64,000 nt of DNA. It comes from an uncultured Bacteroidales bacterium. Its GTDB lineage: Bacteria; Bacteroidota; Bacteroidia; Bacteroidales; UBA3824. Under the pieces are notes generated by a model. The model was not told the origin of the DNA, did no database searches, and saw only the letters and a program-made list of their open reading frames with translations. This document shows, one piece after another, positions 1 through 64,000 of the stretch. How positions within the stretch are numbered: the stretch's first letter is position 1; every line of letters starts with the position of its first letter. The position numbers and the translations under genes are program-made. Location of the stretch: assembly GCA_937877455.1 (NCBI GenBank), contig CALFIU010000189.1, forward strand, positions 28,852 through 92,851, written 5' to 3'.

Positions 1-2
1 AA

Positions 3-653
3 CTTACCTTCCGGGAATTCTCCCTCGAACTTCTTTTGACAGAAGCAAGGGGCCGTAATGAACGACGCAGGAAGAGGAACTATGCTGCAGCACACTTTCC
101 ACCAGATATCCGTTCCATCGATGAATTCGATATCTCCGAACTGGAATCCGGCATAACAGAGGGACAAATCAAGCGCCTTAAAGAACTGAACTGGATCGAC
201 ACCCATGGAAACATCATCTTCGCTGGTCCTCCCGGTCTTGGGAAGACCATGCTTGCCTGCGGGCTTGGGCTGGAGGCTATCAATAACGGCTATACCGTCT
301 GCTTTGAACGCATGGCCAACTTTGTGTCAATCATGGATAAAGCCGCTGCGGGCGACCGATCCTCCGGTTTCCGCTTGAAGAATATCCTGAAAGCCCAGCT
401 GGTTCTGATAGACGAGATTGGGTATACACCCATCTCCCGCAGCCAGGCCAACCGCTTCTTTACATTCATCAGCAACTGCTACCGTACCACCTCCGTGATC
501 TTCACTACCAACAAACAGGTTTCTGAATGGGCAGAGGTTATGGGCGACGCGGACTTGACAGGCGCTATGCTTGACCGGATCCTCAGCCATGCGGCGTGCT
601 TTTCACTGAAGGGCGATTCCTACCGACTAAAGCACCCTGAACTCTTCATTTAA
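3..653 (+). CDS. istB: IS21-family helper ATPase IstB (5' end outside window)
   Basis: Frame open from position 3. Walker A GPPGLGKT, Walker B LVLIDEIGY, and TTNK...EW...DRIL motifs typical of IstB/DnaC-like ATPases. Confidence 0.9.
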   Translation, partial: LTFREFSLELLLTEARGRNERRRKRNYAAAHFPPDIRSIDEFDISELESGITEGQIKRLKELNWIDTHGNIIFAGPPGLGKTMLACGLGLEAINNGYTVCFERMANFVSIMDKAAAGDRSSGFRLKNILKAQLVLIDEIGYTPISRSQANRFFTFISNCYRTTSVIFTTNKQVSEWAEVMGDADLTGAMLDRILSHAACFSLKGDSYRLKHPELFI

Positions 654-680
654 GCTATCTATAACCACTCGGTTGTGAAT

Positions 681-840
681 GGAAAATCTTCTTACCGTAA
701 ACCAGGAAAAAGTCCTTACCGAGATAGTGGAAAAAGTCCTTACCGTGTAATAGGAAAATTTGCTTACCAGGATTATGGAAAACTCCTTACCGGACAAATA
801 GAAAAACTCCTTACCTTACCACTGGAAAAAGTGCTTGACA
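681..840 (+). repeat. Seven direct repeats GGAAAAnnnCTTACC at ~24-bp phasing (IS21-type multiple transposase-binding sites)
   Basis: Copies start at 681, 705, 729, 753, 777, ~800 and 825. The last copy runs into the terminal ...TGACA. Confidence 0.8.
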
Positions 841-1873
841 TTCACAAGAAATAACCATATATGAACGAGGAAAGCCACGGATTATAACGCCAATCCATAT
901 TAAAGACAGGGTTATTCAAAAAGTATTATGCGACTATGCGCTTGTGCCAATATTATCTAAAACTTTGATATATGATAATGGAGCAAGTCTTGAAGGAAAA
1001 GGTGTTTTATTTTCAAGAAATCGAATGCTTCAACACCTTAGAAATGCGGTGAAAGAATATGGAACTGATTTTTATGTTCTCTCGTTTGATTTCAAAAGTT
1101 TCTTTGACAGCATACCGCATAAAACATGCAGAATGATGCTTAATAGATATATCTGCGATCAAGAAATAATTGCTTTGACAATGGATATTATCAAAGCGCC
1201 ATATCGTGTAAAAATAAATAAAATAAAAGATAAAGAAGAAAAACAAAAACAACTTAAACTTCTTGATAATGATGAGTTATGCGGAATTTGTCTTGGCAGT
1301 CAGGTATCTCAAATAATGGCTCTTGTTATTGCTAACGACATTGACCACTACATCAAAGATATTAAGAAATGTAAATATTATACAAGATATATGGATGATG
1401 GAAATATTTTCCTTAAAACTAAAGAGGAATTGAATGATCTTCTTTGCGGCATGAAAGAGATAGCAGAAAATCTCGGATTACACTTCAACTTGACTAAAAC
1501 TCATATTACGAAGATTAGTAAAGGATTTACATTTTTAAAGGTACACTATTCTGTCACGGACACGGGAAAAATAGTCAAAGTATTAGTACGATCTGGAACT
1601 GTAAGAATGAGAAGAAAGTTAAAGAAGTTTGAAAATAAAATTCAAGATGGGAAAATGACGATTGATAATGTCTATGATTCAATTCAATCATGGGTCGCGC
1701 ATTCAAAAGTTGCCAATTCTTATACGACAGTTAGAAGTATGTTGAAATTATATAATGAAAAGTATAATGGATACAAAATTACAAAGAAATGGGAACATGT
1801 TAAAGGAGGAAAGAACAGTGAGTTATTACAAACTGATAAGTGGGCAGAATATCGTTGGGGTCGTGTCACTTGA
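839..1873 (+). pseudogene. Reverse transcriptase, 5'-truncated by the IS21 insertion (DGR-like or retron-like RT core)
   Basis: Frame reads HSQEITIYERGKPRIITPIHIKDRVIQKVL from 839 and is closed by TGA at 836-838 at the IS end. RT motifs present: SFDFKSFFDSIPH, LGSQVSQ, YTRYMDDG. Confidence 0.75.
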
Positions 1874-2573
1874 CAACTTTAGGCGATATCAGGCTAAACA
1901 CGGTATAGTTCTGTTCTCAGATATAGACACGGCGCAATACGTGGAATTTAGGGGAGTCTATTATAGGGATGACTGGCTGAAGGCTACAACAACTGACAGA
2001 ATCCAATATGAAGATGTCTCTATAATATCTATTGACGAGACAGAATATAATGCGCTAATTGAAGCGTTTGAAACAAATGATGAAATTGAAATCGAGCCAA
2101 CTGAAGAGCCGATTGACAATACAATACCACAAGATGAAAACGAGCAAGTAACTTTAGAATTTGTTCGCGATGCAAAAATTGCTCAAATGAGCAAAATATG
2201 TCATGATACGATAGTAAACGGAATAGACGTTGTTTTGAGTGATGGTGAAAGCCATCATTTTTCTTTGGAAATCGAAGATCAAATTAAAATACAGGCATTG
2301 GCTCTGAAGGCGCAGAATGGAGAAAGTACGCTTTTCTGGCACGAAGATGATATGCCGTGTAAATTTTATTCTGCAAATGATATTTTAGCTATATACACAG
2401 CGCTTGAGAAAATACAGACTATAGAAACGACATGGTTTAATTCATTAAAGATGTATATCATGTCTATGGAAACAATCGAACAAATAAGCGCAGTTACATA
2501 TAGAACAGAAATACCAGAGGAATATCAAAGTGAGGTTTTAAAATATTTACTTAGCCAACAGGATGGTGAGTAA
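1818..2573 (+). CDS. Phage tail-fibre-associated protein (DUF4376-like C-terminal region)
   Basis: GTG start 8 nt after AAAGGAGGAAAG. The C-terminal half resembles DUF4376 proteins of prophage tail modules (recalled similarity only). Confidence 0.5.
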   Translation: MSYYKLISGQNIVGVVSLDNFRRYQAKHGIVLFSDIDTAQYVEFRGVYYRDDWLKATTTDRIQYEDVSIISIDETEYNALIEAFETNDEIEIEPTEEPIDNTIPQDENEQVTLEFVRDAKIAQMSKICHDTIVNGIDVVLSDGESHHFSLEIEDQIKIQALALKAQNGESTLFWHEDDMPCKFYSANDILAIYTALEKIQTIETTWFNSLKMYIMSMETIEQISAVTYRTEIPEEYQSEVLKYLLSQQDGE

Positions 2574-3063
2574 CATGAAAAACATGATTTTGAAAAACTT
2601 AGTTTTATTCTTATCTGGATTTTGTCTATATATGACGATAGAGTGCCTTTTTCGTGGGTACTCTTTTCCGTTGATGGGTTGTTGCGGCGGATTATGTGTT
2701 GTCATACTTGATAAGATTAACGATTACATTTCGTGGGATGTTGACTTATTTTGGCAAGCCTTATGCGGTGCTTTATTAGTGACAATAATGGAACTTGTCA
2801 TAGGAACTATTGCAAAATATACTGACTTACTTCCTGTTATGTGGGATTACTCTTCTCTTCCGTTGAATTTTAACGGAATAGTATGCGTACCATTTTTTAT
2901 AGCATGGCTATTTTTAAGTGTAGTAGCAATCTTTTTAGCTGATGCAATAAATTATTACATTTTTGAAGATACTGTTGTTCCGCACTATGTATTATTTGGT
3001 GGGTTGTTTGTAATTGTCTTTCATAAAAAGAAATGTGATATAGAGGTGAGAACAAATGAATAA
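2563..3063 (+). CDS. Multi-pass membrane protein (PF06541 / putative ABC-transporter type IV-like)
   Basis: 4-5 hydrophobic segments and a WDYSSLPLNFNG motif. Start overlaps the preceding stop. Confidence 0.5.
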   Translation: MVSNMKNMILKNLVLFLSGFCLYMTIECLFRGYSFPLMGCCGGLCVVILDKINDYISWDVDLFWQALCGALLVTIMELVIGTIAKYTDLLPVMWDYSSLPLNFNGIVCVPFFIAWLFLSVVAIFLADAINYYIFEDTVVPHYVLFGGLFVIVFHKKKCDIEVRTNE

Positions 3064-3349
3064 TGTTATTGTTGAATATAATGATTTTTCAAAAGAAAAC
3101 TCAAATGTAGAAAAGATTACTTTTGATTTGCTACCAAATGTATCTCTTACTTTTTCACAAGGAACAAGTGCGGATACAGACGGAAACGATGAAACAGAGA
3201 ACACTGATACAGAAACTAATGAAGGTGTGCTTTCAATATCAATGGTTGACAAGCAAACTGATGAAACTGAAATAACAGGGGCGATTGACATTGAAACGCT
3301 TAATGCATTAATCAGGAGCTTAATTATTTTCAGAGGGCAGATATCATAA
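3056..3349 (+). CDS. Hypothetical acidic protein
   Basis: Co-oriented ORF with start overlapping the upstream stop. D/E/T-rich. Confidence 0.4.
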   Translation: MNNVIVEYNDFSKENSNVEKITFDLLPNVSLTFSQGTSADTDGNDETENTDTETNEGVLSISMVDKQTDETEITGAIDIETLNALIRSLIIFRGQIS

Positions 3350-3801
3350 TGGCAAAGAAAGATAAGAGATTATTTGCAATCCTTATTATGACACTTGTTA
3401 TTCTTATGTGTATACTTTTATCTATTGGTTTTAAGAAATCTAATAAAAGTGGAATTTTATTGGAGAGTAAAGGTCGAGAAAAGGTGCTAAATCAGTCAAT
3501 TTCGATTTTCGGATTTTCTGAATTACACATGAAATCTGGCGAATTAGAACAATCATTCGATTTTCGCAATCCAAAAACAAATAATTGCTATATGAATATA
3601 GAATTACTATTATCAGACGGATCGCAACTATTCGAGATAAAGAGAATCGAACCCGGATATGGGATAAAGGAAGTACAATTAAATAAAGTTTTGGAAAACG
3701 GTGATTATTTGAATTGCCTTTTTAACATTAAATGCTTTTCATTGAACGATAATGCGCAGCTTAACGGTGCGTCAATGTCTGTCAATCTATATGTGAGGTA
3801 G
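3349..3801 (+). CDS. Hypothetical protein with N-terminal transmembrane anchor
   Basis: ATGA stop/start overlap with the upstream ORF. Hydrophobic N-terminus LFAILIMTLVILMCILLSIGF. Confidence 0.45.
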   Translation: MAKKDKRLFAILIMTLVILMCILLSIGFKKSNKSGILLESKGREKVLNQSISIFGFSELHMKSGELEQSFDFRNPKTNNCYMNIELLLSDGSQLFEIKRIEPGYGIKEVQLNKVLENGDYLNCLFNIKCFSLNDNAQLNGASMSVNLYVR

Positions 3802-3807
3802 AGATAG

Positions 3808-4257
3808 ATGAAGAAAATATTTTGTACAATCATATCAATTATAATGCTGATCGCTAATCCAGTTTACGCATCGGAACAAACGGCGCAAGCAACAATTACC
3901 TATACTTGTGATGATAGTTTTTATATTGAAATACCATCGACAATAAATGTCGGCGAAGAATGTTATATCAATGCCGTAGAAGTAAATATATCTCCAACAA
4001 AAAATGTATATGTGGATTTAGGACATCCAGAAGGATACGTCAGGTTATATAACGAAGGAAATGAAAACGAATATATAGATACATATTTTCAAGATGGCAG
4101 CGGAAATACATTAACCGTTACAAACCTAAACCTTGCAATGTTTTCTTCTGGTTCTTCTGGTTCAAGCCAATCATTCACAACATATGTAGAAGATACAACT
4201 GGAAAAACTGCTGGTCAGTATACTGGCGTTGCTATGTTTTGGATTCATTGTGATTAA
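3808..4257 (+). CDS. Secreted hypothetical protein (signal peptide)
   Basis: MKKIFCTIISIIMLIANPVYA/SEQ signal-like N-terminus. GAGG-type RBS upstream. Confidence 0.5.
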   Translation: MKKIFCTIISIIMLIANPVYASEQTAQATITYTCDDSFYIEIPSTINVGEECYINAVEVNISPTKNVYVDLGHPEGYVRLYNEGNENEYIDTYFQDGSGNTLTVTNLNLAMFSSGSSGSSQSFTTYVEDTTGKTAGQYTGVAMFWIHCD

Positions 4258-4262
4258 AAATA

Positions 4263-4299
4263 AGGGTATAAGATGCTACGTCTTATACCCTAATCTTTT
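4263..4299 (+). terminator. Rho-independent terminator closing the plus-strand gene block
   Basis: 11-bp stem AGGGTATAAGA/TCTTATACCCT with a 7-nt loop, followed by AATCTTTT. Confidence 0.7.
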
Positions 4300-4311
4300 C
4301 CTTCCTCTTTT

Positions 4312-4345
4312 CTTGAGATACTATACGTGTGTAAATTGAATACTG
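4312..4345. repeat. Left copy of the 34-bp inverted repeat bracketing the integrase/attP segment
   Basis: CTTGAGATACTATACGTGTGTAAATTGAATACTG matches the reverse complement of 5967-6000 at 31 of 34 positions. Confidence 0.9.
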
Positions 4346-4349
4346 TTAA

Positions 4350-4710
4350 GGTATTTGCGTAAACTTAGCCGAAGGAAATCGGTTTTTATTTTACGCATTT
4401 TTATACGCAAATCTTACGCATAACTTGCTGATAATTTGCGATAAAACACGATAGTTTATGATACTTTACTCAACAGCGTCAATTGACTTCTCAATGTGCT
4501 GAAACCCTTATAAATCAAGGCTATACAGGACTTCTTGATTAAGACTTAGCCGAGGTACTTAGCGCCCCATCTGAAATGCTACCTTTGTTCCAAAACAGGC
4601 TTAAATACTGCATTCCCAAAACGCTCTACGCAACTTTTACGCAACATCACGCAGATTTCAAAATCACATTTGCAAGATATTGTTACGCATCGCCTTAATT
4701 CTACGCACTT
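4350..4710. other. attP-like region: two clusters of TACGCA arm-type repeats flanking a ~200-bp central segment
   Basis: TACGCA at 4404, 4415, 4627, 4638, 4684, 4702, within TTACGCA at 4391, and inverted at 4356. CACGCA at 4648. ACTTAGCCGARG appears twice (about 4364 and 4543). Confidence 0.55.
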
Positions 4711-4735
4711 TTAAAATAATGTCAATCTTCAATTT

Positions 4736-5935
4736 TCAAAGAAACTTGCCGACTTTCGTGACCTCTTCTTTGGTTTTATCTTCTAATATATGTGTGTAAG
4801 AGAGTGTGGTGCTGTAATTCGCATGTCCCATGATACTCTGAACAACAACAGGGTCTAACCCTTTTTCAAAACACCTTGTCGCAAATGTGTGTCTAAAACA
4901 ATGTGGATGAAGATGCCCGAATTCACGAGGTTTTCTTCCTTCACGATAAGCACGATTGCTTTCTTTCAGGATGATATTTGTCTCAACCTTCTTCAAATCA
5001 TGCACTATATTATATCTCGTGATAGGTGATCCCATCGTGGTTGTGAAAACCAAATCACCAAACTTTTCATCTGAACGCCAACGACTGCCGAGCTTCTGCC
5101 TGTATAAATCCTGCTTATTCTTCCATACTTTGAAGAGGTTTTCCGTATCATCAAAGAACGGAATAGAACGATACGAATTTGCTGTCTTTGGCGTAGTAAG
5201 CTCCATTATCTTTTTGCCATCCAGATAGGCAGTCATCATTGATCGTCTAATGTGAATGACTTTCTTTTCAAAATCTATATCATCCCACTGTAAACCAGAA
5301 AACTCACCAATCCTCATGCCAGTAACCAGAAGTATTCTATAAGGTTCATTATAATAACTGTCATTTACTTCTTCAAGAAAAACATCCTGTTCCCAATGGT
5401 TAAGAACTCTCCGCTCTTTCGCCATTTCGTTTCCTTCATGAACAGTAACGCCTCTGCATGGATTTACAGAAAGAATTTTGTTCACAATGGCAATGTCGAG
5501 ACACTCTCTGAGAACACTTAATGCTTCTTTTATACTTCTTGCATTATAATGTTCTACTTCATATAATTGAGTGGCAGCATCTTGAATATTCATCTGCGTG
5601 ACTTCTTCAATCCGCTTATCGCCCAATATCCTTATAAACGTGTTTCTGAGTTTCCTGTCATATGTTTTTCTGCTGACATCTGATTTCAGCTGCGGTGATT
5701 TACATTTTTCAAACCATTCATTGTACCATTCTTTTAGTTTTAAGTTTGGTCTAATACCCTTTTCATCTCTTAACACTCTTGCCTTTTCCATTTCAAAAGT
5801 TTTCTTTAGATTTGGAAGAGACATATCATAGATGTCGATTTTAACGCCGTTGATTTTCGCCCTTGCTTCATACCTCCCATCCGGGCGCTGACTAAATCCT
5901 TTTCCTAATTCTTTTCCTTTTAAGTCTTTTCCCAT
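4736..5935 (-). CDS. int: Tyrosine recombinase / phage integrase
   Basis: N-terminal SAM-like domain. Catalytic region contains LLVTGMRIGE ... HCFRHTFATRCFEKG ... MGHANYSTTLSYTH (R..HxxR..Y). AAGGAG RBS. Confidence 0.9.
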   Translation of the reverse strand: MGKDLKGKELGKGFSQRPDGRYEARAKINGVKIDIYDMSLPNLKKTFEMEKARVLRDEKGIRPNLKLKEWYNEWFEKCKSPQLKSDVSRKTYDRKLRNTFIRILGDKRIEEVTQMNIQDAATQLYEVEHYNARSIKEALSVLRECLDIAIVNKILSVNPCRGVTVHEGNEMAKERRVLNHWEQDVFLEEVNDSYYNEPYRILLVTGMRIGEFSGLQWDDIDFEKKVIHIRRSMMTAYLDGKKIMELTTPKTANSYRSIPFFDDTENLFKVWKNKQDLYRQKLGSRWRSDEKFGDLVFTTTMGSPITRYNIVHDLKKVETNIILKESNRAYREGRKPREFGHLHPHCFRHTFATRCFEKGLDPVVVQSIMGHANYSTTLSYTHILEDKTKEEVTKVGKFL

Positions 5936-5966
5936 AATTCATATCTCCTTTCGGGGAAACAAATTA

Positions 5967-6000
5967 CAGTATTCAACTTACACACATATAGTAACTCAAG
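5967..6000. repeat. Right copy of the 34-bp inverted repeat bracketing the integrase/attP segment
   Basis: Its reverse complement CTTGAGTTACTATATGTGTGTAAGTTGAATACTG pairs with 4312-4345. Confidence 0.9.
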
Positions 6001-6016
6001 TACAAATAAATGTCAA
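5988..6016 (-). promoter_or_regulatory. Sigma-A type promoter for int (TTGACA-N17-TACTAT), with its -10 inside the inverted repeat
   Basis: The minus strand reads TTGACATTTATTTGTACTTGAGTTACTAT. Confidence 0.6.
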
Positions 6017-6036
6017 TAAAAGATTAAACAAAATAA

Positions 6037-6423
6037 TTATTGATTACCGTTTATAATATCGTTTAGGCTTGCTATTCTTTCTATTGTTTGATCTGGCGTA
6101 TGACCATCCCATTCAGGTGCATTTGTTAATTCTGTAACATCAAATAAATCCCAACAATCAAGATGATAATGATATGTAGCCTGACCTTTTGGCGTTTGAA
6201 TTCCGACAATAAACATATCGTCATACATTGGTTCTTTTTCTTCATCATGATGTCTCTTTGATTTCCAAGCTACTGCCTTAAACATATTAAAAACCACGGA
6301 TGATAAAATAGCTCTGTGATGATATAATTCTTCAAATGTATGATTGCCATCAGAAAAATTTTTAAAAGAACCTTCCGATACACACTTATTAAATAATGCG
6401 AGTTTTTCAAAATAATTATCCAT
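6037..6423 (-). CDS. Hypothetical protein (conserved EWDGH motif)
   Basis: Co-oriented ORF, 8-nt overlap with the upstream gene. Confidence 0.5.
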   Translation of the reverse strand: MDNYFEKLALFNKCVSEGSFKNFSDGNHTFEELYHHRAILSSVVFNMFKAVAWKSKRHHDEEKEPMYDDMFIVGIQTPKGQATYHYHLDCWDLFDVTELTNAPEWDGHTPDQTIERIASLNDIINGNQ

Positions 6424-6871
6424 CGTTTTCTATTCCTTTGTTATTATTGAATGTGGCAATTTCTAACATGGCTATCATATTACCAGCTATCGTCCTGATA
6501 GTTTCATTTTGCTCCATTCCATTTTTATACGCATATGCACATATCTCATGGATGATATGTTTCAAAAATTCAGTGTCAGCCTCAAAATCTTCTGTAGAAA
6601 TATCTACAGGCGGTTCGTCTATTGTACTCGATATTTTATGTGTATCGTTATCAAACAGACAAAGTGTTATATTTCCACCATCTTTTTTATTATAAACATA
6701 ACCAGCAAAACCATTATTTTTCTGATAGTCCGGCATACTCATAATGTGTTGAATCACAGCATTCAGCGCGTCATCAGTCATTTCAACTCTGCCAGACAAA
6801 GACATCTTTCCATCTTTAAGTATATTCGCATAATAAATATTGCCAAAACTTCCACAAACTAATTTCTTCAT
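6416..6871 (-). CDS. Hypothetical protein
   Basis: Co-oriented ORF in a tightly packed operon. Confidence 0.5.
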   Translation of the reverse strand: MKKLVCGSFGNIYYANILKDGKMSLSGRVEMTDDALNAVIQHIMSMPDYQKNNGFAGYVYNKKDGGNITLCLFDNDTHKISSTIDEPPVDISTEDFEADTEFLKHIIHEICAYAYKNGMEQNETIRTIAGNMIAMLEIATFNNNKGIENDG

Positions 6872-6872
6872 T

Positions 6873-7061
6873 TTATATACCTATTTGATATTTTATGCAG
6901 CTGTCGAGATAATCATCAAATTTCTTTTTATCTATGTAGTACCTGTTTCCCATTTTTACCGTGAACACACTGTCTTTTCTTTTTACGATTTCCCTTACTT
7001 TCGTTTCTCCCCATCCTGTATATTCACAGATTTCTTTAATTGTTAAAAATTTCTTATCCAT
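6873..7061 (-). CDS. xis: Excisionase-family helix-turn-helix DNA-binding protein
   Basis: 62 aa. LTIKEICEYTGWGETKVREIV is a typical Xis/MerR-like HTH, and the gene lies close to int. Confidence 0.6.
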   Translation of the reverse strand: MDKKFLTIKEICEYTGWGETKVREIVKRKDSVFTVKMGNRYYIDKKKFDDYLDSCIKYQIGI

Positions 7062-7068
7062 ATTTCCA

Positions 7069-7359
7069 CTAATAATTCATTAGCTCTCGCGTTGTTATTT
7101 CAAGTGCTTGTATACCGCCGCAAGAATCAACTATATACCCAAGGCTAAAATGATCGCGGAGCTTTTCTACACATTTTGCAACTCTTTCATGTAAAGTTCC
7201 GTAATAAGGATCGTCTTTCATAGAAATAATTTTTGTTTTTGCTACCTCATAGATGCAATGGTCAACAGGTCTTTCAATTTTTACATCGCCATTTCTTTCT
7301 ATTTTTATAAAACAGTCTTTTAAATTCCAATCATCAGGTACATCAAATATATACTTCAT
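7069..7359 (-). CDS. Hypothetical protein
   Basis: Co-oriented ORF with stop/start overlap to its neighbour. Confidence 0.45.
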   Translation of the reverse strand: MKYIFDVPDDWNLKDCFIKIERNGDVKIERPVDHCIYEVAKTKIISMKDDPYYGTLHERVAKCVEKLRDHFSLGYIVDSCGGIQALEITTRELMNY

Positions 7360-7670
7360 CTTAATTCTATCTCCCCATAATCAAGGGTTGGATCAGAAAA
7401 TACTTTGTATCCTTTATATTTACCAACCATACCAGTACAGTTATTTCTCGTGCTTTGCCCTATAAAACGTTCACATTCATTTAGTCTTGGCATACGCGCA
7501 AGTGTCTCTGGCGACATCAAGATAACTGGATCATATGATATGTCGGGATTATAGAAACTACTATGAAAACTATCTAAACCATTATCAAGTTTTTGTAAAT
7601 CAAGAGCTTGCGCAATATTAAATTTTTTCATCATATCAATATTCGACCTCGACAAAATTTTTATGACCAA
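7356..7670 (-). CDS. Hypothetical protein
   Basis: Co-oriented ORF with overlapping junctions. Confidence 0.45.
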   Translation of the reverse strand: MVIKILSRSNIDMMKKFNIAQALDLQKLDNGLDSFHSSFYNPDISYDPVILMSPETLARMPRLNECERFIGQSTRNNCTGMVGKYKGYKVFSDPTLDYGEIELR

Positions 7671-7971
7671 TAAGAGGTCTTATCACAGCATTAATTATTT
7701 CATCGCCGACTGCCGATTCGACGAATGCTTTATCAATACAAATTCCTCTTGCCTTTTCATTGGCATCATAAGCAGTAATTCTTGTTCCGTCTTTGAGTTC
7801 TATCATAAATGGATGAACACCATTCTTTACAAATCTTAGAATGCACGAATGGTCTATTTTGCTGATAAAATCATTAAACCATTGTTCAGCCCATTCCCTA
7901 TGTTTAAAGAAAACACCTACCATCAGTCCGTTATATTTCATTTGTATATTCCTATTATAAGTAGCAAACAA
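7636..7971 (-). CDS. Hypothetical protein
   Basis: Co-oriented ORF. Confidence 0.45.
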   Translation of the reverse strand: MFATYNRNIQMKYNGLMVGVFFKHREWAEQWFNDFISKIDHSCILRFVKNGVHPFMIELKDGTRITAYDANEKARGICIDKAFVESAVGDEIINAVIRPLIGHKNFVEVEY

Positions 7972-8407
7972 CTATGTTAATCTGTGTATCTTTGAACACA
8001 TCTTTAATAAGCGTGCTTACATCTAACCAGTCCAACTTATCAAGTCCGCATCCTATTTTTGGCATAGCAACTTTTTTAATATTATATTTTTCACATCCAT
8101 TTTTCATTTTCTCTAATGCTCTTCTCATAGAATATAAAGTTGGTTTATGCCAATATCTTGTTTTAGTTATCAAGTCAATTATTCTTTTCTTACCATGTAA
8201 AAAAGCATCACCCGGAAGTTTCTCATCATATTCCAAATACCATTTAGAACCAAAAGCATATAGCAAATCTTCACGCAAATTAAATCTTCTTTCAAATTCT
8301 CTGGCTATTCCAGCGCCAAGTTTGAAGTCGGCGCTAATGCAATGAACCAGATGATAGCCTTTATCATGGTATTTAAAAAGATCGTCATTTATCTCTAAGT
8401 AATTCAT
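7955..8407 (-). CDS. Macrodomain protein, TARG1/OARD1/DarG-like ADP-ribose hydrolase
   Basis: HCISADFKLGAGIA, LITKTRYWHKPT and MPKIGCGLDKLDW..V motifs align with the TARG1-type macrodomain signature. Confidence 0.85.
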   Translation of the reverse strand: MNYLEINDDLFKYHDKGYHLVHCISADFKLGAGIAREFERRFNLREDLLYAFGSKWYLEYDEKLPGDAFLHGKKRIIDLITKTRYWHKPTLYSMRRALEKMKNGCEKYNIKKVAMPKIGCGLDKLDWLDVSTLIKDVFKDTQINIVVCYL

Positions 8408-8630
8408 TATCTATTGCCTTATTAAATAATGTAACCGTGTCATCACAACTTACAGGAATTGTCTCTCCCAATCCTCTATATGTAATAGATGGTATCTTAG
8501 GCTCATTCTTTCCTTTTTCGTATCCTTCGTTATATCCGCTATAATAAGCATCACTAATATATTTCTTAAAATCTTCTGTTTTTAAAGTGATCGTTTCTTT
8601 CTCTTCAGGAATAATAATAATTGGACTCAT
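8385..8630 (-). CDS. Hypothetical protein
   Basis: Co-oriented ORF. Confidence 0.4.
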   Translation of the reverse strand: MSPIIIIPEEKETITLKTEDFKKYISDAYYSGYNEGYEKGKNEPKIPSITYRGLGETIPVSCDDTVTLFNKAIDNELLRDK

Positions 8631-8809
8631 TTACCATCATCCTCCGCACGCTTTTGAAAATCTAATAATTCAGTTGCCTTTGCCGTATCCACAATAGAAA
8701 GACCTTCTTTCTTTAATGTTTCAACAATGTTTTCGCAATCTTTAGAAAACCATTTTGTTCTTTTATATAAATCATTTTTGTTAAAAATCTTCATATTTTT
8801 AAATCCCAT
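8627..8809 (-). CDS. Hypothetical protein
   Basis: First ORF downstream of the 8.8-9.07 kb regulatory region. Confidence 0.4.
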   Translation of the reverse strand: MGFKNMKIFNKNDLYKRTKWFSKDCENIVETLKKEGLSIVDTAKATELLDFQKRAEDDGK

Positions 8810-8828
8810 TATTTATGGCAAATGCACA

Positions 8829-8873
8829 CACCATCTATAAATAGACAATGGATTTCTCACCAACTATAAATAG
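8829..8873. repeat. Two direct repeats CACCAnCTATAAATAG spaced 29 bp (candidate operator pair)
   Basis: Copies at 8829-8844 and 8858-8873, in the leader of the leftward operon. Confidence 0.6.
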
Positions 8874-8942
8874 CCAACGTGCATTCACCAGATGTTTATA
8901 TTACTTTACCCATTATAGAATATGTGAATATTATATTTATAA

Positions 8943-9064
8943 CAAGGGCAACTATATGTTGTATTATCAGTTCATGTATTATTTTGTAACGCTTATTATA
9001 TATTTGTTTTAAATTGCATTGTCAATAGCTACACTTAATCTATTCAAAAATATAGTTGCCCTTG
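8943..9064. repeat. Perfect 15-bp inverted repeat (CAAGGGCAACTATAT) enclosing a 92-bp promoter-bearing spacer
   Basis: 8943-8957 is the exact reverse complement of 9050-9064. Confidence 0.85.
8997..9025 (-). promoter_or_regulatory. Sigma-A type promoter TTGACA-N17-TATATA(AT)
   Basis: The minus strand reads TTGACAATGCAATTTAAAACAAATATATAAT. Confidence 0.6.
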
Positions 9065-9069
9065 GAATT

Positions 9070-9450
9070 TTATATTGCGATTGCTTTTTCTGCCTGTTCT
9101 TTATTAAAGAAAACACGCTCTCTTAATCCTTTTTCGCTCGCTAAAACTAAATCTGGAGTTGGCGTATTAAAACGATTTGCGTTCAAATTTCGGCTGAAAC
9201 AATATGATTTTCTTGTCTTGATTGTTATTTTATAAAGGCGCATTTCTTCTATATATGGAAGATATTTATCGCCGTTATGATACATGACTACGAAATAATT
9301 GTTACCAACAATAATTAAATCATCTATTCCTTCTTGAACAATATCTATTGCTTCTAATATTCCCGCAATATAACCTTCTTTCCATTCTTTAGTTTTTCCG
9401 AGAGGATTGATTAGTAGTTTTCTGTTAAGTTTATCTATAGCTTCTCTCAT
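9070..9450 (-). CDS. Hypothetical protein
   Basis: Co-oriented ORF, 4-nt overlap with dut. Confidence 0.45.
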   Translation of the reverse strand: MREAIDKLNRKLLINPLGKTKEWKEGYIAGILEAIDIVQEGIDDLIIVGNNYFVVMYHNGDKYLPYIEEMRLYKITIKTRKSYCFSRNLNANRFNTPTPDLVLASEKGLRERVFFNKEQAEKAIAI

Positions 9451-10016
9451 TTAGTTGTACTTCCAAATCCACCGTTTCTTATTCCTTCTGCTTTATCATC
9501 TATTGTGATACCATACTGTACAAAAATCCCTTGCATATAGCCATCACCAGATTTAATGTCTATCGTCTTTTCTTCCGTTCCATCATTCGTCAGCTTCGCC
9601 ATGATATGTCCTTCATTATCGCTGTTATAATAATCGCTGTCGATGATGCCAACAGTATTATCTAACTGCATACGATATTTAAATCCAAGACCAGATCGAG
9701 GATAACACTGAAGCACCCATCCATCATCAATCTTTACACGAATGCCTGTAGGCATTTTAATTGTTTTTCCGGGTTCAAGATGAATTTTAAACGACGCATA
9801 AAAATCGTATCCTGCGCTGCCAATAGTGGCTCTTTCAGGTATTTTGATATTGTCGTAAATCTCTCTAATTTTTGTTTCTACAACAGAACCGTCTGGATCG
9901 TTGAAACTAAAAGGAAGTTCATCTATATAGACAAGAAACCAACTGCCTAATGTATTCATAAAATCTTTTTTGAATTGCTCAAATGATACCTTTTCAAATT
10001 TCGCTATCTTTTGCAT
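9447..10016 (-). CDS. dut: dUTP diphosphatase (trimeric dUTPase) with N-terminal extension
   Basis: Motifs GSAGYDF, PRSGLG, IDSDY and GGFGSTTK. Confidence 0.9.
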   Translation of the reverse strand: MQKIAKFEKVSFEQFKKDFMNTLGSWFLVYIDELPFSFNDPDGSVVETKIREIYDNIKIPERATIGSAGYDFYASFKIHLEPGKTIKMPTGIRVKIDDGWVLQCYPRSGLGFKYRMQLDNTVGIIDSDYYNSDNEGHIMAKLTNDGTEEKTIDIKSGDGYMQGIFVQYGITIDDKAEGIRNGGFGSTTK

Positions 10017-10554
10017 ATAAAACTATCTGCTCCTTTTCTAAAGATTTCTTTGCGTCAATAACCTTCTGATTTGAACTTCCTCTAAGAGGAAGAGTAATAT
10101 TACGAAGTTCCTTGACAAACTTGCCATCAATAAGAATATCTGTGTTACTAATTATCTTGTATAATTTATCACAATCGGTAACGCTGAGAACGTTGTTTTC
10201 GGCATTCACAGAATACATTAAATCTTCCCATGAATAGCCAGTCCAGATAAAAATCTTGATATTTGGATACTTCTCTTTTACTTTCATAATTAAACCAAAA
10301 GTAAATGCAAGATTTTGATTGCATAACGGTTCGCCACCAAGAATAGATAAATTTCTTTGAATACCATTTTTATGTATCATATCTATAATGTGGTTTACAA
10401 CTTCCTGATCGTCACCGTCTATACCGCCTTTGTAGTCCCATGTGTTTGGATTATGGCATCCGGGGCATCTGTGAGGACACCCCTGACTCCAAAAGCTAAC
10501 ACATACTCCCTGACCATTTACAACATCATTGTTGATTATTCCTGCATATTTCAT
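9994..10554 (-). CDS. nrdG: Anaerobic ribonucleotide reductase activating protein (radical SAM)
   Basis: GCPHRCPGCHN cluster. Lies immediately downstream of nrdD. Confidence 0.9.
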   Translation of the reverse strand: MKYAGIINNDVVNGQGVCVSFWSQGCPHRCPGCHNPNTWDYKGGIDGDDQEVVNHIIDMIHKNGIQRNLSILGGEPLCNQNLAFTFGLIMKVKEKYPNIKIFIWTGYSWEDLMYSVNAENNVLSVTDCDKLYKIISNTDILIDGKFVKELRNITLPLRGSSNQKVIDAKKSLEKEQIVLYAKDSEI

Positions 10555-12788
10555 TGATGCTTCACCCTCATCTCGACTTCCTGTTGTTTACCTTTATTAA
10601 ATGCGGTAGTGTAATTACCTGTTAAATATCCAGTCACACGGCGCAAACGCTGAATGTTATCACTTCCACATACAGGGCAAACATCATTGAATTCACCAGT
10701 AAAGCCACAATCCATACAAGTATCATTCGGAACATTAACGGCAAAATATGGTATATCTTTGTCCATTGCATAATTGACGATTTGTTCAAGTGCGTCAATG
10801 TTATGCTTTACGCCGCCTTCAAGCTCAACATAAGTGATGCATCCTGCACTACTATATCCTGTAAGTTGTGACTCAATATCAATCTTATCAAAAGGTGAAA
10901 TTTCTTCCCAAACAGGAACATGCATACTATTCGTAAAGAAATCTCTGTCAGAAACATTAGGAATAATACCAAACCGATCCTTGAATTTCTGCATAGCTGT
11001 ATAGCAAAGATTTTCAGCTGGCGTATAATAGACACCAAAGTTTAACTTATATTCCTGTTTAAATTCTGCGCATCTTTTCTTAAACAGTCCCTCGATTTTC
11101 TTTGCAAGCTCCATTCCTTTTTCTGTAGTATGATTGCAACCTATAAGAATTTGAAGCGCTTCTGCAAGTCCAAGCTGACCAATTACTATAGTTCCATGTT
11201 TTAATGCAGATGAAATATCTTTACCATCGTATCCAGCCATCACATTGTTTTCATACATGAATTTTGCCGAGTCTGCCGATTGCGAACAAATGAATTCAAA
11301 CCGTTCAAGAAGCATATCTTTTGCTTCGTGAATCTTTTCATCCAACAAATCCATAAAAGCATCAAGTAAAACTTCTTCTCCGTTTTCACCGTCAATCAAA
11401 TGATGACTTTCGCCATACTTTCTGCACATCATAGCAAGAGTAGGAAGTATAATAGTAACAGGACAAATATTTCCTCTGCCATCTTTCAACTGACCAAAAC
11501 CATTTACATCCCATCCATTCGCTGTCCGACATCCCATTGTCGAGAAGTATGTGCGCGGATCGTTAATGTCGTATCCTTCATTACCAGACCAATCCACATT
11601 AGCATAATTTGGATAGAGCCTTGTTGCCGTTGACTGTAATGCTAATCTAAATAAGTCATAATTTGGTTCGCCCTTCTTTCTGTTTACGCCTTTCATACAT
11701 TGGAAAATACCGCAAGGGAAAATAGGAGTCTTATGCAACTTCCCGATACCTTTTATAGATACATCAAGTACAGCTTTTGTAACCATTCTTCCTTCTGGTG
11801 TTGTACAAGTACCATAGTTAATTGATGTAAAAGGAAGTTGATTCCCGGATCGTGACTGCAATGTGTTAAGATTATGGTACATTCCTTCGACTGCCTGATA
11901 TACTTCTTTCACAGTCATATCAAACGCATATTTATATGCTTTTGGAAAACAATCTTTATACCAATCATCTTCTATAGATAACTCTTCTGGTTTGCAATCA
12001 ATATGTAATTCTTCTGTAGCGCCCTCAATATACTTTGCGCCATCTTTGTAATGTTTCCAAAAACTTTTCCTGATATATGGCATCATTGTCCAGTCAAGAT
12101 GCGTTGCACTTACGCCGCCGAATTGCTGAAGGCTTTGAAGCTGAAACAAAACAGCAAGAAGCTGAAACGCCGTATTAACTGATTGCGCTGGTCTAACATC
12201 TGTTTGTCTCGTATTGAAACCATTTGCAAGTAAATCATCAAAAGGAATTGACATGCAGTTATGATCTCCGACAGGATAATGGTCTAAATCATGAACATAA
12301 ATCATATTCTCTTTGTGGTTTTTAACTGCCATTTCGGACATGCAATAATTCATTGCATAATCCTTCATTACCTCGCTTGTTGCAGCTCCAATTCTTCCAC
12401 CAAAAGATTTCTCGTCAACATTTGCGTTCTGGTTTTGCACATTGGATGCTTCAAGTTTTTCAGATATGCTTTTTATTAATTTTGCGTTTCTTTCTCTTAC
12501 CTTTGTTCTTTCATTACGGTATAAGATATATAGTTTTGCAACATCTTTTCGTTTGCTGTTCATCAACTTTTTCTCAACAATATCCTGAATTTCTTCTACA
12601 TTCATCTCGGACTTATTGAGATTTGATATTTCTTCTACAATGCGATTTATGCACTCATAGTCATTCTGCTTTAAATTTCCTGTTTCATTAAATGCTTTCA
12701 AGATAGCGTTATATATTTTGTTGCTGTCAAATTCCACGATGCGCCCATCGCGTTTAATAATTTTATCAATCAAATTGCCAACCTCCAC
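10551..12788 (-). CDS. nrdD: Anaerobic ribonucleoside-triphosphate reductase
   Basis: N-terminal ATP-cone, C-terminal Zn ribbon CMDCG...CPVCG, and glycyl-radical motif RRVTGYL. Confidence 0.95.
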   Translation of the reverse strand: MEVGNLIDKIIKRDGRIVEFDSNKIYNAILKAFNETGNLKQNDYECINRIVEEISNLNKSEMNVEEIQDIVEKKLMNSKRKDVAKLYILYRNERTKVRERNAKLIKSISEKLEASNVQNQNANVDEKSFGGRIGAATSEVMKDYAMNYCMSEMAVKNHKENMIYVHDLDHYPVGDHNCMSIPFDDLLANGFNTRQTDVRPAQSVNTAFQLLAVLFQLQSLQQFGGVSATHLDWTMMPYIRKSFWKHYKDGAKYIEGATEELHIDCKPEELSIEDDWYKDCFPKAYKYAFDMTVKEVYQAVEGMYHNLNTLQSRSGNQLPFTSINYGTCTTPEGRMVTKAVLDVSIKGIGKLHKTPIFPCGIFQCMKGVNRKKGEPNYDLFRLALQSTATRLYPNYANVDWSGNEGYDINDPRTYFSTMGCRTANGWDVNGFGQLKDGRGNICPVTIILPTLAMMCRKYGESHHLIDGENGEEVLLDAFMDLLDEKIHEAKDMLLERFEFICSQSADSAKFMYENNVMAGYDGKDISSALKHGTIVIGQLGLAEALQILIGCNHTTEKGMELAKKIEGLFKKRCAEFKQEYKLNFGVYYTPAENLCYTAMQKFKDRFGIIPNVSDRDFFTNSMHVPVWEEISPFDKIDIESQLTGYSSAGCITYVELEGGVKHNIDALEQIVNYAMDKDIPYFAVNVPNDTCMDCGFTGEFNDVCPVCGSDNIQRLRRVTGYLTGNYTTAFNKGKQQEVEMRVKHQ

Positions 12789-13231
12789 TATATAAGTAGA
12801 TATTCAATTATATATTGTGAAGCATCAGAATAATTATCTTCTATTCTGTTGCAAGTTTCTTTAATCCAAGGATGAAGATTATTTTCTTCCCCAATACCAA
12901 CGACATATATGTATTTATCGCCAAAACGATTTATACCTTGAACAGCACCAAGTTCCATATGCGATCCAATAGTTGAATCAATACCTTTAAGATTAACAAC
13001 AACGATGTCGCAGTCATGCAGTTGCATCATTTCCCAATCAAGGATTTCGCGCTCCGTCTTATGCATCATGTGTTCATAATTAAAGTAAAGTGGGGGATGA
13101 ATGAATTTAATTTTGTCAGAACCATCGTATTTATCTCGAACAAATGTTTCTAATGTTTTTCTCCATTGCATCTGCTGTTCGAATGGTATCCCGCTCATTT
13201 TGCCACAAGTATAAATTTTGTATTCCTTCAT
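12788..13231 (-). CDS. Nucleoside 2-deoxyribosyltransferase-like protein
   Basis: The pattern KIYTCGKMSG ... DIVVVNL ... STIGSHMELG resembles the NDT-like fold family (recalled). Confidence 0.5.
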   Translation of the reverse strand: MKEYKIYTCGKMSGIPFEQQMQWRKTLETFVRDKYDGSDKIKFIHPPLYFNYEHMMHKTEREILDWEMMQLHDCDIVVVNLKGIDSTIGSHMELGAVQGINRFGDKYIYVVGIGEENNLHPWIKETCNRIEDNYSDASQYIIEYLLI

Positions 13232-13755
13232 GAATTCATTTCCTCGATAATCGCGTCTGCAATTACTTCAACACCGCACAGATATTTATCATTTTTAACA
13301 ACCAAATCTACTTCGTCAGAAATCCCATCAAACTGTCCAACATCACTTAGGCTTCTTCGATATGCTTCTTCTATGTTGTCGCCTCGTTCTAAACACTTGA
13401 TAAGCCTATCTCTCCTCGGAACATCAATATAAACAGCGAAGATATTGTCAATTCCAGATCTTTTAATAGACCTTAATCCTCTTGGCGTAAGGACGATAAC
13501 ACAATCATCTTTATAATCTTCTTTTGCACTTCCATAGCTCCATCCATTATATGTTGCTGTTTCAGCGAAGAAACCTTGATCTTCGAGTGTTTTAAAATGT
13601 TGCTGATTTATATAGAAATAATCAACGCCATCCTGCTCTCCTTCTCTTGGTTGTCTTGTGGTATAAGTCACAATTCGTTTATATCCGTAATGCTCCATTA
13701 GATATTTTGCAACAGAGCTTTTACCGCAAGCACTCTCACCAACGATTACAATCAT
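13228..13755 (-). CDS. Guanylate kinase-like nucleoside monophosphate kinase
   Basis: P-loop GESACGKSS and TTRQPREGEQDGVDYFY, typical of Gmk. Confidence 0.75.
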   Translation of the reverse strand: MIVIVGESACGKSSVAKYLMEHYGYKRIVTYTTRQPREGEQDGVDYFYINQQHFKTLEDQGFFAETATYNGWSYGSAKEDYKDDCVIVLTPRGLRSIKRSGIDNIFAVYIDVPRRDRLIKCLERGDNIEEAYRRSLSDVGQFDGISDEVDLVVKNDKYLCGVEVIADAIIEEMNS

Positions 13756-13767
13756 TCTTATCTCCTA

Positions 13768-14163
13768 TCAAATTTCTAAAATCCCATCGTCTATCATTTT
13801 ATTAAGCCATCGAATAGTATTGACTTGAATATTCATGTCGTATTTGTTTTCAATGTCACAAGCTTTATAGAATTCATTGAAACGATAGTGACACATTCCA
13901 CCATATGATGTGAAGTGACAATCTATCTTGTTATTGGCTTCATTAAATCCAATCCAGAATTCATCTTCGTCATCATAATCGCCGTTAAGATTACTTCCTT
14001 CAAGGTGACACCACCAATTACCAGACAGCATTGCATCGTTATGCCATGTTCTCTTCTTTAATCTTTCCCAATCAAGTATTTTTAATTTCTTGATATTCTT
14101 TGGCGTTAGATTGTATTTATTCGGGTACTTTTTTATTAAATCAAAATCAATATATTTGTTCAT
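13768..14163 (-). CDS. Hypothetical protein
   Basis: Co-oriented ORF, 4-nt overlap with the upstream gene. Confidence 0.45.
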   Translation of the reverse strand: MNKYIDFDLIKKYPNKYNLTPKNIKKLKILDWERLKKRTWHNDAMLSGNWWCHLEGSNLNGDYDDEDEFWIGFNEANNKIDCHFTSYGGMCHYRFNEFYKACDIENKYDMNIQVNTIRWLNKMIDDGILEI

Positions 14164-14951
14164 TTTTTTACAACCGATTGTATTAGTTCCCTAACTTTTA
14201 CTTTCGATGGATATATGCCACACGACATCCTTCCTTCTGGACACCACATCAGATGGACGCAATGGGGAACAAGTTCATTTGCAAAATCTTCATTTATTTC
14301 TTTCACGGCTTGTTTCATTGCGATTGCAAGTTTCTGAATTTCTGGCTGCGCACGATTGCATAGCCTCTTATGCATAAACCGTATCAATGCCTCTGGCGTA
14401 AAACCAATTGTCAATGTTGAATTTGTTGCCCTTGGCAAAACAAAATTAATACATTCATTAACACGTTTAGTATCAACATCATTATTGTCAAGAATATCTT
14501 TTAATTCACTTCTTGCCGTATTTATAGAACACATTAACGTGTCGTAAATAAGTTTGGCTCTTTGGTTATTTTCAATCTCTTTTGGGGTTGTATATGTGAA
14601 ACCATCTTTATCAATGTAGCGAAAACTCCCCATGTTCTTAACGATTTGGTCAGGGCTTACATCAATAACCTTCTCTGAATATTCATCAAACGTATAATTA
14701 TCCATGTCCTCGAACGGAAATGAAACTCCGATTTCATGTCTCATACACTGTTCTGCTGTACCGCGATCAACATCTGTAATTCTAAACTTGATGTATTCAC
14801 ATCTACTTCCGCTCATGTGTCCACTTTTTTCACATGACTTTCCTACTCTTTCTGCATACTTTTCAGGCGTGTCATAACATGTACATGCAAATACACCATG
14901 ATTTTTGTACAGATTTTTTAATTCTTCTGGATTGATAATCTCGACTTTCAT
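14160..14951 (-). CDS. thyX: ThyX-like flavin-dependent thymidylate synthase
   Basis: Size and the R..CNRAQPEIQ motif fit ThyX. The RHR motif is divergent (MRHE). RBS is GGAGAG. Confidence 0.65.
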   Translation of the reverse strand: MKVEIINPEELKNLYKNHGVFACTCYDTPEKYAERVGKSCEKSGHMSGSRCEYIKFRITDVDRGTAEQCMRHEIGVSFPFEDMDNYTFDEYSEKVIDVSPDQIVKNMGSFRYIDKDGFTYTTPKEIENNQRAKLIYDTLMCSINTARSELKDILDNNDVDTKRVNECINFVLPRATNSTLTIGFTPEALIRFMHKRLCNRAQPEIQKLAIAMKQAVKEINEDFANELVPHCVHLMWCPEGRMSCGIYPSKVKVRELIQSVVKK

Positions 14952-15025
14952 TCACTCTCCGAATTATCTTGCATTATTTATCTGTCAATATTGATGTGAT
15001 AGCCTTCTCGAACTACCACACCAAT

Positions 15026-15054
15026 ATAGTACCATATATAATCCGCATTGTCAA
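15026..15054 (-). promoter_or_regulatory. Sigma-A type promoter TTGACA-N17-TACTAT (TG-extended)
   Basis: The minus strand reads TTGACAATGCGGATTATATATGGTACTAT, preceded by GCAAAATAATAA. Confidence 0.55.
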
Positions 15055-15305
15055 TTATTATTTTGCAATGCTTTTAAATTTGTGAGCATCCATACCAACG
15101 GCTGAACGGATTCGCTAATAGAATATTCTTTGCCTCTTAATTCAATGGCAAATCCACCATCGCCAAATACATTATCAGATGTGAAAGAGCCAATAAATCT
15201 TGTTGTTCCTAATAATAATGTCAATGCACATTCAGCGCTTTCCGCTTCAGATATATATATAAACACTTCATGTTCACTGAACTTAATGACAATGTACTTT
15301 TTCAT
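15051..15305 (-). CDS. Hypothetical protein
   Basis: Co-oriented ORF. Confidence 0.4.
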   Translation of the reverse strand: MKKYIVIKFSEHEVFIYISEAESAECALTLLLGTTRFIGSFTSDNVFGDGGFAIELRGKEYSISESVQPLVWMLTNLKALQNNN

Positions 15306-15306
15306 C

Positions 15307-15516
15307 TTATCCCCTTGTGTACCTTACTTTACTGCCATCATCAAATTCGACTATCACATTGTCAGGTATGCCATCTTTTGCCGATGTATAAGGTCTGTAT
15401 TTCGCCGAAATCGTCTTGATAATTTTTCTATGTGCATGTTCACATTCTTTTGCTTTCTTTTCATCGTTAAACGAAGTACCGCATACCTCACATTGATATA
15501 ATTTTAATTCTTTCAT
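15307..15516 (-). CDS. Small zinc-ribbon protein
   Basis: CEVCG ... CEHAH metal-binding pattern, 69 aa. Confidence 0.45.
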   Translation of the reverse strand: MKELKLYQCEVCGTSFNDEKKAKECEHAHRKIIKTISAKYRPYTSAKDGIPDNVIVEFDDGSKVRYTRG

Positions 15517-18500
15517 ATGTTGTTAATCCTTTTATATGATGTGATCCAGAGTTCGCTTGTGCCTTCAACTGGAACGAATTCGCCATCTTCATTCCTTTTC
15601 ATCTTTGGTTTATTACGACATCCCGAAATCATAACAATGTCGCCCTCTTTGAGTTTATTCTTATTGAATGTTTTCCTGTCGATTTTGCAATCAAGTGTAT
15701 TGCCATGTTTTAAAGAATACATTTTTAACTTCGGAGCATATTTGGTGTCAAGTGATACCACGCAAGCCATACCACTATATCTATCGTCAATGATATCGAC
15801 ATATCCAAGATGGTCTATCTGCGCTTGAACTTTATCTTTTAATGTTCTCTTCGGACAATGAATTTCGTTTGCAACCAACTGTAATAGTTTTCTGCTATTT
15901 AGTTTTGTGAACATCTTTAGTGATTCTTTTTCTGCACAGCTTCTAATTAAATCCATATTAAATCCTTCTCTTTCGAGAATATCTTTTTTAATTTGAAGTC
16001 TGCCATTAAAATAATCAAAGTATTCATATAGTTTCATCAAGTAATTGGCATCACCAAATTCATTGAAGAAATCAAGCTCAATAAGGATTTTTAATTGTCT
16101 CGAATTCAAAGTTGTCTTGTTAGTCAAATCGTAAAGCAAATCAATAAATGAATTATATTTATTATTTCTAAGTTCATACATTTCATCTGCTACTTGCGTA
16201 TTCATATATTTGATAGAAGATATACCTTTGAATATTTCATTGGTTTCTTTTGAAATGCTATATTTCGCCGAAGAATGCCTAAACTTAATTGGCTTTAATG
16301 CAATTTTGAAAAACTTTAATTCATTGGTTAATTTTAGTGTTCTTTCATTATCGTCTGCGTAATAGTTAAGGACAGTTGTATAATACTCAAGCGGATAATG
16401 CGATTTCAAATACGCACCATATAAACTATCATATGCATAAGATAGCGAATGCGATGCATTGAAAGAATATCGTGCAGCCTGTTCAACAACAGTCCACGTT
16501 TCAATAAATCCGTCCTCTGTGCCTACACGTTTCATCCACCCATGTAATAGTCTATCTTTCAGGTCTGCAAGTTCCTTTTCTTTAAATTTCTTTTTAGCTA
16601 TCTTCTTAATGATATCGTATGATCCTGTTTCCTCTATACCAAGCCAAATCAAATATTTCATAATTAGTTCCTGATAAATCATTCTGTGTTTCCCTTCGAC
16701 AAGAATGTTATCAAGCTCCTCAATGCCTGTAGTGTATGGCTTTCTGTCTATGAAATCATCAAGCAAGCTTGCGCATCCGGGGCGAATAATGGCTACAAAT
16801 GCAGACATTTCAGATACGCTTTGCGGTTTATATTTTTTCACAAGCCCTGTCGCAAAATCACTATCAGCCTGATTGATTGTACATGTTAATCCGTTCGCAT
16901 AGATATCGAATGTTTTGTCATCAAGAAGTTTATCAATCTCTCGGATAGTAGGAATTGGTATCCCAGCAAGCTCACAGGTATCTTTTATTATCGCCCATAC
17001 AGTGACTGATAAATAATCGTTCTTTAAATATTTATATTTATCACAGTTGTATCCATCTAAAAGACAGCATATTTTTTCTTTCGTATGTATGAGTCCAAGT
17101 TCTTTTCGAATTGGTTTGTTATATAACAACATGCTACATGGACTCTCGGATATGCTTTCAACAACGCCGACAAATCTTTGACTTTCCTCGATGAGTTTCT
17201 TCCATTTTGGATTATCACGATAACTATCTAAGTCTTTGGCTACATCGTCATATTCCGATATATTCTTGCCAATACCTTTACAATAAACCCTGAACGCAGA
17301 TGAGTCTTGTAATGGTTTCCAAGCTATCATCCATGCGCAGTTTTCAGCGCCAAGCAAATCTTCTGTGGCTTTGATAAATGGCGTTCTATCGGCGGTATTA
17401 AGATCAATGTCTGGAAGGCTGCGCGTACCAAGTATTCTTTCAACAGACATAAATCTTGTCGGAAATAATGTTATTGGAGCATCAACACGATCTATATCTG
17501 TTAATCCAAGCATCTTTGTAATATAGAAACTCGGCGCTGAACCTCTTCCAGTGTTGGTTAATTTGCCACCATACTTCTCTTGACCATCTTTTACCACGTT
17601 ATAGTCAATTAAGAAATAGTTTGCCATGTTGGTTTTCTCTACGATGTCAACCTCATATCGGATTGCATCGAGATATTTACCCCATTCATGTTTTGGAATA
17701 TTTCTTCTTTCCTCTAACCATTTATTATTGATTATGTCCTTTAAATCCTTTATCGGATTTTGTGATACAGATGGAAGTTTAATGTCATCATTTATAATTG
17801 TAATTTCAGAGCAATCGTCAAATACAAGAGTGTTGTATAGTAGTTCTTCTGCTTGCTTTCTGTTGAATATTCCTTGCTTTACATATCGGTTGATTATTGT
17901 TTTATCATCAGGATAATCCAATATCATCCCATCTTCTTCTGGATATTTTCTATCTTTTCCTTTAAGAAAAATATCTCTATATTTTGCATCATCTGGAAGA
18001 ATGTAATGGCTGTCATTAGCATGAATCATGGCAATTCCCGATGCCTTGCTGAACTCATACATTGCAGTATTTACTTGTTTTTGAAAATCCGTATTATGTG
18101 CTTGCATTTCAAGAAAGAAATGTTTTCCAAAATGCCGATTTAATGCAAGAAGAAGCTCTCTGTCCTGCCAAATTCCTGCAACACAAGCTGAAGTTACTAT
18201 GAAATTATTTGGATTAAGCGAAAATAACAGTTCATCGTCTATCCTTGGGCGATAATAAAAACCAGTATCATGAGCTTCAGACATGATATCATTCAGTTGC
18301 ATTACACCGTCATTATTCAGCGCAATAATGATGATATGTCTATTACTTCTATCCCTTCCATATACAGGATTGCCATCTTTATCTTCACCAGTTTGAATTT
18401 TAGCTATACGGTCATGAACATAATATGCTTCTGTACCATAAATCATTTTCAAGCCGTATCGTTTTGAGCAGTCAAGCCAAGTGAATATATCACCTTGCAC

Positions 18501-18635
18501 ACCATGATTTGTTGTAAAGACAGTTGTATGCCCCAATTCAACGGCTCTTTTGCAATAATCTTCTTCTTTGACTACTACATCAAGACTCCACGGATTCCCT
18601 TTATGGTCATGTTTGTGATAGTTATTATATCTCAT
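15513..18635 (-). CDS. dnaE: DNA polymerase III alpha subunit (DnaE-type, PHP domain)
   Basis: 1040 aa with an N-terminal PHP motif (HKHDHKG...TNHG). Overall C-family polymerase architecture with a C-terminal OB-like region. Confidence 0.9.
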   Translation of the reverse strand: MRYNNYHKHDHKGNPWSLDVVVKEEDYCKRAVELGHTTVFTTNHGVQGDIFTWLDCSKRYGLKMIYGTEAYYVHDRIAKIQTGEDKDGNPVYGRDRSNRHIIIIALNNDGVMQLNDIMSEAHDTGFYYRPRIDDELLFSLNPNNFIVTSACVAGIWQDRELLLALNRHFGKHFFLEMQAHNTDFQKQVNTAMYEFSKASGIAMIHANDSHYILPDDAKYRDIFLKGKDRKYPEEDGMILDYPDDKTIINRYVKQGIFNRKQAEELLYNTLVFDDCSEITIINDDIKLPSVSQNPIKDLKDIINNKWLEERRNIPKHEWGKYLDAIRYEVDIVEKTNMANYFLIDYNVVKDGQEKYGGKLTNTGRGSAPSFYITKMLGLTDIDRVDAPITLFPTRFMSVERILGTRSLPDIDLNTADRTPFIKATEDLLGAENCAWMIAWKPLQDSSAFRVYCKGIGKNISEYDDVAKDLDSYRDNPKWKKLIEESQRFVGVVESISESPCSMLLYNKPIRKELGLIHTKEKICCLLDGYNCDKYKYLKNDYLSVTVWAIIKDTCELAGIPIPTIREIDKLLDDKTFDIYANGLTCTINQADSDFATGLVKKYKPQSVSEMSAFVAIIRPGCASLLDDFIDRKPYTTGIEELDNILVEGKHRMIYQELIMKYLIWLGIEETGSYDIIKKIAKKKFKEKELADLKDRLLHGWMKRVGTEDGFIETWTVVEQAARYSFNASHSLSYAYDSLYGAYLKSHYPLEYYTTVLNYYADDNERTLKLTNELKFFKIALKPIKFRHSSAKYSISKETNEIFKGISSIKYMNTQVADEMYELRNNKYNSFIDLLYDLTNKTTLNSRQLKILIELDFFNEFGDANYLMKLYEYFDYFNGRLQIKKDILEREGFNMDLIRSCAEKESLKMFTKLNSRKLLQLVANEIHCPKRTLKDKVQAQIDHLGYVDIIDDRYSGMACVVSLDTKYAPKLKMYSLKHGNTLDCKIDRKTFNKNKLKEGDIVMISGCRNKPKMKRNEDGEFVPVEGTSELWITSYKRINNI

Positions 18636-19436
18636 TTACTCATCCTGATTTGCGTATTCGCATGACGAACGGAAATCGCACAACTGCGTGCAATAAAAGA
18701 ATTCTAAGTTCGCGTCAAAAGTTTCATCATTTTCAATCTTTTTTATTTCGTCAGAAAACCATTTTAATGCTTCATCATAATCTCTTTTCACAAAAGGTAT
18801 TCTTGCTATCTTCTGATCCTTAAAGTGATTCCATATTATCCATTTAGGATACACGCCATATTCATCAAAAACAGCTTTACAATATAGATACATCTGTTTT
18901 TTGTACTTTGAAAAATCTTCTTCCGATTTCTTTAAAACAGATTTGCCATCTTTTTTAAAAGGGTATCCAGAGCTTTTATGGTCTATTACCGATATCTCAT
19001 TGGTTTCTTTATTTCTTATAAGAAGGTCTATGTAGCCAATAAATCTATATCCGTTCAAATCGATATCAAGTTCTTTTTCAACGCCAAGTATTTCATAGTG
19101 ATTAAGCCAGTCAAAATCAACTGATGCGAAGTAATCAGCACAAGCCTCATACGCTTTGTCCATAGCACTTTGCCTTGTCGTATAAAATACATTGTCATCA
19201 AAATGATCTACATAATATTGTGACGCATCTTCCACTTTTAACTCGCCGTTAAAAATCATTTCTAATATCGAATGAACATAACTCCCGACTTCGGCATAAT
19301 AGTTTCCTTCGGCTAAATATTGTGTATCATCATCTATTATGTATTTAAGATAAAAACTATATGGACAATGGTTATAACAAGTTATTCTTGAATATGACCA
19401 CTTCATTTTGTCTATCTTGTCTTTATACTCGTTCAT
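18636..19436 (-). CDS. PD-(D/E)XK nuclease, Cas4/AddB-like with Fe-S cysteines
   Basis: N-terminal C (YNHCPY), IDLL...VIDHKS nuclease core, and C-terminal CTQLCDFRSSC. Confidence 0.75.
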   Translation of the reverse strand: MNEYKDKIDKMKWSYSRITCYNHCPYSFYLKYIIDDDTQYLAEGNYYAEVGSYVHSILEMIFNGELKVEDASQYYVDHFDDNVFYTTRQSAMDKAYEACADYFASVDFDWLNHYEILGVEKELDIDLNGYRFIGYIDLLIRNKETNEISVIDHKSSGYPFKKDGKSVLKKSEEDFSKYKKQMYLYCKAVFDEYGVYPKWIIWNHFKDQKIARIPFVKRDYDEALKWFSDEIKKIENDETFDANLEFFYCTQLCDFRSSCEYANQDE

Positions 19437-20437
19437 TACGTTACCTTTGTTTTATTAAAATATAGTTGCTCCCATATTTCTCTTGATAAATCTACGGGTG
19501 CATTTTTAGCATCCTTGCCTCCAAGTAATCCTTTCCTATCGTATATGACATATACATTTGTTATTCTTTTTAAAACATCTATAGTCTTTTTGATATCTTT
19601 GTCTGAATAGCTTATGTCTGAATCGAACGCAAAGACAATATTTACGCGCAATCTAACAAGGAGTTTTAATTGTTCATCAGTAATCGTATGCTTTTCTGCC
19701 GATGCACTATTTTTATATCCCCAACCATAAGCCTTCATTACAGATTTTACGGATTCAAATATAATCATTTCATTCTGATCTTTGATGAACGGCAACGTTA
19801 CATTTAACCCCTGAAAATAATCCATCGTTCCTATAGGATAATAGTTGATGTACTTAGGTATTCTCAATTCTTTAAAATTTTTATATCTCGTTCTTCCTTT
19901 AATATTGATTAAGTTCCCATCTATATCATAAACAGGATATACAATCCTATTGTCGCGATCATTTATTCTTACATCGAACAAATCCATAACTTCCTGAAGT
20001 ATCCCCTCATCTATCCATTCTGGAATATCTTCGTAACTATATTTATTCAATTCATTACTATTCAATATCTCATGGACTACTTGTTCTTTTTCGCGCATTA
20101 GATTTTTTGTTTTTTTTAGAAACGTTATTGTTTGCGATTTGCACATTTTAGACAAATCCATATTGCCAAGCTTCGCAGCTTTATCAACTGCATCATCAAA
20201 TCGCAAATGTTCATAGTCCATCAAGTAACCAATAATGCCACCTGATCTACCACATGAAAAACAATAATAAGAATTCTTACTTGGTGTAATCGAAAAAGAG
20301 GGAGTATTATCTATGTGTAGTGGACAATGCCCAAAGTAATCTCTCCCCTTCTTTTCCATCTCTATAGATTGGCTAACATACTCTAATAAATCAACGCTTG
20401 CATTTATTTCCTGAAGCATTTCATCATCGTATGTCAT
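19436..20437 (-). CDS. DNA primase (DnaG-like, CHC2 zinc finger plus Toprim)
   Basis: Contains CPLHIDNTPSFSI...YYCFSCGRSG. Confidence 0.85.
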   Translation of the reverse strand: MTYDDEMLQEINASVDLLEYVSQSIEMEKKGRDYFGHCPLHIDNTPSFSITPSKNSYYCFSCGRSGGIIGYLMDYEHLRFDDAVDKAAKLGNMDLSKMCKSQTITFLKKTKNLMREKEQVVHEILNSNELNKYSYEDIPEWIDEGILQEVMDLFDVRINDRDNRIVYPVYDIDGNLINIKGRTRYKNFKELRIPKYINYYPIGTMDYFQGLNVTLPFIKDQNEMIIFESVKSVMKAYGWGYKNSASAEKHTITDEQLKLLVRLRVNIVFAFDSDISYSDKDIKKTIDVLKRITNVYVIYDRKGLLGGKDAKNAPVDLSREIWEQLYFNKTKVT

Positions 20438-20449
20438 GCCTAATCCTCC

Positions 20450-21796
20450 TTAAAAGTTATTTTGTTTACTATGTTGTTTCACTTCTGAAATTGTCATTTT
20501 ATCACCATCGAAATACAAGTCGATATAATCATCCTCGTCATCTTCACGCATCTGCTTGCCAAGACGATTAACATATATCTTTGCATATGCATTTCCACAT
20601 TCAGCGCCATCTTTAACCATCTGCTCCTGTGTTTTCTGCCCATATTTAATACCAACAGAGAGATAACGATTGATCTTTATACTGTCGGCTACTTCACCTT
20701 GTCTGTTTAACTGGCAAGCTGCAAGTACAGCAAGGTTTAATTCTCCTGCGATCTTGTTTTTCAGAAAGTCACACTTCGCGCCAAGTACATTGTAGTTAGT
20801 GCCTGTTTCTGACTCATTGCTTTTCAGATAGTCAAACACAAGAAATCTGATTCCAATTTTGTTAATCCATAACTTGCAAGTAGTATATAATTCATTATCG
20901 GATATTTCTGGTTTATAGATATGTTTAAACTTTTGCTTCTTTATCCAAGCGATACTGTCTTTAATACGCTGTTCTTCTTCAGCATTGTATCTACCGTTCT
21001 TCACTTTTTCTATATCTACGGCTGATAAATGTGCAAGAAGTCTTTCGACATATAACCTTGTCTGCATTTCAGTATCAACAACCAAAACAGGAACACCATT
21101 CTTTAACTTATGTACAACTTCATTCATAAGTATGATTGATTTTCCCTCTTTGTATTTGGCTTGAACAACTACCAATTCGCCTGTTTCATATGTAAAATGC
21201 TTATTAAAACTCTTGAATTTTGATGGGATGCCGTACATTCCATCTGATGTTCTTCTACTTTCTATTTCGTGCCAGATATCATCTATCTCATCGCCAAGCA
21301 GTTTCACATCAGAACCGCAAATAAATTCTGCCGTAACATCATCTAATTCGCCATAAACATCGCCACTCAAATCATCAAGCGTAAGATTTTTATCAAAACA
21401 TTTGCCAGATAGACCAACGAGCTTTTTATAGAGATCTCTTTTAAATGCAAGCTCCGTCACATTTTTTGCAAGCATCAAATATTCTTCTAATGTATGCCGT
21501 GCAAGTTCTTTGTATAATTCAACAAACTCTTGAACAGATGGAAGGTTATATTTTTCAATTGTATGCTTCACCCCTGTATTGCTGTTGAGTTTATTTGATA
21601 AATTCAACGCATCAATATTATTGATACCTTCTTCTATCAATTCTTGAATAGCCCAATAAACGCATCCGTTTTCAACGTTATAGAAATGTCCAGCCTTTAA
21701 GAAAGTATCAGAGTGAAGTATATATTCTGGATGAAATATCAATGTGCCGATAACGCCACTCTCAGATTGGATATCTGATAATTCTGATATATCCAT
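20450..21796 (-). CDS. dnaB: Replicative DNA helicase (DnaB family)
   Basis: DnaB N-terminal domain signature SESGVIGTLIF and a RecA-like C-terminal domain. Confidence 0.85.
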   Translation of the reverse strand: MDISELSDIQSESGVIGTLIFHPEYILHSDTFLKAGHFYNVENGCVYWAIQELIEEGINNIDALNLSNKLNSNTGVKHTIEKYNLPSVQEFVELYKELARHTLEEYLMLAKNVTELAFKRDLYKKLVGLSGKCFDKNLTLDDLSGDVYGELDDVTAEFICGSDVKLLGDEIDDIWHEIESRRTSDGMYGIPSKFKSFNKHFTYETGELVVVQAKYKEGKSIILMNEVVHKLKNGVPVLVVDTEMQTRLYVERLLAHLSAVDIEKVKNGRYNAEEEQRIKDSIAWIKKQKFKHIYKPEISDNELYTTCKLWINKIGIRFLVFDYLKSNESETGTNYNVLGAKCDFLKNKIAGELNLAVLAACQLNRQGEVADSIKINRYLSVGIKYGQKTQEQMVKDGAECGNAYAKIYVNRLGKQMREDDEDDYIDLYFDGDKMTISEVKQHSKQNNF

Positions 21797-22279
21797 TTAC
21801 TTTCCCCCGAAAATATCTCCAAATTTCTTTTTACTGTCAGTTTCGTTATAAGTGAACGAAGGTTCATTGTCTGATTTGGTTTCTATCTTTGTTTTACTTT
21901 CATTAAACGCTTTAAGTTTTTTCTCAAAATCCCATTCTTTTTTAAGTTGTTTGTCTTTTGCAACATATACAAGTCCGGGTGGATGATTAAGAAATTTTGC
22001 TTTCTTTTTAAGCGCCCATAACAAGTAGTCACAATCAACAGACTCTTTATAAATCAAGCGATCAACAATCCTTACAAGCTGATTGAAGATAACATCTTCA
22101 TCAATATACTTATACCAATAGTCAATTATCTCTGCTCTTGTATCCTTCTCGTGTTTGCAGTCTGCATGATAATATCTACCGTTTTCTTCTGCGTATTTAT
22201 CAGTCTCTATAGAGATAATTTTGTCATCATGTTTACAATGGCTATATTGACATTTTCTAAAATCAGCTTTTTTTGCCAT
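21797..22279 (-). CDS. Hypothetical protein (Cys/His-rich N-terminus)
   Basis: Contains CQYSHCKH...YHADCKHE. Abuts the dnaB start. Confidence 0.45.
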   Translation of the reverse strand: MAKKADFRKCQYSHCKHDDKIISIETDKYAEENGRYYHADCKHEKDTRAEIIDYWYKYIDEDVIFNQLVRIVDRLIYKESVDCDYLLWALKKKAKFLNHPPGLVYVAKDKQLKKEWDFEKKLKAFNESKTKIETKSDNEPSFTYNETDSKKKFGDIFGGK

Positions 22280-22916
22280 TTTCCACCTCTAAAATATGTG
22301 TTGCCTCCATGTCTGCCTGATGAAGTGCAAGAGCCAATGGATACTTTTCATAAGCCTGTCCAAGCTCTGTCCACTGCGAACTATCGCAATAAGCTCCCAT
22401 ATGATAGGTAATTGCCGTGATCTCTTCCATTGACAGTTTCATGTACTGAAGAATAAAGACAACGCTTTTACTTCCATGACCAAGAGGATATTTGTTATCC
22501 ACCGTATAGCATGGTACAGTTTCCCAAATATAATCGCCTTTTGCATCGTGCTTTACTTCACGAGCGTTCGAAGAAGCAACCTTATTAGCATCATATGTCT
22601 TTTGGTTTTTGTAATCGGTCACGTAATAATATGTTTTGCAAAGATCATGCAGAAGTGAAACAATCAGAACCGTATCTCTGGAAACATCTTTGAGAACATC
22701 TTTCCAAATAGGTGCATCAAGCTTTGCATTGAGGCATTCATATACATGTAAGCTATGTTTTAATAATCCACCTTCTTCAGAAAGATGAAATCTTGTACTT
22801 GCTGGTGCAGTATAGAAATCTGACTTGCGGATAAAGCCGAGAAGGTTTTCTACGCCTTCTCGCTTTACCTCACTCAGCAGCTCTTCAAATTTAACAATGT
22901 TTGAATTTTCTGCCAT
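22263..22916 (-). CDS. HD-domain phosphohydrolase
   Basis: Contains H...LLHDLCK and a downstream D. Confidence 0.7.
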   Translation of the reverse strand: MAENSNIVKFEELLSEVKREGVENLLGFIRKSDFYTAPASTRFHLSEEGGLLKHSLHVYECLNAKLDAPIWKDVLKDVSRDTVLIVSLLHDLCKTYYYVTDYKNQKTYDANKVASSNAREVKHDAKGDYIWETVPCYTVDNKYPLGHGSKSVVFILQYMKLSMEEITAITYHMGAYCDSSQWTELGQAYEKYPLALALHQADMEATHILEVENGKKS

Positions 22917-23011
22917 GTGATAATCCTTTCAATAAAATGTCGGTTTTATTAGTTACTTTATACAATATATAGTGTTCATTATAAATTCAACATACTATAT
23001 ATTGTGTACGT

Positions 23012-23428
23012 TTAGTTAAATGGTAACTCGTCATCAACGCCATCAGGGATATTCATAAATTCATCCGAGCCGCTGTTTGTATTAGCGGAATTGACGTTAT
23101 TTCCTTTGTTATTTGTGTTTCCGTCCTGAATTTCAAGTCCGAAAATCGTATAATGAGGCGTGTATGACACTTTGCCATCTGGAGCAGTATAAACATTTGT
23201 TACTTCGCAAGATGAAATTTTAATCGACAGACCTTTCTTTTCATCAATCTGTACACTCTGAAGTGCCGTGTGCGCCTGTCCGACCAGTCTTACAAAACCA
23301 TCCTGAAAATCTGTATTGTATGTACCTGTGTTTTTGTCTTTACGACTGATTGAAACTCTGGCTGTAGAATAATTTCCTTTTTCTTCTACTGCCCATACTC
23401 TTGCATATGCGTCCTGTCTAAAACCCAT
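23012..23428 (-). CDS. ssb: Single-stranded DNA-binding protein
   Basis: OB-fold N-terminus, N/G-rich linker, and an acidic tail DDELPFN. Confidence 0.85.
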   Translation of the reverse strand: MGFRQDAYARVWAVEEKGNYSTARVSISRKDKNTGTYNTDFQDGFVRLVGQAHTALQSVQIDEKKGLSIKISSCEVTNVYTAPDGKVSYTPHYTIFGLEIQDGNTNNKGNNVNSANTNSGSDEFMNIPDGVDDELPFN

Positions 23429-23462
23429 ACTTTTCTTTTCCTTTCTTTTTATCTTGTATTAT

Positions 23463-24092
23463 TTATTTGCGAACTGTCATAAGCTGTTTCTTTAATTCCG
23501 ACAAAACTTCGATGTCCTCAATAAGTCTCGGATCTCCGTTTGCGTTTTCATCCGCAGCTTTGCAGATTTCACCAACTTTTTCTTTTGCCTTTTCAGAAAG
23601 ATTGCATTTCTTTTTAATCAATTCCATACACTCATTCTGAAGTTTAACTACGTTTGCAAGTTCATCAGGTAATTCTTCTCCTTCATAAATATAGAGTCCG
23701 ATTCCACTTGCGATTGCTAACGCCTTGCATAAACAACGCTTAATGCTTTTATTCGCATCAACAGATGTAATTTGATCTGCGCTGATTGACTGGTTTTTGA
23801 AATTCATGATTGCAAGCATTTCTTTAGCCTCACAAATCTCACCATCATCAGCTTCAATCTTTACATTAACTTCAACCCACCCACTCTTTCCATCATCATG
23901 CCAAGGTCTTGTATTGCCTTTATCATCTACGATTTGTGGAATAACCTCAAATGTTGTTTTTGGATAAATGCCCTTCACAATCTGGATTGCAGAACTCCAA
24001 GGGAGATACTTTAATCCATTTTTTTCCTTAACTTTATCTGTAGTATTGATAGAGCTTAATGTTGCAAAAATTCCTTTCTTCTTCTCTGCCAT
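23463..24092 (-). CDS. Single-strand annealing protein, Sak3/DUF1071 (Rad52-like) family
   Basis: KYLPWSSAI ... KRCLCKALAIASGIGLYIYEGEELP matches the DUF1071 signature (recalled). Confidence 0.65.
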   Translation of the reverse strand: MAEKKKGIFATLSSINTTDKVKEKNGLKYLPWSSAIQIVKGIYPKTTFEVIPQIVDDKGNTRPWHDDGKSGWVEVNVKIEADDGEICEAKEMLAIMNFKNQSISADQITSVDANKSIKRCLCKALAIASGIGLYIYEGEELPDELANVVKLQNECMELIKKKCNLSEKAKEKVGEICKAADENANGDPRLIEDIEVLSELKKQLMTVRK

Positions 24093-24110
24093 AATTCTCC
24101 TTTTGTAAAT

Positions 24111-24641
24111 TCAGACCGTATACCAGTCACGAGCCAGTAAATCAGTCTGACTTGCAAGCCACGGAATAACCGTACCATCAACAGTTTTCATAGCAATATA
24201 TGCACCATATGGAACTAACCCATCATCATTTGTACAATATTTTGCAGCCGCTTTTGTGCAAGGCGCGTAATTGCCTTTTGGAACAAAGTAAATAAACATG
24301 TTTTTCCCGTTCCATCCTTTACGCGCAACTCGTTTACCCCTCTGGATAAGCTGCAACGCCGCATCGAAACCAAATTCTAAAATCTTATCAGATGAAAATT
24401 CAGCGCCAACAATATAAATATCTTTGTTATTCTTATGTGCCAGATTTTCATCGTATGTCTTATCAACGTATTTAACTTTGGTATGACCGCGAGAATTAAA
24501 GATAATCTCAATGCTATCATCGGGCATATGAATATGTAAATTTACAGCAAGGTTTTCTGAATCCTTATATCTCTCGTACTGGTTCATAAATTCATCTTTT
24601 GTCATGCGTGGAATTTCTGGAATATTAACTGTTTTCTCCAT
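24111..24641 (-). CDS. DUF2829 (Tad2-like) domain protein with N-terminal extension
   Basis: The C-terminal half RGKRVARKGWNGKNMFIYFV ... IPWLASQTDLLARDWYTV matches the DUF2829 pattern. Confidence 0.65.
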   Translation of the reverse strand: MEKTVNIPEIPRMTKDEFMNQYERYKDSENLAVNLHIHMPDDSIEIIFNSRGHTKVKYVDKTYDENLAHKNNKDIYIVGAEFSSDKILEFGFDAALQLIQRGKRVARKGWNGKNMFIYFVPKGNYAPCTKAAAKYCTNDDGLVPYGAYIAMKTVDGTVIPWLASQTDLLARDWYTV

Positions 24642-24828
24642 TATGTAATCCTTTCTCGCAAAATTCTTTTATTTCATCTAATTTTTCTTTATCTGTCTTT
24701 TCTTTGTTGCACATATCCAATACGACACTTAATGCCGATTTCATGCCAGTAACAATAGCATCGTTTCTAACTCTGGTCATTTCTGTTTTGATTTGTTTCG
24801 TTAGTTTCTCTTCTTGCTCTTTGTTCAT
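24625..24828 (-). CDS. Hypothetical protein
   Basis: Co-oriented ORF overlapping its neighbours. Confidence 0.4.
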   Translation of the reverse strand: MNKEQEEKLTKQIKTEMTRVRNDAIVTGMKSALSVVLDMCNKEKTDKEKLDEIKEFCEKGLHNGENS

Positions 24829-25018
24829 TATCTTGTCCTTTCGGTTTTCTATCCTTACCAGTCTCGCAACGAAGAATACTTACATCAGTTTCATATGGCT
24901 GATAACCTACAAGAGGGCAATCTTCACATTGATGTGTTCTGCAAAGTTCATTCGCATATTGAAACCAATAGTTAATTCTCTCCATTTCTGGACTATTAAC
25001 ACCAAAATTTATTCTCAT
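24767..25018 (-). CDS. Hypothetical Cys-containing protein
   Basis: Co-oriented ORF whose 3' end overlaps the next ORF by 62 nt. Confidence 0.4.
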   Translation of the reverse strand: MRINFGVNSPEMERINYWFQYANELCRTHQCEDCPLVGYQPYETDVSILRCETGKDRKPKGQDNEQRARRETNETNQNRNDQS

Positions 25019-25023
25019 ATCTT

Positions 25024-25965
25024 TTAATGCGCATATTCGTCTGCTTCATGCAAAGCAACAACTTCATTAAATACTTTATCGCCAAGCTGTATCTTTAATC
25101 TCTTTTCGACACTCTTGCTCATCTTCCATTCACGATAAGGATGCATATGGAAATAAATCAAAGTCGCAACATGGATAATATCATCAACATGATAATCCAT
25201 ATTGTAAAGATAAAAGATTGAGTCATAAGCTCCTACACAATGATGTTGATAGTAATGGCAATTTCCATCTCTTTCACCTTTAGAATTTACAGCAGTCATT
25301 GTGAATATCTTTCCTTCATCGTGCAAAAGCGCCGCCAAATGAAGCAACTCATTTTTGGGATATTTCTCAAGGATATATTTTCCTGCTTTTCTACAATGCT
25401 CGCCAAGCGTTAAACTATGATGATGATTTCCCTGATCCATATAATCAATGCCTGTTGCGTGGTTATAAAGTGTTGCTAATGTATAATCGGCAAAATCTTC
25501 TCTCTGGCAACTAAACATGATATCTACATCATCCCATCCTTCAGTTTTGTGCGGAGGCTGAAAATTCATGTACATGCGCTTGATTACACTATCAGGAACT
25601 TTTCTTTCCCTTTTCTGATTATTAAGCAAACACACATAGTATGGTGCTACAACTAAAACACACGATTTATGGCAAGGAATATTTTTAAGTTCCTGAAGAA
25701 ACCCCATGCGCCTTTTTCTATTGAGATTTGTGGCATCGTAAATGACATCTTTACCATTCCTTAAATCTTCTTTGATGCGCCTATGTAATTCAGTGAAAAG
25801 CTGCGCGTTTGCTTCTTTTGAATTTTCATTTACATCACCAAACATTTCTTCACGAAGATCATCAGAAGAATGAAGCTGATAATATTTACTCAACGTTCTT
25901 GCATATGTAGACTTACCACTTCCGGGCAAACCTACAAGCATCATTAAAGTTGGTATATTGTTCAT
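25024..25965 (-). CDS. Polynucleotide kinase (P-loop) fused to an HD phosphohydrolase domain
   Basis: N-terminus LVGLPGSGKST...YDATNL (T4 Pnk / AAA_33-like kinase). C-terminus HHHS...LLHDEGK (HD). Confidence 0.75.
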   Translation of the reverse strand: MNNIPTLMMLVGLPGSGKSTYARTLSKYYQLHSSDDLREEMFGDVNENSKEANAQLFTELHRRIKEDLRNGKDVIYDATNLNRKRRMGFLQELKNIPCHKSCVLVVAPYYVCLLNNQKRERKVPDSVIKRMYMNFQPPHKTEGWDDVDIMFSCQREDFADYTLATLYNHATGIDYMDQGNHHHSLTLGEHCRKAGKYILEKYPKNELLHLAALLHDEGKIFTMTAVNSKGERDGNCHYYQHHCVGAYDSIFYLYNMDYHVDDIIHVATLIYFHMHPYREWKMSKSVEKRLKIQLGDKVFNEVVALHEADEYAH

Positions 25966-27332
25966 ATGGCATCCTCCACGATCAATTCTTCCGCTTCTTC
26001 CATGTCTGGCATGTCAGATGTATCTTTGATAATTCCTTCAAGACATTTAAAACTGAAGTTTTTATGTTTGTAAGCTGTAAAACTCGGTCTGTTATCAATT
26101 CTGATAACAACGCCTTCGCGAACATGTGTCTTACCAATCGGGTCTGCGCCATCATAGTATTTTTCGACACGCGCCATAAGATCATCCCATGTAGTAAAGA
26201 TAAACTTTTCAAATGTAGGAACACACTTAGCGCCCATCTTTTCGGCTTCAATTTGTACCTGTTCCCAAGGAAGTTCAACCATAATGCCATCTTCATTCAT
26301 CATTATCATGCGATAAACATATGCATCATTTTCTCCGACTTCACATCCGTAAGAGAACACGGTTTCTTTCCCGTACTGCTTCTGGAAATCTTTATCTTTC
26401 ACGAGCTTATTTGAACATTTGCCCATGATAGTCTGATTTCCTTCTGTATAGCCAACGACCTCATAGAACACTTCGCATCCTTTAGGAAGTTTGTCTTTGA
26501 AGAAATCATGATATTTCTGTCTGAATTTGTTACTTCCGTAGTAGCCACCGTCATACTCGCGCAATGTGGTTCTTCTTGTGCCAGTGATGTATTGATACTT
26601 TCTTGTCTGTTTATCGCGAAGTTTAAACAGTTTTTTCAGAATTGGGTTTCTTCTCTTCTTTGTAATCTGAAGTGTGTTGGCTGTCCTCTGGCTCGTGCCA
26701 TGCATCTTTAATGTGATGTAGCACGTATCGCCTTCTCTAAATGCGTTCTGATTAAATGCAAGCTGCTGTGTATCAATATGCTCAACGAATAAAGGATAAC
26801 TAACCGTTTCTTTTAATTCTTTCTTGTTTACCTTGTACTTGCTACCGCCAGAAGAATTGTTTCTCTTTCTCTTCGGAATATACTTTCTGCAAATCTCGTG
26901 ACCGTCAATTACAGAAATCATATCGCCATCTCTCAGTGTAGTTACATCGACATACTTTGAAAGCGTTTCAATCGGTAAAACTAATCCGTCAGACTTTTCG
27001 CCACGAAGTTTTAATGCCGTGATATTTCTTTTCTCGGCATCCATGTATCCACCGACATTTATAACATCAACGCCATCTTTCTGAATAATTTGCTTTCCTT
27101 CAATCTGTGCATCGTCAAGTTCGGAAACAGGAACGTATTTCTTGACAAGATTATTGTCTGTTGCAAATTCTTCACTCAGCTGCCCATCGACAGGGAAATA
27201 AATAACGCGCTGTCCTTCATGATAATTCAAATCAACAATAACATTATTCCCAAACACGCTCGTTGTGAGGAGTCTGTCTGCATTCGAGTGTTTATGTAAT
27301 TCCTTTAACGTAGTGACATATGCGAAATACAT
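25962..27332 (-). CDS. RNA ligase, DRB0094/DraRnl-like (N-terminal OB domain plus adenylyltransferase)
   Basis: N-terminus HSNADRLLTTSVFGNNVIV (OB module). Motif I is ITLKMHGTS (KxHG, as in the Rnl2/Rnl5 clade). Confidence 0.75.
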   Translation of the reverse strand: MYFAYVTTLKELHKHSNADRLLTTSVFGNNVIVDLNYHEGQRVIYFPVDGQLSEEFATDNNLVKKYVPVSELDDAQIEGKQIIQKDGVDVINVGGYMDAEKRNITALKLRGEKSDGLVLPIETLSKYVDVTTLRDGDMISVIDGHEICRKYIPKRKRNNSSGGSKYKVNKKELKETVSYPLFVEHIDTQQLAFNQNAFREGDTCYITLKMHGTSQRTANTLQITKKRRNPILKKLFKLRDKQTRKYQYITGTRRTTLREYDGGYYGSNKFRQKYHDFFKDKLPKGCEVFYEVVGYTEGNQTIMGKCSNKLVKDKDFQKQYGKETVFSYGCEVGENDAYVYRMIMMNEDGIMVELPWEQVQIEAEKMGAKCVPTFEKFIFTTWDDLMARVEKYYDGADPIGKTHVREGVVIRIDNRPSFTAYKHKNFSFKCLEGIIKDTSDMPDMEEAEELIVEDAI

Positions 27333-27589
27333 TATTTCTTCTTTCCTTTCTTCTGCTTCTTCCTATTTGGTTTCTTTTTAGGCTTTTCATTAACCTTTTT
27401 AACTTTCTCTTTCTTGTTGTGTTTCGTGTTATCTTGCATTATTTCAATATTGTCAATCTTCAGTCTTTTTGGTTTCGTTTCAAAATAACAATTCTTGCAA
27501 ATATCTAATTCGCAGTTTCTATCAGTTGTAAATCTGTAAACATGACTCATAACATTATAGCATTTTGGACAAATCATCATTTTGCACAT
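27332..27589 (-). CDS. Zinc-ribbon protein with lysine-rich tail
   Basis: CPKC...CKNC followed by a KKKPNRKKQKKGKKK tail. Confidence 0.5.
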   Translation of the reverse strand: MCKMMICPKCYNVMSHVYRFTTDRNCELDICKNCYFETKPKRLKIDNIEIMQDNTKHNKKEKVKKVNEKPKKKPNRKKQKKGKKK

Positions 27590-27604
27590 ACCTCCTTACT
27601 GAAT

Positions 27605-27653
27605 ATTATAACACATTTATGGAATTATGCAAGAGTTATTTTGTATTATTTCT
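27605..27653 (-). promoter_or_regulatory. Promoter TTGCAT-N16-TATAAT (TG-extended) preceded by the AATAATACAAAATAA motif
   Basis: The minus strand reads GAAATAATACAAAATAACTCTTGCATAATTCCATAAATGTGTTATAAT. Confidence 0.6.
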
Positions 27654-28354
27654 AAATTATCCTTATGTATGTACAGTTTTTCTGTAGACTTAAACTGATT
27701 GTTCTTATTAACATCAAGTATTCGTCTTATTTCTTTCTGCCATATACATACGAAATCATCTGGAGCATTCAGTTCTGAAATATATACCACATGATCTTTG
27801 CTTATCTGCCTCATATATTCCCAAAATTGTGCAGTATTAAAATCGCCATTAGCATATTTTGTCGTATTCTCATATGGTGGATCGGCATAAACAGCGCATC
27901 CGTCTGGAAGTAAAACATCTCTATAATCCAAACAAGTAAACTCTGCGTCCATTAGCGTCCTCATTTTGGACGCAAGCGACCGTTTACCTCTTAGTGCATA
28001 ATTAACTTGTGCCTTATCTCTTGCATAACCACCAAACCATTTACCACCAAAACTACATGCAAATCCGACAAATCCTGTTAGCGCAGGATCATCGTCTTTA
28101 TGTTCTTTTATGTAATGATATTGTTCTTCCGTAACTGTTTCAGGTAAATCATATCCGTTCTGTAATGCCTGAAATAAAGCAATCAAATACGGCTGATTAT
28201 CGTTGCATATAATCCTATCAAACCCTTTAACCTTTGCTTCTATGTTGCAAGCCCCACAAAAGAGGGAAACCAAGGTTCTACTTAGTGATACCCCCCCCTC
28301 TACGTGCAAGGCAATATCCTTTGCAATCCTTGATTTTCCACCTTGATACCTCAT
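27617..28354 (-). CDS. dam: DNA adenine methyltransferase (Dam-like, D12 class)
   Basis: N-terminal YQGGKSRIAK, FCGACN (FxGxG-like), and catalytic YADPPY. Confidence 0.85.
   Translation of the reverse strand: MRYQGGKSRIAKDIALHVEGGVSLSRTLVSLFCGACNIEAKVKGFDRIICNDNQPYLIALFQALQNGYDLPETVTEEQYHYIKEHKDDDPALTGFVGFACSFGGKWFGGYARDKAQVNYALRGKRSLASKMRTLMDAEFTCLDYRDVLLPDGCAVYADPPYENTTKYANGDFNTAQFWEYMRQISKDHVVYISELNAPDDFVCIWQKEIRRILDVNKNNQFKSTEKLYIHKDNLEIIQNNSCIIP
28291..28298 (-). repeat. G8 homopolymer (coding strand) inside dam, codons 20-22
   Basis: C8 on the plus strand. Encodes part of HVEGGVS. Confidence 0.95.
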
Positions 28355-28358
28355 TGTA

Positions 28359-28366
28359 CCCCCCCC
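28359..28366 (-). repeat. G8 homopolymer 4 nt upstream of the dam ATG (RBS position)
   Basis: The minus strand reads AGTAGGGGGGGGTACAATG. Confidence 0.95.
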
Positions 28367-28426
28367 TACTAATGATGCTTGCTATATTAGATGATATAAT
28401 GTACTTGCCACCTTGGTACTGCATAT

Positions 28427-28867
28427 TCACTCTCCGTCTATCTTTGTTTGTTTAGCTTCGCCATCTAAGCTATCATATGTTCCCATAGCTTCGCGTTGCG
28501 CCAACATTTTCCTGTTTTTCAAATCTTCAAAAAATTGTTCTTTTGGATTGATAAATACATATGCCAGTTCATTTCCAAAGAAAACGCCATAGATAACATC
28601 ATCGCAATCGCGCCATTTTCTTTTATCATCGTCTGTATAAACTCGCCAACGCATTTCAATTACGGTTGTATATTCATCCGTGAGAGCCTGTCCAGCAAAA
28701 CCACTTTTCAAATTAAATCCTGTCGCAGTATCAGCCCATGTTTGTATGAAAACATCAGCCCTGAATGTCGGGAAACAAGTATTCTTTAATATTCCCTCAC
28801 CTTCACTAAACACAAATTGTTTAAATTTATATTCAATCAATTCTAAATTAGGATACCTTGCTTTCAT
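28427..28867 (-). CDS. Hypothetical protein
   Basis: Co-oriented ORF. Confidence 0.45.
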   Translation of the reverse strand: MKARYPNLELIEYKFKQFVFSEGEGILKNTCFPTFRADVFIQTWADTATGFNLKSGFAGQALTDEYTTVIEMRWRVYTDDDKRKWRDCDDVIYGVFFGNELAYVFINPKEQFFEDLKNRKMLAQREAMGTYDSLDGEAKQTKIDGE

Positions 28868-29018
28868 CTTTGCACTCCATTTTTAAAAAGTTTCTGATTT
28901 GGTTGTAACGAATAATATTTATAACATCATCGGTTTTATAATCATCCCAAAACTGGTTGCATAGCCAATCAGCCAACTCATCATCATTCATAGTTCTTAC
29001 TTTGTCGCCGACAGTCAT
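28848..29018 (-). CDS. Small hypothetical protein (56 aa, below the ORF-track cutoff)
   Basis: TAATG stop/start overlap with the upstream ORF, and its 3' end overlaps the next start. Reads MTVGDKVRTMNDDELADWLCNQFWDDY... Confidence 0.45.
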   Translation of the reverse strand: MTVGDKVRTMNDDELADWLCNQFWDDYKTDDVINIIRYNQIRNFLKMECKDESKVS

Positions 29019-29404
29019 TATTTCATTTCCTCTACATCACCATATTTATGTATATCCCATGACCCATCGCTGTAAACCTTCATTTTGTAATTGCCTACTG
29101 CGAGTTCGTTCATTAAGGCGCTTGGTGTTCTTTCAACTTTTTCAAATAAATCACTTTTGGCAAATTGATAATGAAATATAACTGTACCTCCACAAATGTT
29201 GTTAGCGCAACTTCCATCTGGAGTCCAACAATTTTTCAGACATCCATCAGATACACTTCCATAAACATTATCATCTGGATCGTGATAGAAAATTGTACCA
29301 GCTTTCATAAAACCTAAATTTTTAGTCAACATATAATAGTCATAACATGGATTTTCAAACGCTCTTACCGCACCTACCATTTTGTTTCCTCTTCTTATAC
29401 ACAA
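29018..29404 (-). CDS. Hypothetical protein
   Basis: Co-oriented ORF. Confidence 0.45.
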   Translation of the reverse strand: MCIRRGNKMVGAVRAFENPCYDYYMLTKNLGFMKAGTIFYHDPDDNVYGSVSDGCLKNCWTPDGSCANNICGGTVIFHYQFAKSDLFEKVERTPSALMNELAVGNYKMKVYSDGSWDIHKYGDVEEMK

Positions 29405-29738
29405 GATTTAATTGTTTCTCAAAACTTTTCTTTTCCATTGGATTTTTAGAATGTTTGATTCTTTTCTTTAAGGCTTTTATATCATTTTCAAGTAAATGTT
29501 CTGGATCAGATGGTGTAACAATCTCGGCGCTTGTTGGATAATATTTGGACTTATCTATTTTTAAAATATAGCCATCTTTTGTAACCCAAGCATAATTACC
29601 CTCTTCATTATTCGCAATTAAATATCCGAGAGTTTCATCATCCTTTTTTAAATCACCATTGATTTTTTTAATTCTTTCAATTATTTCTTTCAACGCTGTT
29701 TCGTTAAAAGAATTTGTAAGCGTTGGTTCTATATTCAT
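29355..29738 (-). CDS. Hypothetical protein
   Basis: Co-oriented ORF. Confidence 0.45.
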   Translation of the reverse strand: MNIEPTLTNSFNETALKEIIERIKKINGDLKKDDETLGYLIANNEEGNYAWVTKDGYILKIDKSKYYPTSAEIVTPSDPEHLLENDIKALKKRIKHSKNPMEKKSFEKQLNLVYKKRKQNGRCGKSV

Positions 29739-29744
29739 TTTTTT

Positions 29745-29951
29745 TCACCAACAATCCTCGTCATCATCATCTTCACCATCAAAACAATCACCGTCAAAAT
29801 ATTCATCTTTGCGACTTGAATAGTATTCATCTTGTCTTGCTTCGTACTGCGTATGACTCTTATATTCTTCGTAAGTAATTGCGTCACATTTCAAACCACT
29901 ATATATACTTATATCTTCCTCTATAATCACGAAAAATACAGATGCACGCAC
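29745..29951 (-). CDS. Small highly acidic protein
   Basis: C-terminus DGDCFDGEDDDDEDCW. Confidence 0.4.
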   Translation of the reverse strand: MRASVFFVIIEEDISIYSGLKCDAITYEEYKSHTQYEARQDEYYSSRKDEYFDGDCFDGEDDDDEDCW

Positions 29952-29991
29952 TAACAGTTAAAGTCAACGTGCATCTGTTGTCAAAAGATAA

Positions 29992-30537
29992 TTAGTTCAA
30001 TTTTACCCATTCATCGACAGGTTTTCCAAGCTTTCGCTCAACGTCTGTGCAGTAAGCTACACCACCAGCCATCTGGCAATCTGCAAATACTTCTTTTGCA
30101 ATATCCTGATACAGTGTGCTTAACACGCCATGCGGATCGTTCAGGTTGTCATTAAAAAACTGAACAACACAGTTTTTGAAAACAACATATGTAAACGGCA
30201 CATACCAATAATCTTCTGTTGACACGACATAGGCAAATGCAGGATTACCACTGAAAGCAGTTTCAAATAGTTCTTTCGGATTTACAAAAGCCATGTTGCT
30301 AATAGTATGACAATCTACTCCGATTTTTAATGTGACATTTCCGAATGTCTTTTCGGAAGGAAGAAGTTTTAAAAGTGCAGCTGCTTTATCGGGGTTATTA
30401 GTTGCAAGTACGATTGACGGATTCGTGCCATCCACATTTACATTACACGCAATCTGCGGATCGCCATCAAAAAGCGCCTCGATTTCATTGATAAAAGTTG
30501 ACCAAGGTGGAAGAATTCTAAGTCTTACATCTGCCAT
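29992..30537 (-). CDS. Hypothetical protein
   Basis: Co-oriented ORF. Confidence 0.45.
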   Translation of the reverse strand: MADVRLRILPPWSTFINEIEALFDGDPQIACNVNVDGTNPSIVLATNNPDKAAALLKLLPSEKTFGNVTLKIGVDCHTISNMAFVNPKELFETAFSGNPAFAYVVSTEDYWYVPFTYVVFKNCVVQFFNDNLNDPHGVLSTLYQDIAKEVFADCQMAGGVAYCTDVERKLGKPVDEWVKLN

Positions 30538-30563
30538 AATTATTTCTCCTTTTGTGAATTGTA

Positions 30564-32066
30564 TTATTTTGGATTATTTATTTTTAATCCGATTTCGTTA
30601 TATAATTCATCTACTGCACTTTTCTTTCGCTGTAGACAATCATATATCTTCTCATCAATAGTTTCACGAGCTTGCAAAATAATGTATGTACATTTATTTG
30701 TTTGCCCTATTCTATGTATTCTGTCCTGACTCTGTTTAAATTCTTCATAGCTGAAAGACAATGAATAATAAACATTGTATGTACAGTTTACAAACGTTAA
30801 TCCTTTTCCAAGTAATTGAGGATGCGTAAATAAATATTTGATCTTACCATTCCTGAAATCTCTGATAATATCATCTCTGCCTTTGGTTTTTGATGTAAGT
30901 CCTACACCGCCAAACTGCTCGGCAAGTGAATCTATTTCATATTGGAACTGACACCAGATGATTACCTGTTTATCGCCGATTTCGTTTAACACTTCCGATA
31001 AAATTGCTGTTTTATTGGAGAGCATTTTGACTATTTCTGCCCCTTTATTGACTTTCGGATAAACGAAACCAGACACAATTTCTCGCAGTTTCATCAATTT
31101 CGCGGTAAACTCGAATTTTGACCACTCGTTGATGTGAGATTGGATGTCATTTATCATTTCATCATAGTATTTGCGCTGTTCTTTTGAAAGATCAAATCTT
31201 CTTACTTGGAAAATCTTATCTGGCAAGTCAACACAATCTTCTTTCTTTAAAAAGATAGACTGTTCACCGAGGCGCAGATTATATCTTTCTTTATCTTCGT
31301 CAGTCTGAAACCAAACATGAGGATTAGCCATATCCTGATGGAAATATCGCGCAAGAAAACCATAATAGTTATTGCCGAATATCTCGTTGTTTACGAACTT
31401 CATCTGCGGAAAAATCTCACCATTAAAATTTGGACATGGACATCCAGAAAGAACAAATCTATGCGGAATAATAGAAATCATTTCAAGTACCATACTTGTT
31501 ATCTGACTACCCATGTTCTTCATGCAAGAGCTTTCATCTACAATCATGCAATCAAATCCAGCTACACGAATTTCATTCTTCAAAATTTTGTAGCTTTCAT
31601 AATTCATAACGTAAATATCTACATCTTCATTCAGCGCATCAATGCGTCCATCGCGAGAATTTGACCAACAGTTAATGATTTTCTTTTCAGGATAAAACTT
31701 ATTGCAGTCATCAACCCACGCAGTCTCAATAACACTTAGCGGACAAAGAACAAGCGTCTTGTTATAATGCGATGCAACCTCTAACCCCATCACGGTTTTT
31801 CCTGTACCAGTATCGGCAAAGATACCATAGCATCCTGTGTTGAGTGCTTCGTTTACAATATCTTTTTGATAACCGCGAAGAAAGGATGAAAGTTCATATT
31901 CGATTTTCTTTGGTTTTTCAATACTTACATTTTCTGCGACCAGTCCATATTTCTGAAGTGTCGGAAGGGCATGGTCAGGGAAAATCCATTTGCCATCCTT
32001 AAACTTGCGTCCTTCTATCGTTCTTATGTATGGTATCTGTTCAACAGGGATTGTCAGTTCGATCAA
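30564..32066 (-). CDS. SNF2-family helicase/ATPase
   Basis: Motifs ADTGTGKT (I), DESS (II) and QSQDRIHRIGQ (VI). Confidence 0.85.
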   Translation of the reverse strand: MIELTIPVEQIPYIRTIEGRKFKDGKWIFPDHALPTLQKYGLVAENVSIEKPKKIEYELSSFLRGYQKDIVNEALNTGCYGIFADTGTGKTVMGLEVASHYNKTLVLCPLSVIETAWVDDCNKFYPEKKIINCWSNSRDGRIDALNEDVDIYVMNYESYKILKNEIRVAGFDCMIVDESSCMKNMGSQITSMVLEMISIIPHRFVLSGCPCPNFNGEIFPQMKFVNNEIFGNNYYGFLARYFHQDMANPHVWFQTDEDKERYNLRLGEQSIFLKKEDCVDLPDKIFQVRRFDLSKEQRKYYDEMINDIQSHINEWSKFEFTAKLMKLREIVSGFVYPKVNKGAEIVKMLSNKTAILSEVLNEIGDKQVIIWCQFQYEIDSLAEQFGGVGLTSKTKGRDDIIRDFRNGKIKYLFTHPQLLGKGLTFVNCTYNVYYSLSFSYEEFKQSQDRIHRIGQTNKCTYIILQARETIDEKIYDCLQRKKSAVDELYNEIGLKINNPK

Positions 32067-32238
32067 ATTCTTTCATCCTTTCTTTTATGGCTATCTCTTT
32101 TACAAGATATTTATGTTTTCTGTTTTCTTCACACCATTCACAACCGCCGTGATTTCTACAGGTTTTATCTATCGCTTTTGAACCACAATATTCTTTTCTG
32201 TGTTCTTTGCCGTGTTCTATGGCTTTATTAAGGCTCAT
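32041..32238 (-). CDS. Small Cys-rich protein
   Basis: Contains CRNHGGCEWCEENRKH. Confidence 0.4.
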   Translation of the reverse strand: MSLNKAIEHGKEHRKEYCGSKAIDKTCRNHGGCEWCEENRKHKYLVKEIAIKERMKEFDRTDNPC

Positions 32239-32576
32239 GATATCGGATCGCCATTCATATCAAAATGTGATGCCATTTCGACATTCATTTGATATTCCTG
32301 TTCTTCGTACCAGTCTGCGATTTCTTTCTCAACCAGAAAATATATTGAATGTTCTGTCGTGATAATCAATCCATCATCTGCTTGCGCAACGCCTTTGACA
32401 AAAGAAGTAATGATTGACTTGTACCATCCGGGGTCTGTACATGTCATGTACAGGCGATTGTCAATCTTTATATCTTTTATATCAAGGTCAATAATGCGTC
32501 CAATGCGAGCCACAACTTCATCATCTGTCTTATCTTTCCCATCCAAATCAGTTATTTTAACAAGTTTGTAAAGCAT
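32235..32576 (-). CDS. Hypothetical protein
   Basis: Co-oriented ORF with 4-nt overlaps. Confidence 0.45.
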   Translation of the reverse strand: MLYKLVKITDLDGKDKTDDEVVARIGRIIDLDIKDIKIDNRLYMTCTDPGWYKSIITSFVKGVAQADDGLIITTEHSIYFLVEKEIADWYEEQEYQMNVEMASHFDMNGDPIS

Positions 32577-33309
32577 CTTTTACACCTAACCTTTCTTCCG
32601 CAATGCGCAGATATTCTTTATCAAGTTCTATTCCTAAAAATCTTCTGTTTGTATTTATACACGCAACACCTGTACTTCCAGAGCCACAACAGTTATCAAG
32701 AACTAAATCTCCTTCATTTGAATATGTTTTAATCAGCCATTCAAGAAGTGCAATCGGCTTTTGTGTTGGATGTAATCTACTGCTGTCACGAGGAAACGAT
32801 AGAATACTTAAAGGATTTCTTCTGCCATCTTCACTTTCAGAAAATGCTTCGTTTCTAAATCCATAATTTGTTGATAGGCTACTATTCTTTGTTCTCTTAT
32901 ACGGCTCTGAATACCAAAATTGTTTATTATATGTAGGTTTCTTTTTGTAAAATACTGCTATATCTTCATGGCATTTTAATGGTTTAACATTTGCGTTTAG
33001 GAAATCACATCCTCTTTGTTTATCCCATACAAGATTGTATCTCCACATTTTAGGATTTGATAAAAGCAATTTCGCCGTAAACATACCATCGCAAAATAGA
33101 ATTATTGCGCCATTATCTTTGATTATTCTTTTGTAATGCACCCATAATTCATCAAACGGTATCAAACAATCCCATGTGTTTCTTGTGGAAGAATATGGTA
33201 AATCACATAAAACCAAATCAATGCTTTTATCGGGGAGATTACCCATCAGAGATAGGCAATCCCCCCCCCACAAAGATATTTGTTTATTATTATTATTATT
33301 ATCTTGCAT
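32557..33309 (-). CDS. DNA methyltransferase (N6_N4 type, beta class)
   Basis: CDLPY catalytic motif and HPTQKP...VLDNCCGSGST SAM motif. Contains a G9 tract. Confidence 0.85.
   Translation of the reverse strand: MQDNNNNNKQISLWGGDCLSLMGNLPDKSIDLVLCDLPYSSTRNTWDCLIPFDELWVHYKRIIKDNGAIILFCDGMFTAKLLLSNPKMWRYNLVWDKQRGCDFLNANVKPLKCHEDIAVFYKKKPTYNKQFWYSEPYKRTKNSSLSTNYGFRNEAFSESEDGRRNPLSILSFPRDSSRLHPTQKPIALLEWLIKTYSNEGDLVLDNCCGSGSTGVACINTNRRFLGIELDKEYLRIAEERLGVKDALQTC
33261..33269 (-). repeat. G9 homopolymer (coding strand) at codons 14-16 of methyltransferase 32557-33309
   Basis: C9 on the plus strand. Encodes SLWGGDC and follows an (AAT)n asparagine run. Confidence 0.95.
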
Positions 33310-34328
33310 TATTCATTATCCATGACTGCATTATCTTTGATTTCCTTAATTTCTTTTGCCTTCAGTCCAAGAGCTTTTAACTGTGCTTCAAGTTCTTTAA
33401 TTTCCGCACGAACATCTTTCTTCTTCTGCTGAAGCCGCTTCTGCTCTTCTTTCACAGCTTTAGCATTTGTACTCTGCTCTTTTCCTTTTTCAAGTTCGAC
33501 ATTGAAACGTTCTTTCATAGCTTCAATACCATCATCTGTTTCAAAAATACTATCGTCCCACTTGCTAAATCTTTCATTAATTGCCAAATCATAGAAATCT
33601 TTATTGAGTTCAATGCCGATTGCACTTCTATGGTTTTCGATAGCAACCTTATTTACCGTGCCAGCACCAGCGAAAGGATCAAGTATTACATCACCCGGAC
33701 AAGACCATAGTCTAATACATCTCTCAACAAGTGCTTCAGCGAACGGAGTTGTATGTCCGATGCCTGAATTTCCTATATTCCATACACCATCAGCCCAATC
33801 AGCCCATTCAGCAAGTGTAATATCAGATGCCTTAATCAGTTCGCAATCGCCAGATTTTTTATAGACATATACGAAGCCGACATTGGCAGCGAGGATTGTA
33901 TCTCTGGCTTTCATATTCCTATAATAGAGATTGCCCTGTGCTAACATTGCTCTCTGCGCGGAATACTTGCGCCAAAATGCCTTAGTCCATAACTGGAAAT
34001 TGTTTTCAAGCATAATCCTGTTAATATCGCCAGTAATAGATTCCTGCCCCATCTTGTTATCTCTGCCGAGTGTGTAATTGTAATCTTCAAACTGCATGAT
34101 AAATTTACCACCGGGTTTAAGAACACGTTCACACTCAGCGATAACAAGACCAAGCATATAATAATATTCTTCGTAGCTTTCACAATTAGATAGATCGTGT
34201 GGATCGTTCGAGTAAACTCGAAGATTGTGATAAGGGGGGCTTGTCATAATCATATCAACGCTTTCAGCGTCAAGTTTCTTTAGTTCGGTAAGACAGTCAC
34301 CATTGATCCATTTGTTTGTTAATCTCAT
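33309..34328 (-). CDS. DNA methyltransferase (N4-C/N6-A type, SPPY) with C-terminal coiled coil
   Basis: Contains TSPPY and DPFAGAGTV. K/E-rich C-terminal tail. Confidence 0.85.
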   Translation of the reverse strand: MRLTNKWINGDCLTELKKLDAESVDMIMTSPPYHNLRVYSNDPHDLSNCESYEEYYYMLGLVIAECERVLKPGGKFIMQFEDYNYTLGRDNKMGQESITGDINRIMLENNFQLWTKAFWRKYSAQRAMLAQGNLYYRNMKARDTILAANVGFVYVYKKSGDCELIKASDITLAEWADWADGVWNIGNSGIGHTTPFAEALVERCIRLWSCPGDVILDPFAGAGTVNKVAIENHRSAIGIELNKDFYDLAINERFSKWDDSIFETDDGIEAMKERFNVELEKGKEQSTNAKAVKEEQKRLQQKKKDVRAEIKELEAQLKALGLKAKEIKEIKDNAVMDNE

Positions 34329-34348
34329 GTTATGCTTTCCTTTCTTTA

Positions 34349-34414
34349 TTATCTTGCATTATCTATTATACCAAACATAAGATAGCTTGTCAATTACTAT
34401 CTTGTATTATTTCT
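34349..34414 (-). promoter_or_regulatory. Motif-bracketed promoter: AATAATACAAGATAG-N3-TTGACA-N17-TATAAT-N7-GCAAGATAA
   Basis: The minus strand reads GAAATAATACAAGATAGTAATTGACAAGCTATCTTATGTTTGGTATAATAGATAATGCAAGATAA. Confidence 0.7.
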
Positions 34415-35697
34415 TGATCTTCTTTCAGTTCTTGCGCCCAAGTTACAAGCCATTTATTTTTATTCTTGAATGGATCTCTCATCACTTCATCCAAAAGTAA
34501 ATGAAGTACATCGCCGATTTCCTTGCTTGGTTCATATCCAATTTCTATCAAATCATCGCCAGAAATATCCAACTTATCCAAGCTACAACAATCATTATTG
34601 CCGATAATGATTCCTGCGTCAACCTTCATCTGATTTATAAGTTTTAAAAACTTGAATTTATTGATTGGACTTGCGACCGTTGCTTTCGCCATCCAGTAAT
34701 CACACAGATTTTTCGTGTTTCTAAAACCTATCTCACTAATCAGTTTTCGTACTTCATATTTACGATCATCATACTTGAAGCTGATATGTTTATAATCTTC
34801 TTTATGCTTTAGAATATCGCAAATAAGTTTACTTCTTTGGTTATCCATGCGCATATCAGTCAAGATTTCTTTTGGATTATCCGTAAACTGTAGCAACAAT
34901 GCCATTCTTACAGCAAGTTCATCATCTTTATTTGTCGCCATCAAAGACTCGATAACTTCATGATGTTCAAATAAAGTTCCTGCGTTTTTCACGCTATCGT
35001 TAAAATATGGAGTAATACAGTAGAATAAATCAAGGCAATTATAAAGTGTCCTAAATGCACTCGGAAACTGTGTACTCATTATCTTACATGTTTCGGCGCA
35101 AATTCTTTCTTTGGATATGTTGCCAAGCAATTCACGATTATATTGCATAGACCAGAGAGTTTGATTTTCAATTCTAAATCCAAGTGTAATCGCAAATCTT
35201 AACCCACGCATTATGCGCAATCCATCTTCTTTAAACCTATCATCTGGATTACCAACGCACCGAATAACACCGTCTTGAATATCTTCTAATCCGTGGAATA
35301 AATCAACGATGCCTACATCTGGATTATACGCCATAGCATTGATCGTGAAGTCGCGCCTCTTCAAATCTTCTTCGAGTCTGTCAGTGAAATTTACGTCATC
35401 AGGATGCCGACCATCGCTATACGTTCCGTCTATTCTAAATGTCGTGATTTCATATGGTTTATCTTCTATCACTACAGTGACAGTACCATGTTTAATCCCT
35501 GTTTCAACTACTTTGTAATCCTGAAAAACTTTTTCTACAACTTCAGGTAATAATGCTGTGCATATATCCCAATCGTCAGGCTCTTTTCCGAGTATGTAAT
35601 CGCGAACGCAGCCACCAACCACATAGCCAATACTACCGTAGTCATTCAGTTTTTCTAATATAAATTCTACATTTTCAGGAAGGTGTATAATTCCCAT
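34390..35697 (-). CDS. cca: tRNA nucleotidyltransferase (CCA-adding enzyme / poly(A) polymerase family)
   Basis: Head-domain motif VGGCVRDYILG...DWDI and RDFTINA. Confidence 0.85.
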   Translation of the reverse strand: MGIIHLPENVEFILEKLNDYGSIGYVVGGCVRDYILGKEPDDWDICTALLPEVVEKVFQDYKVVETGIKHGTVTVVIEDKPYEITTFRIDGTYSDGRHPDDVNFTDRLEEDLKRRDFTINAMAYNPDVGIVDLFHGLEDIQDGVIRCVGNPDDRFKEDGLRIMRGLRFAITLGFRIENQTLWSMQYNRELLGNISKERICAETCKIMSTQFPSAFRTLYNCLDLFYCITPYFNDSVKNAGTLFEHHEVIESLMATNKDDELAVRMALLLQFTDNPKEILTDMRMDNQRSKLICDILKHKEDYKHISFKYDDRKYEVRKLISEIGFRNTKNLCDYWMAKATVASPINKFKFLKLINQMKVDAGIIIGNNDCCSLDKLDISGDDLIEIGYEPSKEIGDVLHLLLDEVMRDPFKNKNKWLVTWAQELKEDQEIIQDSN

Positions 35698-36721
35698 TTA
35701 ACACACTCCAATTCGCATCTGCGAGAAACTTGTTAATTCTATCGTAATCTGGATTAGGCGGTAAATCAGTATGTTCTTTTAAGTAATTCATTTTTGCTTC
35801 TAACTCATCTACCATTTCATAAAATTCTTTCGTTGGTTGTCTGTTATCATCAAGATACTTTCCGTTCCTGATATCCATAAGAAAATCGTGATCTTTAGCA
35901 CGATAAGTAATAATTTCACCACGCTCAAGAATATCGAAACACATCAAATAAAGTCGAACCAAATGCATCATGTGCTTTGATAATTTGTCGTGTTCTATAG
36001 CATGTTGATTGCGCTTTCCAAGTTTTGAATAATCCTTGACAATATTATTCATCTCAGACCACATGCATTTATAATCACGAAGCGGATAATGCTTTAATGA
36101 CACATCCATAAAAATTTCTGTATCATAGTCCTCTTGTTCTGACTTATCAATATACAGTCTAATTGCGTCCTCTGGATAATTGAAGTATTTTTCTGGATAA
36201 GAATATCGTGTGTTTTCAATACTTCCAAGAATATGTTCTTCACGTTTTGATTGTTCAACAAGTCTAACCGCCTTGTTATCGAGCCTTCGCGCTTGGGAAA
36301 CCGCATAACCTCCGAAAGAATGAACCGCCCTTTTTGAAAGAAACATATCCCTGTTATCAATCAACGCCTGACCAATATCGGAAACATACAAATACTGCCA
36401 CGGTTCTAATCCAAGGATCTCAATCGTATTGGGATTACAATTCGATAGCAAATTGATAATCTTTTCAAGAGAATATACCGTTGTATCAGTAGCTTCATTA
36501 ACAACCTGATCGAAACCTTTTCTTGTCAGAATATCTACTGCCGAATGTGTAGCGATTCCACGCACATCAAGATCGCTATTCTCGTTATTCGTGCCATATG
36601 CATGACTGCCGCCCAATCCAAGAAGAATAATATTCTCGCCTAACGGCTTTTCTCTCAGGAAACTATATTCATCCGATTCTACTTTGCGCTTAATCTCATC
36701 AATCGTCATACTTGTATTCAC
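35675..36721 (-). CDS. Pol-beta-fold nucleotidyltransferase, RlaP-like (RNA-repair-pathway family)
   Basis: LGLGGSHAYGTNNENSDLDVRG is an NTase motif, with a long helical C-terminus (recalled PF10127 pattern). Confidence 0.6.
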   Translation of the reverse strand: MNTSMTIDEIKRKVESDEYSFLREKPLGENIILLGLGGSHAYGTNNENSDLDVRGIATHSAVDILTRKGFDQVVNEATDTTVYSLEKIINLLSNCNPNTIEILGLEPWQYLYVSDIGQALIDNRDMFLSKRAVHSFGGYAVSQARRLDNKAVRLVEQSKREEHILGSIENTRYSYPEKYFNYPEDAIRLYIDKSEQEDYDTEIFMDVSLKHYPLRDYKCMWSEMNNIVKDYSKLGKRNQHAIEHDKLSKHMMHLVRLYLMCFDILERGEIITYRAKDHDFLMDIRNGKYLDDNRQPTKEFYEMVDELEAKMNYLKEHTDLPPNPDYDRINKFLADANWSVLNGNYTPS

Positions 36722-36944
36722 TCATTTCTTCATTAAATCTACGCACAACATCAATTTTATTACTGTGGATATGAACACTCAGAGGCTTAGTTAAATCAAA
36801 AGAAAATATTCCCATGATTGATTTCGCGTCAATAATATATCTACCACTACTTAAATCAATATCTTCTTCATAGTTATCGCAGATTTTTACAAATCGTTTC
36901 ACACGATCAATCGTATTAAGCTGCACAAGAAATTCATTCTTCAT
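36699..36944 (-). CDS. HPr-like small protein (start reassigned to MKNEF)
   Basis: IIDAKSIMGIFSFDLTKPLSV resembles the HPr fold signature. An AAAGGAAG RBS precedes the internal ATG. Confidence 0.45.
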   Translation of the reverse strand: MKNEFLVQLNTIDRVKRFVKICDNYEEDIDLSSGRYIIDAKSIMGIFSFDLTKPLSVHIHSNKIDVVRRFNEEMSEYKYDD

Positions 36945-37095
36945 TTTGACTTCCTTTCTTTCCTTTTGGTTTCTTATCGGCGTTCTTTTTCTGCTCGGCA
37001 GCTTGCTTTCTAAGTTCGTTATCAAGTTTTGCCATAATGCTTTCCCACTTTGCATATTCAGTTCTCTTTCCGCGCTTGCCTTTATTCTTTCCCAT
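36934..37095 (-). CDS. Small basic protein (53 aa, below the ORF-track cutoff)
   Basis: GGAG RBS. Reads MGKNKGKRGKRTEYAKWESIMAKLDNELRKQAAEQKK... and ends overlapping the next start. Confidence 0.35.
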   Translation of the reverse strand: MGKNKGKRGKRTEYAKWESIMAKLDNELRKQAAEQKKNADKKPKGKKGSQNEE

Positions 37096-37264
37096 GTTAC
37101 ACTCCGTATCTGCTTCTTATATATTGTCTAAACTCTTTTGCTGTTATGGATTGAAAAATATCTTTATAATCTTTTTCTATTTCATACATAATCCTTTCTA
37201 CAGATTCGTATATCAAGTACAATGAAATATCAATTTTATCTAATTCTGCAAAATTATTATTCAT

Positions 37265-37888
37265 CTAATCCCATCCGTACTTGTTACCGAAATCTATGAA
37301 GTCTTTATAACGCCTTACCTCGTCTGGAACATCTAACTCTTTCCACATTTCTATGAAATCATTTATAACTTCGTTCTTATTTGTAAAATCGTACTTGATT
37401 GTTGGTTGATTTCCGTATGTATGTGTAGTGATTTCTTTATGATGTCCACGAACTTGTATACCATTTGCGTTTACATCGCAGAAATCTATACCGAGAAAAT
37501 TCGGATAATCTTTCAATCCTTCATTTATAAGTTTTTCAATCCTGACCATTTCACCCTTGAATTTTTCAAGAGTTTCCCTTTTCACATATGGCTTGCGCCA
37601 AAATCCTTTTGTATATAGTTTATTGATATGCTTAACTTGCTTATCAGCTTCTTCCCATCCATCATATAAATCTTCCCATCTGGCGAAAGCGCTATATTTC
37701 TGCAAACACATTTCATCATCAAAGTAGACAACTATCGGATGTTCTTCATTCCATTCGTGAGTCTTTGACAAAACGCATGGTTTTAAATTTGGCTCTATGT
37801 TCTTACCGCCAGTTACATGATAGAAAACTCGCTGACTAAACAATTCTAATAACTGTTTTTGTGTAGCACCCTTACATGGTCTTACCAT
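37265..37888 (-). CDS. Hypothetical protein
   Basis: Co-oriented ORF. Confidence 0.45.
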   Translation of the reverse strand: MVRPCKGATQKQLLELFSQRVFYHVTGGKNIEPNLKPCVLSKTHEWNEEHPIVVYFDDEMCLQKYSAFARWEDLYDGWEEADKQVKHINKLYTKGFWRKPYVKRETLEKFKGEMVRIEKLINEGLKDYPNFLGIDFCDVNANGIQVRGHHKEITTHTYGNQPTIKYDFTNKNEVINDFIEMWKELDVPDEVRRYKDFIDFGNKYGWD

Positions 37889-38054
37889 CCTTTCTTAGCT
37901 CCTTAAATTCACAAGGTACATACTGACCGTAAATATAATCTTTGTCCTTTGCATCACAGTGGAACTTTAATGTAATATTCTTTACATCTAAGTTGCTGTG
38001 AATACATTCTGAACATTCACTCGTGCAAATCATACTTCCACTTTTACGCGCCAT
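37872..38054 (-). CDS. Small Cys-rich protein
   Basis: Contains CTSECSECIH...CDAKD...C. Confidence 0.4.
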   Translation of the reverse strand: MARKSGSMICTSECSECIHSNLDVKNITLKFHCDAKDKDYIYGQYVPCEFKELRKDGKTM

Positions 38055-38468
38055 TATGTACCTCCTGTATTAAATCTTTCCTGTATTTATATCTATGTAA
38101 AGCCTATCTAATCCTGACTCAAATGCGCCTATTCCTGAAAAGAAACTGCTCAATTTAAGGTCATCGAATAGATAAGGCATAACTTTATATAATTGTTTAT
38201 ATATATGATATAAAACATCTACTACTATACTATTTCCAGCCTGTTTATATAACTGACTGTTACTTATTCCTGCTGCTTCTGCTTTGTTAAAATCTTCATC
38301 AGAAAATCCCATTAGTCTAAAGCACTCTTTTGGAGTCAGCTTTCGTATTCTATATTCTTCTAATTCGTCACTTTCACATACTGTTATCGTATCGCTATCA
38401 TCTTCGAGATAACCTTTTGGGAAATAAATAACGCCTTCTCGTTTTTCATATTCTACCACTCGTTTCGC

Positions 38469-38476
38469 CCCCCCCG
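38469..38476 (-). repeat. G8 homopolymer in the C-terminal C5-MTase fragment (codons 29-31)
   Basis: C8 on the plus strand. Encodes IDSGGAK. Confidence 0.95.
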
Positions 38477-38675
38477 AATCGATAGTCCGTATCGCACCAA
38501 TAGTATTATCCTTAAAGGTTCTCAATCCTTCGTCATATCTTCTTTCGCACACAATCTTCATTTACCTTTTCTATCCTCAATATCATGTTTGATGTTTGAA
38601 GTGTCGGACAAGTCCATCCATTGTCTTGAACTCTTCCACGTTTTAATTTGCTTTTGGGGTAACTTGCATTAAATA

Positions 38676-38684
38676 CCCCCCCCC
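38676..38684 (-). repeat. G9 homopolymer at a frame junction between TRD-like segments
   Basis: The minus strand reads GATGCGGGGGGGGGTATTTAA. A G8 tract would read on into VFNASYPKSKLKRGRVQDNGWTCPTLQT. Confidence 0.95.
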
Positions 38685-39030
38685 GCATCACAGAGTATAT
38701 AACCCTTTTTAGTTGCCTGTCTTATTCTTATTTTGTCCATTTATTTTCACCAATACTTTTGGTTCATGCCCCCCACCTTGGCAAGTATTAAGTGTTGGAC
38801 ATAAACCATAGACGGAATAAACTCTTCCCACTTGTGGATTTTTAAAATTGTTTTCTTTTTGAATGTTTCCAAGCAAAATTATATCTTTTGTTTTATCTTG
38901 CATTATTTATATTCTATAATACCACTTTTCTCTTTTCTTCTGTTTCCGATTCCAGAATCATATCTTGCCGTAATGCAGCAAGCCACATCAACAACTCCTG
39001 CACCATTCACACACAAGTCAATACCTTGCC

Positions 39031-39075
39031 TCTTGTCTTGTCTTGTCTTGTCTTGTCTTGTCTTGTCTTGTCTTG
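39031..39075 (-). repeat. Pentanucleotide repeat (TCTTG)9, GACAA on the coding strand, inside the C5-MTase after motif VIII
   Basis: Nine perfect copies. It is translated as (DKTRQ)3 and followed by a stop in the present frame. Confidence 0.95.
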
Positions 39076-39941
39076 TCGGCTTCTAAGACACCATCGTGTA
39101 GTAAATCTCTTATAAGACTTCTTGCTTTTTCTGTGTTGATGTAATACTTTTCATCAACTTCATCTTCGAGCATGTCTAATAAACACTTCCCATCTGATAT
39201 CGGTTCTGGAAATTTAAATTGTCCGTTATCCATTTCCTTCTTGATTATGATTAGATATAATCTTTCTCTGTTTTGAGGTATGCCATAATTCTTAGCATTT
39301 AATACTTGCCAATAACAGTTATATCCATATTCGCCAAGTTCAGATATGAATAAATCAAAAGTAGGTTTAAATCTCTTGCTTACAATATTCTTTACATTCT
39401 CGTATATTCCCCAAGTAGGTTTATTTTCTTTTATGATACGCAACCATTCAACAAGTAGTGAAGATCGTGTTTTGTCAAGGTTCTGGCTACCGCAATTAGG
39501 GCATTTATTTCTTTTTGAATAATGAACTGTTAATGGATTATACTCGCATCCGCAATCGGAGCATTGCCATCTGCTGCCTTTCTGTTTTCCAGCTATTGAA
39601 AAATCCTGACATGGACTCCCACCGCAAATCATTGTAAATGGAAAAAGATTGTGTTCATCAACTTTTGTTATATCACCGAGATTTAAACTCTCATCTACTC
39701 CGTGAATTGCGCAGAAGCTTTTTGTTGCAAACTTATCAAATTCGCAGAAGTTTACAAGTTCATAACCTCGATCCGATAAAACAATCTTTTTATCGTTACT
39801 ATCTTCCATAAACTACCTATTTTAGCGCACTTTGAAAACCGTAACGCTTCACCTTTCTTGATTTTGTCGGCAAGCGAAAAATCTTTTTGACTATTTTAGC
39901 GAGTTTATTTTCACTGAAACGTTAATAAAAAGATTGTTTCT

Positions 39942-40007
39942 TTATCTTGCCTTATTTATTGTACTATATTAACACAATTTAGTCAAGTGTTATTTTGCAT
40001 TATCAAT
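39942..40007 (-). promoter_or_regulatory. Motif-bracketed promoter: GATAATGCAAAATAA-N3-TTGACT-N17-TACAAT-N7-GCAAGATAA
   Basis: The minus strand reads TTGATAATGCAAAATAACACTTGACTAAATTGTGTTAATATAGTACAATAAATAAGGCAAGATAA. Confidence 0.7.
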
Positions 40008-40404
40008 TATGTTTATTTAAAATGCCATGCAGTATGGCCTCTAAATCGACTACACTTTTATCAACCTTAGATGCTATATCATCAATTTTCAAAGTTTCGA
40101 CAAGTCCACTTGAATATATAACATGATATATTACATTATGAATTGTATCTGCTGTATCATAATCTTCTATATAAGTGATAAGACACGGCAACCCAACTTT
40201 AGTTAAAACAATATCGCCAATTTCATATACTCCGTAATAGGATAAGACAGCTTCAGTAACATCATCAAAATCCATCTTATCTAATTTTCGGCTGCTAAAA
40301 CTTTCGTCAGGAAAGAAGCATCTCCATTTTCCGTTTGTGCTTGGATAATCCTTTTTTGCCCTCTCGACTTCTTGAATAATCCATTTAGCTTCGTTATAAG
40401 TCAT
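40003..40404 (-). CDS. Hypothetical protein
   Basis: Co-oriented ORF. Confidence 0.45.
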   Translation of the reverse strand: MTYNEAKWIIQEVERAKKDYPSTNGKWRCFFPDESFSSRKLDKMDFDDVTEAVLSYYGVYEIGDIVLTKVGLPCLITYIEDYDTADTIHNVIYHVIYSSGLVETLKIDDIASKVDKSVVDLEAILHGILNKHN

Positions 40405-40742
40405 TTATATTCCTCTTTCACTGGTATGCATGTTTGTTCTTTTATTTTCCCAAGTTCCCAATCATCAAACAACATTCTTAATGCTTTCTCTACAACATCT
40501 TTTTCTGCTTGATACATAAGCATCGGACACTCAACATCACGAATAACATTCAAAACCATTTCAGCCCAATGTGCATCTTTGTCCGTTACTTCAAATCTGC
40601 TTCTGTACGGTTTTAGTTCTCTTATTCTGCTCTGCGTTGTTAGTGCGCCTGTCTCTGCTGTAATATCCAACACTTCTTTAATACTTACTGGATAATCTTG
40701 TTCAATGCCAACATAGCCCATCTTATAGTCCTTTATTTTCAA
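40401..40742 (-). CDS. Hypothetical protein
   Basis: Co-oriented ORF with 4-nt overlaps. Confidence 0.45.
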   Translation of the reverse strand: MKIKDYKMGYVGIEQDYPVSIKEVLDITAETGALTTQSRIRELKPYRSRFEVTDKDAHWAEMVLNVIRDVECPMLMYQAEKDVVEKALRMLFDDWELGKIKEQTCIPVKEEYK

Positions 40743-41167
40743 TAACTGGAATGTTCTAAAAATGCATCATTAAATATTAACCTATGTGTTCCAATCTCAT
40801 AAATAAAAGTTTCTGAAATAATTGGTTTTAAATGTTTAATAAATCTTATAACGATTTTTTTATTATCTTTAACTACAATTATCTTTTGTTTGCCTCTGTA
40901 AAAATAATGAATACCATTTTCCACATCACTAAGCTTCACATTTTTAATTTGTTTAATACTATTTGTATATTCATATTCTTTGAATGAATTTACCAAGTAT
41001 GATAAGCCATCATTTATGTTGCTTATAAACTTTTCGTACTGTTCAAGTGTTAAATAATCTAATATGATATTCTTACCATTTAATGTTAAGATATAATAAT
41101 CTCCATCAATATTCTTATCTTCGCTGTGTTTATAAAGAAGCATATTAAATAATCTTTTTATATACAT
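40739..41167 (-). CDS. Hypothetical protein
   Basis: Co-oriented ORF. Confidence 0.45.
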   Translation of the reverse strand: MYIKRLFNMLLYKHSEDKNIDGDYYILTLNGKNIILDYLTLEQYEKFISNINDGLSYLVNSFKEYEYTNSIKQIKNVKLSDVENGIHYFYRGKQKIIVVKDNKKIVIRFIKHLKPIISETFIYEIGTHRLIFNDAFLEHSSY

Positions 41168-41185
41168 ATTTAATCTAGATCACCA

Positions 41186-41986
41186 TCACACATTTTCTAA
41201 ACTCTTAAATGTTTCATATACATTGATTATATTTTCGTAGATTAGTAAGTTTGATTGAAGTTTATCTTTTTCTTTGTCGTCAAATGTAGTACAAATTGAA
41301 GTTTTTATTTCTTCTATTTTTTCTTTTATATATTTTTTAAACATATCCTCTAAATCATCCCTCAATTGTGTTCTATTCTTTAAAGCAACGGATACAAACT
41401 GATATATTTTTGTGCTTTCACTAATAGAACCACCGTGTTGACCACATTTTGTTAGTGTATCAAGATTATCAAATATCGGTATTTTAATTCCATGAACATT
41501 TCGTAAAATATCTGTTGCTTCTTTTATTATATTAATTGGTATTAACCAACCTGAATCTTTATTTGTTCTATAGTCATATATATATGAAAGAAACATTCTA
41601 TAATCCGAAATATCAGGGCTATTTTTATGGCATTGTTCGCATATTAAAAATAAGTTTTCAGGCTTATCTTCTCCTCCAAGCATTTTAGGTTTAATATGCG
41701 CTCTATTTAAGTAGTGTTTTGATGTTTTCGAATCCCAAATTCTTTTTAAACCTTTATCTGAATTGTCTGAAATCCACTCATCATATTTCTCTTCTTTTTC
41801 TACTGGAATTACTTTTCTACAACACCAACATTCTGGCTCGCCCCAATCAGTAACCACTTCAATAGTCTTGTCATAATATTCTGGAATATTAGGGTATACA
41901 TTTCCGAATTTATCTATGCATTTATCCTTCCAATAATCAAATATTTTTGAGTGTGGTATCGTAGTACCAGATTTATAATCGCTCAT
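41186..41986 (-). CDS. HNH endonuclease domain protein
   Basis: Contains CWCCRK ... NRAHIKPKMLGGEDKPENLFLICEQCH. Confidence 0.65.
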   Translation of the reverse strand: MSDYKSGTTIPHSKIFDYWKDKCIDKFGNVYPNIPEYYDKTIEVVTDWGEPECWCCRKVIPVEKEEKYDEWISDNSDKGLKRIWDSKTSKHYLNRAHIKPKMLGGEDKPENLFLICEQCHKNSPDISDYRMFLSYIYDYRTNKDSGWLIPINIIKEATDILRNVHGIKIPIFDNLDTLTKCGQHGGSISESTKIYQFVSVALKNRTQLRDDLEDMFKKYIKEKIEEIKTSICTTFDDKEKDKLQSNLLIYENIINVYETFKSLENV

Positions 41987-42047
41987 AAAGTCCTTTCTAC
42001 TTTTTTTATGCGCCGCGCCAAAACACGGCTCAATGAATTATTCTGCA

Positions 42048-43314
42048 TTATTTATTGATTGTTAAATATTTTTGTGTTTTTTCGTTGCCATACTCTTTTT
42101 CATACTTGTCATAATTCGGAATATACATTTTCGTGTTCCCATGCATATTTATGTATTGCATCACAAACCAATATCCAAGACCTTTATTTGACGGTTTCCA
42201 CAAACCATTTTCATCAAATGCGCCGCCTCTTAAAATGTAATCCTGAATCTTCGGATTTGATAATTCTTCAATTAGTTCTAACCGATTAGGACGTTTTTCT
42301 AAATGCAGTCCGAACCCACACATGCAGCATCCAGTCCTTGAACATCCTGTTGTTTTTAAGCATGGTCTATCTAATTCAAATATTCCTTTATCCTCATATC
42401 CCACAACGTCAAATTTAGAACCATCATCGGCTACAATATCACCATATACGGGGCATAATTTTATATCATGTAGAAGTGCATACAAAAGAATATCTTGCTC
42501 AAACCAGAATGACATCGGATTACTGATGGGATTTTTAGCATCAAACATATTACATCCGTGTTGAAGCCATTTCTGCGTTCTAAGCCTACTTTCACTTGCC
42601 ATTTGTGCAGTGATACCTTTTCTTCCTGTCTGCTTCGTATATGTGTGCATTGGTGATTTTTTCATTACATTGCAACACTTATTTGATATTTCAAAAGGAG
42701 CTTCAAGTAAAAACTGCCATTTTACTTGCGTAAATTGTGACTTATCTTTTTCAGGGATATTCGCCTTTATCTGTTGATCCTTCGTCAGCATCCCCAACAT
42801 TTGAGCGAGTCTCTGATTGTTGCCTCCTTTGTGGTTTTTCATTCTGTAATTTAGTATATTCGCCAATTCCTCGGAGTTTGCGATATTTGTTATCGTACCC
42901 CCCCTCGACATTGAAATCAGGCATTGTCTCTTCTTCTATCAGCTTTGTCAAATATTTTCTTGCACCAGATACACATTCCGATACTTCTTTTGATACGAAT
43001 GGATAACCATATTTTTCTATCGTTTGTTTAAATCCCATTTTAGGTTTAATCCAATCAACGTTATCAAAAGTCTTTACAAAACTTCTAATCTCTGGATATT
43101 CCAAACCAGTATCAGAATAGACTGCTTTAATATTTGGATACATTTCTCGTGCAATATGTAAAAGAACCGTACTGTCTTTGCCTCCACTGAACGAAACAAA
43201 CACACCATCTTCTCCATATTCATTTACCCATTGTCTAATTCTGTTCTGCGTCATGCGAACTTTTATATCAAGAGGTAATGCTTGCATTTGTTGTAAGTCT
43301 TGCCGTGTTCTCAT
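42048..43314 (-). pseudogene. PAPS-reductase/DndC-like PP-loop enzyme, split by a frameshift at a G7 tract
   Basis: The upstream ORF has the FSGGKDS PP-loop and the downstream ORF has the Cys-rich C-terminus (CSRTGCCMCG). The two frames overlap, and removing one G at 42898-42904 gives ...FNVEGGTITNIANSEE... Confidence 0.75.
42898..42904 (-). repeat. G7 homopolymer at the PAPS-reductase-like frame junction
   Basis: C7 on the plus strand. Confidence 0.95.
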
Positions 43315-44119
43315 ATATTTTTATTTTAACCTCACTATGATTCTTAATTTTCGAACAAATTTTTTGCAACGCTTCTTTGTCCGACATATAAAAATGATCT
43401 TCGCCTAATATATTTACAACAGCCTGACCAAATCTAATCATCGGATACTGACTATGATAATCAAGCATCGCCTGAACGATGTTATCAAAATCATCTTCCT
43501 CTACTGCGTCACGGCTATACTTTGCCTTTGGATTGTAATGATCGACAATGTATTGTAATGTTCTCGGCGCATAATCTATGTACGGATACATGCATCCAAC
43601 GTTATAAATCTCGCACGGAAATCCTTGACGATTTAACATAGCGGTGAGCCTACGTTCCATCTCGCTCTCAGCCGAATTGTGCGAATGACCATGAAGCATA
43701 ATAGCATTTCTGTAATGGTGGTTGTAAAATGGTATATAATAATGCGATAAAATTACTCTTTTATTAGCACCATTTACTTCATCATTGACCTCTTTATATG
43801 GAACAACTTCCTCGAATAGTTTTTTAAAACGATCATTTACAAATTTGTCGTGATTGCCAAGTATAAGATGCTTATTTCCATTCAGATTATTCAATAGTTC
43901 TTTGTAATAATCGAAATTCTGGTTGCTTACTTTCCACGCTATATCACCAAGGCAATACACATGATCTGCATTGGTTACGACAGCATTCCATTTCTTAGTT
44001 ATAGTATCATGCATTTCATCCAAATCTTTGAAACCACGATTATCAAAATCTTTTCCTGCTTTAGTCACGTTTATATGCCCTAAATGCAAGTCAGAAATAT
44101 ATAGTTTACGTTCACCCAT
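43268..44119 (-). CDS. Calcineurin-like metallophosphoesterase
   Basis: Motifs DLHLGH, GDIAW, GNHD and GHSH. Confidence 0.75.
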   Translation of the reverse strand: MGERKLYISDLHLGHINVTKAGKDFDNRGFKDLDEMHDTITKKWNAVVTNADHVYCLGDIAWKVSNQNFDYYKELLNNLNGNKHLILGNHDKFVNDRFKKLFEEVVPYKEVNDEVNGANKRVILSHYYIPFYNHHYRNAIMLHGHSHNSAESEMERRLTAMLNRQGFPCEIYNVGCMYPYIDYAPRTLQYIVDHYNPKAKYSRDAVEEDDFDNIVQAMLDYHSQYPMIRFGQAVVNILGEDHFYMSDKEALQKICSKIKNHSEVKIKIYENTARLTTNASITS

Positions 44120-44453
44120 TCATGTCTACCATCCCATGTGTATATTGATTCCAAACATAGTCTATAAAGATGTCCCAATTTAATCTAACTTGACTAAACA
44201 CATCGACCTTCTCTTTTTTAAACTTCTTGCTTTCAGGAAAATCTGAAAGAATAATCTCCCATTCACATTTTGACCAGAAGTAATACATCAATTCTGCGTA
44301 AACATCTTTTTCGAATTTTTCAAAATTATTTTTACACTCAATCCACGCTTTGTCGCATCCTTTTTTAAAACTTGCGTGATCGAAAATGTTATAGATTTCT
44401 ATTCGTCTACGGTTTATACTATCGACATAGACATTCCATTTTAATTCCTTCAT
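44112..44453 (-). CDS. Hypothetical protein
   Basis: Co-oriented ORF. Confidence 0.45.
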   Translation of the reverse strand: MKELKWNVYVDSINRRRIEIYNIFDHASFKKGCDKAWIECKNNFEKFEKDVYAELMYYFWSKCEWEIILSDFPESKKFKKEKVDVFSQVRLNWDIFIDYVWNQYTHGMVDMNG

Positions 44454-44701
44454 ATATCACCAACAAAACTTAATTGTTCAAGCTGTACATTATTGTTATC
44501 GTGTTTTCTTGTATTATTTCTTGGTTGGTATTTGCGACCTGTTACAACATCGCCCAAATCTGACATTACAAAATTCTTACAATGGGTTTCTCTTTTGATC
44601 TGTTCTTCAGTCCAATGTGGCTGTTTGCCTTTTGGATGATTACTACATCTATAATCGTCAGCTTCGAAACAGAACGCGCAATATCTGCAATATTGTTTCA
44701 T
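44450..44701 (-). CDS. Small Cys-rich protein
   Basis: Contains CRYCAFCFEADDYRC. Confidence 0.4.
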   Translation of the reverse strand: MKQYCRYCAFCFEADDYRCSNHPKGKQPHWTEEQIKRETHCKNFVMSDLGDVVTGRKYQPRNNTRKHDNNNVQLEQLSFVGDI

Positions 44702-44718
44702 TTTTCAAAACCCCGATT

Positions 44719-45477
44719 TTATGCTATCTGGATTATCTGTTCATATAAAAGAATGAATTTTCCCATGATTTGTTTATTATCATGATAATGCGCGAAAAAC
44801 CACTTGTTAAACTTCAACCCATCCCATAACAACTCATTAAAATACCATGTTAGTTTATCTCTATCAGTGAAACCAATTACAGAAGATACTTCTTGTGGCG
44901 CACAATGGCTAATCACAAAATCAACTTCATTATTCACGGCTTTCAATGATTGTCGCCCACGCTCCATTTCTTCATCGCTCGGCATTTCCTGTTCCCACCA
45001 TGAAACGCCTTTAACCCTGAAGAATGCTCCACGTTTTCTAAGACTTTCATATACGTTTCTGAACTCACCCGGACGATCAATATAATCATCGGGGTCTAAA
45101 ATGCCATCTTGAATGTCGTGTGAACTTGCGCCACCAAACGCAAAAAACTTTTTATCGCAAATATCAAATACATAGCCACGCATTAAATGATAGATATTAT
45201 CTGCTATCTTGTGCGCCTTGCCACCGTGAAAATCTACGACAGGATATGTATATAACAAATCAAAATTTTCGTGATTACCATCAATAAAAACTGTTGTGAA
45301 TGGTTTATCGTTTAGCCATTTCAACCAATACTTTTCCTCTTTTGAGTGCGACCATACCAGACCAAAATCTCCCAAGATAATAACGCAATCATCTTGCGTC
45401 ATTTCTTTTTGTTCTGGAAAATTATCAACACTGAATCGGCGCGGATCTCCATGTATATCACCTGTCACGAAAATCAT
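44719..45477 (-). CDS. Metallophosphoesterase (lambda-type Ser/Thr phosphatase-like)
   Basis: Motifs GDIHGD, LGDFG and GNHENF. Confidence 0.75.
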   Translation of the reverse strand: MIFVTGDIHGDPRRFSVDNFPEQKEMTQDDCVIILGDFGLVWSHSKEEKYWLKWLNDKPFTTVFIDGNHENFDLLYTYPVVDFHGGKAHKIADNIYHLMRGYVFDICDKKFFAFGGASSHDIQDGILDPDDYIDRPGEFRNVYESLRKRGAFFRVKGVSWWEQEMPSDEEMERGRQSLKAVNNEVDFVISHCAPQEVSSVIGFTDRDKLTWYFNELLWDGLKFNKWFFAHYHDNKQIMGKFILLYEQIIQIA

Positions 45478-46100
45478 TCATCATACCTCTCTAATTTCTG
45501 TTCTTTTGTTTGCAATATAAACGATCTGTAATTTTCATAATCTGCGAATGTAATATACTTACCATTGATTACATCGAAACAGTTTTCATTTCTTGCTAAT
45601 TCATATCCATTCGCGCTGATTATAAAGTAAACATCTTTATTCTCTTCTGTTTCTATAACCAATGGAATAAGACTTTCTTTTATATCAATTACATTGTCAA
45701 TACTTAATCCGCTGTCAATAGCATCAAACAAGAACCATAGTTCTTTAGCATCTGGATTTTCCTGTGACATGCGCCCCATTTTTCTGGCTATATTTTCAAG
45801 AACGTTTACAATGTTTTCGCCTTCGCTACTCATCATTGTTCTTGCTACGATATCAAAACTTCCATAAAACGCAGCCTTACTTCTTAACTCTCTCTCGCCA
45901 TTCTGCATATTGCTATGAAACAGCACAGGAATATCTTTGTTTTTCAAACTTTGATTTATTTGCTTGAGCATCGTTGTTTTTCCTGCACCATTACATCCGA
46001 CAAGAACGGTTAATCCGGGGTTTATCTTTATCTGTTTCTTTTTGAAGATGGCGCAATCATCACCATACCAGTCATTAGATAATCTAAACTGTCTGCTCAT
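45474..46100 (-). CDS. Compact ABC-type ATPase
   Basis: Walker A GCNGAGKTT, signature-like SSEGE, and Walker B LFDAIDSG. Confidence 0.6.
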   Translation of the reverse strand: MSRQFRLSNDWYGDDCAIFKKKQIKINPGLTVLVGCNGAGKTTMLKQINQSLKNKDIPVLFHSNMQNGERELRSKAAFYGSFDIVARTMMSSEGENIVNVLENIARKMGRMSQENPDAKELWFLFDAIDSGLSIDNVIDIKESLIPLVIETEENKDVYFIISANGYELARNENCFDVINGKYITFADYENYRSFILQTKEQKLERYDE

Positions 46101-46552
46101 ACCAATATACCATCAAGAATACTGCTTACAAGTTTGCCATCTGCTTTACCTTTAACCTTCGGCATAAGCTCTTTCATAATGATACCTTTACTTTTCTTTG
46201 TTGCTGGATTATCAGAAGTAAAGCCAAGAGATAACATGACCTCTTCAATAACGGCTCTGATCTGTGTTTCATCCATCAATTCAGGAGCAAACTTCTTTAG
46301 TATTTCTATCCTTCTCTTGCATTGTTCGATAATATCCGTCCTATCTTCGGGACACATGTCTAACGTTTCCTGTGTCTGTCTGATTTCCTTATAGACAACA
46401 GCATTCTCTTCATCTTCCGTAAGCTCACGTTGTTTATCAATTTCCGCATTCTTTAACGCAGAAAGAAGCAATGAAAGCGTATCTTTTGTTTCTTGGTCAT
46501 GAGCTTTCATTGCGTCAATCATGCACATTCTTACATAATCTTCTTTCTTCAT
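46097..46552 (-). CDS. GatB/YqeY-domain protein
   Basis: AMKAHDQETKDTLSLLLSALKNAEI ... KGKADGKLVSSIL matches the YqeY pattern. Confidence 0.8.
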   Translation of the reverse strand: MKKEDYVRMCMIDAMKAHDQETKDTLSLLLSALKNAEIDKQRELTEDEENAVVYKEIRQTQETLDMCPEDRTDIIEQCKRRIEILKKFAPELMDETQIRAVIEEVMLSLGFTSDNPATKKSKGIIMKELMPKVKGKADGKLVSSILDGILV

Positions 46553-46566
46553 CTGGTTTCCTTTCT

Positions 46567-46599
46567 AAAAATGGCGCAATATATTTCAACTGCGCCATT
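46567..46599 (-). terminator. Hairpin plus U-run between the conserved motif and the yqeY-like gene RBS
   Basis: The minus strand reads AATGGCGCAGTTGAAATATATTGCGCCATTTTT. Confidence 0.55.
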
Positions 46600-46611
46600 A
46601 TCTTGCATTAT

Positions 46612-47268
46612 TTATTCATCCTTCTTCTCAGCTTTTTCTAATTCATCAAGAAGTCCTTTGAAAGACGCTTCAAGTTCTGTTGATGCTTGTTTTGAAACAT
46701 CATTGATTGCACGTTTATACGCTTCTGTCATTTCACGGATACGATCTTCACGCTTTTTGTTTTCAATACGCCGTGTCTCTTGCTTAATAGATGCAAGTTT
46801 CATTCTTTCTTCTTTAACTTTCTTTAGTTCTTCTTCTCTCTTTTTCTTTGTCGCGTCAACCTTTGTAAGTGCATATTTGATAATTTTGTTGTAAACAGAT
46901 GATCCAGTTCCGATAATATCCATATCTGCAAACATCTTCTTAACAACACAAATCAGAATACCAGTTTCAAGACTGAATACATCACCTTCATTCAGATGCG
47001 CAACTTCTTTCGTTCCGTCTGCAAACTCTACGAATACTGTTTTGTCATTCGGATTAGACACGTTGATAATGTCTGGCATTAAATTTGTATGACCGATAAT
47101 GCCGTTATCCTTATTAAGATATCCAAGGAATAGATCACCATCGTCCGCGAATAGCGTGCTGCCGACAGTATTTTGTTCCATCATGTTACGGAGAAATTCA
47201 ATGAAATCATTTTCATTTTTACCGTTGTAAAGCCCACATTCAACTACACTTAGTTCATTTTCGCCCAT
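46612..47268 (-). CDS. Hypothetical protein with C-terminal coiled coil
   Basis: Co-oriented ORF with a K/E-rich tail. Confidence 0.45.
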   Translation of the reverse strand: MGENELSVVECGLYNGKNENDFIEFLRNMMEQNTVGSTLFADDGDLFLGYLNKDNGIIGHTNLMPDIINVSNPNDKTVFVEFADGTKEVAHLNEGDVFSLETGILICVVKKMFADMDIIGTGSSVYNKIIKYALTKVDATKKKREEELKKVKEERMKLASIKQETRRIENKKREDRIREMTEAYKRAINDVSKQASTELEASFKGLLDELEKAEKKDE

Positions 47269-47303
47269 GATTTTTCCTCCATGTTCTTTGTTTTTAGTGG
47301 CAG

Positions 47304-47384
47304 TGCGGATGAAGGGATTCGAACCCTTACGCCTTTCGACATTAGTTCCTAAGACTAACGTGGCTGCCGTTACACCACATCCGC
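47304..47384 (-). tRNA. tRNA-Leu (anticodon TAG), class II
   Basis: Folds by hand as GCGGATG/CATCCGC acceptor, anticodon arm TTAGT-CTTAGGA-ACTAA, a 13-nt variable arm, and T arm AAGGG-TTCGAAT-CCCTT. Confidence 0.85.
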
Positions 47385-47389
47385 ATTTA

Positions 47390-47483
47390 CAAGGCGCATT
47401 TGTTGTTTGGTGTCCTTGTCGGACAAAAAGATAATTCCCATAATCATCGCTTGTTAAACATTTACGATTGCTGTATGCGCCTT
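47390..47483 (-). ncRNA. ACAGCAA-box structured RNA, stand-alone copy (closing helix AAGGCGCAT/ATGCGCCTT)
   Basis: The 9-bp closing helix encloses AU-ACAGCAAU, an ATCG...CGAT hairpin and a GTCC-GACAA-GGAC hairpin. Confidence 0.6.
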
Positions 47484-47515
47484 TCGTGCTATAATAACAA
47501 CCCTTTACAGGGTAA

Positions 47516-47588
47516 TAGAAGGAGAAGGAGTCGAACCTTCCGCAGCTGCTTTATAAGAACAGCCCCATCGCCGCTTGGGTATCCTTCC
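47516..47588 (-). tRNA. tRNA-Ile (anticodon TAT)
   Basis: GGAAGGA/TCCTTCT acceptor (G1-U72), anticodon arm CTGTT-CTTATAA-AGCAG, and T arm GAAGG-TTCGACT-CCTTC. Confidence 0.75.
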
Positions 47589-47936
47589 AAACATAATCAA
47601 TACCAATTCTCCTCGTCAATAATTACTCAATCACCGAAACACTGTTAGTTGGTTTGCGTTGCCTTCTTCACCGAATGGCTACTTAATCCACATCCACGCC
47701 TCATTATCGGCGATTTGAATTGATATTGATTTGTCCGTATTGACTCGTCCTGTTTTCAGCCCCAACAGTCAGACCACCATCACGCACGATAGGCAGAACC
47801 AATCAACCGATACTCGTACACTGTTGCGTTTTATAGTATATTAGTAAATCTGGTGCGTCAGTCATCATAAGTGAATAAGTATATATCATTTCAACTTATT
47901 CCATCCTTGTCTACGGATGTTTTACTTATTTCTGAT
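47589..47936 (-). ncRNA. ORF-free, relatively GC-richer ~350-nt segment inside the tRNA array; candidate large structured RNA
   Basis: No minus-strand ORF. Several local and long-range complementarities, including CATCC..GGATG, GAATAAGT..ACTTATTC and CAACAGT..ACTGTTG. Confidence 0.3.
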
Positions 47937-48017
47937 TGCGGTGATTAGGATTCGAACCTATACCTCGCCCACGTTTCCCATGTCTACAGGCGTATGCTGC
48001 CTCTTACAACACACCGC
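47937..48017 (-). tRNA. Aberrant tRNA-like gene (normal acceptor and T arm, enlarged ~15-nt anticodon loop)
   Basis: GCGGTGT/TCACCGC acceptor and T arm ATAGG-TTCGAAT-CCTAA. The stem CGCC(TG)/(TG)GGCG closes the loop TAGACATGGGAAACG. Confidence 0.45.
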
Positions 48018-48151
48018 TTTTCAGTTATTCCATACCTTTGCATTTGTCCTATGGTTAGCTACACCATCGCCACCCTCACACTATTGCTAATCTTTCCCTC
48101 GATGCTATTCTTTGGATAACCTTTCTGAATTATTCGCGATATAATTCATAG

Positions 48152-48233
48152 TGCGGATAAAGGGATTTGCACCCTTACGCCATTCGGCATGGAATTTTAA
48201 GTTCCACATGTCTGCTTGTTCCATCATATCCGC
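48152..48233 (-). tRNA. tRNA-Leu (anticodon TAA), class II
   Basis: GCGGATA/TATCCGC acceptor, anticodon arm TGGAA-CTTAAAA-TTCCA, a long variable arm, and T arm AAGGG-TGCAAAT-CCCTT. Confidence 0.85.
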
Positions 48234-49004
48234 TTATATGGTGTTCCATTCATAGTCTGATATTCTTTTTATTTCAGAAGAATGATATGGCAAGTTATAT
48301 GATTTGCACCATTTTCTTATAGAATTGTCACTAACACCATAATTTTTCCCAATTTGTAAAAATGAATGATGTCTAATCATGTGCTTTAAGACATCTCTTT
48401 CTGGCTTTTTGCTTATGGCACTATATCTCTTTTTAACTTCACACGATTTACATCTTTTTGCATGTCTACTTATTTCTTTTCCACAATCGGCACAATAATT
48501 TTTAGAATCAATTTTATTTCCTATATGACTATCATGATTCGTAACGACATGTTCATATTTTCTTTTTGCACGACCACGATAGTTATCTGTTAACGCGTGG
48601 CAATTTGGACACAAAACCTTTAAGTTGCTCAAATTATTATTAAAATGATTTCCGTCTACATGATGGAGTTCAAGAGGAATCTGAACACCTTGCCAATATT
48701 CTAAACCGCAATTTTCACATTTCATATTTTTGATACCTTCTTTAATCAATCTATTTTTTAATGAAAGTGATTTAATTGGTTTTTCGTTATTCAAGAAAAT
48801 TTCAATTGGCAATTGTTTCCTATTACAACTATAACCTTTATGTGATTTATTTCCTTCATAATTAATACCAAGCACATTTAAATACTTGTTTAATGTCGTT
48901 GATTTACATGAAAGCTCTCTGCAAATATATTGTTTAGACCTATTTTCTGAAATCCATTTTAAAATATCATCTTTTCTTTCTAATATATCCTTTCTTTGTT
49001 TCAT
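48234..49004 (-). CDS. HNH homing endonuclease embedded in the tRNA array
   Basis: CENCG...LELHHVDGNHFNNNLSNLKVLCPNCH plus C-terminal HTH-like repeats. Its stop codon abuts the tRNA-Leu(TAA) 5' end. Confidence 0.8.
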   Translation of the reverse strand: MKQRKDILERKDDILKWISENRSKQYICRELSCKSTTLNKYLNVLGINYEGNKSHKGYSCNRKQLPIEIFLNNEKPIKSLSLKNRLIKEGIKNMKCENCGLEYWQGVQIPLELHHVDGNHFNNNLSNLKVLCPNCHALTDNYRGRAKRKYEHVVTNHDSHIGNKIDSKNYCADCGKEISRHAKRCKSCEVKKRYSAISKKPERDVLKHMIRHHSFLQIGKNYGVSDNSIRKWCKSYNLPYHSSEIKRISDYEWNTI

Positions 49005-49194
49005 TAAATATTCACTGACGAGTTAATATATTTTTTTTTAAAGTGTAAAGACCTTTACAATAAACTTTACACGTATTTTGTTTAGCGCTTAAAAGTAAAC
49101 CAAATGACAACATACACACTGAAACACAAAGCACAAATCTATCTTTAGGAGGAGATACACCATGTAGCGCTAAATCAGGTTTTAGAAGTTTGAA

Positions 49195-49320
49195 CGGCGA
49201 GGACAGGACTCGAACCTGCGACCTACGGCGTTTAAGGCATAATATTAAAATTGCTGTGTGTATCTTAACAAGATACGTTGTTTGTTTTTACGTTGCTCTA
49301 ACCGACTGGGCTACCTCGCC
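49195..49320 (-). tRNA. tRNA body (Asn-like GTT stem-loop) with extra sequence on both sides of the anticodon hairpin
   Basis: Has the GGCGAGG/CCTCGCC acceptor, U8A9, D arm GCCC-AGTCGGTTA-GAGC and T arm GCAGG-TTCGAGT-CCTGT. The centre is A/C-rich linker, then GTATC-TTGTTAA-GATAC, then ACACAGCAAU plus 26 nt. Confidence 0.6.
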
Positions 49321-49387
49321 GACATAGTGGATATGGCATGGAATAATCCAAGGTAAGAACCCATATCCACTTTACATATGAGTGTTC

Positions 49388-49438
49388 TAAGCGCTTATAC
49401 CCTTATCTGCTAATGGTTATAATTGCTGTTGGCGCTTA
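49388..49438 (-). ncRNA. ACAGCAA-box structured RNA, stand-alone copy (helix TAAGCGC/GCGCTTA)
   Basis: The closing helix, the CA-ACAGCAA box and a second helix TTATAACC/GGGTATAA with a 12-nt loop. Confidence 0.55.
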
Positions 49439-49447
49439 AATTTATAT

Positions 49448-50947
49448 TTACAGTAATCCTTCTACAGCTTCTCTTACTTTCGCATAGCGTTCTCCATTCA
49501 GCGTTTCAAGAAGAACTTTGTAAGGATCGACCTGATTGCTCATGAACATCTTCAGAATTTGAACCGAAAATCCACTGCAAAGAATAAGTCCCATGTCATT
49601 CTGTTGCATCGGAATTGTTCCGTTTAATCTACCACTTAAATTCCAGAAACAAATCCTCGGAAGTTTATATCCTGCATCCTCAAACTCCTGCGCAATTTCG
49701 TCAAACAGGCTCTTGTTAAGATTATGAGAATGACCGTCAAACTGCATGTCAGAACAAATCACAATCATCTTTGGCATATCTTCCGCAGAAGTATGATTTC
49801 TTTTTGCTGTTTTCAGGATTAGCATCATAGTCTTATAGATGTCTGTATTTGAACAATCTGACTCGCGCAAGGAAAGATCGATTTTATCTGCAAGCGAATA
49901 ACAATTCGACAGATCGACAATCTTCGGATTGGACGAAAAAGTGACGAACTTATTTTTCCAATCACCTGTATTATGTTCGGACATATAGATTGCAAGCGCG
50001 GTTGCTACATCCAAAGGTGTACCACTTCCTGCAAAACTTCCCCATGTCATAGAACCAGAACCATCACGAACAATCAGTGTGTTCTCTACAGACAAGTCAG
50101 GAAGAGCTTTCCATAGTGCTTCGAGCGTTGCGTCATTTCTGCATCTATTCTGGCGATACTTCAGGCAGATCTCGTGAGGATTAAGTGTACTTGCGTTAAT
50201 CTTTACAGTTCCTTTTTCAAGTGATGCAAGATATTCGCGTCTACGATCTTCATCGTTACGGAGAAACGCGCCGTTGTATATCAGATTAGCCTTAGAAGGC
50301 ACAGACTCGTAATTGATTTTATCCCACTTTTTAGCACTCATCTTGACTTCGACAACATCAAGATATTTTCTAAGTTTGGACAAAGTCTTTCTGTACTTCT
50401 TTTCTGTCCATCCAAGTTCACGGCAAATCAGTTTTGCTCTATCAACTGTTATCTTGGATGATGCATTAACACTCGGCATCCACTTCGCGCACAACGAAAT
50501 CGACTTGCCTTCTTTCATGTTCGCTTTATCTTCTTTCAGCTGCGCCTTGATTAAAGCGATTGCCTTTCCTCTCGTTCTTTCATCATCGAGCATAACCATG
50601 ACGCTATCCCAACGATTATAGAACGGAATAAGATCAACAATAGCTTTTGCAATTTTCGGCTGTTTCTCTGCAAGATAACTTAAACCAGCTCTGAAAGCTT
50701 TTCTCTCGCCAAGCCCTTCACGGACATCGCCAAGATAGAAAAGATATTCAAGTGCAGTCAGCTTATCCTCGAAGAAAACCTTCATGAAATCTTCCTTGAT
50801 TGCTTCGGGAAATCTGTTTCGCATAGCGGATACGCCAAAGTTGAAATCAAGAAGTTTCTTTCCTGCTGTCGCATAAGCGATCGCGCCGTTTGTGGTTACT
50901 GATTTTTGAGTGTTCAATTCATTTTGCATTTCATCGAAGAAACTCAT
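49448..50947 (-). CDS. Ro60-like TROVE/vWA protein (DUF2828-type)
   Basis: N-terminus TTNGAIAYATAG..LLDF...LFYLGDVREGLGERKAF (TROVE/DUF2828-like). C-terminal vWA MIDAS motif RDGSGSM. Confidence 0.65.
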   Translation of the reverse strand: MSFFDEMQNELNTQKSVTTNGAIAYATAGKKLLDFNFGVSAMRNRFPEAIKEDFMKVFFEDKLTALEYLFYLGDVREGLGERKAFRAGLSYLAEKQPKIAKAIVDLIPFYNRWDSVMVMLDDERTRGKAIALIKAQLKEDKANMKEGKSISLCAKWMPSVNASSKITVDRAKLICRELGWTEKKYRKTLSKLRKYLDVVEVKMSAKKWDKINYESVPSKANLIYNGAFLRNDEDRRREYLASLEKGTVKINASTLNPHEICLKYRQNRCRNDATLEALWKALPDLSVENTLIVRDGSGSMTWGSFAGSGTPLDVATALAIYMSEHNTGDWKNKFVTFSSNPKIVDLSNCYSLADKIDLSLRESDCSNTDIYKTMMLILKTAKRNHTSAEDMPKMIVICSDMQFDGHSHNLNKSLFDEIAQEFEDAGYKLPRICFWNLSGRLNGTIPMQQNDMGLILCSGFSVQILKMFMSNQVDPYKVLLETLNGERYAKVREAVEGLL

Positions 50948-50987
50948 AATTGCTTTACCTCTCTCTTCTTAGTTTGTGGTTGCAATT

Positions 50988-51053
50988 CAAGGCACTGGTT
51001 TTGGTTGTAAGATTAAAAGTCTTATCCATAATTGTGGTTGCTGTATGTGCCTT
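50988..51053 (-). ncRNA. T-arm-less mini tRNA-like RNA displaying a Lys(UUU) anticodon stem-loop (ACAGCAA-box family)
   Basis: Reads AAGGCAC-AU-ACAGCAACCACAATTATGGA-[TAAGA-CTTTTAA-TCTTA]-CAACCAAAACCA-GTGCCTT-G. Confidence 0.6.
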
Positions 51054-51061
51054 AAATATAT

Positions 51062-51178
51062 AGCGCACGATTGGATTCGAACCAATGACACGATTTTTTG
51101 TTTGTTTAATTGCTGATTGCGATTATCACTAACCACGTTTAACAAGTTAAATTGCACTACCAACTGTGCTACGTGCGC
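51062..51178 (-). tRNA. tRNA body with ~50-nt insertion in the anticodon loop region
   Basis: Has the GCGCACG/CGTGCGC acceptor, U8A9, D arm GCAC-AGTTGGTA-GTGC and T arm ATTGG-TTCGAAT-CCAAT. The insert carries AU-CAGCAAU. Confidence 0.6.
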
Positions 51179-51193
51179 CATCCCTTTCGGGAA

Positions 51194-51349
51194 AAGCAGC
51201 GACAGGAATCGAACCTATGACTGCGGCTTGCCTCGGTAAATTTGCTGTATGTTTCTTTAATTCCCCAACTCTAACTCGTCTGTGCGGTTACTCTTGGTGG
51301 TAACAAGAAACATTTTTATGCCGCCGTGATCCCACTTCACTACGCCACT
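51194..51349 (-). tRNA. tRNA body with ~85-nt insertion inside the anticodon loop
   Basis: Reads AGTGGCG-UA-GTGA-AGTGGGA-TCAC-G-GCGGC[92 nt]GCCGC-AGTC-ATAGG-TTCGATT-CCTGT-CGCTGCT-T. The insert holds the GTTTCTT...AAGAAAC helix and AU-ACAGCAA. Confidence 0.7.
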
Positions 51350-51352
51350 TCG

Positions 51353-51476
51353 CCCATCGTGAAGGATTCGAACCTTCCCCTCAAGTTTTCCAGACTTGTA
51401 ATTGATATGTAATATTGCTGCAAGCGCTTCACTAAACGCACAATCAAAAGATGTGCTACCGCTACACCAACGATGG
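51353..51476 (-). tRNA. tRNA body with ~53-nt insertion between the D arm and the anticodon arm
   Basis: Has the CCATCGT/ACGATGG acceptor, D arm GTGT-AGCGGTA-GCAC, anticodon arm CAAGT-CTGGAAA-ACTTG and T arm GAAGG-TTCGAAT-CCTTC. The insert holds the hairpin GCGTTT-AGTG-AAGCGC followed by UU-GCAGCAAU. Confidence 0.6.
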
Positions 51477-51491
51477 GATATTTAATTTTTA

Positions 51492-51558
51492 CAAGACACT
51501 GAAATGGTAATATAAGTTAACAGCTTATTCCTCTTTCATTTATTGCTGTTTGTGTCTT
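51492..51558 (-). ncRNA. T-arm-less mini tRNA-like RNA displaying an Asn(GUU) anticodon stem-loop (ACAGCAA-box family)
   Basis: Reads AAGACAC-AA-ACAGCAATAAATGAAAGAGGA-[ATAAG-CTGTTAA-CTTAT]-ATTACCATTTCA-GTGTCTT-G. Confidence 0.6.
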
Positions 51559-51570
51559 TCATTTTTAACA

Positions 51571-51661
51571 CAAGGCACTTTATTTTGATGGACTTGAACC
51601 ATCTCGCAAAGACTTACAATGTATTTACTTTATCCGATGTTAAGTTTGCTGTATGTGCCTT
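51571..51661 (-). ncRNA. ACAGCAA-box RNA with a canonical T arm (Y-RNA/tRNA-like hybrid)
   Basis: Reads AAGGCAC-AU-ACAGCAA..., then TAAAG[16-nt loop]CTTTG, then GATGG-TTCAAGT-CCATC, then AAAATAAA-GTGCCTT-G. Confidence 0.55.
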
Positions 51662-51666
51662 TCTTG

Positions 51667-51732
51667 TTATCTTGCAATACCTATTATAGCATGCCGTTTA
51701 TGGTTTTGCAAGTGTTATTTTGTATTATTTCT
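51667..51732 (-). promoter_or_regulatory. Motif-bracketed promoter inside the RNA array: AATAATACAAAATAA-N3-TTGCAA-N17-TATAAT-N7-GCAAGATAA
   Basis: The minus strand reads GAAATAATACAAAATAACACTTGCAAAACCATAAACGGCATGCTATAATAGGTATTGCAAGATAA. Confidence 0.7.
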
Positions 51733-51765
51733 AATACTTTTTGAATGTCAACAACAACGGCAACG

Positions 51766-51838
51766 TGCGCCAGATGGGATTTGAACCCATGACTTTTCGA
51801 TTAAAAGTCGAATACTCTACCATCTGAGTTACTGGCGC
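51766..51838 (-). tRNA. tRNA-Lys (anticodon TTT)
   Basis: GCGCCAG/CTGGCGC acceptor, D arm ACTC-AGATGGTA-GAGT, anticodon arm TTCGA-CTTTTAA-TCGAA, and T arm ATGGG-TTCAAAT-CCCAT. Confidence 0.9.
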
Positions 51839-51842
51839 TTAA

Positions 51843-51913
51843 CAACCCCTGATGGAGTCGAACCATCACATACAGGGTCAAAGCCTGTTTCGCTACCGTT
51901 ACGATAAGGGGCT
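51843..51913 (-). tRNA. tRNA-Gln (anticodon TTG)
   Basis: AGCCCCT/AGGGGTT acceptor, anticodon arm ACAGG-CTTTGAC-CCTGT, and T arm GATGG-TTCGACT-CCATC. Confidence 0.8.
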
Positions 51914-52042
51914 AAAAAGTATTGCGTTTGTCGAAAGTTTATGTTATCATATATGAGCCATCATTAGTTTGATGTGCTTTGTGTATGTGGTAGGGAGTTG
52001 GCTTTAAGCCTTCTCCCTATCTTTATTTCCTTCAACTCTTAT

Positions 52043-52092
52043 AGTGTACCACACGCGCAAATATTCGTCAAGCGTTTTTTTGCATTATTTTT
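52043..52092 (-). promoter_or_regulatory. Promoter of the tRNA/RNA array: AATAATGCAAAAAAA-N3-TTGACG-N17-TACACT (TG-extended)
   Basis: The minus strand reads AAAAATAATGCAAAAAAACGCTTGACGAATATTTGCGCGTGTGGTACACT. Confidence 0.65.
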
Positions 52093-52095
52093 AAT

Positions 52096-52470
52096 TTAAT
52101 CACAGTACCCTGTTATAAGCTCGATCCCATATTTATTAAGAACCTTTTCAACTGCATCCCAATAGTATCTTCCACAATCTTCGTTATCTATAACGAATAC
52201 GTTCTCATATTTCTTATCATTTGTATTAACAGTCCAATAACACACTTCGTAAGGTTCATCTACATATTCTTTAATTCTGAAGTGACCGATTCCGTCGCCG
52301 CTAACATCAGACCAGTCATATTCATCATAATCGTCATCGCGCCAATGTTTAGCTTCTTCGTTCGCCATTTCCAGAAGAATATCGAGTAACCGTCCGTGTG
52401 TCACTTTATCTCTGGAAATAATGAAACTACTTGAGCTACTATTCGTCACAAAATCTTTTCTAATTTTCAT
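52096..52470 (-). CDS. Ser-tract family paralog C (start reassigned to MKIRKDFVTNSSSSSF)
   Basis: Shares the invariant N-terminus with 53096-53563 and 53560-53991. Confidence 0.55.
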   Translation of the reverse strand: MKIRKDFVTNSSSSSFIISRDKVTHGRLLDILLEMANEEAKHWRDDDYDEYDWSDVSGDGIGHFRIKEYVDEPYEVCYWTVNTNDKKYENVFVIDNEDCGRYYWDAVEKVLNKYGIELITGYCD

Positions 52471-53083
52471 TCTTTTCCACCATAGTATCAATAATATAAT
52501 AAAACGATTGATATATAAGTATCCCCCCAATAGCATTAAATAAAATATTTAACAGTAAATATCTAAGTACATTCAAATTGAATAATCCAGCAACAGAAAA
52601 ATAAAACACGTTTGCTATGCAATGTTCAAATCCGCAAAATACGAAGATAGAAGTTGCCATCCATAGAATAATTGTTCTAAATATATGCGAAACATTCTCG
52701 TTCTTAAATGTATCAACGGCAATAAAGAGCAAGACATTACACATAATAGCAAGAGGAATAATTTCCCATCCCTCGGTGAGTTTGCTTCTGCAAATTTCCA
52801 TCGCACTAACAATTAGTGTTGGCTTGGCATATCCGAAAACAATTCCCATAAGTGTTGCACCAACAATATTTCCAAAAAGAATTAAAATCAATTTTGGTAT
52901 GCCAGATATCCCGGCGATATATGGCGCTTTTCCTGTAAACAAATTTAAATGATACGCGCAAACAATCAGTAATCCTATAGGGAATAATAAAGCTTGTTTA
53001 GTACACAGGTAAGCTATTGCTCCGATAGATATTGCCACTCCTGCCCATATAGAACTTATAAATATTTCTAGTTTATCTTTCAT
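52460..53083 (-). CDS. Formate/nitrite transporter (FNT)-like membrane protein
   Basis: Six hydrophobic segments. CGFEHCIANVFYF resembles the FNT signature GFEHSIANM. Confidence 0.5.
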   Translation of the reverse strand: MKDKLEIFISSIWAGVAISIGAIAYLCTKQALLFPIGLLIVCAYHLNLFTGKAPYIAGISGIPKLILILFGNIVGATLMGIVFGYAKPTLIVSAMEICRSKLTEGWEIIPLAIMCNVLLFIAVDTFKNENVSHIFRTIILWMATSIFVFCGFEHCIANVFYFSVAGLFNLNVLRYLLLNILFNAIGGILIYQSFYYIIDTMVEKNEN

Positions 53084-53095
53084 TAAACCCCTCCA

Positions 53096-53563
53096 TTAAT
53101 GATGGCTGAACCGTTGGATAGTGCAATCAAGCCTCGGCATAACTTCATGCTCAAGATCTCCGTCTACATGATCGCTATATTCAACCAAAGAAAGATATTC
53201 TAAACCTTCTATCTTCTGTTTAAATTCCGAAAACCATACATTTACCCTTTCTTTCACAGCGTTTTCAAATGCGGTTTTGTTTTCTGGCGCTTCAATCCAA
53301 TTATAAAATTCGCGCCATCCGAGTTTTCTTTCATATTCACGTTCAATAATAAATCGCGCATCCCAATACATTTCATCCTTAAATATATGCAGCGCTTCAT
53401 CTTTTGAAATATGGTTTTTCAAAATATCTTTAAGAACACGGTCGAAATTTCTACCGATATATAATTCGTTGCCGAGTTGTTCTTTTACATCATCTTTTGA
53501 TTTAAACCCTACGATGAAGCTACTGCTGCTTGAATTGGTCACATAATCCGTTCTGATTCTCAT
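53096..53563 (-). CDS. Ser-tract family paralog B (MRIRTDYVTNSSSSSF...)
   Basis: Conserved N-terminal 16-mer. 4-nt overlap with paralog A. Confidence 0.55.
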   Translation of the reverse strand: MRIRTDYVTNSSSSSFIVGFKSKDDVKEQLGNELYIGRNFDRVLKDILKNHISKDEALHIFKDEMYWDARFIIEREYERKLGWREFYNWIEAPENKTAFENAVKERVNVWFSEFKQKIEGLEYLSLVEYSDHVDGDLEHEVMPRLDCTIQRFSHH

Positions 53564-53991
53564 TCATGTTCTCCTAACAATACGACAAAATCATCTGACT
53601 CTAACTCATAAAATAAATCTTCTCGATAGTCACCATATCCCACATTTTTAGTTAAAATTTTATATCCTTCTTCCATCTTTTTAACGCACTTTTTGTAAAT
53701 ACTTCTAACCCAAGAATCCTCTTTGCATAATTCTTCAAATGTTCTGTAGCCATATCCATAACTCTCGAATAAATGTCGGCGCAAATCTATCAAGTTTTCA
53801 AAAACTTCTGTTTCTGTTGTTTCATATGACGCGCTATTATTTCCAAAAATTGCATCCTTCACAATTTTCTGATAAGATTCAAGAAATGGATATTTTGTTA
53901 TTGTGTCCTCATCAATATTAGGTAATCCTTTGAACGCAATAACAAAACTGCTACTACTCGAATTAGTTACAAAGTCATTTCTGATTTTCAT
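53560..53991 (-). CDS. Ser-tract family paralog A (MKIRNDFVTNSSSSSF...)
   Basis: Conserved N-terminal 16-mer. Confidence 0.55.
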   Translation of the reverse strand: MKIRNDFVTNSSSSSFVIAFKGLPNIDEDTITKYPFLESYQKIVKDAIFGNNSASYETTETEVFENLIDLRRHLFESYGYGYRTFEELCKEDSWVRSIYKKCVKKMEEGYKILTKNVGYGDYREDLFYELESDDFVVLLGEHE

Positions 53992-54089
53992 CTAAATTCC
54001 TCCATTATCTCATGTGCTGTTAAAACTAACATCACGGCATTAACGCATAAAACACATCCGCAGACTATTATTAAAATCAAAGCAATCAT
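53988..54089 (-). CDS. Small hydrophobic peptide (33 aa, below the ORF-track cutoff)
   Basis: Reads MIALILIIVCGCVLCVNAVMLVLTAHEIMEEFR. Its stop overlaps the next ATG. Confidence 0.3.
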   Translation of the reverse strand: MIALILIIVCGCVLCVNAVMLVLTAHEIMEEFR

Positions 54090-54094
54090 ACAAA

Positions 54095-54379
54095 TCACCT
54101 TTTTATAATATGTTTTCCATTACTATTTCTATATACTTTGTATCCCATTTGTTTGATATTATTTAATAAACTATAATATGCCTGAACATTTCCATGCACC
54201 CAATAATCATCAAGTTTTTTAACCTGTGTTTCTGGCATATTCATACTAAACACATTTCCGAATAATTCATCTAATGTATCATCTCCAAACATTCCCATGT
54301 CAGATACCTTCGTATGGCTCTGGCAAATATCGCCAAGCAACCACGCATAATCCTTTATTTTTGTTAATCGAAAACCCAA
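54095..54379 (-). CDS. Hypothetical protein (TTG start; possibly the 3' part of a frameshifted gene)
   Basis: Overlaps 54300-54626 by 80 nt in another frame. Confidence 0.35.
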   Translation of the reverse strand: MGFRLTKIKDYAWLLGDICQSHTKVSDMGMFGDDTLDELFGNVFSMNMPETQVKKLDDYWVHGNVQAYYSLLNNIKQMGYKVYRNSNGKHIIKR

Positions 54380-54626
54380 ATATATCTTTTGGATTATATG
54401 TGTCTTGCGTTACATATCTATGATTTGTTGTTTTATCGTTCACTGTTACTTCATAAACATTTTCATATCTCGGATCTCCATCTGTTTCAACGGATCTCCA
54501 TTCATTATCCTCGTATTTTCCAAGTTTATTTCGTAAAGCATATATTTCTTGCCATTCATTTTCCCAATCTACAGCAGAACCATAATCACCCATACTGCTT
54601 CTGTATGTATATCTTTTGTTAGCCAA
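54300..54626 (-). CDS. Hypothetical protein
   Basis: TTG start after a GAGGTGG RBS. Confidence 0.45.
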   Translation of the reverse strand: MANKRYTYRSSMGDYGSAVDWENEWQEIYALRNKLGKYEDNEWRSVETDGDPRYENVYEVTVNDKTTNHRYVTQDTYNPKDIFGFSINKNKGLCVVAWRYLPEPYEGI

Positions 54627-54640
54627 TATTCCACCTCAAT

Positions 54641-54778
54641 TTACCCTCTAAGGAATAACCATTTCAACCAATTTGGAAGATCGCTACCCACTATCAAATC
54701 AAAATACCATTTATTCAACGCAATAACTGCCACGAGTATGACAGCTACCGCAATAACAATTAAAATTTTCTTTCCCAT
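54641..54778 (-). CDS. Small membrane protein (45 aa, below the ORF-track cutoff)
   Basis: Reads MGKKILIVIAVAVILVAVIALNKWYFDLIVG... Confidence 0.35.
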   Translation of the reverse strand: MGKKILIVIAVAVILVAVIALNKWYFDLIVGSDLPNWLKWLFLRG

Positions 54779-54781
54779 CAA

Positions 54782-55114
54782 CTAATCCCACACATAAAGA
54801 AATTCATGTTCATTTGGTTTACTATACTTTACAAAATCTTTTTCATCTTCTTCCATCTTTGCGAACCGCTTCTTATCGCTATGTTTATAATTATTTTTTC
54901 CGTACCAGTTACTATTAGTTTTGTCATTGTCTGTTCTGGTTTCAAGATGTTTACATTTCTTAAATCGCCCAACTTCACCTACAAATTCTTCAGATGATAC
55001 TCTTGCCACCATTTCATACACTTTTGCATGTCTTTTTGCTTTATTAAACGTTTTCTTGCGTCTTTCGCCTCTATCACACATATTGACCCCCAATAAAGGT
55101 ACTAAAATAGTCAA
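54782..55114 (-). CDS. Hypothetical basic protein
   Basis: Co-oriented ORF. Confidence 0.4.
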   Translation of the reverse strand: MTILVPLLGVNMCDRGERRKKTFNKAKRHAKVYEMVARVSSEEFVGEVGRFKKCKHLETRTDNDKTNSNWYGKNNYKHSDKKRFAKMEEDEKDFVKYSKPNEHEFLYVWD

Positions 55115-55151
55115 AAACTTTCCAATAAAATCCGTCTTTTATTGGAGTTAT

Positions 55152-55886
55152 TTACTTGTCTGCGAGATAGCACATTATTCCACAATCGGGGAAGATTTCT
55201 GTATTCATATTGCCCCGATTAGGATCAAGTTCATCTAAATAACAATCTCTAAGAATAGAATATCCTACTTTTCTTTCAAGTATAGAACGAGCTTCAAACA
55301 CTTCAGGAAAATCTTTTCTAATCCTGTTCCAATATCCCATTCCACCTTTAACGCATCCGATACAATTATTATTCGGGTATCCCAAGTCATACATTAAAGG
55401 TCTTTTGAAGTCGAATGTTCGTTCAAATAGTCCATGCACTTCTTCTTTAGATAAATTCTTATCTATCAGTGGAAATTCATGTTTAGCTTGCGGATTTGCT
55501 TCAATAGTTCTTTCCGCTCTGTTCTTTTCCTTCAGGTCAAATCCCCATACATACGTAAGATCATAATCTTGATGCTCTGATTCCCACTTTTTACGCACCC
55601 TTTTCTTTAACCAATTTGTACATGGCGCGAAACTATTATAAGGATTTCTAAAACCGCCAAAACTTAATACACATTCTTCAACCGTTTTATATTGTTCAGA
55701 TCGCAGAATTTCTACATTCTTTCCTATTGCTTTTTCAATATCCTTAATAAACCTCATGCTATCTTTGTGTTGATCGTCTATGTCAATGTAAATCCATTCA
55801 TCAACATCTCCTGCAAGCCATCCAGCCATAAAGCTACTAACTCCTGCGCTTACCCAACACACTTTTAATTCTTTCATACCGACCAC
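55152..55886 (-). CDS. PAPS-reductase-like adenine nucleotide alpha-hydrolase superfamily protein
   Basis: N-terminal WVSAGVSS (PP-loop-like), APCTNWLKKR, and C-terminal NNCIGCVKGG. Confidence 0.45.
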   Translation of the reverse strand: MVGMKELKVCWVSAGVSSFMAGWLAGDVDEWIYIDIDDQHKDSMRFIKDIEKAIGKNVEILRSEQYKTVEECVLSFGGFRNPYNSFAPCTNWLKKRVRKKWESEHQDYDLTYVWGFDLKEKNRAERTIEANPQAKHEFPLIDKNLSKEEVHGLFERTFDFKRPLMYDLGYPNNNCIGCVKGGMGYWNRIRKDFPEVFEARSILERKVGYSILRDCYLDELDPNRGNMNTEIFPDCGIMCYLADK

Positions 55887-56087
55887 TTACACTATCCGTG
55901 TTCGCGGTCAATATTTATTGCCCTCCCATGCTACTCACATTATTCTGTTTTCACGCAGTTAATCAAATATTTTACTCATGTGTTAATCAGCCCCACATGA
56001 AACCCGATTTCATCGGGATAGGTATTACTCCTTTTCTTTATTTTTTAAAATTAAATTATTTTGCATTATTTATATACCAACACTTAT

Positions 56088-56396
56088 TTAGTAAAACATA
56101 GGATTGTCTTTACACAGCTTTCCGTTCTGCGCCCAAATCAAATATTTCATAGCATGATAACAATCTATAGCATGGCAAATAAGTAAATCCGTGTTTGTTT
56201 CAACCATGAACTTATCTTTATTATCTTGAAGATAAGCACTTAATTCTTTATCGTCCACTCTCCAACAAATACAAGCATACAAAGCATCAAATAGATTCCC
56301 ATCTTCTTCGCAATTCATTCTTCCAGAAAACTCATGCATCCATTTGTTTAATTTATTTTTTACATCATCATTAAAAAATGAAATCATTTTAATCAA
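56088..56396 (-). CDS. Hypothetical protein
   Basis: Co-oriented ORF. Confidence 0.45.
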   Translation of the reverse strand: MIKMISFFNDDVKNKLNKWMHEFSGRMNCEEDGNLFDALYACICWRVDDKELSAYLQDNKDKFMVETNTDLLICHAIDCYHAMKYLIWAQNGKLCKDNPMFY

Positions 56397-57069
56397 CCAC
56401 CCTATAATATAAAGTATTACCTCTTGTTTTCCACGCCATTGCTACTCTATAGTTTAACATTTTTTTATCGCTTCTATTGCTATAAAATATACCGCGTGGT
56501 TCATCTGGTTTATTTGTCTCTTCTGGTCTGTTTTTAATATAAAAATCAAATCGTAAACTATCATTTACAGTATAAAGTCTTTTTCTGCAAATCATTTTTC
56601 CATCAATGTCAAACGCAAGACTGTAATAATTTATTGACTTACCATCTTTATATTCATCAAGAATTTGGTTAAAACTTTTTGGATTGTCTTTATCAAAATT
56701 ATATAAATTCTTGCACTGTTCAAGATTAGTTTCTAAAGATATATAGCTCTCTCTATTTATATTGAGTTTCTTCCAATGCAAATCACCGTCTAAACTTGGA
56801 AGTATTACACAATCGGATTTTTTATACGCTTTATTATATTTTGGTTGGTATGTATTAATCATTACTTCTTCAAACTTATTCATGTCAGATTCTTTATTAA
56901 AATCAACATAATAAATATCGGATAATGACAATTCATACCATCCATCTTCACATATATTATCTCCACTTTTAAGATGTTGGTTAATTCTATCTTCAATATC
57001 TTGAATTGTTTTCCCGACATATAAAATAGAATTATCTATTCCAAGAACATATTTATATATCCTATACAT
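56389..57069 (-). CDS. GIY-YIG nuclease domain protein
   Basis: N-terminus IYKYV...ILYVGKT...R..QH. Confidence 0.6.
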   Translation of the reverse strand: MYRIYKYVLGIDNSILYVGKTIQDIEDRINQHLKSGDNICEDGWYELSLSDIYYVDFNKESDMNKFEEVMINTYQPKYNKAYKKSDCVILPSLDGDLHWKKLNINRESYISLETNLEQCKNLYNFDKDNPKSFNQILDEYKDGKSINYYSLAFDIDGKMICRKRLYTVNDSLRFDFYIKNRPEETNKPDEPRGIFYSNRSDKKMLNYRVAMAWKTRGNTLYYRVVD

Positions 57070-58124
57070 TATTCAAACGCCTTTCCACATAAAACAATCT
57101 CGTTTCTAATTGGACATCCACCCATACATTCTCTTCTTCTTTCGCAATTCGGACACGAATTTCTAAAATGATTTCTAAAATCCTCAAACACTTTACTGTC
57201 CCATGCGTTCTGAATAGTATCATTTGAAATGTCATACGCCCATTTCATATCCTGATTGTCAAAGCTGCACGGCAGAGCTTTCATGTCTGATGTAATATAC
57301 ATCGACCATCTGCCTCCTTCACACGTATCAAAACTGTCTGGATTGATTTTTTCCGTGAAATTAATCAACGCTGGCACTGTGCAGCTATCAAATCCGATCT
57401 TATGTTTTCCGTTAAAATTATCGACTGCCCTGAAAAAATCTATCACTCTCGGATCGTTGGCGTTAATAACGTTCTCTATTCTTCCAAGTCCTACAGGCTT
57501 ATATAAAAGAAATACAATTGCATTTATTCCGTCCTTAAATCCGTCAAGCATAAGTTTAACTGTCGCATCCTGTATTGTTCTGCTACTTAATACATAATGG
57601 ATATTGGTTTTAACTCCTGCTTCAAGAAGCATATCAATTGCCCTATTTGTATAAGGCGCAAAATGTTCTGATACTGCTACAGCACCGCAATATTCTTTAC
57701 ATATTTCAGCCTTTTCTTTTGTCATGGCAATTCCAGAAGTCGTAAAGTTAGGAACAATATCATATTCTCTGCATAGACTTAAAATCTCTTCAAAGTTCTC
57801 GTGCGTGTCAACATCTCCAGCACCACCAAGAGCAAACTGAAAACACTTCCCTTTACACTCTTCAAGTATTCTTTTAAAGTTTTCCACGCTCATGTTTTCG
57901 CCAGTGCGGTCAATCGCCTTTTGATAACAATCGACATTGCACTGTTTGGCGCACACACATGTCTGCATAATTCCTACATCTATCAGTTCGGGGAATGAAC
58001 TCATGAACGGATCAACACCTGTATCTTTCCCGTGTTCGTCAAGAATACCTGTGCGCATGTAGTATCCTGTGTCTGGATTGAACATAGAAATGTATCTGTT
58101 CTTCTTGTCGTATTTGCGAATCAT
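57069..58124 (-). CDS. Radical SAM / SPASM-domain protein
   Basis: N-terminal Cys cluster CVCAKQCNVDCY, GGAGD, and C-terminal CPNCERRRECMGGCPIRN. Confidence 0.6.
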   Translation of the reverse strand: MIRKYDKKNRYISMFNPDTGYYMRTGILDEHGKDTGVDPFMSSFPELIDVGIMQTCVCAKQCNVDCYQKAIDRTGENMSVENFKRILEECKGKCFQFALGGAGDVDTHENFEEILSLCREYDIVPNFTTSGIAMTKEKAEICKEYCGAVAVSEHFAPYTNRAIDMLLEAGVKTNIHYVLSSRTIQDATVKLMLDGFKDGINAIVFLLYKPVGLGRIENVINANDPRVIDFFRAVDNFNGKHKIGFDSCTVPALINFTEKINPDSFDTCEGGRWSMYITSDMKALPCSFDNQDMKWAYDISNDTIQNAWDSKVFEDFRNHFRNSCPNCERRRECMGGCPIRNEIVLCGKAFE

Positions 58125-58139
58125 ATTTCCCTTTCTGGC

Positions 58140-58892
58140 TTAAAGTCCAGTCTGCGCCGTGATAAACTGGATCTCTTCGCCTGTATCAGTATTAACGCCT
58201 TCGCCTTCAACGCGAACTTCATAATTCCACGTATCGAATTTTATCTTATCACGTTCTTCGTCAAGACATACAATCTTAAACCTGACTTTGCCTTTAAAGT
58301 TTTTGATTATTGTTCTGCACCATTCACCGTATTCGTCTATGAAATCTGGTTTGCGTTTAAGAATATTTTCCAGCGTGTCAATACATACCATTCCTGCATC
58401 CGCGCAAAAGTTTCCGATTGGTTCTTTTGTTTTCTTATCATATGTCGTGCAACTCCAGTCTCCATAAATCGTATTTCTGCATAACGGCAACAAATCGGGC
58501 TTGAATCCTTCACACCATTTATCTGTTGTATAACACGGATCAGTGATTACAATATCGCCTTCAATGTCAACCCATTCACTGTCAAGTAATCCTTTGATGG
58601 CTGTTAGCATGGATTTACAATTTCGCAAAGTTTCAAAACCCAATTCAGAGTTAACATACTTTTCGTTGTCGAAAATATTCTCGTCCTGATTTACGCACTT
58701 TATTCCATAGATGAGCCATTGAAAATCGTTTGCAGTAGCGTCCTGACAAGTCCTGACTTTTTCAATCAGATATTTCTTATCAACGCTCTGAAAGTTATTA
58801 TCTTGTTCGATTAACTTACAAGTTAACTGAATGGCAACTCCTATATCATGGAGTGCTTCTTCTTTCTTTCGTTCATACCATTTGTTGTCCAT
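58140..58892 (-). CDS. Hypothetical protein
   Basis: Co-oriented ORF. Confidence 0.45.
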   Translation of the reverse strand: MDNKWYERKKEEALHDIGVAIQLTCKLIEQDNNFQSVDKKYLIEKVRTCQDATANDFQWLIYGIKCVNQDENIFDNEKYVNSELGFETLRNCKSMLTAIKGLLDSEWVDIEGDIVITDPCYTTDKWCEGFKPDLLPLCRNTIYGDWSCTTYDKKTKEPIGNFCADAGMVCIDTLENILKRKPDFIDEYGEWCRTIIKNFKGKVRFKIVCLDEERDKIKFDTWNYEVRVEGEGVNTDTGEEIQFITAQTGL

Positions 58893-58958
58893 CCTTAATA
58901 CCTTTTGTCTTGAATGATAGGGGCGGTCTTACGCCGCCCGATATATAGTGAGTTTTAT

Positions 58959-59684
58959 TTAGAATGTTTCACCGTTATAGATACGGATTGAGAAGCCCGG
59001 CACAACCCCAATGACGTAGCTCGCGTAGCTGTTGTTGCCCACGTTGCCGCTGTTGCCGACATAAATGAAGTACGTAGTGTTGCTCAGACTCGGAGAGCAA
59101 ATCCAATACCAGTCTGTTTCTCCTTTATAATTTTTGCATCTTTCTGCTTCTGTCTGCAAACCATCGAACAGAATATCATCTTTTCCTGAATAATAATCTG
59201 TCTTTATTAGATTAGCCAAAGAGAGGATATTTACTTTTCTGCACGACTTAAACACTTCGCCATCTACCATCGCAATATGCTCGATGAACTTCATCCTGTC
59301 AACAAGCTCAATCGGCATCTTATCAGTCAGATCATCAAGGTATTCGTCCATTTCCTTCATACTTGATTTTCCAATTATATCTTTTGCGACAAAATAAACA
59401 TCATCATATTCATTTGTATGATTGATGTGTTCAACCACAAAGGTAATAACTTTATCTCCAACAGGAATATCAAGTGTTTCCTTCAACCTGTAAGTGTCCT
59501 TGATAACATCGCCGATTTTGCGATCCTCGTATGATATGTATCCATGCTTGTATGTAAAATCTTCAGCGCCGATTTCTTCAAGTTCCAAATCATTATCATT
59601 GACAGCCTCAAGCACAATACCATTTTCAAGTTTCACATATTTCTTTCCTGTGCGCTTGTCGCAAAATCTCTTTACGCCTTCCAT
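58959..59684 (-). CDS. Hypothetical protein
   Basis: Co-oriented ORF with an AGGAGG RBS downstream of the bracketed promoter. Confidence 0.5.
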   Translation of the reverse strand: MEGVKRFCDKRTGKKYVKLENGIVLEAVNDNDLELEEIGAEDFTYKHGYISYEDRKIGDVIKDTYRLKETLDIPVGDKVITFVVEHINHTNEYDDVYFVAKDIIGKSSMKEMDEYLDDLTDKMPIELVDRMKFIEHIAMVDGEVFKSCRKVNILSLANLIKTDYYSGKDDILFDGLQTEAERCKNYKGETDWYWICSPSLSNTTYFIYVGNSGNVGNNSYASYVIGVVPGFSIRIYNGETF

Positions 59685-59705
59685 AAATATTCCTCCTATA
59701 TTGAA

Positions 59706-59773
59706 TTATCTTGCATTTCTTATATTATAACATTGTCACTTTGGTATGTCAATATTTATCTTGTATTATCTAT
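59706..59773 (-). promoter_or_regulatory. Motif-bracketed promoter: GATAATACAAGATAA-N3-TTGACA-N17-TATAAT-N9-GCAAGATAA
   Basis: The minus strand reads ATAGATAATACAAGATAAATATTGACATACCAAAGTGACAATGTTATAATATAAGAAATGCAAGATAA. Confidence 0.7.
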
Positions 59774-60027
59774 TCAATGTTATCAATTACCTTTTCCAAT
59801 GCTTCTAATGCCACTTCTGTATTTATACAGTAACCAAAATCATCATTGTAAAAAACATATGGTGCATCAATATCTAATACTTTTTCAAATTCATGTTTAA
59901 TTGCTTTCGTTAAATTCTTATCCTTTAATTTCATAAGCGATGAGCATCTCCTGTAAAAATCCAGTTTAGAAAATGCATGATTATCTGCTGTTTTTCGTTT
60001 TTTAAAATTTTTCTTTTCTGCCACCAA
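59770..60027 (-). CDS. Hypothetical protein
   Basis: Co-oriented ORF. Confidence 0.4.
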   Translation of the reverse strand: MVAEKKNFKKRKTADNHAFSKLDFYRRCSSLMKLKDKNLTKAIKHEFEKVLDIDAPYVFYNDDFGYCINTEVALEALEKVIDNIE

Positions 60028-60031
60028 TACC

Positions 60032-60253
60032 TCAATTTACACTGTTCAAATAGAACACATCATCTTCTATTTTATTATTGATCGTGACAGACACAGGATT
60101 GAAATAATGCTTTCCGAAGCGTTTCACTGTTTTCGAATTACAAATTAAACATCTTACATGTTCGTATCCTTCGCAGATCTCGCGCATATCATCATTGCAG
60201 CTCATGTCTGTCAGTATGTATCTATTCTTCTTAGTTTCATCTTTAATTATCAT
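60032..60253 (-). CDS. Small Cys-containing protein
   Basis: Co-oriented ORF. Confidence 0.4.
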   Translation of the reverse strand: MIIKDETKKNRYILTDMSCNDDMREICEGYEHVRCLICNSKTVKRFGKHYFNPVSVTINNKIEDDVFYLNSVN

Positions 60254-60353
60254 TTGTTCATCCTCGGAATTATGAACTCTCTATCCATCCATTTAACCAG
60301 AAGGACATCGCGACAAACATAAACCCTTGGTTTTATATACCATACAAACTTTT

Positions 60354-60833
60354 CTATTGCTCTCTTGACTTTTGATAACATTCTCTTACCTTCCTTACTG
60401 GCGTATCCACTGGTGGAGTATCAAGAACTTCAATCTTTTCAACAGTGATTCTTTTATCTCCATGTTTTGTTGCTACCTGAACTCGATTGCCGACAGCCAA
60501 TCTTTCAGGATGTTTTGTTTTCCTTGTCATGCGCCAGACATACGTTTTTCCGTCTGGTTTATGCTTTCCGAAAACATACTTTGTCGGCATGTTTTTATAG
60601 TGAACTTTGTTTAATATAGTGACTTCGGCGCGTTCGACACCGCGATGAACCAAAACAAGATAGCGAATATACCCATCAATAAGCTCACCAGCTGTATTAA
60701 CTACAATCTCTTTCGCAATATCTTCGCCGTTATCATAGTCGATATTAACATTCGCAATTTTATAATCGTTTGGAATTGACTGTCTGAACTTATCGGGAAT
60801 GATAATATCCTTCAGATTTAACTCTATTGTCAT
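60354..60833 (-). CDS. Hypothetical protein (possible ParB/Srx-like N-terminal domain)
   Basis: The weak pattern LKDIIIPDKF...ELIDGYIRYLV...G. Confidence 0.35.
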   Translation of the reverse strand: MTIELNLKDIIIPDKFRQSIPNDYKIANVNIDYDNGEDIAKEIVVNTAGELIDGYIRYLVLVHRGVERAEVTILNKVHYKNMPTKYVFGKHKPDGKTYVWRMTRKTKHPERLAVGNRVQVATKHGDKRITVEKIEVLDTPPVDTPVRKVRECYQKSREQ

Positions 60834-60915
60834 TTATTTCATCCTTTCTTAGTTTTCCAATATGTAGATTTTCTGTTTTTCTGATTCAAAAATTTCCAAT
60901 TCTTAAAAACTATGT

Positions 60916-61542
60916 TTAATTGAAAAGACTTGTCAGAACCCTCGGAACATATGTTTTGTTATCAAGATCGGAAATCACTGTCAATAGATCACCGAACATG
61001 GACGCATCCATCTTGCACTCGCCAAGCTGCCGAAGAACAGATAATTCATTCTTGATTTGTCTCCTATTCTTCAGGCGTGTTTTTAGCATATCATATGTAG
61101 ATGCAATATCATCACCATCAATGTCGCTAAACTCTATGTAATGCTGAATGTCGGTTATTTCCTTGTCAGTATTGCTAAGAAGATCGGATAACTCACTTCG
61201 CCTGTTTTCGGCATCGTCAATAAATTTCTTTACTCCTTCTATCTTTTTCCGAAGATCATCAATCTGCGGAGATACCGTCAGCCGTTCAGGATTTACTTCT
61301 GCTTTTGGATTTTCCAGATGATCCTGTTCTGGCTTTTTAACCACTGTGAAACCAACATCTTCCTCTACAACACGATATAACTTTCGTTTCTTTGGTGTTA
61401 AATTATTCTTCAGCACCTTCTCAGCTTTCCATTTTTCCAGAAACTCATCAGCCAAGGCTCGGCTTCTGGCAGCTACATACTTTCCGTCTATATCTCTCCT
61501 GATATAATTTTTGTTTCCATCAGTGATAACATAGAGAGCCAT
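60916..61542 (-). CDS. Hypothetical protein
   Basis: Co-oriented ORF with an AAGGAGG RBS. Confidence 0.5.
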   Translation of the reverse strand: MALYVITDGNKNYIRRDIDGKYVAARSRALADEFLEKWKAEKVLKNNLTPKKRKLYRVVEEDVGFTVVKKPEQDHLENPKAEVNPERLTVSPQIDDLRKKIEGVKKFIDDAENRRSELSDLLSNTDKEITDIQHYIEFSDIDGDDIASTYDMLKTRLKNRRQIKNELSVLRQLGECKMDASMFGDLLTVISDLDNKTYVPRVLTSLFN

Positions 61543-61637
61543 GTTGATACCTCCTTATTTTCTTGTATTATTTATTATTTATAATGGAAGTTGCGCCGTG
61601 AAACGCAACCCCATCTTGAATATGTAAATAATGTTAT

Positions 61638-61937
61638 TTATGAAATGATAGCCATGCACCCGAATCCACTGTCATATGTAGGCGTTTTTCCTTTAATTAA
61701 GTGGACGATCTTTTCTTCCGCGATCCTCTTGCATTCTGGATGCACCATCTTCTCTTCTTTCACATATTCATCTCGCTCATTTGAAGTGTCAAACACAAGA
61801 ACGGTATTTGTTCCATGATACAGCGCATAAAATTTTCTTCCCATTTGTGATACTCCTTTTAAAATTTGATGTATGCGCGAAATTCCATCCGAACGAACAT
61901 GTTTATAGTAAATAAATTTTCCGCATTTAACAATCAT
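61638..61937 (-). CDS. Hypothetical protein
   Basis: Co-oriented ORF. Confidence 0.45.
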   Translation of the reverse strand: MIVKCGKFIYYKHVRSDGISRIHQILKGVSQMGRKFYALYHGTNTVLVFDTSNERDEYVKEEKMVHPECKRIAEEKIVHLIKGKTPTYDSGFGCMAIIS

Positions 61938-61974
61938 ATTTTGTTTTATCTTGTATTAGTTATATGTAATTATC

Positions 61975-61990
61975 AAAACCGCCGAAGCGG
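61975..61990 (-). terminator. Rho-independent terminator (CCGC-TTCG-GCGG plus UUUU)
   Basis: The minus strand reads ACCGCTTCGGCGGTTTTGA, directly followed by a copy of the conserved motif. Confidence 0.65.
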
Positions 61991-62005
61991 TAATGATAAT
62001 TTAAA

Positions 62006-63001
62006 TTAAGATGCGGACACAAAAGGCATAAGAACCTTTTTCAATGTGGTTACATTCTGCTCGACAACGCCATATTGTTCCGCGAGAGCCATAATCTTTT
62101 TCGTATCTTCTGAATTCCTAACAGACATAATAAGCCTATCTGTTTCTTCCTGACCGACTTCTCTGACTACAAAATCATAAAACCCACGGAGATAAAGTGT
62201 CCTCGCGTTGATGTTAATATCAAGCTTATTCTTTATGTCACGATTAAAAATTCTACTGATATGTCCAGCCCAATACTCTGGTGGTCTTTCGTTAAATTCC
62301 TTTTCAAACTTCGCCCTTGTTGGAAATTTGAAATACGATCCACGATAGCTCATCATTAGATAACTGCCACGATGCGCAGGATATTCTTCCATGTGGTTTA
62401 TCTTGACCATCAATTCATATAATCTGTCTGATAATCGTATCTCGCGCCCTCTGACAATAGTAGTTTTCTTTTTGTGATTAACATCTCCTTCTTTAAGATT
62501 AACTATGTCTATAGCTTCAGGAAATCCCTCATAGAACATGCGGATAATCGCTTCTTGATAATCCGCGTACTCGTCTATCTGGCTATTCCTAATTCTTTCT
62601 ATGGCTTCTTCCATAGCATTTTTGTCAAATATCTGATCGCCATCAACAAATAAAGACATAACATTTCTGCCTTTAATTCTTTTATCATTACAAGGATTTT
62701 TAATCACCTCATAATTATCAATGTACCAGTTGAAAAAGTCACGAAGGATAGATAATAAAGTATCATATGTGCGATAGGAGATTTTGTATACTTTATTTGA
62801 ATAAGTTTTATTGCTGAATGTCTTTATCATTTCAGTGATCTCTTGTGATTCCATATCAACAAGAGGTTTTCCTATCTTTTGCTCGTAAGCGTATAATTCA
62901 GGTCTATCTATTTGACCGCGAATTTTTCGTGCCGTTGTTTCGGGTCTTGTCTTAAAATATTCATCCAATAATCGATCTGTATCGAATGTTCCCCTTGCCA
63001 T
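62006..63001 (-). CDS. Hypothetical protein (start reassigned to MARGTFD)
   Basis: An AAGGAGG RBS lies 9 nt upstream of the internal ATG. Confidence 0.5.
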   Translation of the reverse strand: MARGTFDTDRLLDEYFKTRPETTARKIRGQIDRPELYAYEQKIGKPLVDMESQEITEMIKTFSNKTYSNKVYKISYRTYDTLLSILRDFFNWYIDNYEVIKNPCNDKRIKGRNVMSLFVDGDQIFDKNAMEEAIERIRNSQIDEYADYQEAIIRMFYEGFPEAIDIVNLKEGDVNHKKKTTIVRGREIRLSDRLYELMVKINHMEEYPAHRGSYLMMSYRGSYFKFPTRAKFEKEFNERPPEYWAGHISRIFNRDIKNKLDININARTLYLRGFYDFVVREVGQEETDRLIMSVRNSEDTKKIMALAEQYGVVEQNVTTLKKVLMPFVSAS

Positions 63002-63022
63002 ACATAACACCTCCTTTATATA

Positions 63023-63078
63023 TATGTACCATAAATTCATGAAGATGTCAATGTATATAATTATCTTGTGTTATTTCA
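63023..63078 (-). promoter_or_regulatory. Promoter TTGACA-N17-TACATA (TG-extended) with an upstream AATAACACAAGATAA motif
   Basis: The minus strand reads GAAATAACACAAGATAATTATATACATTGACATCTTCATGAATTTATGGTACATA. Confidence 0.6.
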
Positions 63079-63546
63079 AGTGTCAAGAACAGGAAACTGC
63101 GACTGCATAGCACGACAAATTCTCATCAACATGTCAACGTCCTTAATCTCGCCCATATAATACCTTAAATTTTCCTTCTGCATTGTGGTCAATTGCTCAA
63201 TGAGTAACGTACTCGGAGCAGTTAACCCATACTTTTTATGATCCCAAATTTCCACATGGCAAGGCAGATTTCTTTTGTTCATCTTTGTTGTCATGGGAAT
63301 GACATTAAGTGTTGTGCTATACTGATTGTTCTTGTCATTAGAAATGACAAACACAGGTCTATGACCACTCTGTATACTGCCGTTTCCTTCAAGATTTGCC
63401 ATCCAGATATCACCACATTTAACAGTGCGACTTTCAGCGCCAATGAACTCGACATTGTTCTGTTCATATTTAATGAAGAATGTCATAGGCTGCGCAGATT
63501 TTCCATATTGTTTTGTCATTGTCCTTCTGCTTGTTGCCGTGTTCAT
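63076..63546 (-). CDS. MazF/PemK-family endoribonuclease toxin-like protein with N-terminal extension
   Basis: Contains GDIWMANLEGNGSIQSGHRPVFVISND...LNVIPMTTK. Confidence 0.7.
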   Translation of the reverse strand: MNTATSRRTMTKQYGKSAQPMTFFIKYEQNNVEFIGAESRTVKCGDIWMANLEGNGSIQSGHRPVFVISNDKNNQYSTTLNVIPMTTKMNKRNLPCHVEIWDHKKYGLTAPSTLLIEQLTTMQKENLRYYMGEIKDVDMLMRICRAMQSQFPVLDT

Positions 63547-63570
63547 TGAGCGCCTCCAGTCTACGTGCTA

Positions 63571-63873
63571 TTAAAAATCAGTTATCGGTTGTGTTATCCC
63601 ATCTTTAGGTTTTCTTTTCACAAAGAAATCGTATCCCGGTTTAATCAACACAAGTTTTCCGCAATTCGGGAGATCATAACCAAAATAAGGTTTATTTTTG
63701 TTTTTGTTTAGCTTAATTCTCATCATTCTGCCAACGGCATTGACGATTTCAAACGTGCGATCATCAGATTTATTAGTGTATTTGATTGTGCCATCCTTCT
63801 TCAAATCGCCAGTGCCGATAAATAAACCGTTTGTTACGTGGTTTATTCCTATATAGTATCTTTTCCAGTTCAT
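63571..63873 (-). CDS. Hypothetical protein
   Basis: Co-oriented ORF. Confidence 0.45.
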   Translation of the reverse strand: MNWKRYYIGINHVTNGLFIGTGDLKKDGTIKYTNKSDDRTFEIVNAVGRMMRIKLNKNKNKPYFGYDLPNCGKLVLIKPGYDFFVKRKPKDGITQPITDF

Positions 63874-63927
63874 TATTTACCTCTTATGAATGTGTACCAC
63901 TTTTACGGCGGTACACTTCATCTTGTA

Positions 63928-63999
63928 TTACATATCTGCTTCTTCAGGCTCGTTCATGAAGTCAGAAGGAATGCCATCATATTTTTCAATATCGGATTT
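63928..63999 (-). CDS. 3' end of an ORF entering from beyond the window
   Basis: Open frame ...KSDIEKYDGIPSDFMNEPEEADM ending at TAA (63928-63930). Confidence 0.4.
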   Translation of the reverse strand, partial: KSDIEKYDGIPSDFMNEPEEADM

Positions 64000-64000
64000 T

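Follow-up and report, generated by a model that had tools for sequence, protein, structure and literature searches.

Y RNAs and the Ro60 proteins that bind them are the described systems closest to the locus analysed here, and in animals the Ro-binding motif of the RNA is GGUCCGA. In YrlA RNA the Ro-binding motif, GNCGAA(N)G, lies on the terminal stem (PMC4201824). Among phages, the Ro60-like protein gp130 of Felixounavirus Bas63 is encoded just upstream of tRNA genes and counters the ppl defence system; whether supplied on a plasmid or by T7, gp130 alone was enough to restore plaquing on ppl (PMC11482910), and it therefore has at least one anti-defence activity that is independent of phage RNA. 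The assignment of gp130 as a DUF2828 homologue rests on its description in that paper and on the gene arrangement in Felixounavirus wV8. Two recent papers guessed that such genes have Y-RNA partners, and found none (PMC11482910, PMC12282133). At least 711 sequenced phages carry a Ro60-like (DUF2828) gene, among them Felix O1-like, P100/A511-like, staphylococcal, campylobacter, vibrio and mycobacterial phages.

Cleavage of tRNA is a major anti-phage strategy, as exemplified by PrrC, RloC, PARIS, OLD, Schlafen-like nucleases and Cas13. Phage-encoded tRNAs can act against such systems: the tRNA-Lys, tRNA-Thr and tRNA-Asn of T5 neutralise PARIS (PMC12409363, PMC11464382), and a phage tRNA-Thr acts against P2 OLD (PMC12445682).

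Two small RNAs with anticodon-arm hairpins

The window, which is the whole stretch of 64,000 nucleotides that was analysed, contains two small RNAs on its minus strand that copy anticodon arms. Element F, the first, Lys-type member (50988..51053, 66 nt), reads from 51053 to 50988 as AAGGCAC-AU-ACAGCAACCACAAUUAUGGA-UAAGA-CUUUUAA-UCUUA-CAACCAAAACCA-GUGCCUU-G, with segments of 7 + 22 + 5 + 7 + 5 + 12 + 7 + 1 nt. Its ends form the terminal helix P1 (51053-51047 / 50995-50989), which is followed by the spacer AU, the invariant ACAGCAA (51044-51038), and an anticodon-arm mimic with stem 51024-51020 / 51012-51008 and the Lys (UUU) loop CUUUUAA (51019-51013); an unpaired G (50988) stands at the 3′ end. 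A short helix of 3 bp, P2 (UGG/CCA), is also present. It encloses a 1-nt bulge, which mimics position 26 of a tRNA, and a 3-nt strand that mimics the variable loop. Element B, the second, Asn-type member (51492..51558, 67 nt), reads from 51558 to 51492 as AAGACAC-AA-ACAGCAAUAAAUGAAAGAGGA-AUAAG-CUGUUAA-CUUAU-AUUACCAUUUCA-GUGUCUU-G. Its parts are P1 (51558-51552 / 51499-51493), the spacer AA, ACAGCAA (51549-51543), an anticodon-arm mimic with stem 51528-51524 / 51516-51512 and the Asn (GUU) loop CUGUUAA (51523-51517), and the 3′ G (51492); just two G-C pairs are possible where element F has P2.

These sequences match, base for base, the two RNAs of about 66 nt that a sequence-only reading of the locus had described as a helix, a spacer, ACAGCAA, a 5-bp stem, a 7-nt loop and a 3′ G. 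The hairpins are, as that reading claimed, faithful copies of the Lys(UUU) and Asn(GUU) anticodon stem-loops, and it was also right that a T arm is missing: neither a T arm nor a D stem exists in the two sequences, and ARAGORN and the Rfam tRNA model (RF00005) call neither element. The phage's own tRNA-Lys(UUU), which had likewise been noted, is encoded at 51765..51838 on the minus strand and provides, with its anticodon arm UUCGA-CUUUUAA-UCGAA, the comparison for element F.

In single-sequence folding, the minimum-energy structure of element F holds both P1 and the anticodon-like hairpin (-13.6 kcal/mol, z = -3.17, equalled by 0 of 200 shuffles). Element B keeps the terminal helix (z = -1.07), with ACAGC paired to the loop sequence GCUGU in place of the hairpin, and the hairpin of this element is therefore argued from comparative evidence only. 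Orthologues in related phages carry compensatory stems, both for the Lys type (UAAGA/UCUUA, AUAGA/UCUAU, AUCAA/UUGAU, UUUCA/UGAAA) and for the Asn type (AUAAG/CUUAU, AUAGU/ACUAU, UCAUA/UAUGA), and the loop CUGUUAA itself sits on differing stems in element B orthologues (L002 3588-3648, L128 6409, L203 8603 and L130 5905). Loss of the hairpin loops in homologous phages had been named beforehand as a result that would speak against these RNAs; the loops are kept, with the stems changing in compensation. The covariance model of the family scores element F, which belongs to its training set, at 64.6 bits and element B at 60.6 bits.

Hairpins of this kind recur among the relatives described below. 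Of 166 small members, 43 have a CU-NNN-AA loop closed by a stem of at least 5 bp. Across 200 dinucleotide shuffles the expectation is 0.36 and the highest count 2, which makes the excess about 120-fold. Lys is the most common cargo loop (17), the Ser (UGA) loop CUUGAAA ranks second, Asn and Thr loops occur 6 and 2 times, and further cargos are Pro, Cys, Ser (GCU) and Ile. The identity of position 37 is copied faithfully, with A37 accompanying NNU and NNA anticodons and G37 accompanying Pro UGG. A flanking helix with tRNA-like spacers of 1 nt and 3-4 nt is found in 25 of 60 members (6.3 in controls), and a D-loop-like GG motif in 20 of the 29 members that bear a T arm, compared with 15% of other members. 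Judged from these patterns, the cargo is genuine tRNA mimicry.

The handle in the window and in other phages

Elements F and B had been taken for members of a family, and the comparison bears this out: their constant module, which we call the handle, occurs nine times, always on the same strand, between 47.4 and 51.7 kb of the window and again in homologous phage loci. The handle consists of a 7-bp helix in which the pairs G3:C, C5:G and C7:G are conserved, a spacer of two bases, a single-stranded (A)CAGCAA and an unpaired 3′ G. Its cargo is an anticodon arm alone (elements F and B), a T arm, or a whole tRNA body.

In small members the handle forms the open termini of the RNA. Element A (51571..51661, 91 nt, AAGGCAC-AU-ACAGCAA ... 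GUGCCUU-G) carries a T-arm mimic, GAUGG-UUCAAGU-CCAUC, together with the D-loop-like GGAUAAAG. Element H (47390..47483, 94 nt, AAGGCGC-AU-ACAGCAA ... GCGCCUU-G) lies between tRNA-Ile and tRNA-Leu, and element G (49387..49438, 52 nt, UAAGCGC-CA-ACAGCAA ... GCGCUUA-G) is without a canonical anticodon loop. The covariance model, which was trained on none of these three, scores A at 38.3 bits (E 2e-7), H at 35.0 bits (E 2e-6) and G at 31.1 bits (E 2e-5). These elements and those that follow are all on the minus strand.

In elements C, D and E the handle is a closed hairpin inserted in a tRNA-like RNA. Element C (51352..51477) is a complete tRNA-like RNA with acceptor CCCAUCG/CGAUGGG, D arm, the hairpin CAAGU-CUGGAAA-ACUUG and T arm, and the Rfam tRNA model matches part of it (51353-51418, 25 bits). 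The closed handle GCGUUU-AGUG-AAGCGC-UU-GCAGCAA is inserted between its D arm and anticodon arm and shows compensatory changes in the L002 orthologue. Element D (51194..51349) is a tRNA-like top half, parsed by eye with the acceptor pairing verified by script, that has acceptor AGUGGCG/CGCUGCU, D arm, stem GCGGC/GCCGC and T arm; about 100 nt, including GUUUCUU ... AAGAAAC-AU-ACAGCAA, stand in place of the anticodon loop. Element E (51062..51178), also a tRNA-like top half (Rfam tRNA 45.8 bits, with a 46-nt insertion), has its anticodon loop replaced by the closed handle GUGGUUA-GUGA-UAAUCGC-AA-UCAGCAA on the stem UUUAA/UUAAA. Its L002 orthologue keeps the GNRA loop and has one single-sided change, from a U-G wobble to C-G. 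A further tRNA-like RNA (49195..49320, Rfam tRNA 44.4 bits) bears a 63-nt insertion containing GUAUCUU-GUU-AAGAUAC-AC-ACAGCAA, for which two parses are possible, a closed handle or a 5-bp stem topped by the loop UUGUUAA. Two other matches to the covariance model, a weak one at 42019-42080 and a weak, handle-like one at 61823-61878, were not accepted as members.

Megablast found no match to the region among 50,697 phage records, so relatives were reached via the protein encoded beside element F, and the linkage of handle and gene was measured mainly from protein to RNA. At least one handle element is present in 74 of 83 loci that were seeded only by the protein, and these loci hold 244 complete elements on the gene strand and 3 on the opposite strand. 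In a second, independent sample of 80 bacterial or MAG contigs, the counts are 99 elements on the gene strand and 3 on the other. When a G is not required after the 3′ strand, that base is still G in 81% of cases, and the terminal-helix consensus ARGRCNC and the 3′ G are common to members with Lys, Asn, Ser, Pro, Cys, Ile and Thr loops. Covariance-model matches beyond the window include Felix O1-like wV8, Listeria P100plus and cka15, and Enterococcus VRE9_2, and in mycobacteriophage Wigglewiggle three elements immediately follow the gene annotated 'Ro-like RNA binding protein'. Phages with a homologous locus and handle RNAs include Felix O1-like, Listeria P100-like, Enterococcus and mycobacterial ones. 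Within the DNA covered by loci that were seeded by the RNA pattern, a Ro-like gene is found in 7 of about 27 element-bearing stretches. A DNA-pattern scan of IMG/VR (ACAGCAA-N(6-24)-ACTTTTAAT) returned, by rough estimate, mostly chance matches and was useful after a complete-architecture filter; it was not used for frequencies because it is biased towards Lys.

Among 38 aligned members, every one of the 7 terminal-helix pairs and of the 5 hairpin pairs shows double changes. Pairing was itself a selection criterion for these members, and for this reason the independent strand and shuffle controls weigh more than the pair counts. RNAalifold recovers the terminal helix from the alignment and omits the anticodon-like stem. 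The AU-rich 5-bp stem is thermodynamically marginal, and we retain it, despite RNAalifold, on the basis of the pair counts and shuffle controls. Together, these data establish the structure, conservation and genomic linkage of the handle RNAs.

In L099, L005, wV8 and Wigglewiggle, the handle also forms the two ends of tRNA-like bodies that are circularly permuted and have a tetraloop closing their own acceptor stem. Permuted members with a T arm, D arm and closed acceptor stem lie at 3436-3550 in L099, 9362-9488 in wV8 (L204) and 4027-4150 in Wigglewiggle (L288). Because it is also inserted in, or terminal to, other tRNA-like bodies, the handle appears to behave as a putative protein-binding module that resembles the Ro-binding stem of Y RNAs, and not as an acceptor stem. 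Helix sequences are not more uniform within a genome (0.64) than between genomes of the same clade (0.61), and evidence for co-evolution of handle and protein is therefore limited to differences between distant clades. The similarity of helices within a locus is neither support for nor evidence against protein binding.

The neighbouring Ro60-fold protein and a proposed function

The gene beside element F (49448..50947, minus strand) encodes a 499-aa protein that carries Pfam DUF2828 and DUF7788, along with a weak VWA_2 match, and belongs to phrog_850 ('RNA-binding protein'). Its predicted architecture is a HEAT-repeat ring followed by a vWA domain. The AlphaFold2 model is of moderate quality (pLDDT 75, TM about 0.5), and the best nine Foldseek matches in the PDB are all Ro60, with full-length alignments and E from 1e-8 to 2e-5 (structures 9KOP, 9L5Y, 1YVR, 2I91, 9NEP, 9NFA and 1YVP). 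By Foldseek, the protein has the Ro60 fold, which agrees with the earlier description of a Ro60-like neighbour; Pfam recognises the vWA domain as well. Pfam TROVE membership is absent, phmmer finds nothing among PDB sequences, and there are no close relatives in GTDB species genomes; a profile search with the protein leads mainly to contigs of Lachnospiraceae and other Clostridia. The window also encodes an RNA ligase and an adjoining kinase, the repair pair that had been proposed for this phage, as well as a CCA-adding enzyme, an RlaP nucleotidyltransferase, a P-loop NTPase, two metallophosphoesterases and a YqeY-like protein.

We propose that elements F and B, both small and non-coding, belong to a large, modular family of phage RNAs that would fill a Y-RNA role for the phage Ro60-like protein. 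The Ro60-fold protein encoded alongside would bind the handle, and the cargo would be a copy of tRNA parts, which in F and B comprise only a 5-bp stem and a C32-U33-NNN-A37-A38 loop. The resulting particle would display the anticodon arm of tRNA-Lys(UUU) or tRNA-Asn(GUU) to proteins that recognise those arms, and the most likely clients would be host anticodon nucleases that the RNA occupies or traps. We consider it probable, with considerable room for doubt, that the RNAs are Y-RNA-like partners of the Ro-like protein whose tRNA-derived cargo is shown to arm-recognising proteins, most likely anticodon nucleases.

Genomic linkage points to the Ro-like protein as the putative binding partner of the handle. 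Because the motif of the handle is unlike any Ro60 site characterised so far (GGUCCGA, GNCGAA), binding is argued by analogy. Decoy action against anticodon nucleases, which the sequence-only reading had also raised, is plausible, agrees with the known targets of such enzymes, and is put forward less firmly than the binding partner. The PARIS nuclease AriB cleaves Lys(UUU), Thr(UGU) and Asn(GUU) tRNAs, and Lys, Asn and Thr all occur among the cargo loops; against a decoy role, the Ser UGA, Pro, Cys and Ser GCU cargos are not targets of the best-known phage-defence anticodon nucleases. More broadly, a system of tRNA-part display may operate in many lineages, in which a Ro60-like protein and a universal handle would present interchangeable anticodon-arm bait that inactivates or traps host anticodon nucleases. 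We offer this generalisation tentatively, as a possibility that could well fail.

Alternatively, the anticodon-arm cargo might act as a tether or adaptor that recruits a tRNA-binding enzyme to the Ro-like protein, or the RNA might gate the cavity of the protein, in the service of tRNA quality control or repair. Candidates for the recruited enzyme would be a modification enzyme acting at position 34 or 37, the anticodon-binding domain of an aminoacyl-tRNA synthetase, or the phage kinase, ligase or CCA-adding enzymes. There is precedent in the tethering of Ro60 to PNPase by Y RNA, and the Ro60 of phage phiLo with its Yrl RNAs belongs to the same precedent (PMC12135203; PMC4201824). The faithful copying of position 37 is what a modification enzyme would read, and RNA repair genes are present in the same genome; in Listeria phages, an RtcB ligase gene lies 1.3 kb from the Ro-like gene. 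However, no candidate client is conserved beside the RNAs across phage groups, and cargo as diverse as Lys, Ser, Asn, Pro, Cys, Ile, Thr and others fits the substrates of no single enzyme. We judge this explanation unlikely.

The elements could also function in cis, as processing or stability signals or autoregulatory operators of a polycistronic transcript of tRNAs and the Ro-like gene, rather than as trans-acting RNAs. Just upstream of element A, two sigma-70-like promoter matches (51683..51751, minus strand, consensus matches only) read TTGACA-16-AATAAT and TTGCAA-17-TATAAT, the latter with an extended -10 TG. Downstream on this strand come elements A to F and then the Ro-like gene, and no terminator is predicted anywhere in between; the 3′ end of element F is 40 nt upstream of the Ro-like start codon, and the weak match at 61823-61878 surrounds a ribosome-binding site and start codon. 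Yet members of the family occur upstream of the gene, downstream of it, and far from it within tRNA arrays, and handles are found inside tRNA-like RNAs too. A processing signal would also have no need of elaborate tRNA mimicry under purifying selection. We regard a cis-acting role as quite improbable.

The label 'mini tRNA', which the sequence-only reading gave to F and B, is not the most apt, since the helix, ACAGCAA and 3′ G form one module that stays the same regardless of the anticodon. Taken literally, it would imply working minimal tRNAs without D and T arms, as in nematode mitochondria, to which CCA is added and which are aminoacylated and decode AAA/AAG and AAU/AAC. The two bases at positions 8-9 and the single 3′ base at the discriminator position conform to such a plan, as do the 7-bp helix and canonical anticodon arm; the phage encodes a CCA-adding enzyme, and some members, such as L139 5817-5898, combine an anticodon stem-loop with a T arm and look like a cloverleaf that lacks its D stem. 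Against this, a helix consensus, heptamer and 3′ G that are the same for every anticodon run contrary to tRNA identity rules, the same module is carried by tRNA-like bodies with tetraloop-closed acceptor stems, and the phage already has a normal tRNA-Lys(UUU). To our knowledge, no bacterial translation system uses armless tRNAs, and we consider decoding by these RNAs very unlikely. Least credible of all is that they are functionless remnants of decaying tRNA genes or chance hairpins in AT-rich intergenic DNA, which their location in a tRNA array and their AU-rich, weak stems might suggest, but which is contradicted by the strand asymmetry (244 versus 3 and 99 versus 3), compensatory changes at every pair, loops that are invariant across phages whose Ro-like proteins are just 43-75% identical, and the roughly 120-fold hairpin excess over shuffles.

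The handle, as a 7-bp helix, NN, ACAGCAA and a 3′ G, directly flags candidate RNA partners of the widespread, orphan DUF2828 protein. It also reveals what appears to be a new form of tRNA mimicry, in which the tRNA is dismantled into modules: the whole body, the T arm, or the anticodon arm alone. RNAs that show exactly the targeted anticodon arms yield a concrete hypothesis that is testable in genetically tractable phages, for example Felix O1 and Bas63 with E. coli as host, or A511 and P100 with Listeria. If the anticodon arms do serve as bait, this would be, as far as our literature search shows, the first RNA-decoy counter-defence against tRNA-targeting immunity, and the cargo repertoire of a phage would be a record of the tRNAs that its hosts attack.

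Comparison with known RNA systems

At both gathering and permissive thresholds, Rfam 15 returns only tRNA matches and one weak YrlA match, with no family that fits elements F and B, and the handle RNA family is absent from Rfam 15 and from the literature that could be searched. The YrlA match (51126-51240, 23.3 bits against a gathering threshold of 69 bits) runs from the T arm in element D into the D arm in the adjacent element E and was rejected. The YrlA model (RF02553) gives no match to F or B at E up to 10, and none in 12 related loci. In Listeria phage CKA15, the most-transcribed unannotated region (26,236-26,727) was considered as a source of handle RNAs and rejected, as it matches ROOL RNA; two further regions of high transcription are reported for this phage.

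The armless mitochondrial tRNAs of nematodes and mites are similar in size (about 50-66 nt) and share the 7-bp terminal helix, the anticodon arm and the lack of a T arm. Handle RNAs differ from them in having, at the place of the D arm, an invariant heptamer common to all 'isoacceptors', and in that their constant module is also inserted in other RNAs. A functional armless tRNA would be expected to have an acceptor stem and discriminator base that differ with the amino acid; the terminal-helix consensus and 3′ G of the handle RNAs do not.

The phage tRNAs that neutralise defence systems represent the same tRNA species (Lys UUU, Asn GUU and Thr) and are likewise encoded in phage tRNA arrays. 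Those tRNAs are complete and functional, they replace the cleaved host tRNA, and their mutated anticodon arms escape cleavage. Handle RNAs, in contrast, cannot plausibly decode, and they keep canonical loops, as bait would.

The Ro60 of Thermus phage phiLo (PDB 9KOP, 9L5Y) is the best structural match to the protein of the window, at about 15% sequence identity, and its partner RNAs Yrl1 and Yrl2 are also adjacent to the gene (PMC12135203). These RNAs were picked by their CGAA motif and stem-bulge-stem shape, and no anticodon-arm cargo has been reported for them (PMC12135203).

YrlA and the handle RNAs are alike in that both are small RNAs adjoining a gene for a Ro60-fold protein, on the same strand and often several to a locus. 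In both, the 5′ and 3′ ends form a stem with a conserved motif on its 5′ strand, and both carry an effector module that mimics tRNA. The YrlA-like tRNA domain, with its T arm, D arm and closed acceptor, is absent from elements F and B and present in larger members of the handle family, in which a loop closes the acceptor stem. The two differ in motif, since the handle has (A)CAGCAA after its 7-bp helix and no CGAA motif of either the GNCGAA(N)G or the GGUCCGA type, and in partner gene, which for handle RNAs is DUF2828/DUF7788 and not TROVE. Finally, whereas the Ro-binding stem of YrlA sits where the anticodon arm would be, many handle RNAs, including F and B, carry an anticodon stem-loop, and some carry nothing else.

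Elements F and B and further copies of their handle

Element F (51053-50988; AAGGCAC-AU-ACAGCAA-CCACAAUUAUGGA-UAAGA-CUUUUAA-UCUUA-CAACCAAAACCA-GUGCCUU-G) and element B (51558-51492; AAGACAC-AA-ACAGCAA-UAAAUGAAAGAGGA-AUAAG-CUGUUAA-CUUAU-AUUACCAUUUCA-GUGUCUU-G) are encoded on the minus strand, as is every RNA gene in this part of the window. Read in this direction, all lengths that a sequence-only reading had assigned to the two RNAs are correct and, as it also stated, both lack a T arm. Neither RNA is called by ARAGORN or by the Rfam tRNA model. The finding is real, and it is considerably larger than that reading had recognized.

The anticodon-like hairpins proposed for both RNAs are reproduced by single-sequence folding for F but not for B. 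Specifically, the minimum-energy fold of F comprises the terminal helix and the hairpin (z = -3.17, equalled by 0 of 200 shuffles), whereas the predicted fold of B keeps the terminal helix but pairs ACAGC with the GCUGU of the loop, replacing the hairpin (z = -1.07). Because B folds otherwise, single-sequence thermodynamics backs F only, and the case for the putative hairpin of B is a comparative one.

Both RNAs carry a variable, tRNA-derived cargo within what we call the handle, namely a 7-bp helix, two nucleotides, ACAGCAA and a 3′ G. The sequence CA(U/A)ACAGCAA or a near variant is found at 47468, 49251, 49423, 51038, 51110, 51242, 51543 and 51646, all on the minus strand, and a ninth copy, the variant GCAGCAA, lies within element C. 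Five copies are free-standing, such that the 7 nt located two bases 5′ of ACAGCAA pair perfectly with a downstream 7 nt that is followed by G; in addition to F and B, these are the minus-strand elements A (51661-51571), G (49438-49387) and H (47483-47390). The remaining four reside within minus-strand tRNA-like RNAs, where a local hairpin replaces the terminal helix: C (51477-51352), D (51349-51194), E (51178-51062; Rfam tRNA score 45.8 bits, 46-nt insertion) and the RNA at 49320-49195 (44.4 bits, 63-nt insertion). The equivalent of the 3′ strand is followed by G in D, E and 49320-49195, and by A in C. Because the handle is identical whatever the anticodon, and either forms the RNA termini or is grafted as a closed hairpin into a tRNA-like body, it is a module in its own right, and its 7-bp helix is not an acceptor stem. 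F and B have the structure described earlier, but mini tRNAs are not the most fitting frame for them.

The four tRNA-like RNAs (51062-51477 and 49195-49320, minus strand) are normal in their acceptor, D and T arms, and an insertion of 46-100 nt, which includes a closed handle hairpin and (A/U/G)CAGCAA, replaces or interrupts the anticodon region. Element C retains a canonical hairpin, CAAGU-CUGGAAA-ACUUG, which is absent from its orthologue in the related locus L002. Exactly between D and E is a small GNRA-loop hairpin, CCC-GAAA-GGG (51182-51191, minus strand), that makes a spurious weak YrlA match possible. A weak handle-like match at 61823-61878 (minus strand; 13.5 bits, E 0.5; GCGCAU-ACAUCAA ... 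AUGCGC) encloses a Shine-Dalgarno sequence and ATG (AAAGGAGUAUCACAAAUGG), and could be an mRNA site for the Ro-like protein described below, or a chance occurrence.

A conserved RNA family beside a Ro-like protein gene

The constant genomic partner of the handle is a gene for a protein of predicted Ro60 fold, the Ro-like protein, whose 499-aa ORF (50947-49448, minus strand) starts 40 nt after F. It matches Pfam DUF2828 and DUF7788, and vWA weakly, and belongs to PHROGs phrog_850 ('RNA-binding protein'); a sequence search against PDB chains found nothing. An AlphaFold2 model (19 homologues, pLDDT 75) was compared with known structures by Foldseek, whose matches include Thermus phage phiLo Ro60 9KOP (E 1.4e-8), 9L5Y, Xenopus Ro 1YVR, 2I91 and 1YVP, and the Ro60 cryo-EM entries 9NEP and 9NFA. 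Because the nine best matches are all Ro60 structures, aligned over the full length, the model indicates a Ro60 fold, yet the sequence family differs from TROVE. The earlier characterization of this neighbour as Ro60-like is therefore borne out on the predicted structure. The protein family occurs in 711 phage records, and in purified virions of Listeria phage CKA15 the Ro-like CKA15_055 was found by mass spectrometry (20 peptides, 57% coverage; PMC12282133). Delivery of the protein along with the genome, perhaps accompanied by RNA, is thus a possibility.

In three close IMG/VR relatives (53-75% protein identity), elements lie beside the gene and their terminal helices covary perfectly (e.g. 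AAGUCGC/GCGACUU, AAGGCGG/CCGCCUU, GAGACAC/GUGUCUC and UAAGCAC/GUGCUUA). A further 80 loci were seeded by protein profile, blind to RNA, and with the window and the related loci L002 and L003 make a set of 83. These contain 244 complete elements on the gene strand versus 3 on the opposite strand (522 versus 71 for ACAGCAA alone), with at least one element in 74 of the 83. A further, independent sample of 80 GTDB genome contigs gives 99 elements versus 3. G follows the 3′ strand in 81% of candidates, although it was not demanded. Finally, a covariance model trained on 38 small members detects the untrained window elements A, H and G, all on the minus strand, with respective scores of 38, 35 and 31 bits and E-values from 2e-7 to 2e-5. 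Both the architecture and the family are on firm ground.

Handle RNAs are likewise present in the cultured phages that we inspected. Four elements are located directly 3′ of the Ro-like gene in Felix O1-like wV8, three directly 3′ of a 'Ro-like RNA binding protein' gene in mycobacteriophage Wigglewiggle, and three at 60-340 nt before the gene, behind a TTGACA-17-TATCAT promoter, in Listeria phages P100plus and cka15. Enterococcus phage VRE9_2 has four well-formed elements and a doubtful fifth regex match at 13794. The 5′ bases of the helix vary by distant clade (AAGRC in the window, AGACC in wV8, AGGAA in Listeria phages and UGGNC in the mycobacteriophage), and ACAGCAA is constant across them. 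In CKA15, the unannotated region 26,236-26,727 is the most highly transcribed and has been discussed as a possible siRNA or Y RNA in a 2025 multi-omics paper. This region (L207 2320-2871; OR088597.1, ~26,195-26,746), between tRNA-Pro and tRNA-Met and ~1 kb upstream of the Ro-like gene, matches the Rfam model of ROOL RNA; its score of 90.1 bits (E 3.5e-17) falls just short of the gathering score of 99.1.

Because the GTDB contigs are mostly from Lachnospiraceae and other Clostridia, gut Firmicutes are suggested as hosts. Relatives of the Ro-like protein (42-55% identity; L208-L287) are mostly from genomes or MAGs of Lachnospiraceae, Oscillospiraceae and other Clostridia, some of them complete or isolate genomes, and a tyrosine integrase is encoded at 4736-5935; together these suggest a temperate phage of gut Firmicutes. 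The kinase and ligase repair pair noticed earlier is present as adjacent, overlapping minus-strand genes for a P-loop kinase (25024-25965) and an RNA ligase (PF09414; 25962-27332). Also on this strand are overlapping genes for a CCA-adding enzyme (34390-35697) and the 'RNA repair pathway' nucleotidyltransferase RlaP (35675-36721), and those for two calcineurin-type metallophosphoesterases and a P-loop NTPase of uncertain type with only generic AAA/ABC-type Pfam matches (43268-46100). With a YqeY-like protein, the last three form an overlapping gene string (43268-46552) just downstream of the RNA array. HNH endonuclease genes (48234-49004 and 41186-41986, minus strand) are interspersed in the array region and a GIY-YIG endonuclease gene is at 56389-57069; possibly they encode homing endonucleases and help shuffle RNA cassettes between phages. 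Immediately upstream of the tRNA/small-RNA operon is an ORF that matches the formate/nitrite-transporter family (52460-53083, minus strand; PF01226, E 3e-21), an unusual gene in a phage.

Cargo of the handle RNAs

The protein-seeded set has 166 distinct small members (at most 80 nt), in which the commonest 7-nt hairpin loops are CUUUUAA (Lys, 17), CUUGAAA (Ser UGA, 10), CUGUUAA (Asn, 6), CUGCUAA (Ser GCU, 3), CUGCAAA (Cys, 3), CUGAUAA (Ile, 2), CUGGUAA and CUUGUAA (Thr, 1 each), as well as several of UUUGGGU and its relatives (Pro UGG), which share G37 with real tRNA-Pro. A CU-NNN-AA loop on a stem of at least 5 bp occurs in 43 of the 166, whereas dinucleotide shuffling predicts 0.36 (at most 2 in 200 shuffles). 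As the earlier reading required of homologous phages, the loops are conserved, remaining fixed while the stems differ freely. In the 38-sequence alignment, for which pairing was a selection criterion, double compensatory changes occur at 5 of 5 stem pairs and 7 of 7 helix pairs; the energy-reliant RNAalifold recovers the terminal helix only, and not the anticodon-like stem.

In many members the arm is flanked by an extra helix of 3-5 bp (UGG/CCA in F; AGG/CCU, ACG/CGU, UGC/GCA and AGC/GCU elsewhere), with one base left unpaired 5′ of the arm and three or four 3′ of it, as at position 26 and the variable loop of a tRNA. This helix is found in 25 of 60 members versus 6.3 in controls; B has only two G-C pairs available at this place. 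Larger members are circularly permuted tRNA-like RNAs in the order handle, anticodon arm, variable region, T arm, tetraloop-closed acceptor stem, D arm, handle, and intermediates carry the anticodon and T arms or the T arm alone. Some intermediates of 82-103 nt (L139 5817-5898, L203 5259-5347) comprise the handle, a D-loop-like GGUUAA, an anticodon arm (loop e.g. CUCAUAA, anticodon CAU) and a T arm, with neither a D stem nor a separate acceptor stem, and resemble cloverleaves with the handle helix as acceptor. A D-loop-like GG(A/U)(A/U)A is present in 20 of 29 T-arm members versus 15% of others, a co-occurrence that suggests a tRNA-like elbow.

Proposed function and relation to known systems

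The handle RNAs are structured, conserved and linked to the gene for the Ro-like protein, which is their probable partner. We hypothesize that the protein binds the handle and that the particle would present the cargo, which for F and B would be the anticodon arm of tRNA-Lys(UUU) and tRNA-Asn(GUU), respectively. That such RNAs serve as anticodon-loop decoys is a reasonable hypothesis. The substrate of PrrC and RloC is tRNA-Lys, and those of colicin E5 are the Tyr, His, Asn and Asp tRNAs, whose anticodons start with queuosine or G. Consistent with decoys, F keeps UAAUC, the genome is rich in RNA-repair genes, and the mimics retain canonical loops whereas phage tRNAs that escape nucleases alter theirs. 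The Ser(UGA), Pro and Cys cargos, which match no well-known defence nuclease, call for caution. The Ro60-like gp130 of Felixounavirus Bas63 counters ppl defence, which fits the decoy idea, but gp130 alone, on a plasmid or in T7, suffices (PMC11482910). The main rival is that the RNAs may act as a tether or adaptor, in the manner of the machine formed by Ro60, Y RNA and PNPase.

These RNAs appear to form a previously undescribed family. They match no family in Rfam 15, and our literature searches found no description of them, no mention of DUF2828 concerning phages or RNA, and no text joining ACAGCAA with tRNA; Y RNAs alongside phage Ro-like proteins have been conjectured only (PMC11482910; PMC12282133). 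The closest known arrangement is Ro60 with Y RNAs, particularly bacterial YrlA, in which the effector domain is a tRNA mimic (PMC4201824). The handle RNAs are not matched by the Rfam YrlA model, and their conserved motif is (A)CAGCAA, versus GNCGAA(N)G in YrlA. Moreover, at the place where YrlA has its Ro-binding stem, handle RNAs can carry an anticodon arm, and F and B carry nothing else.
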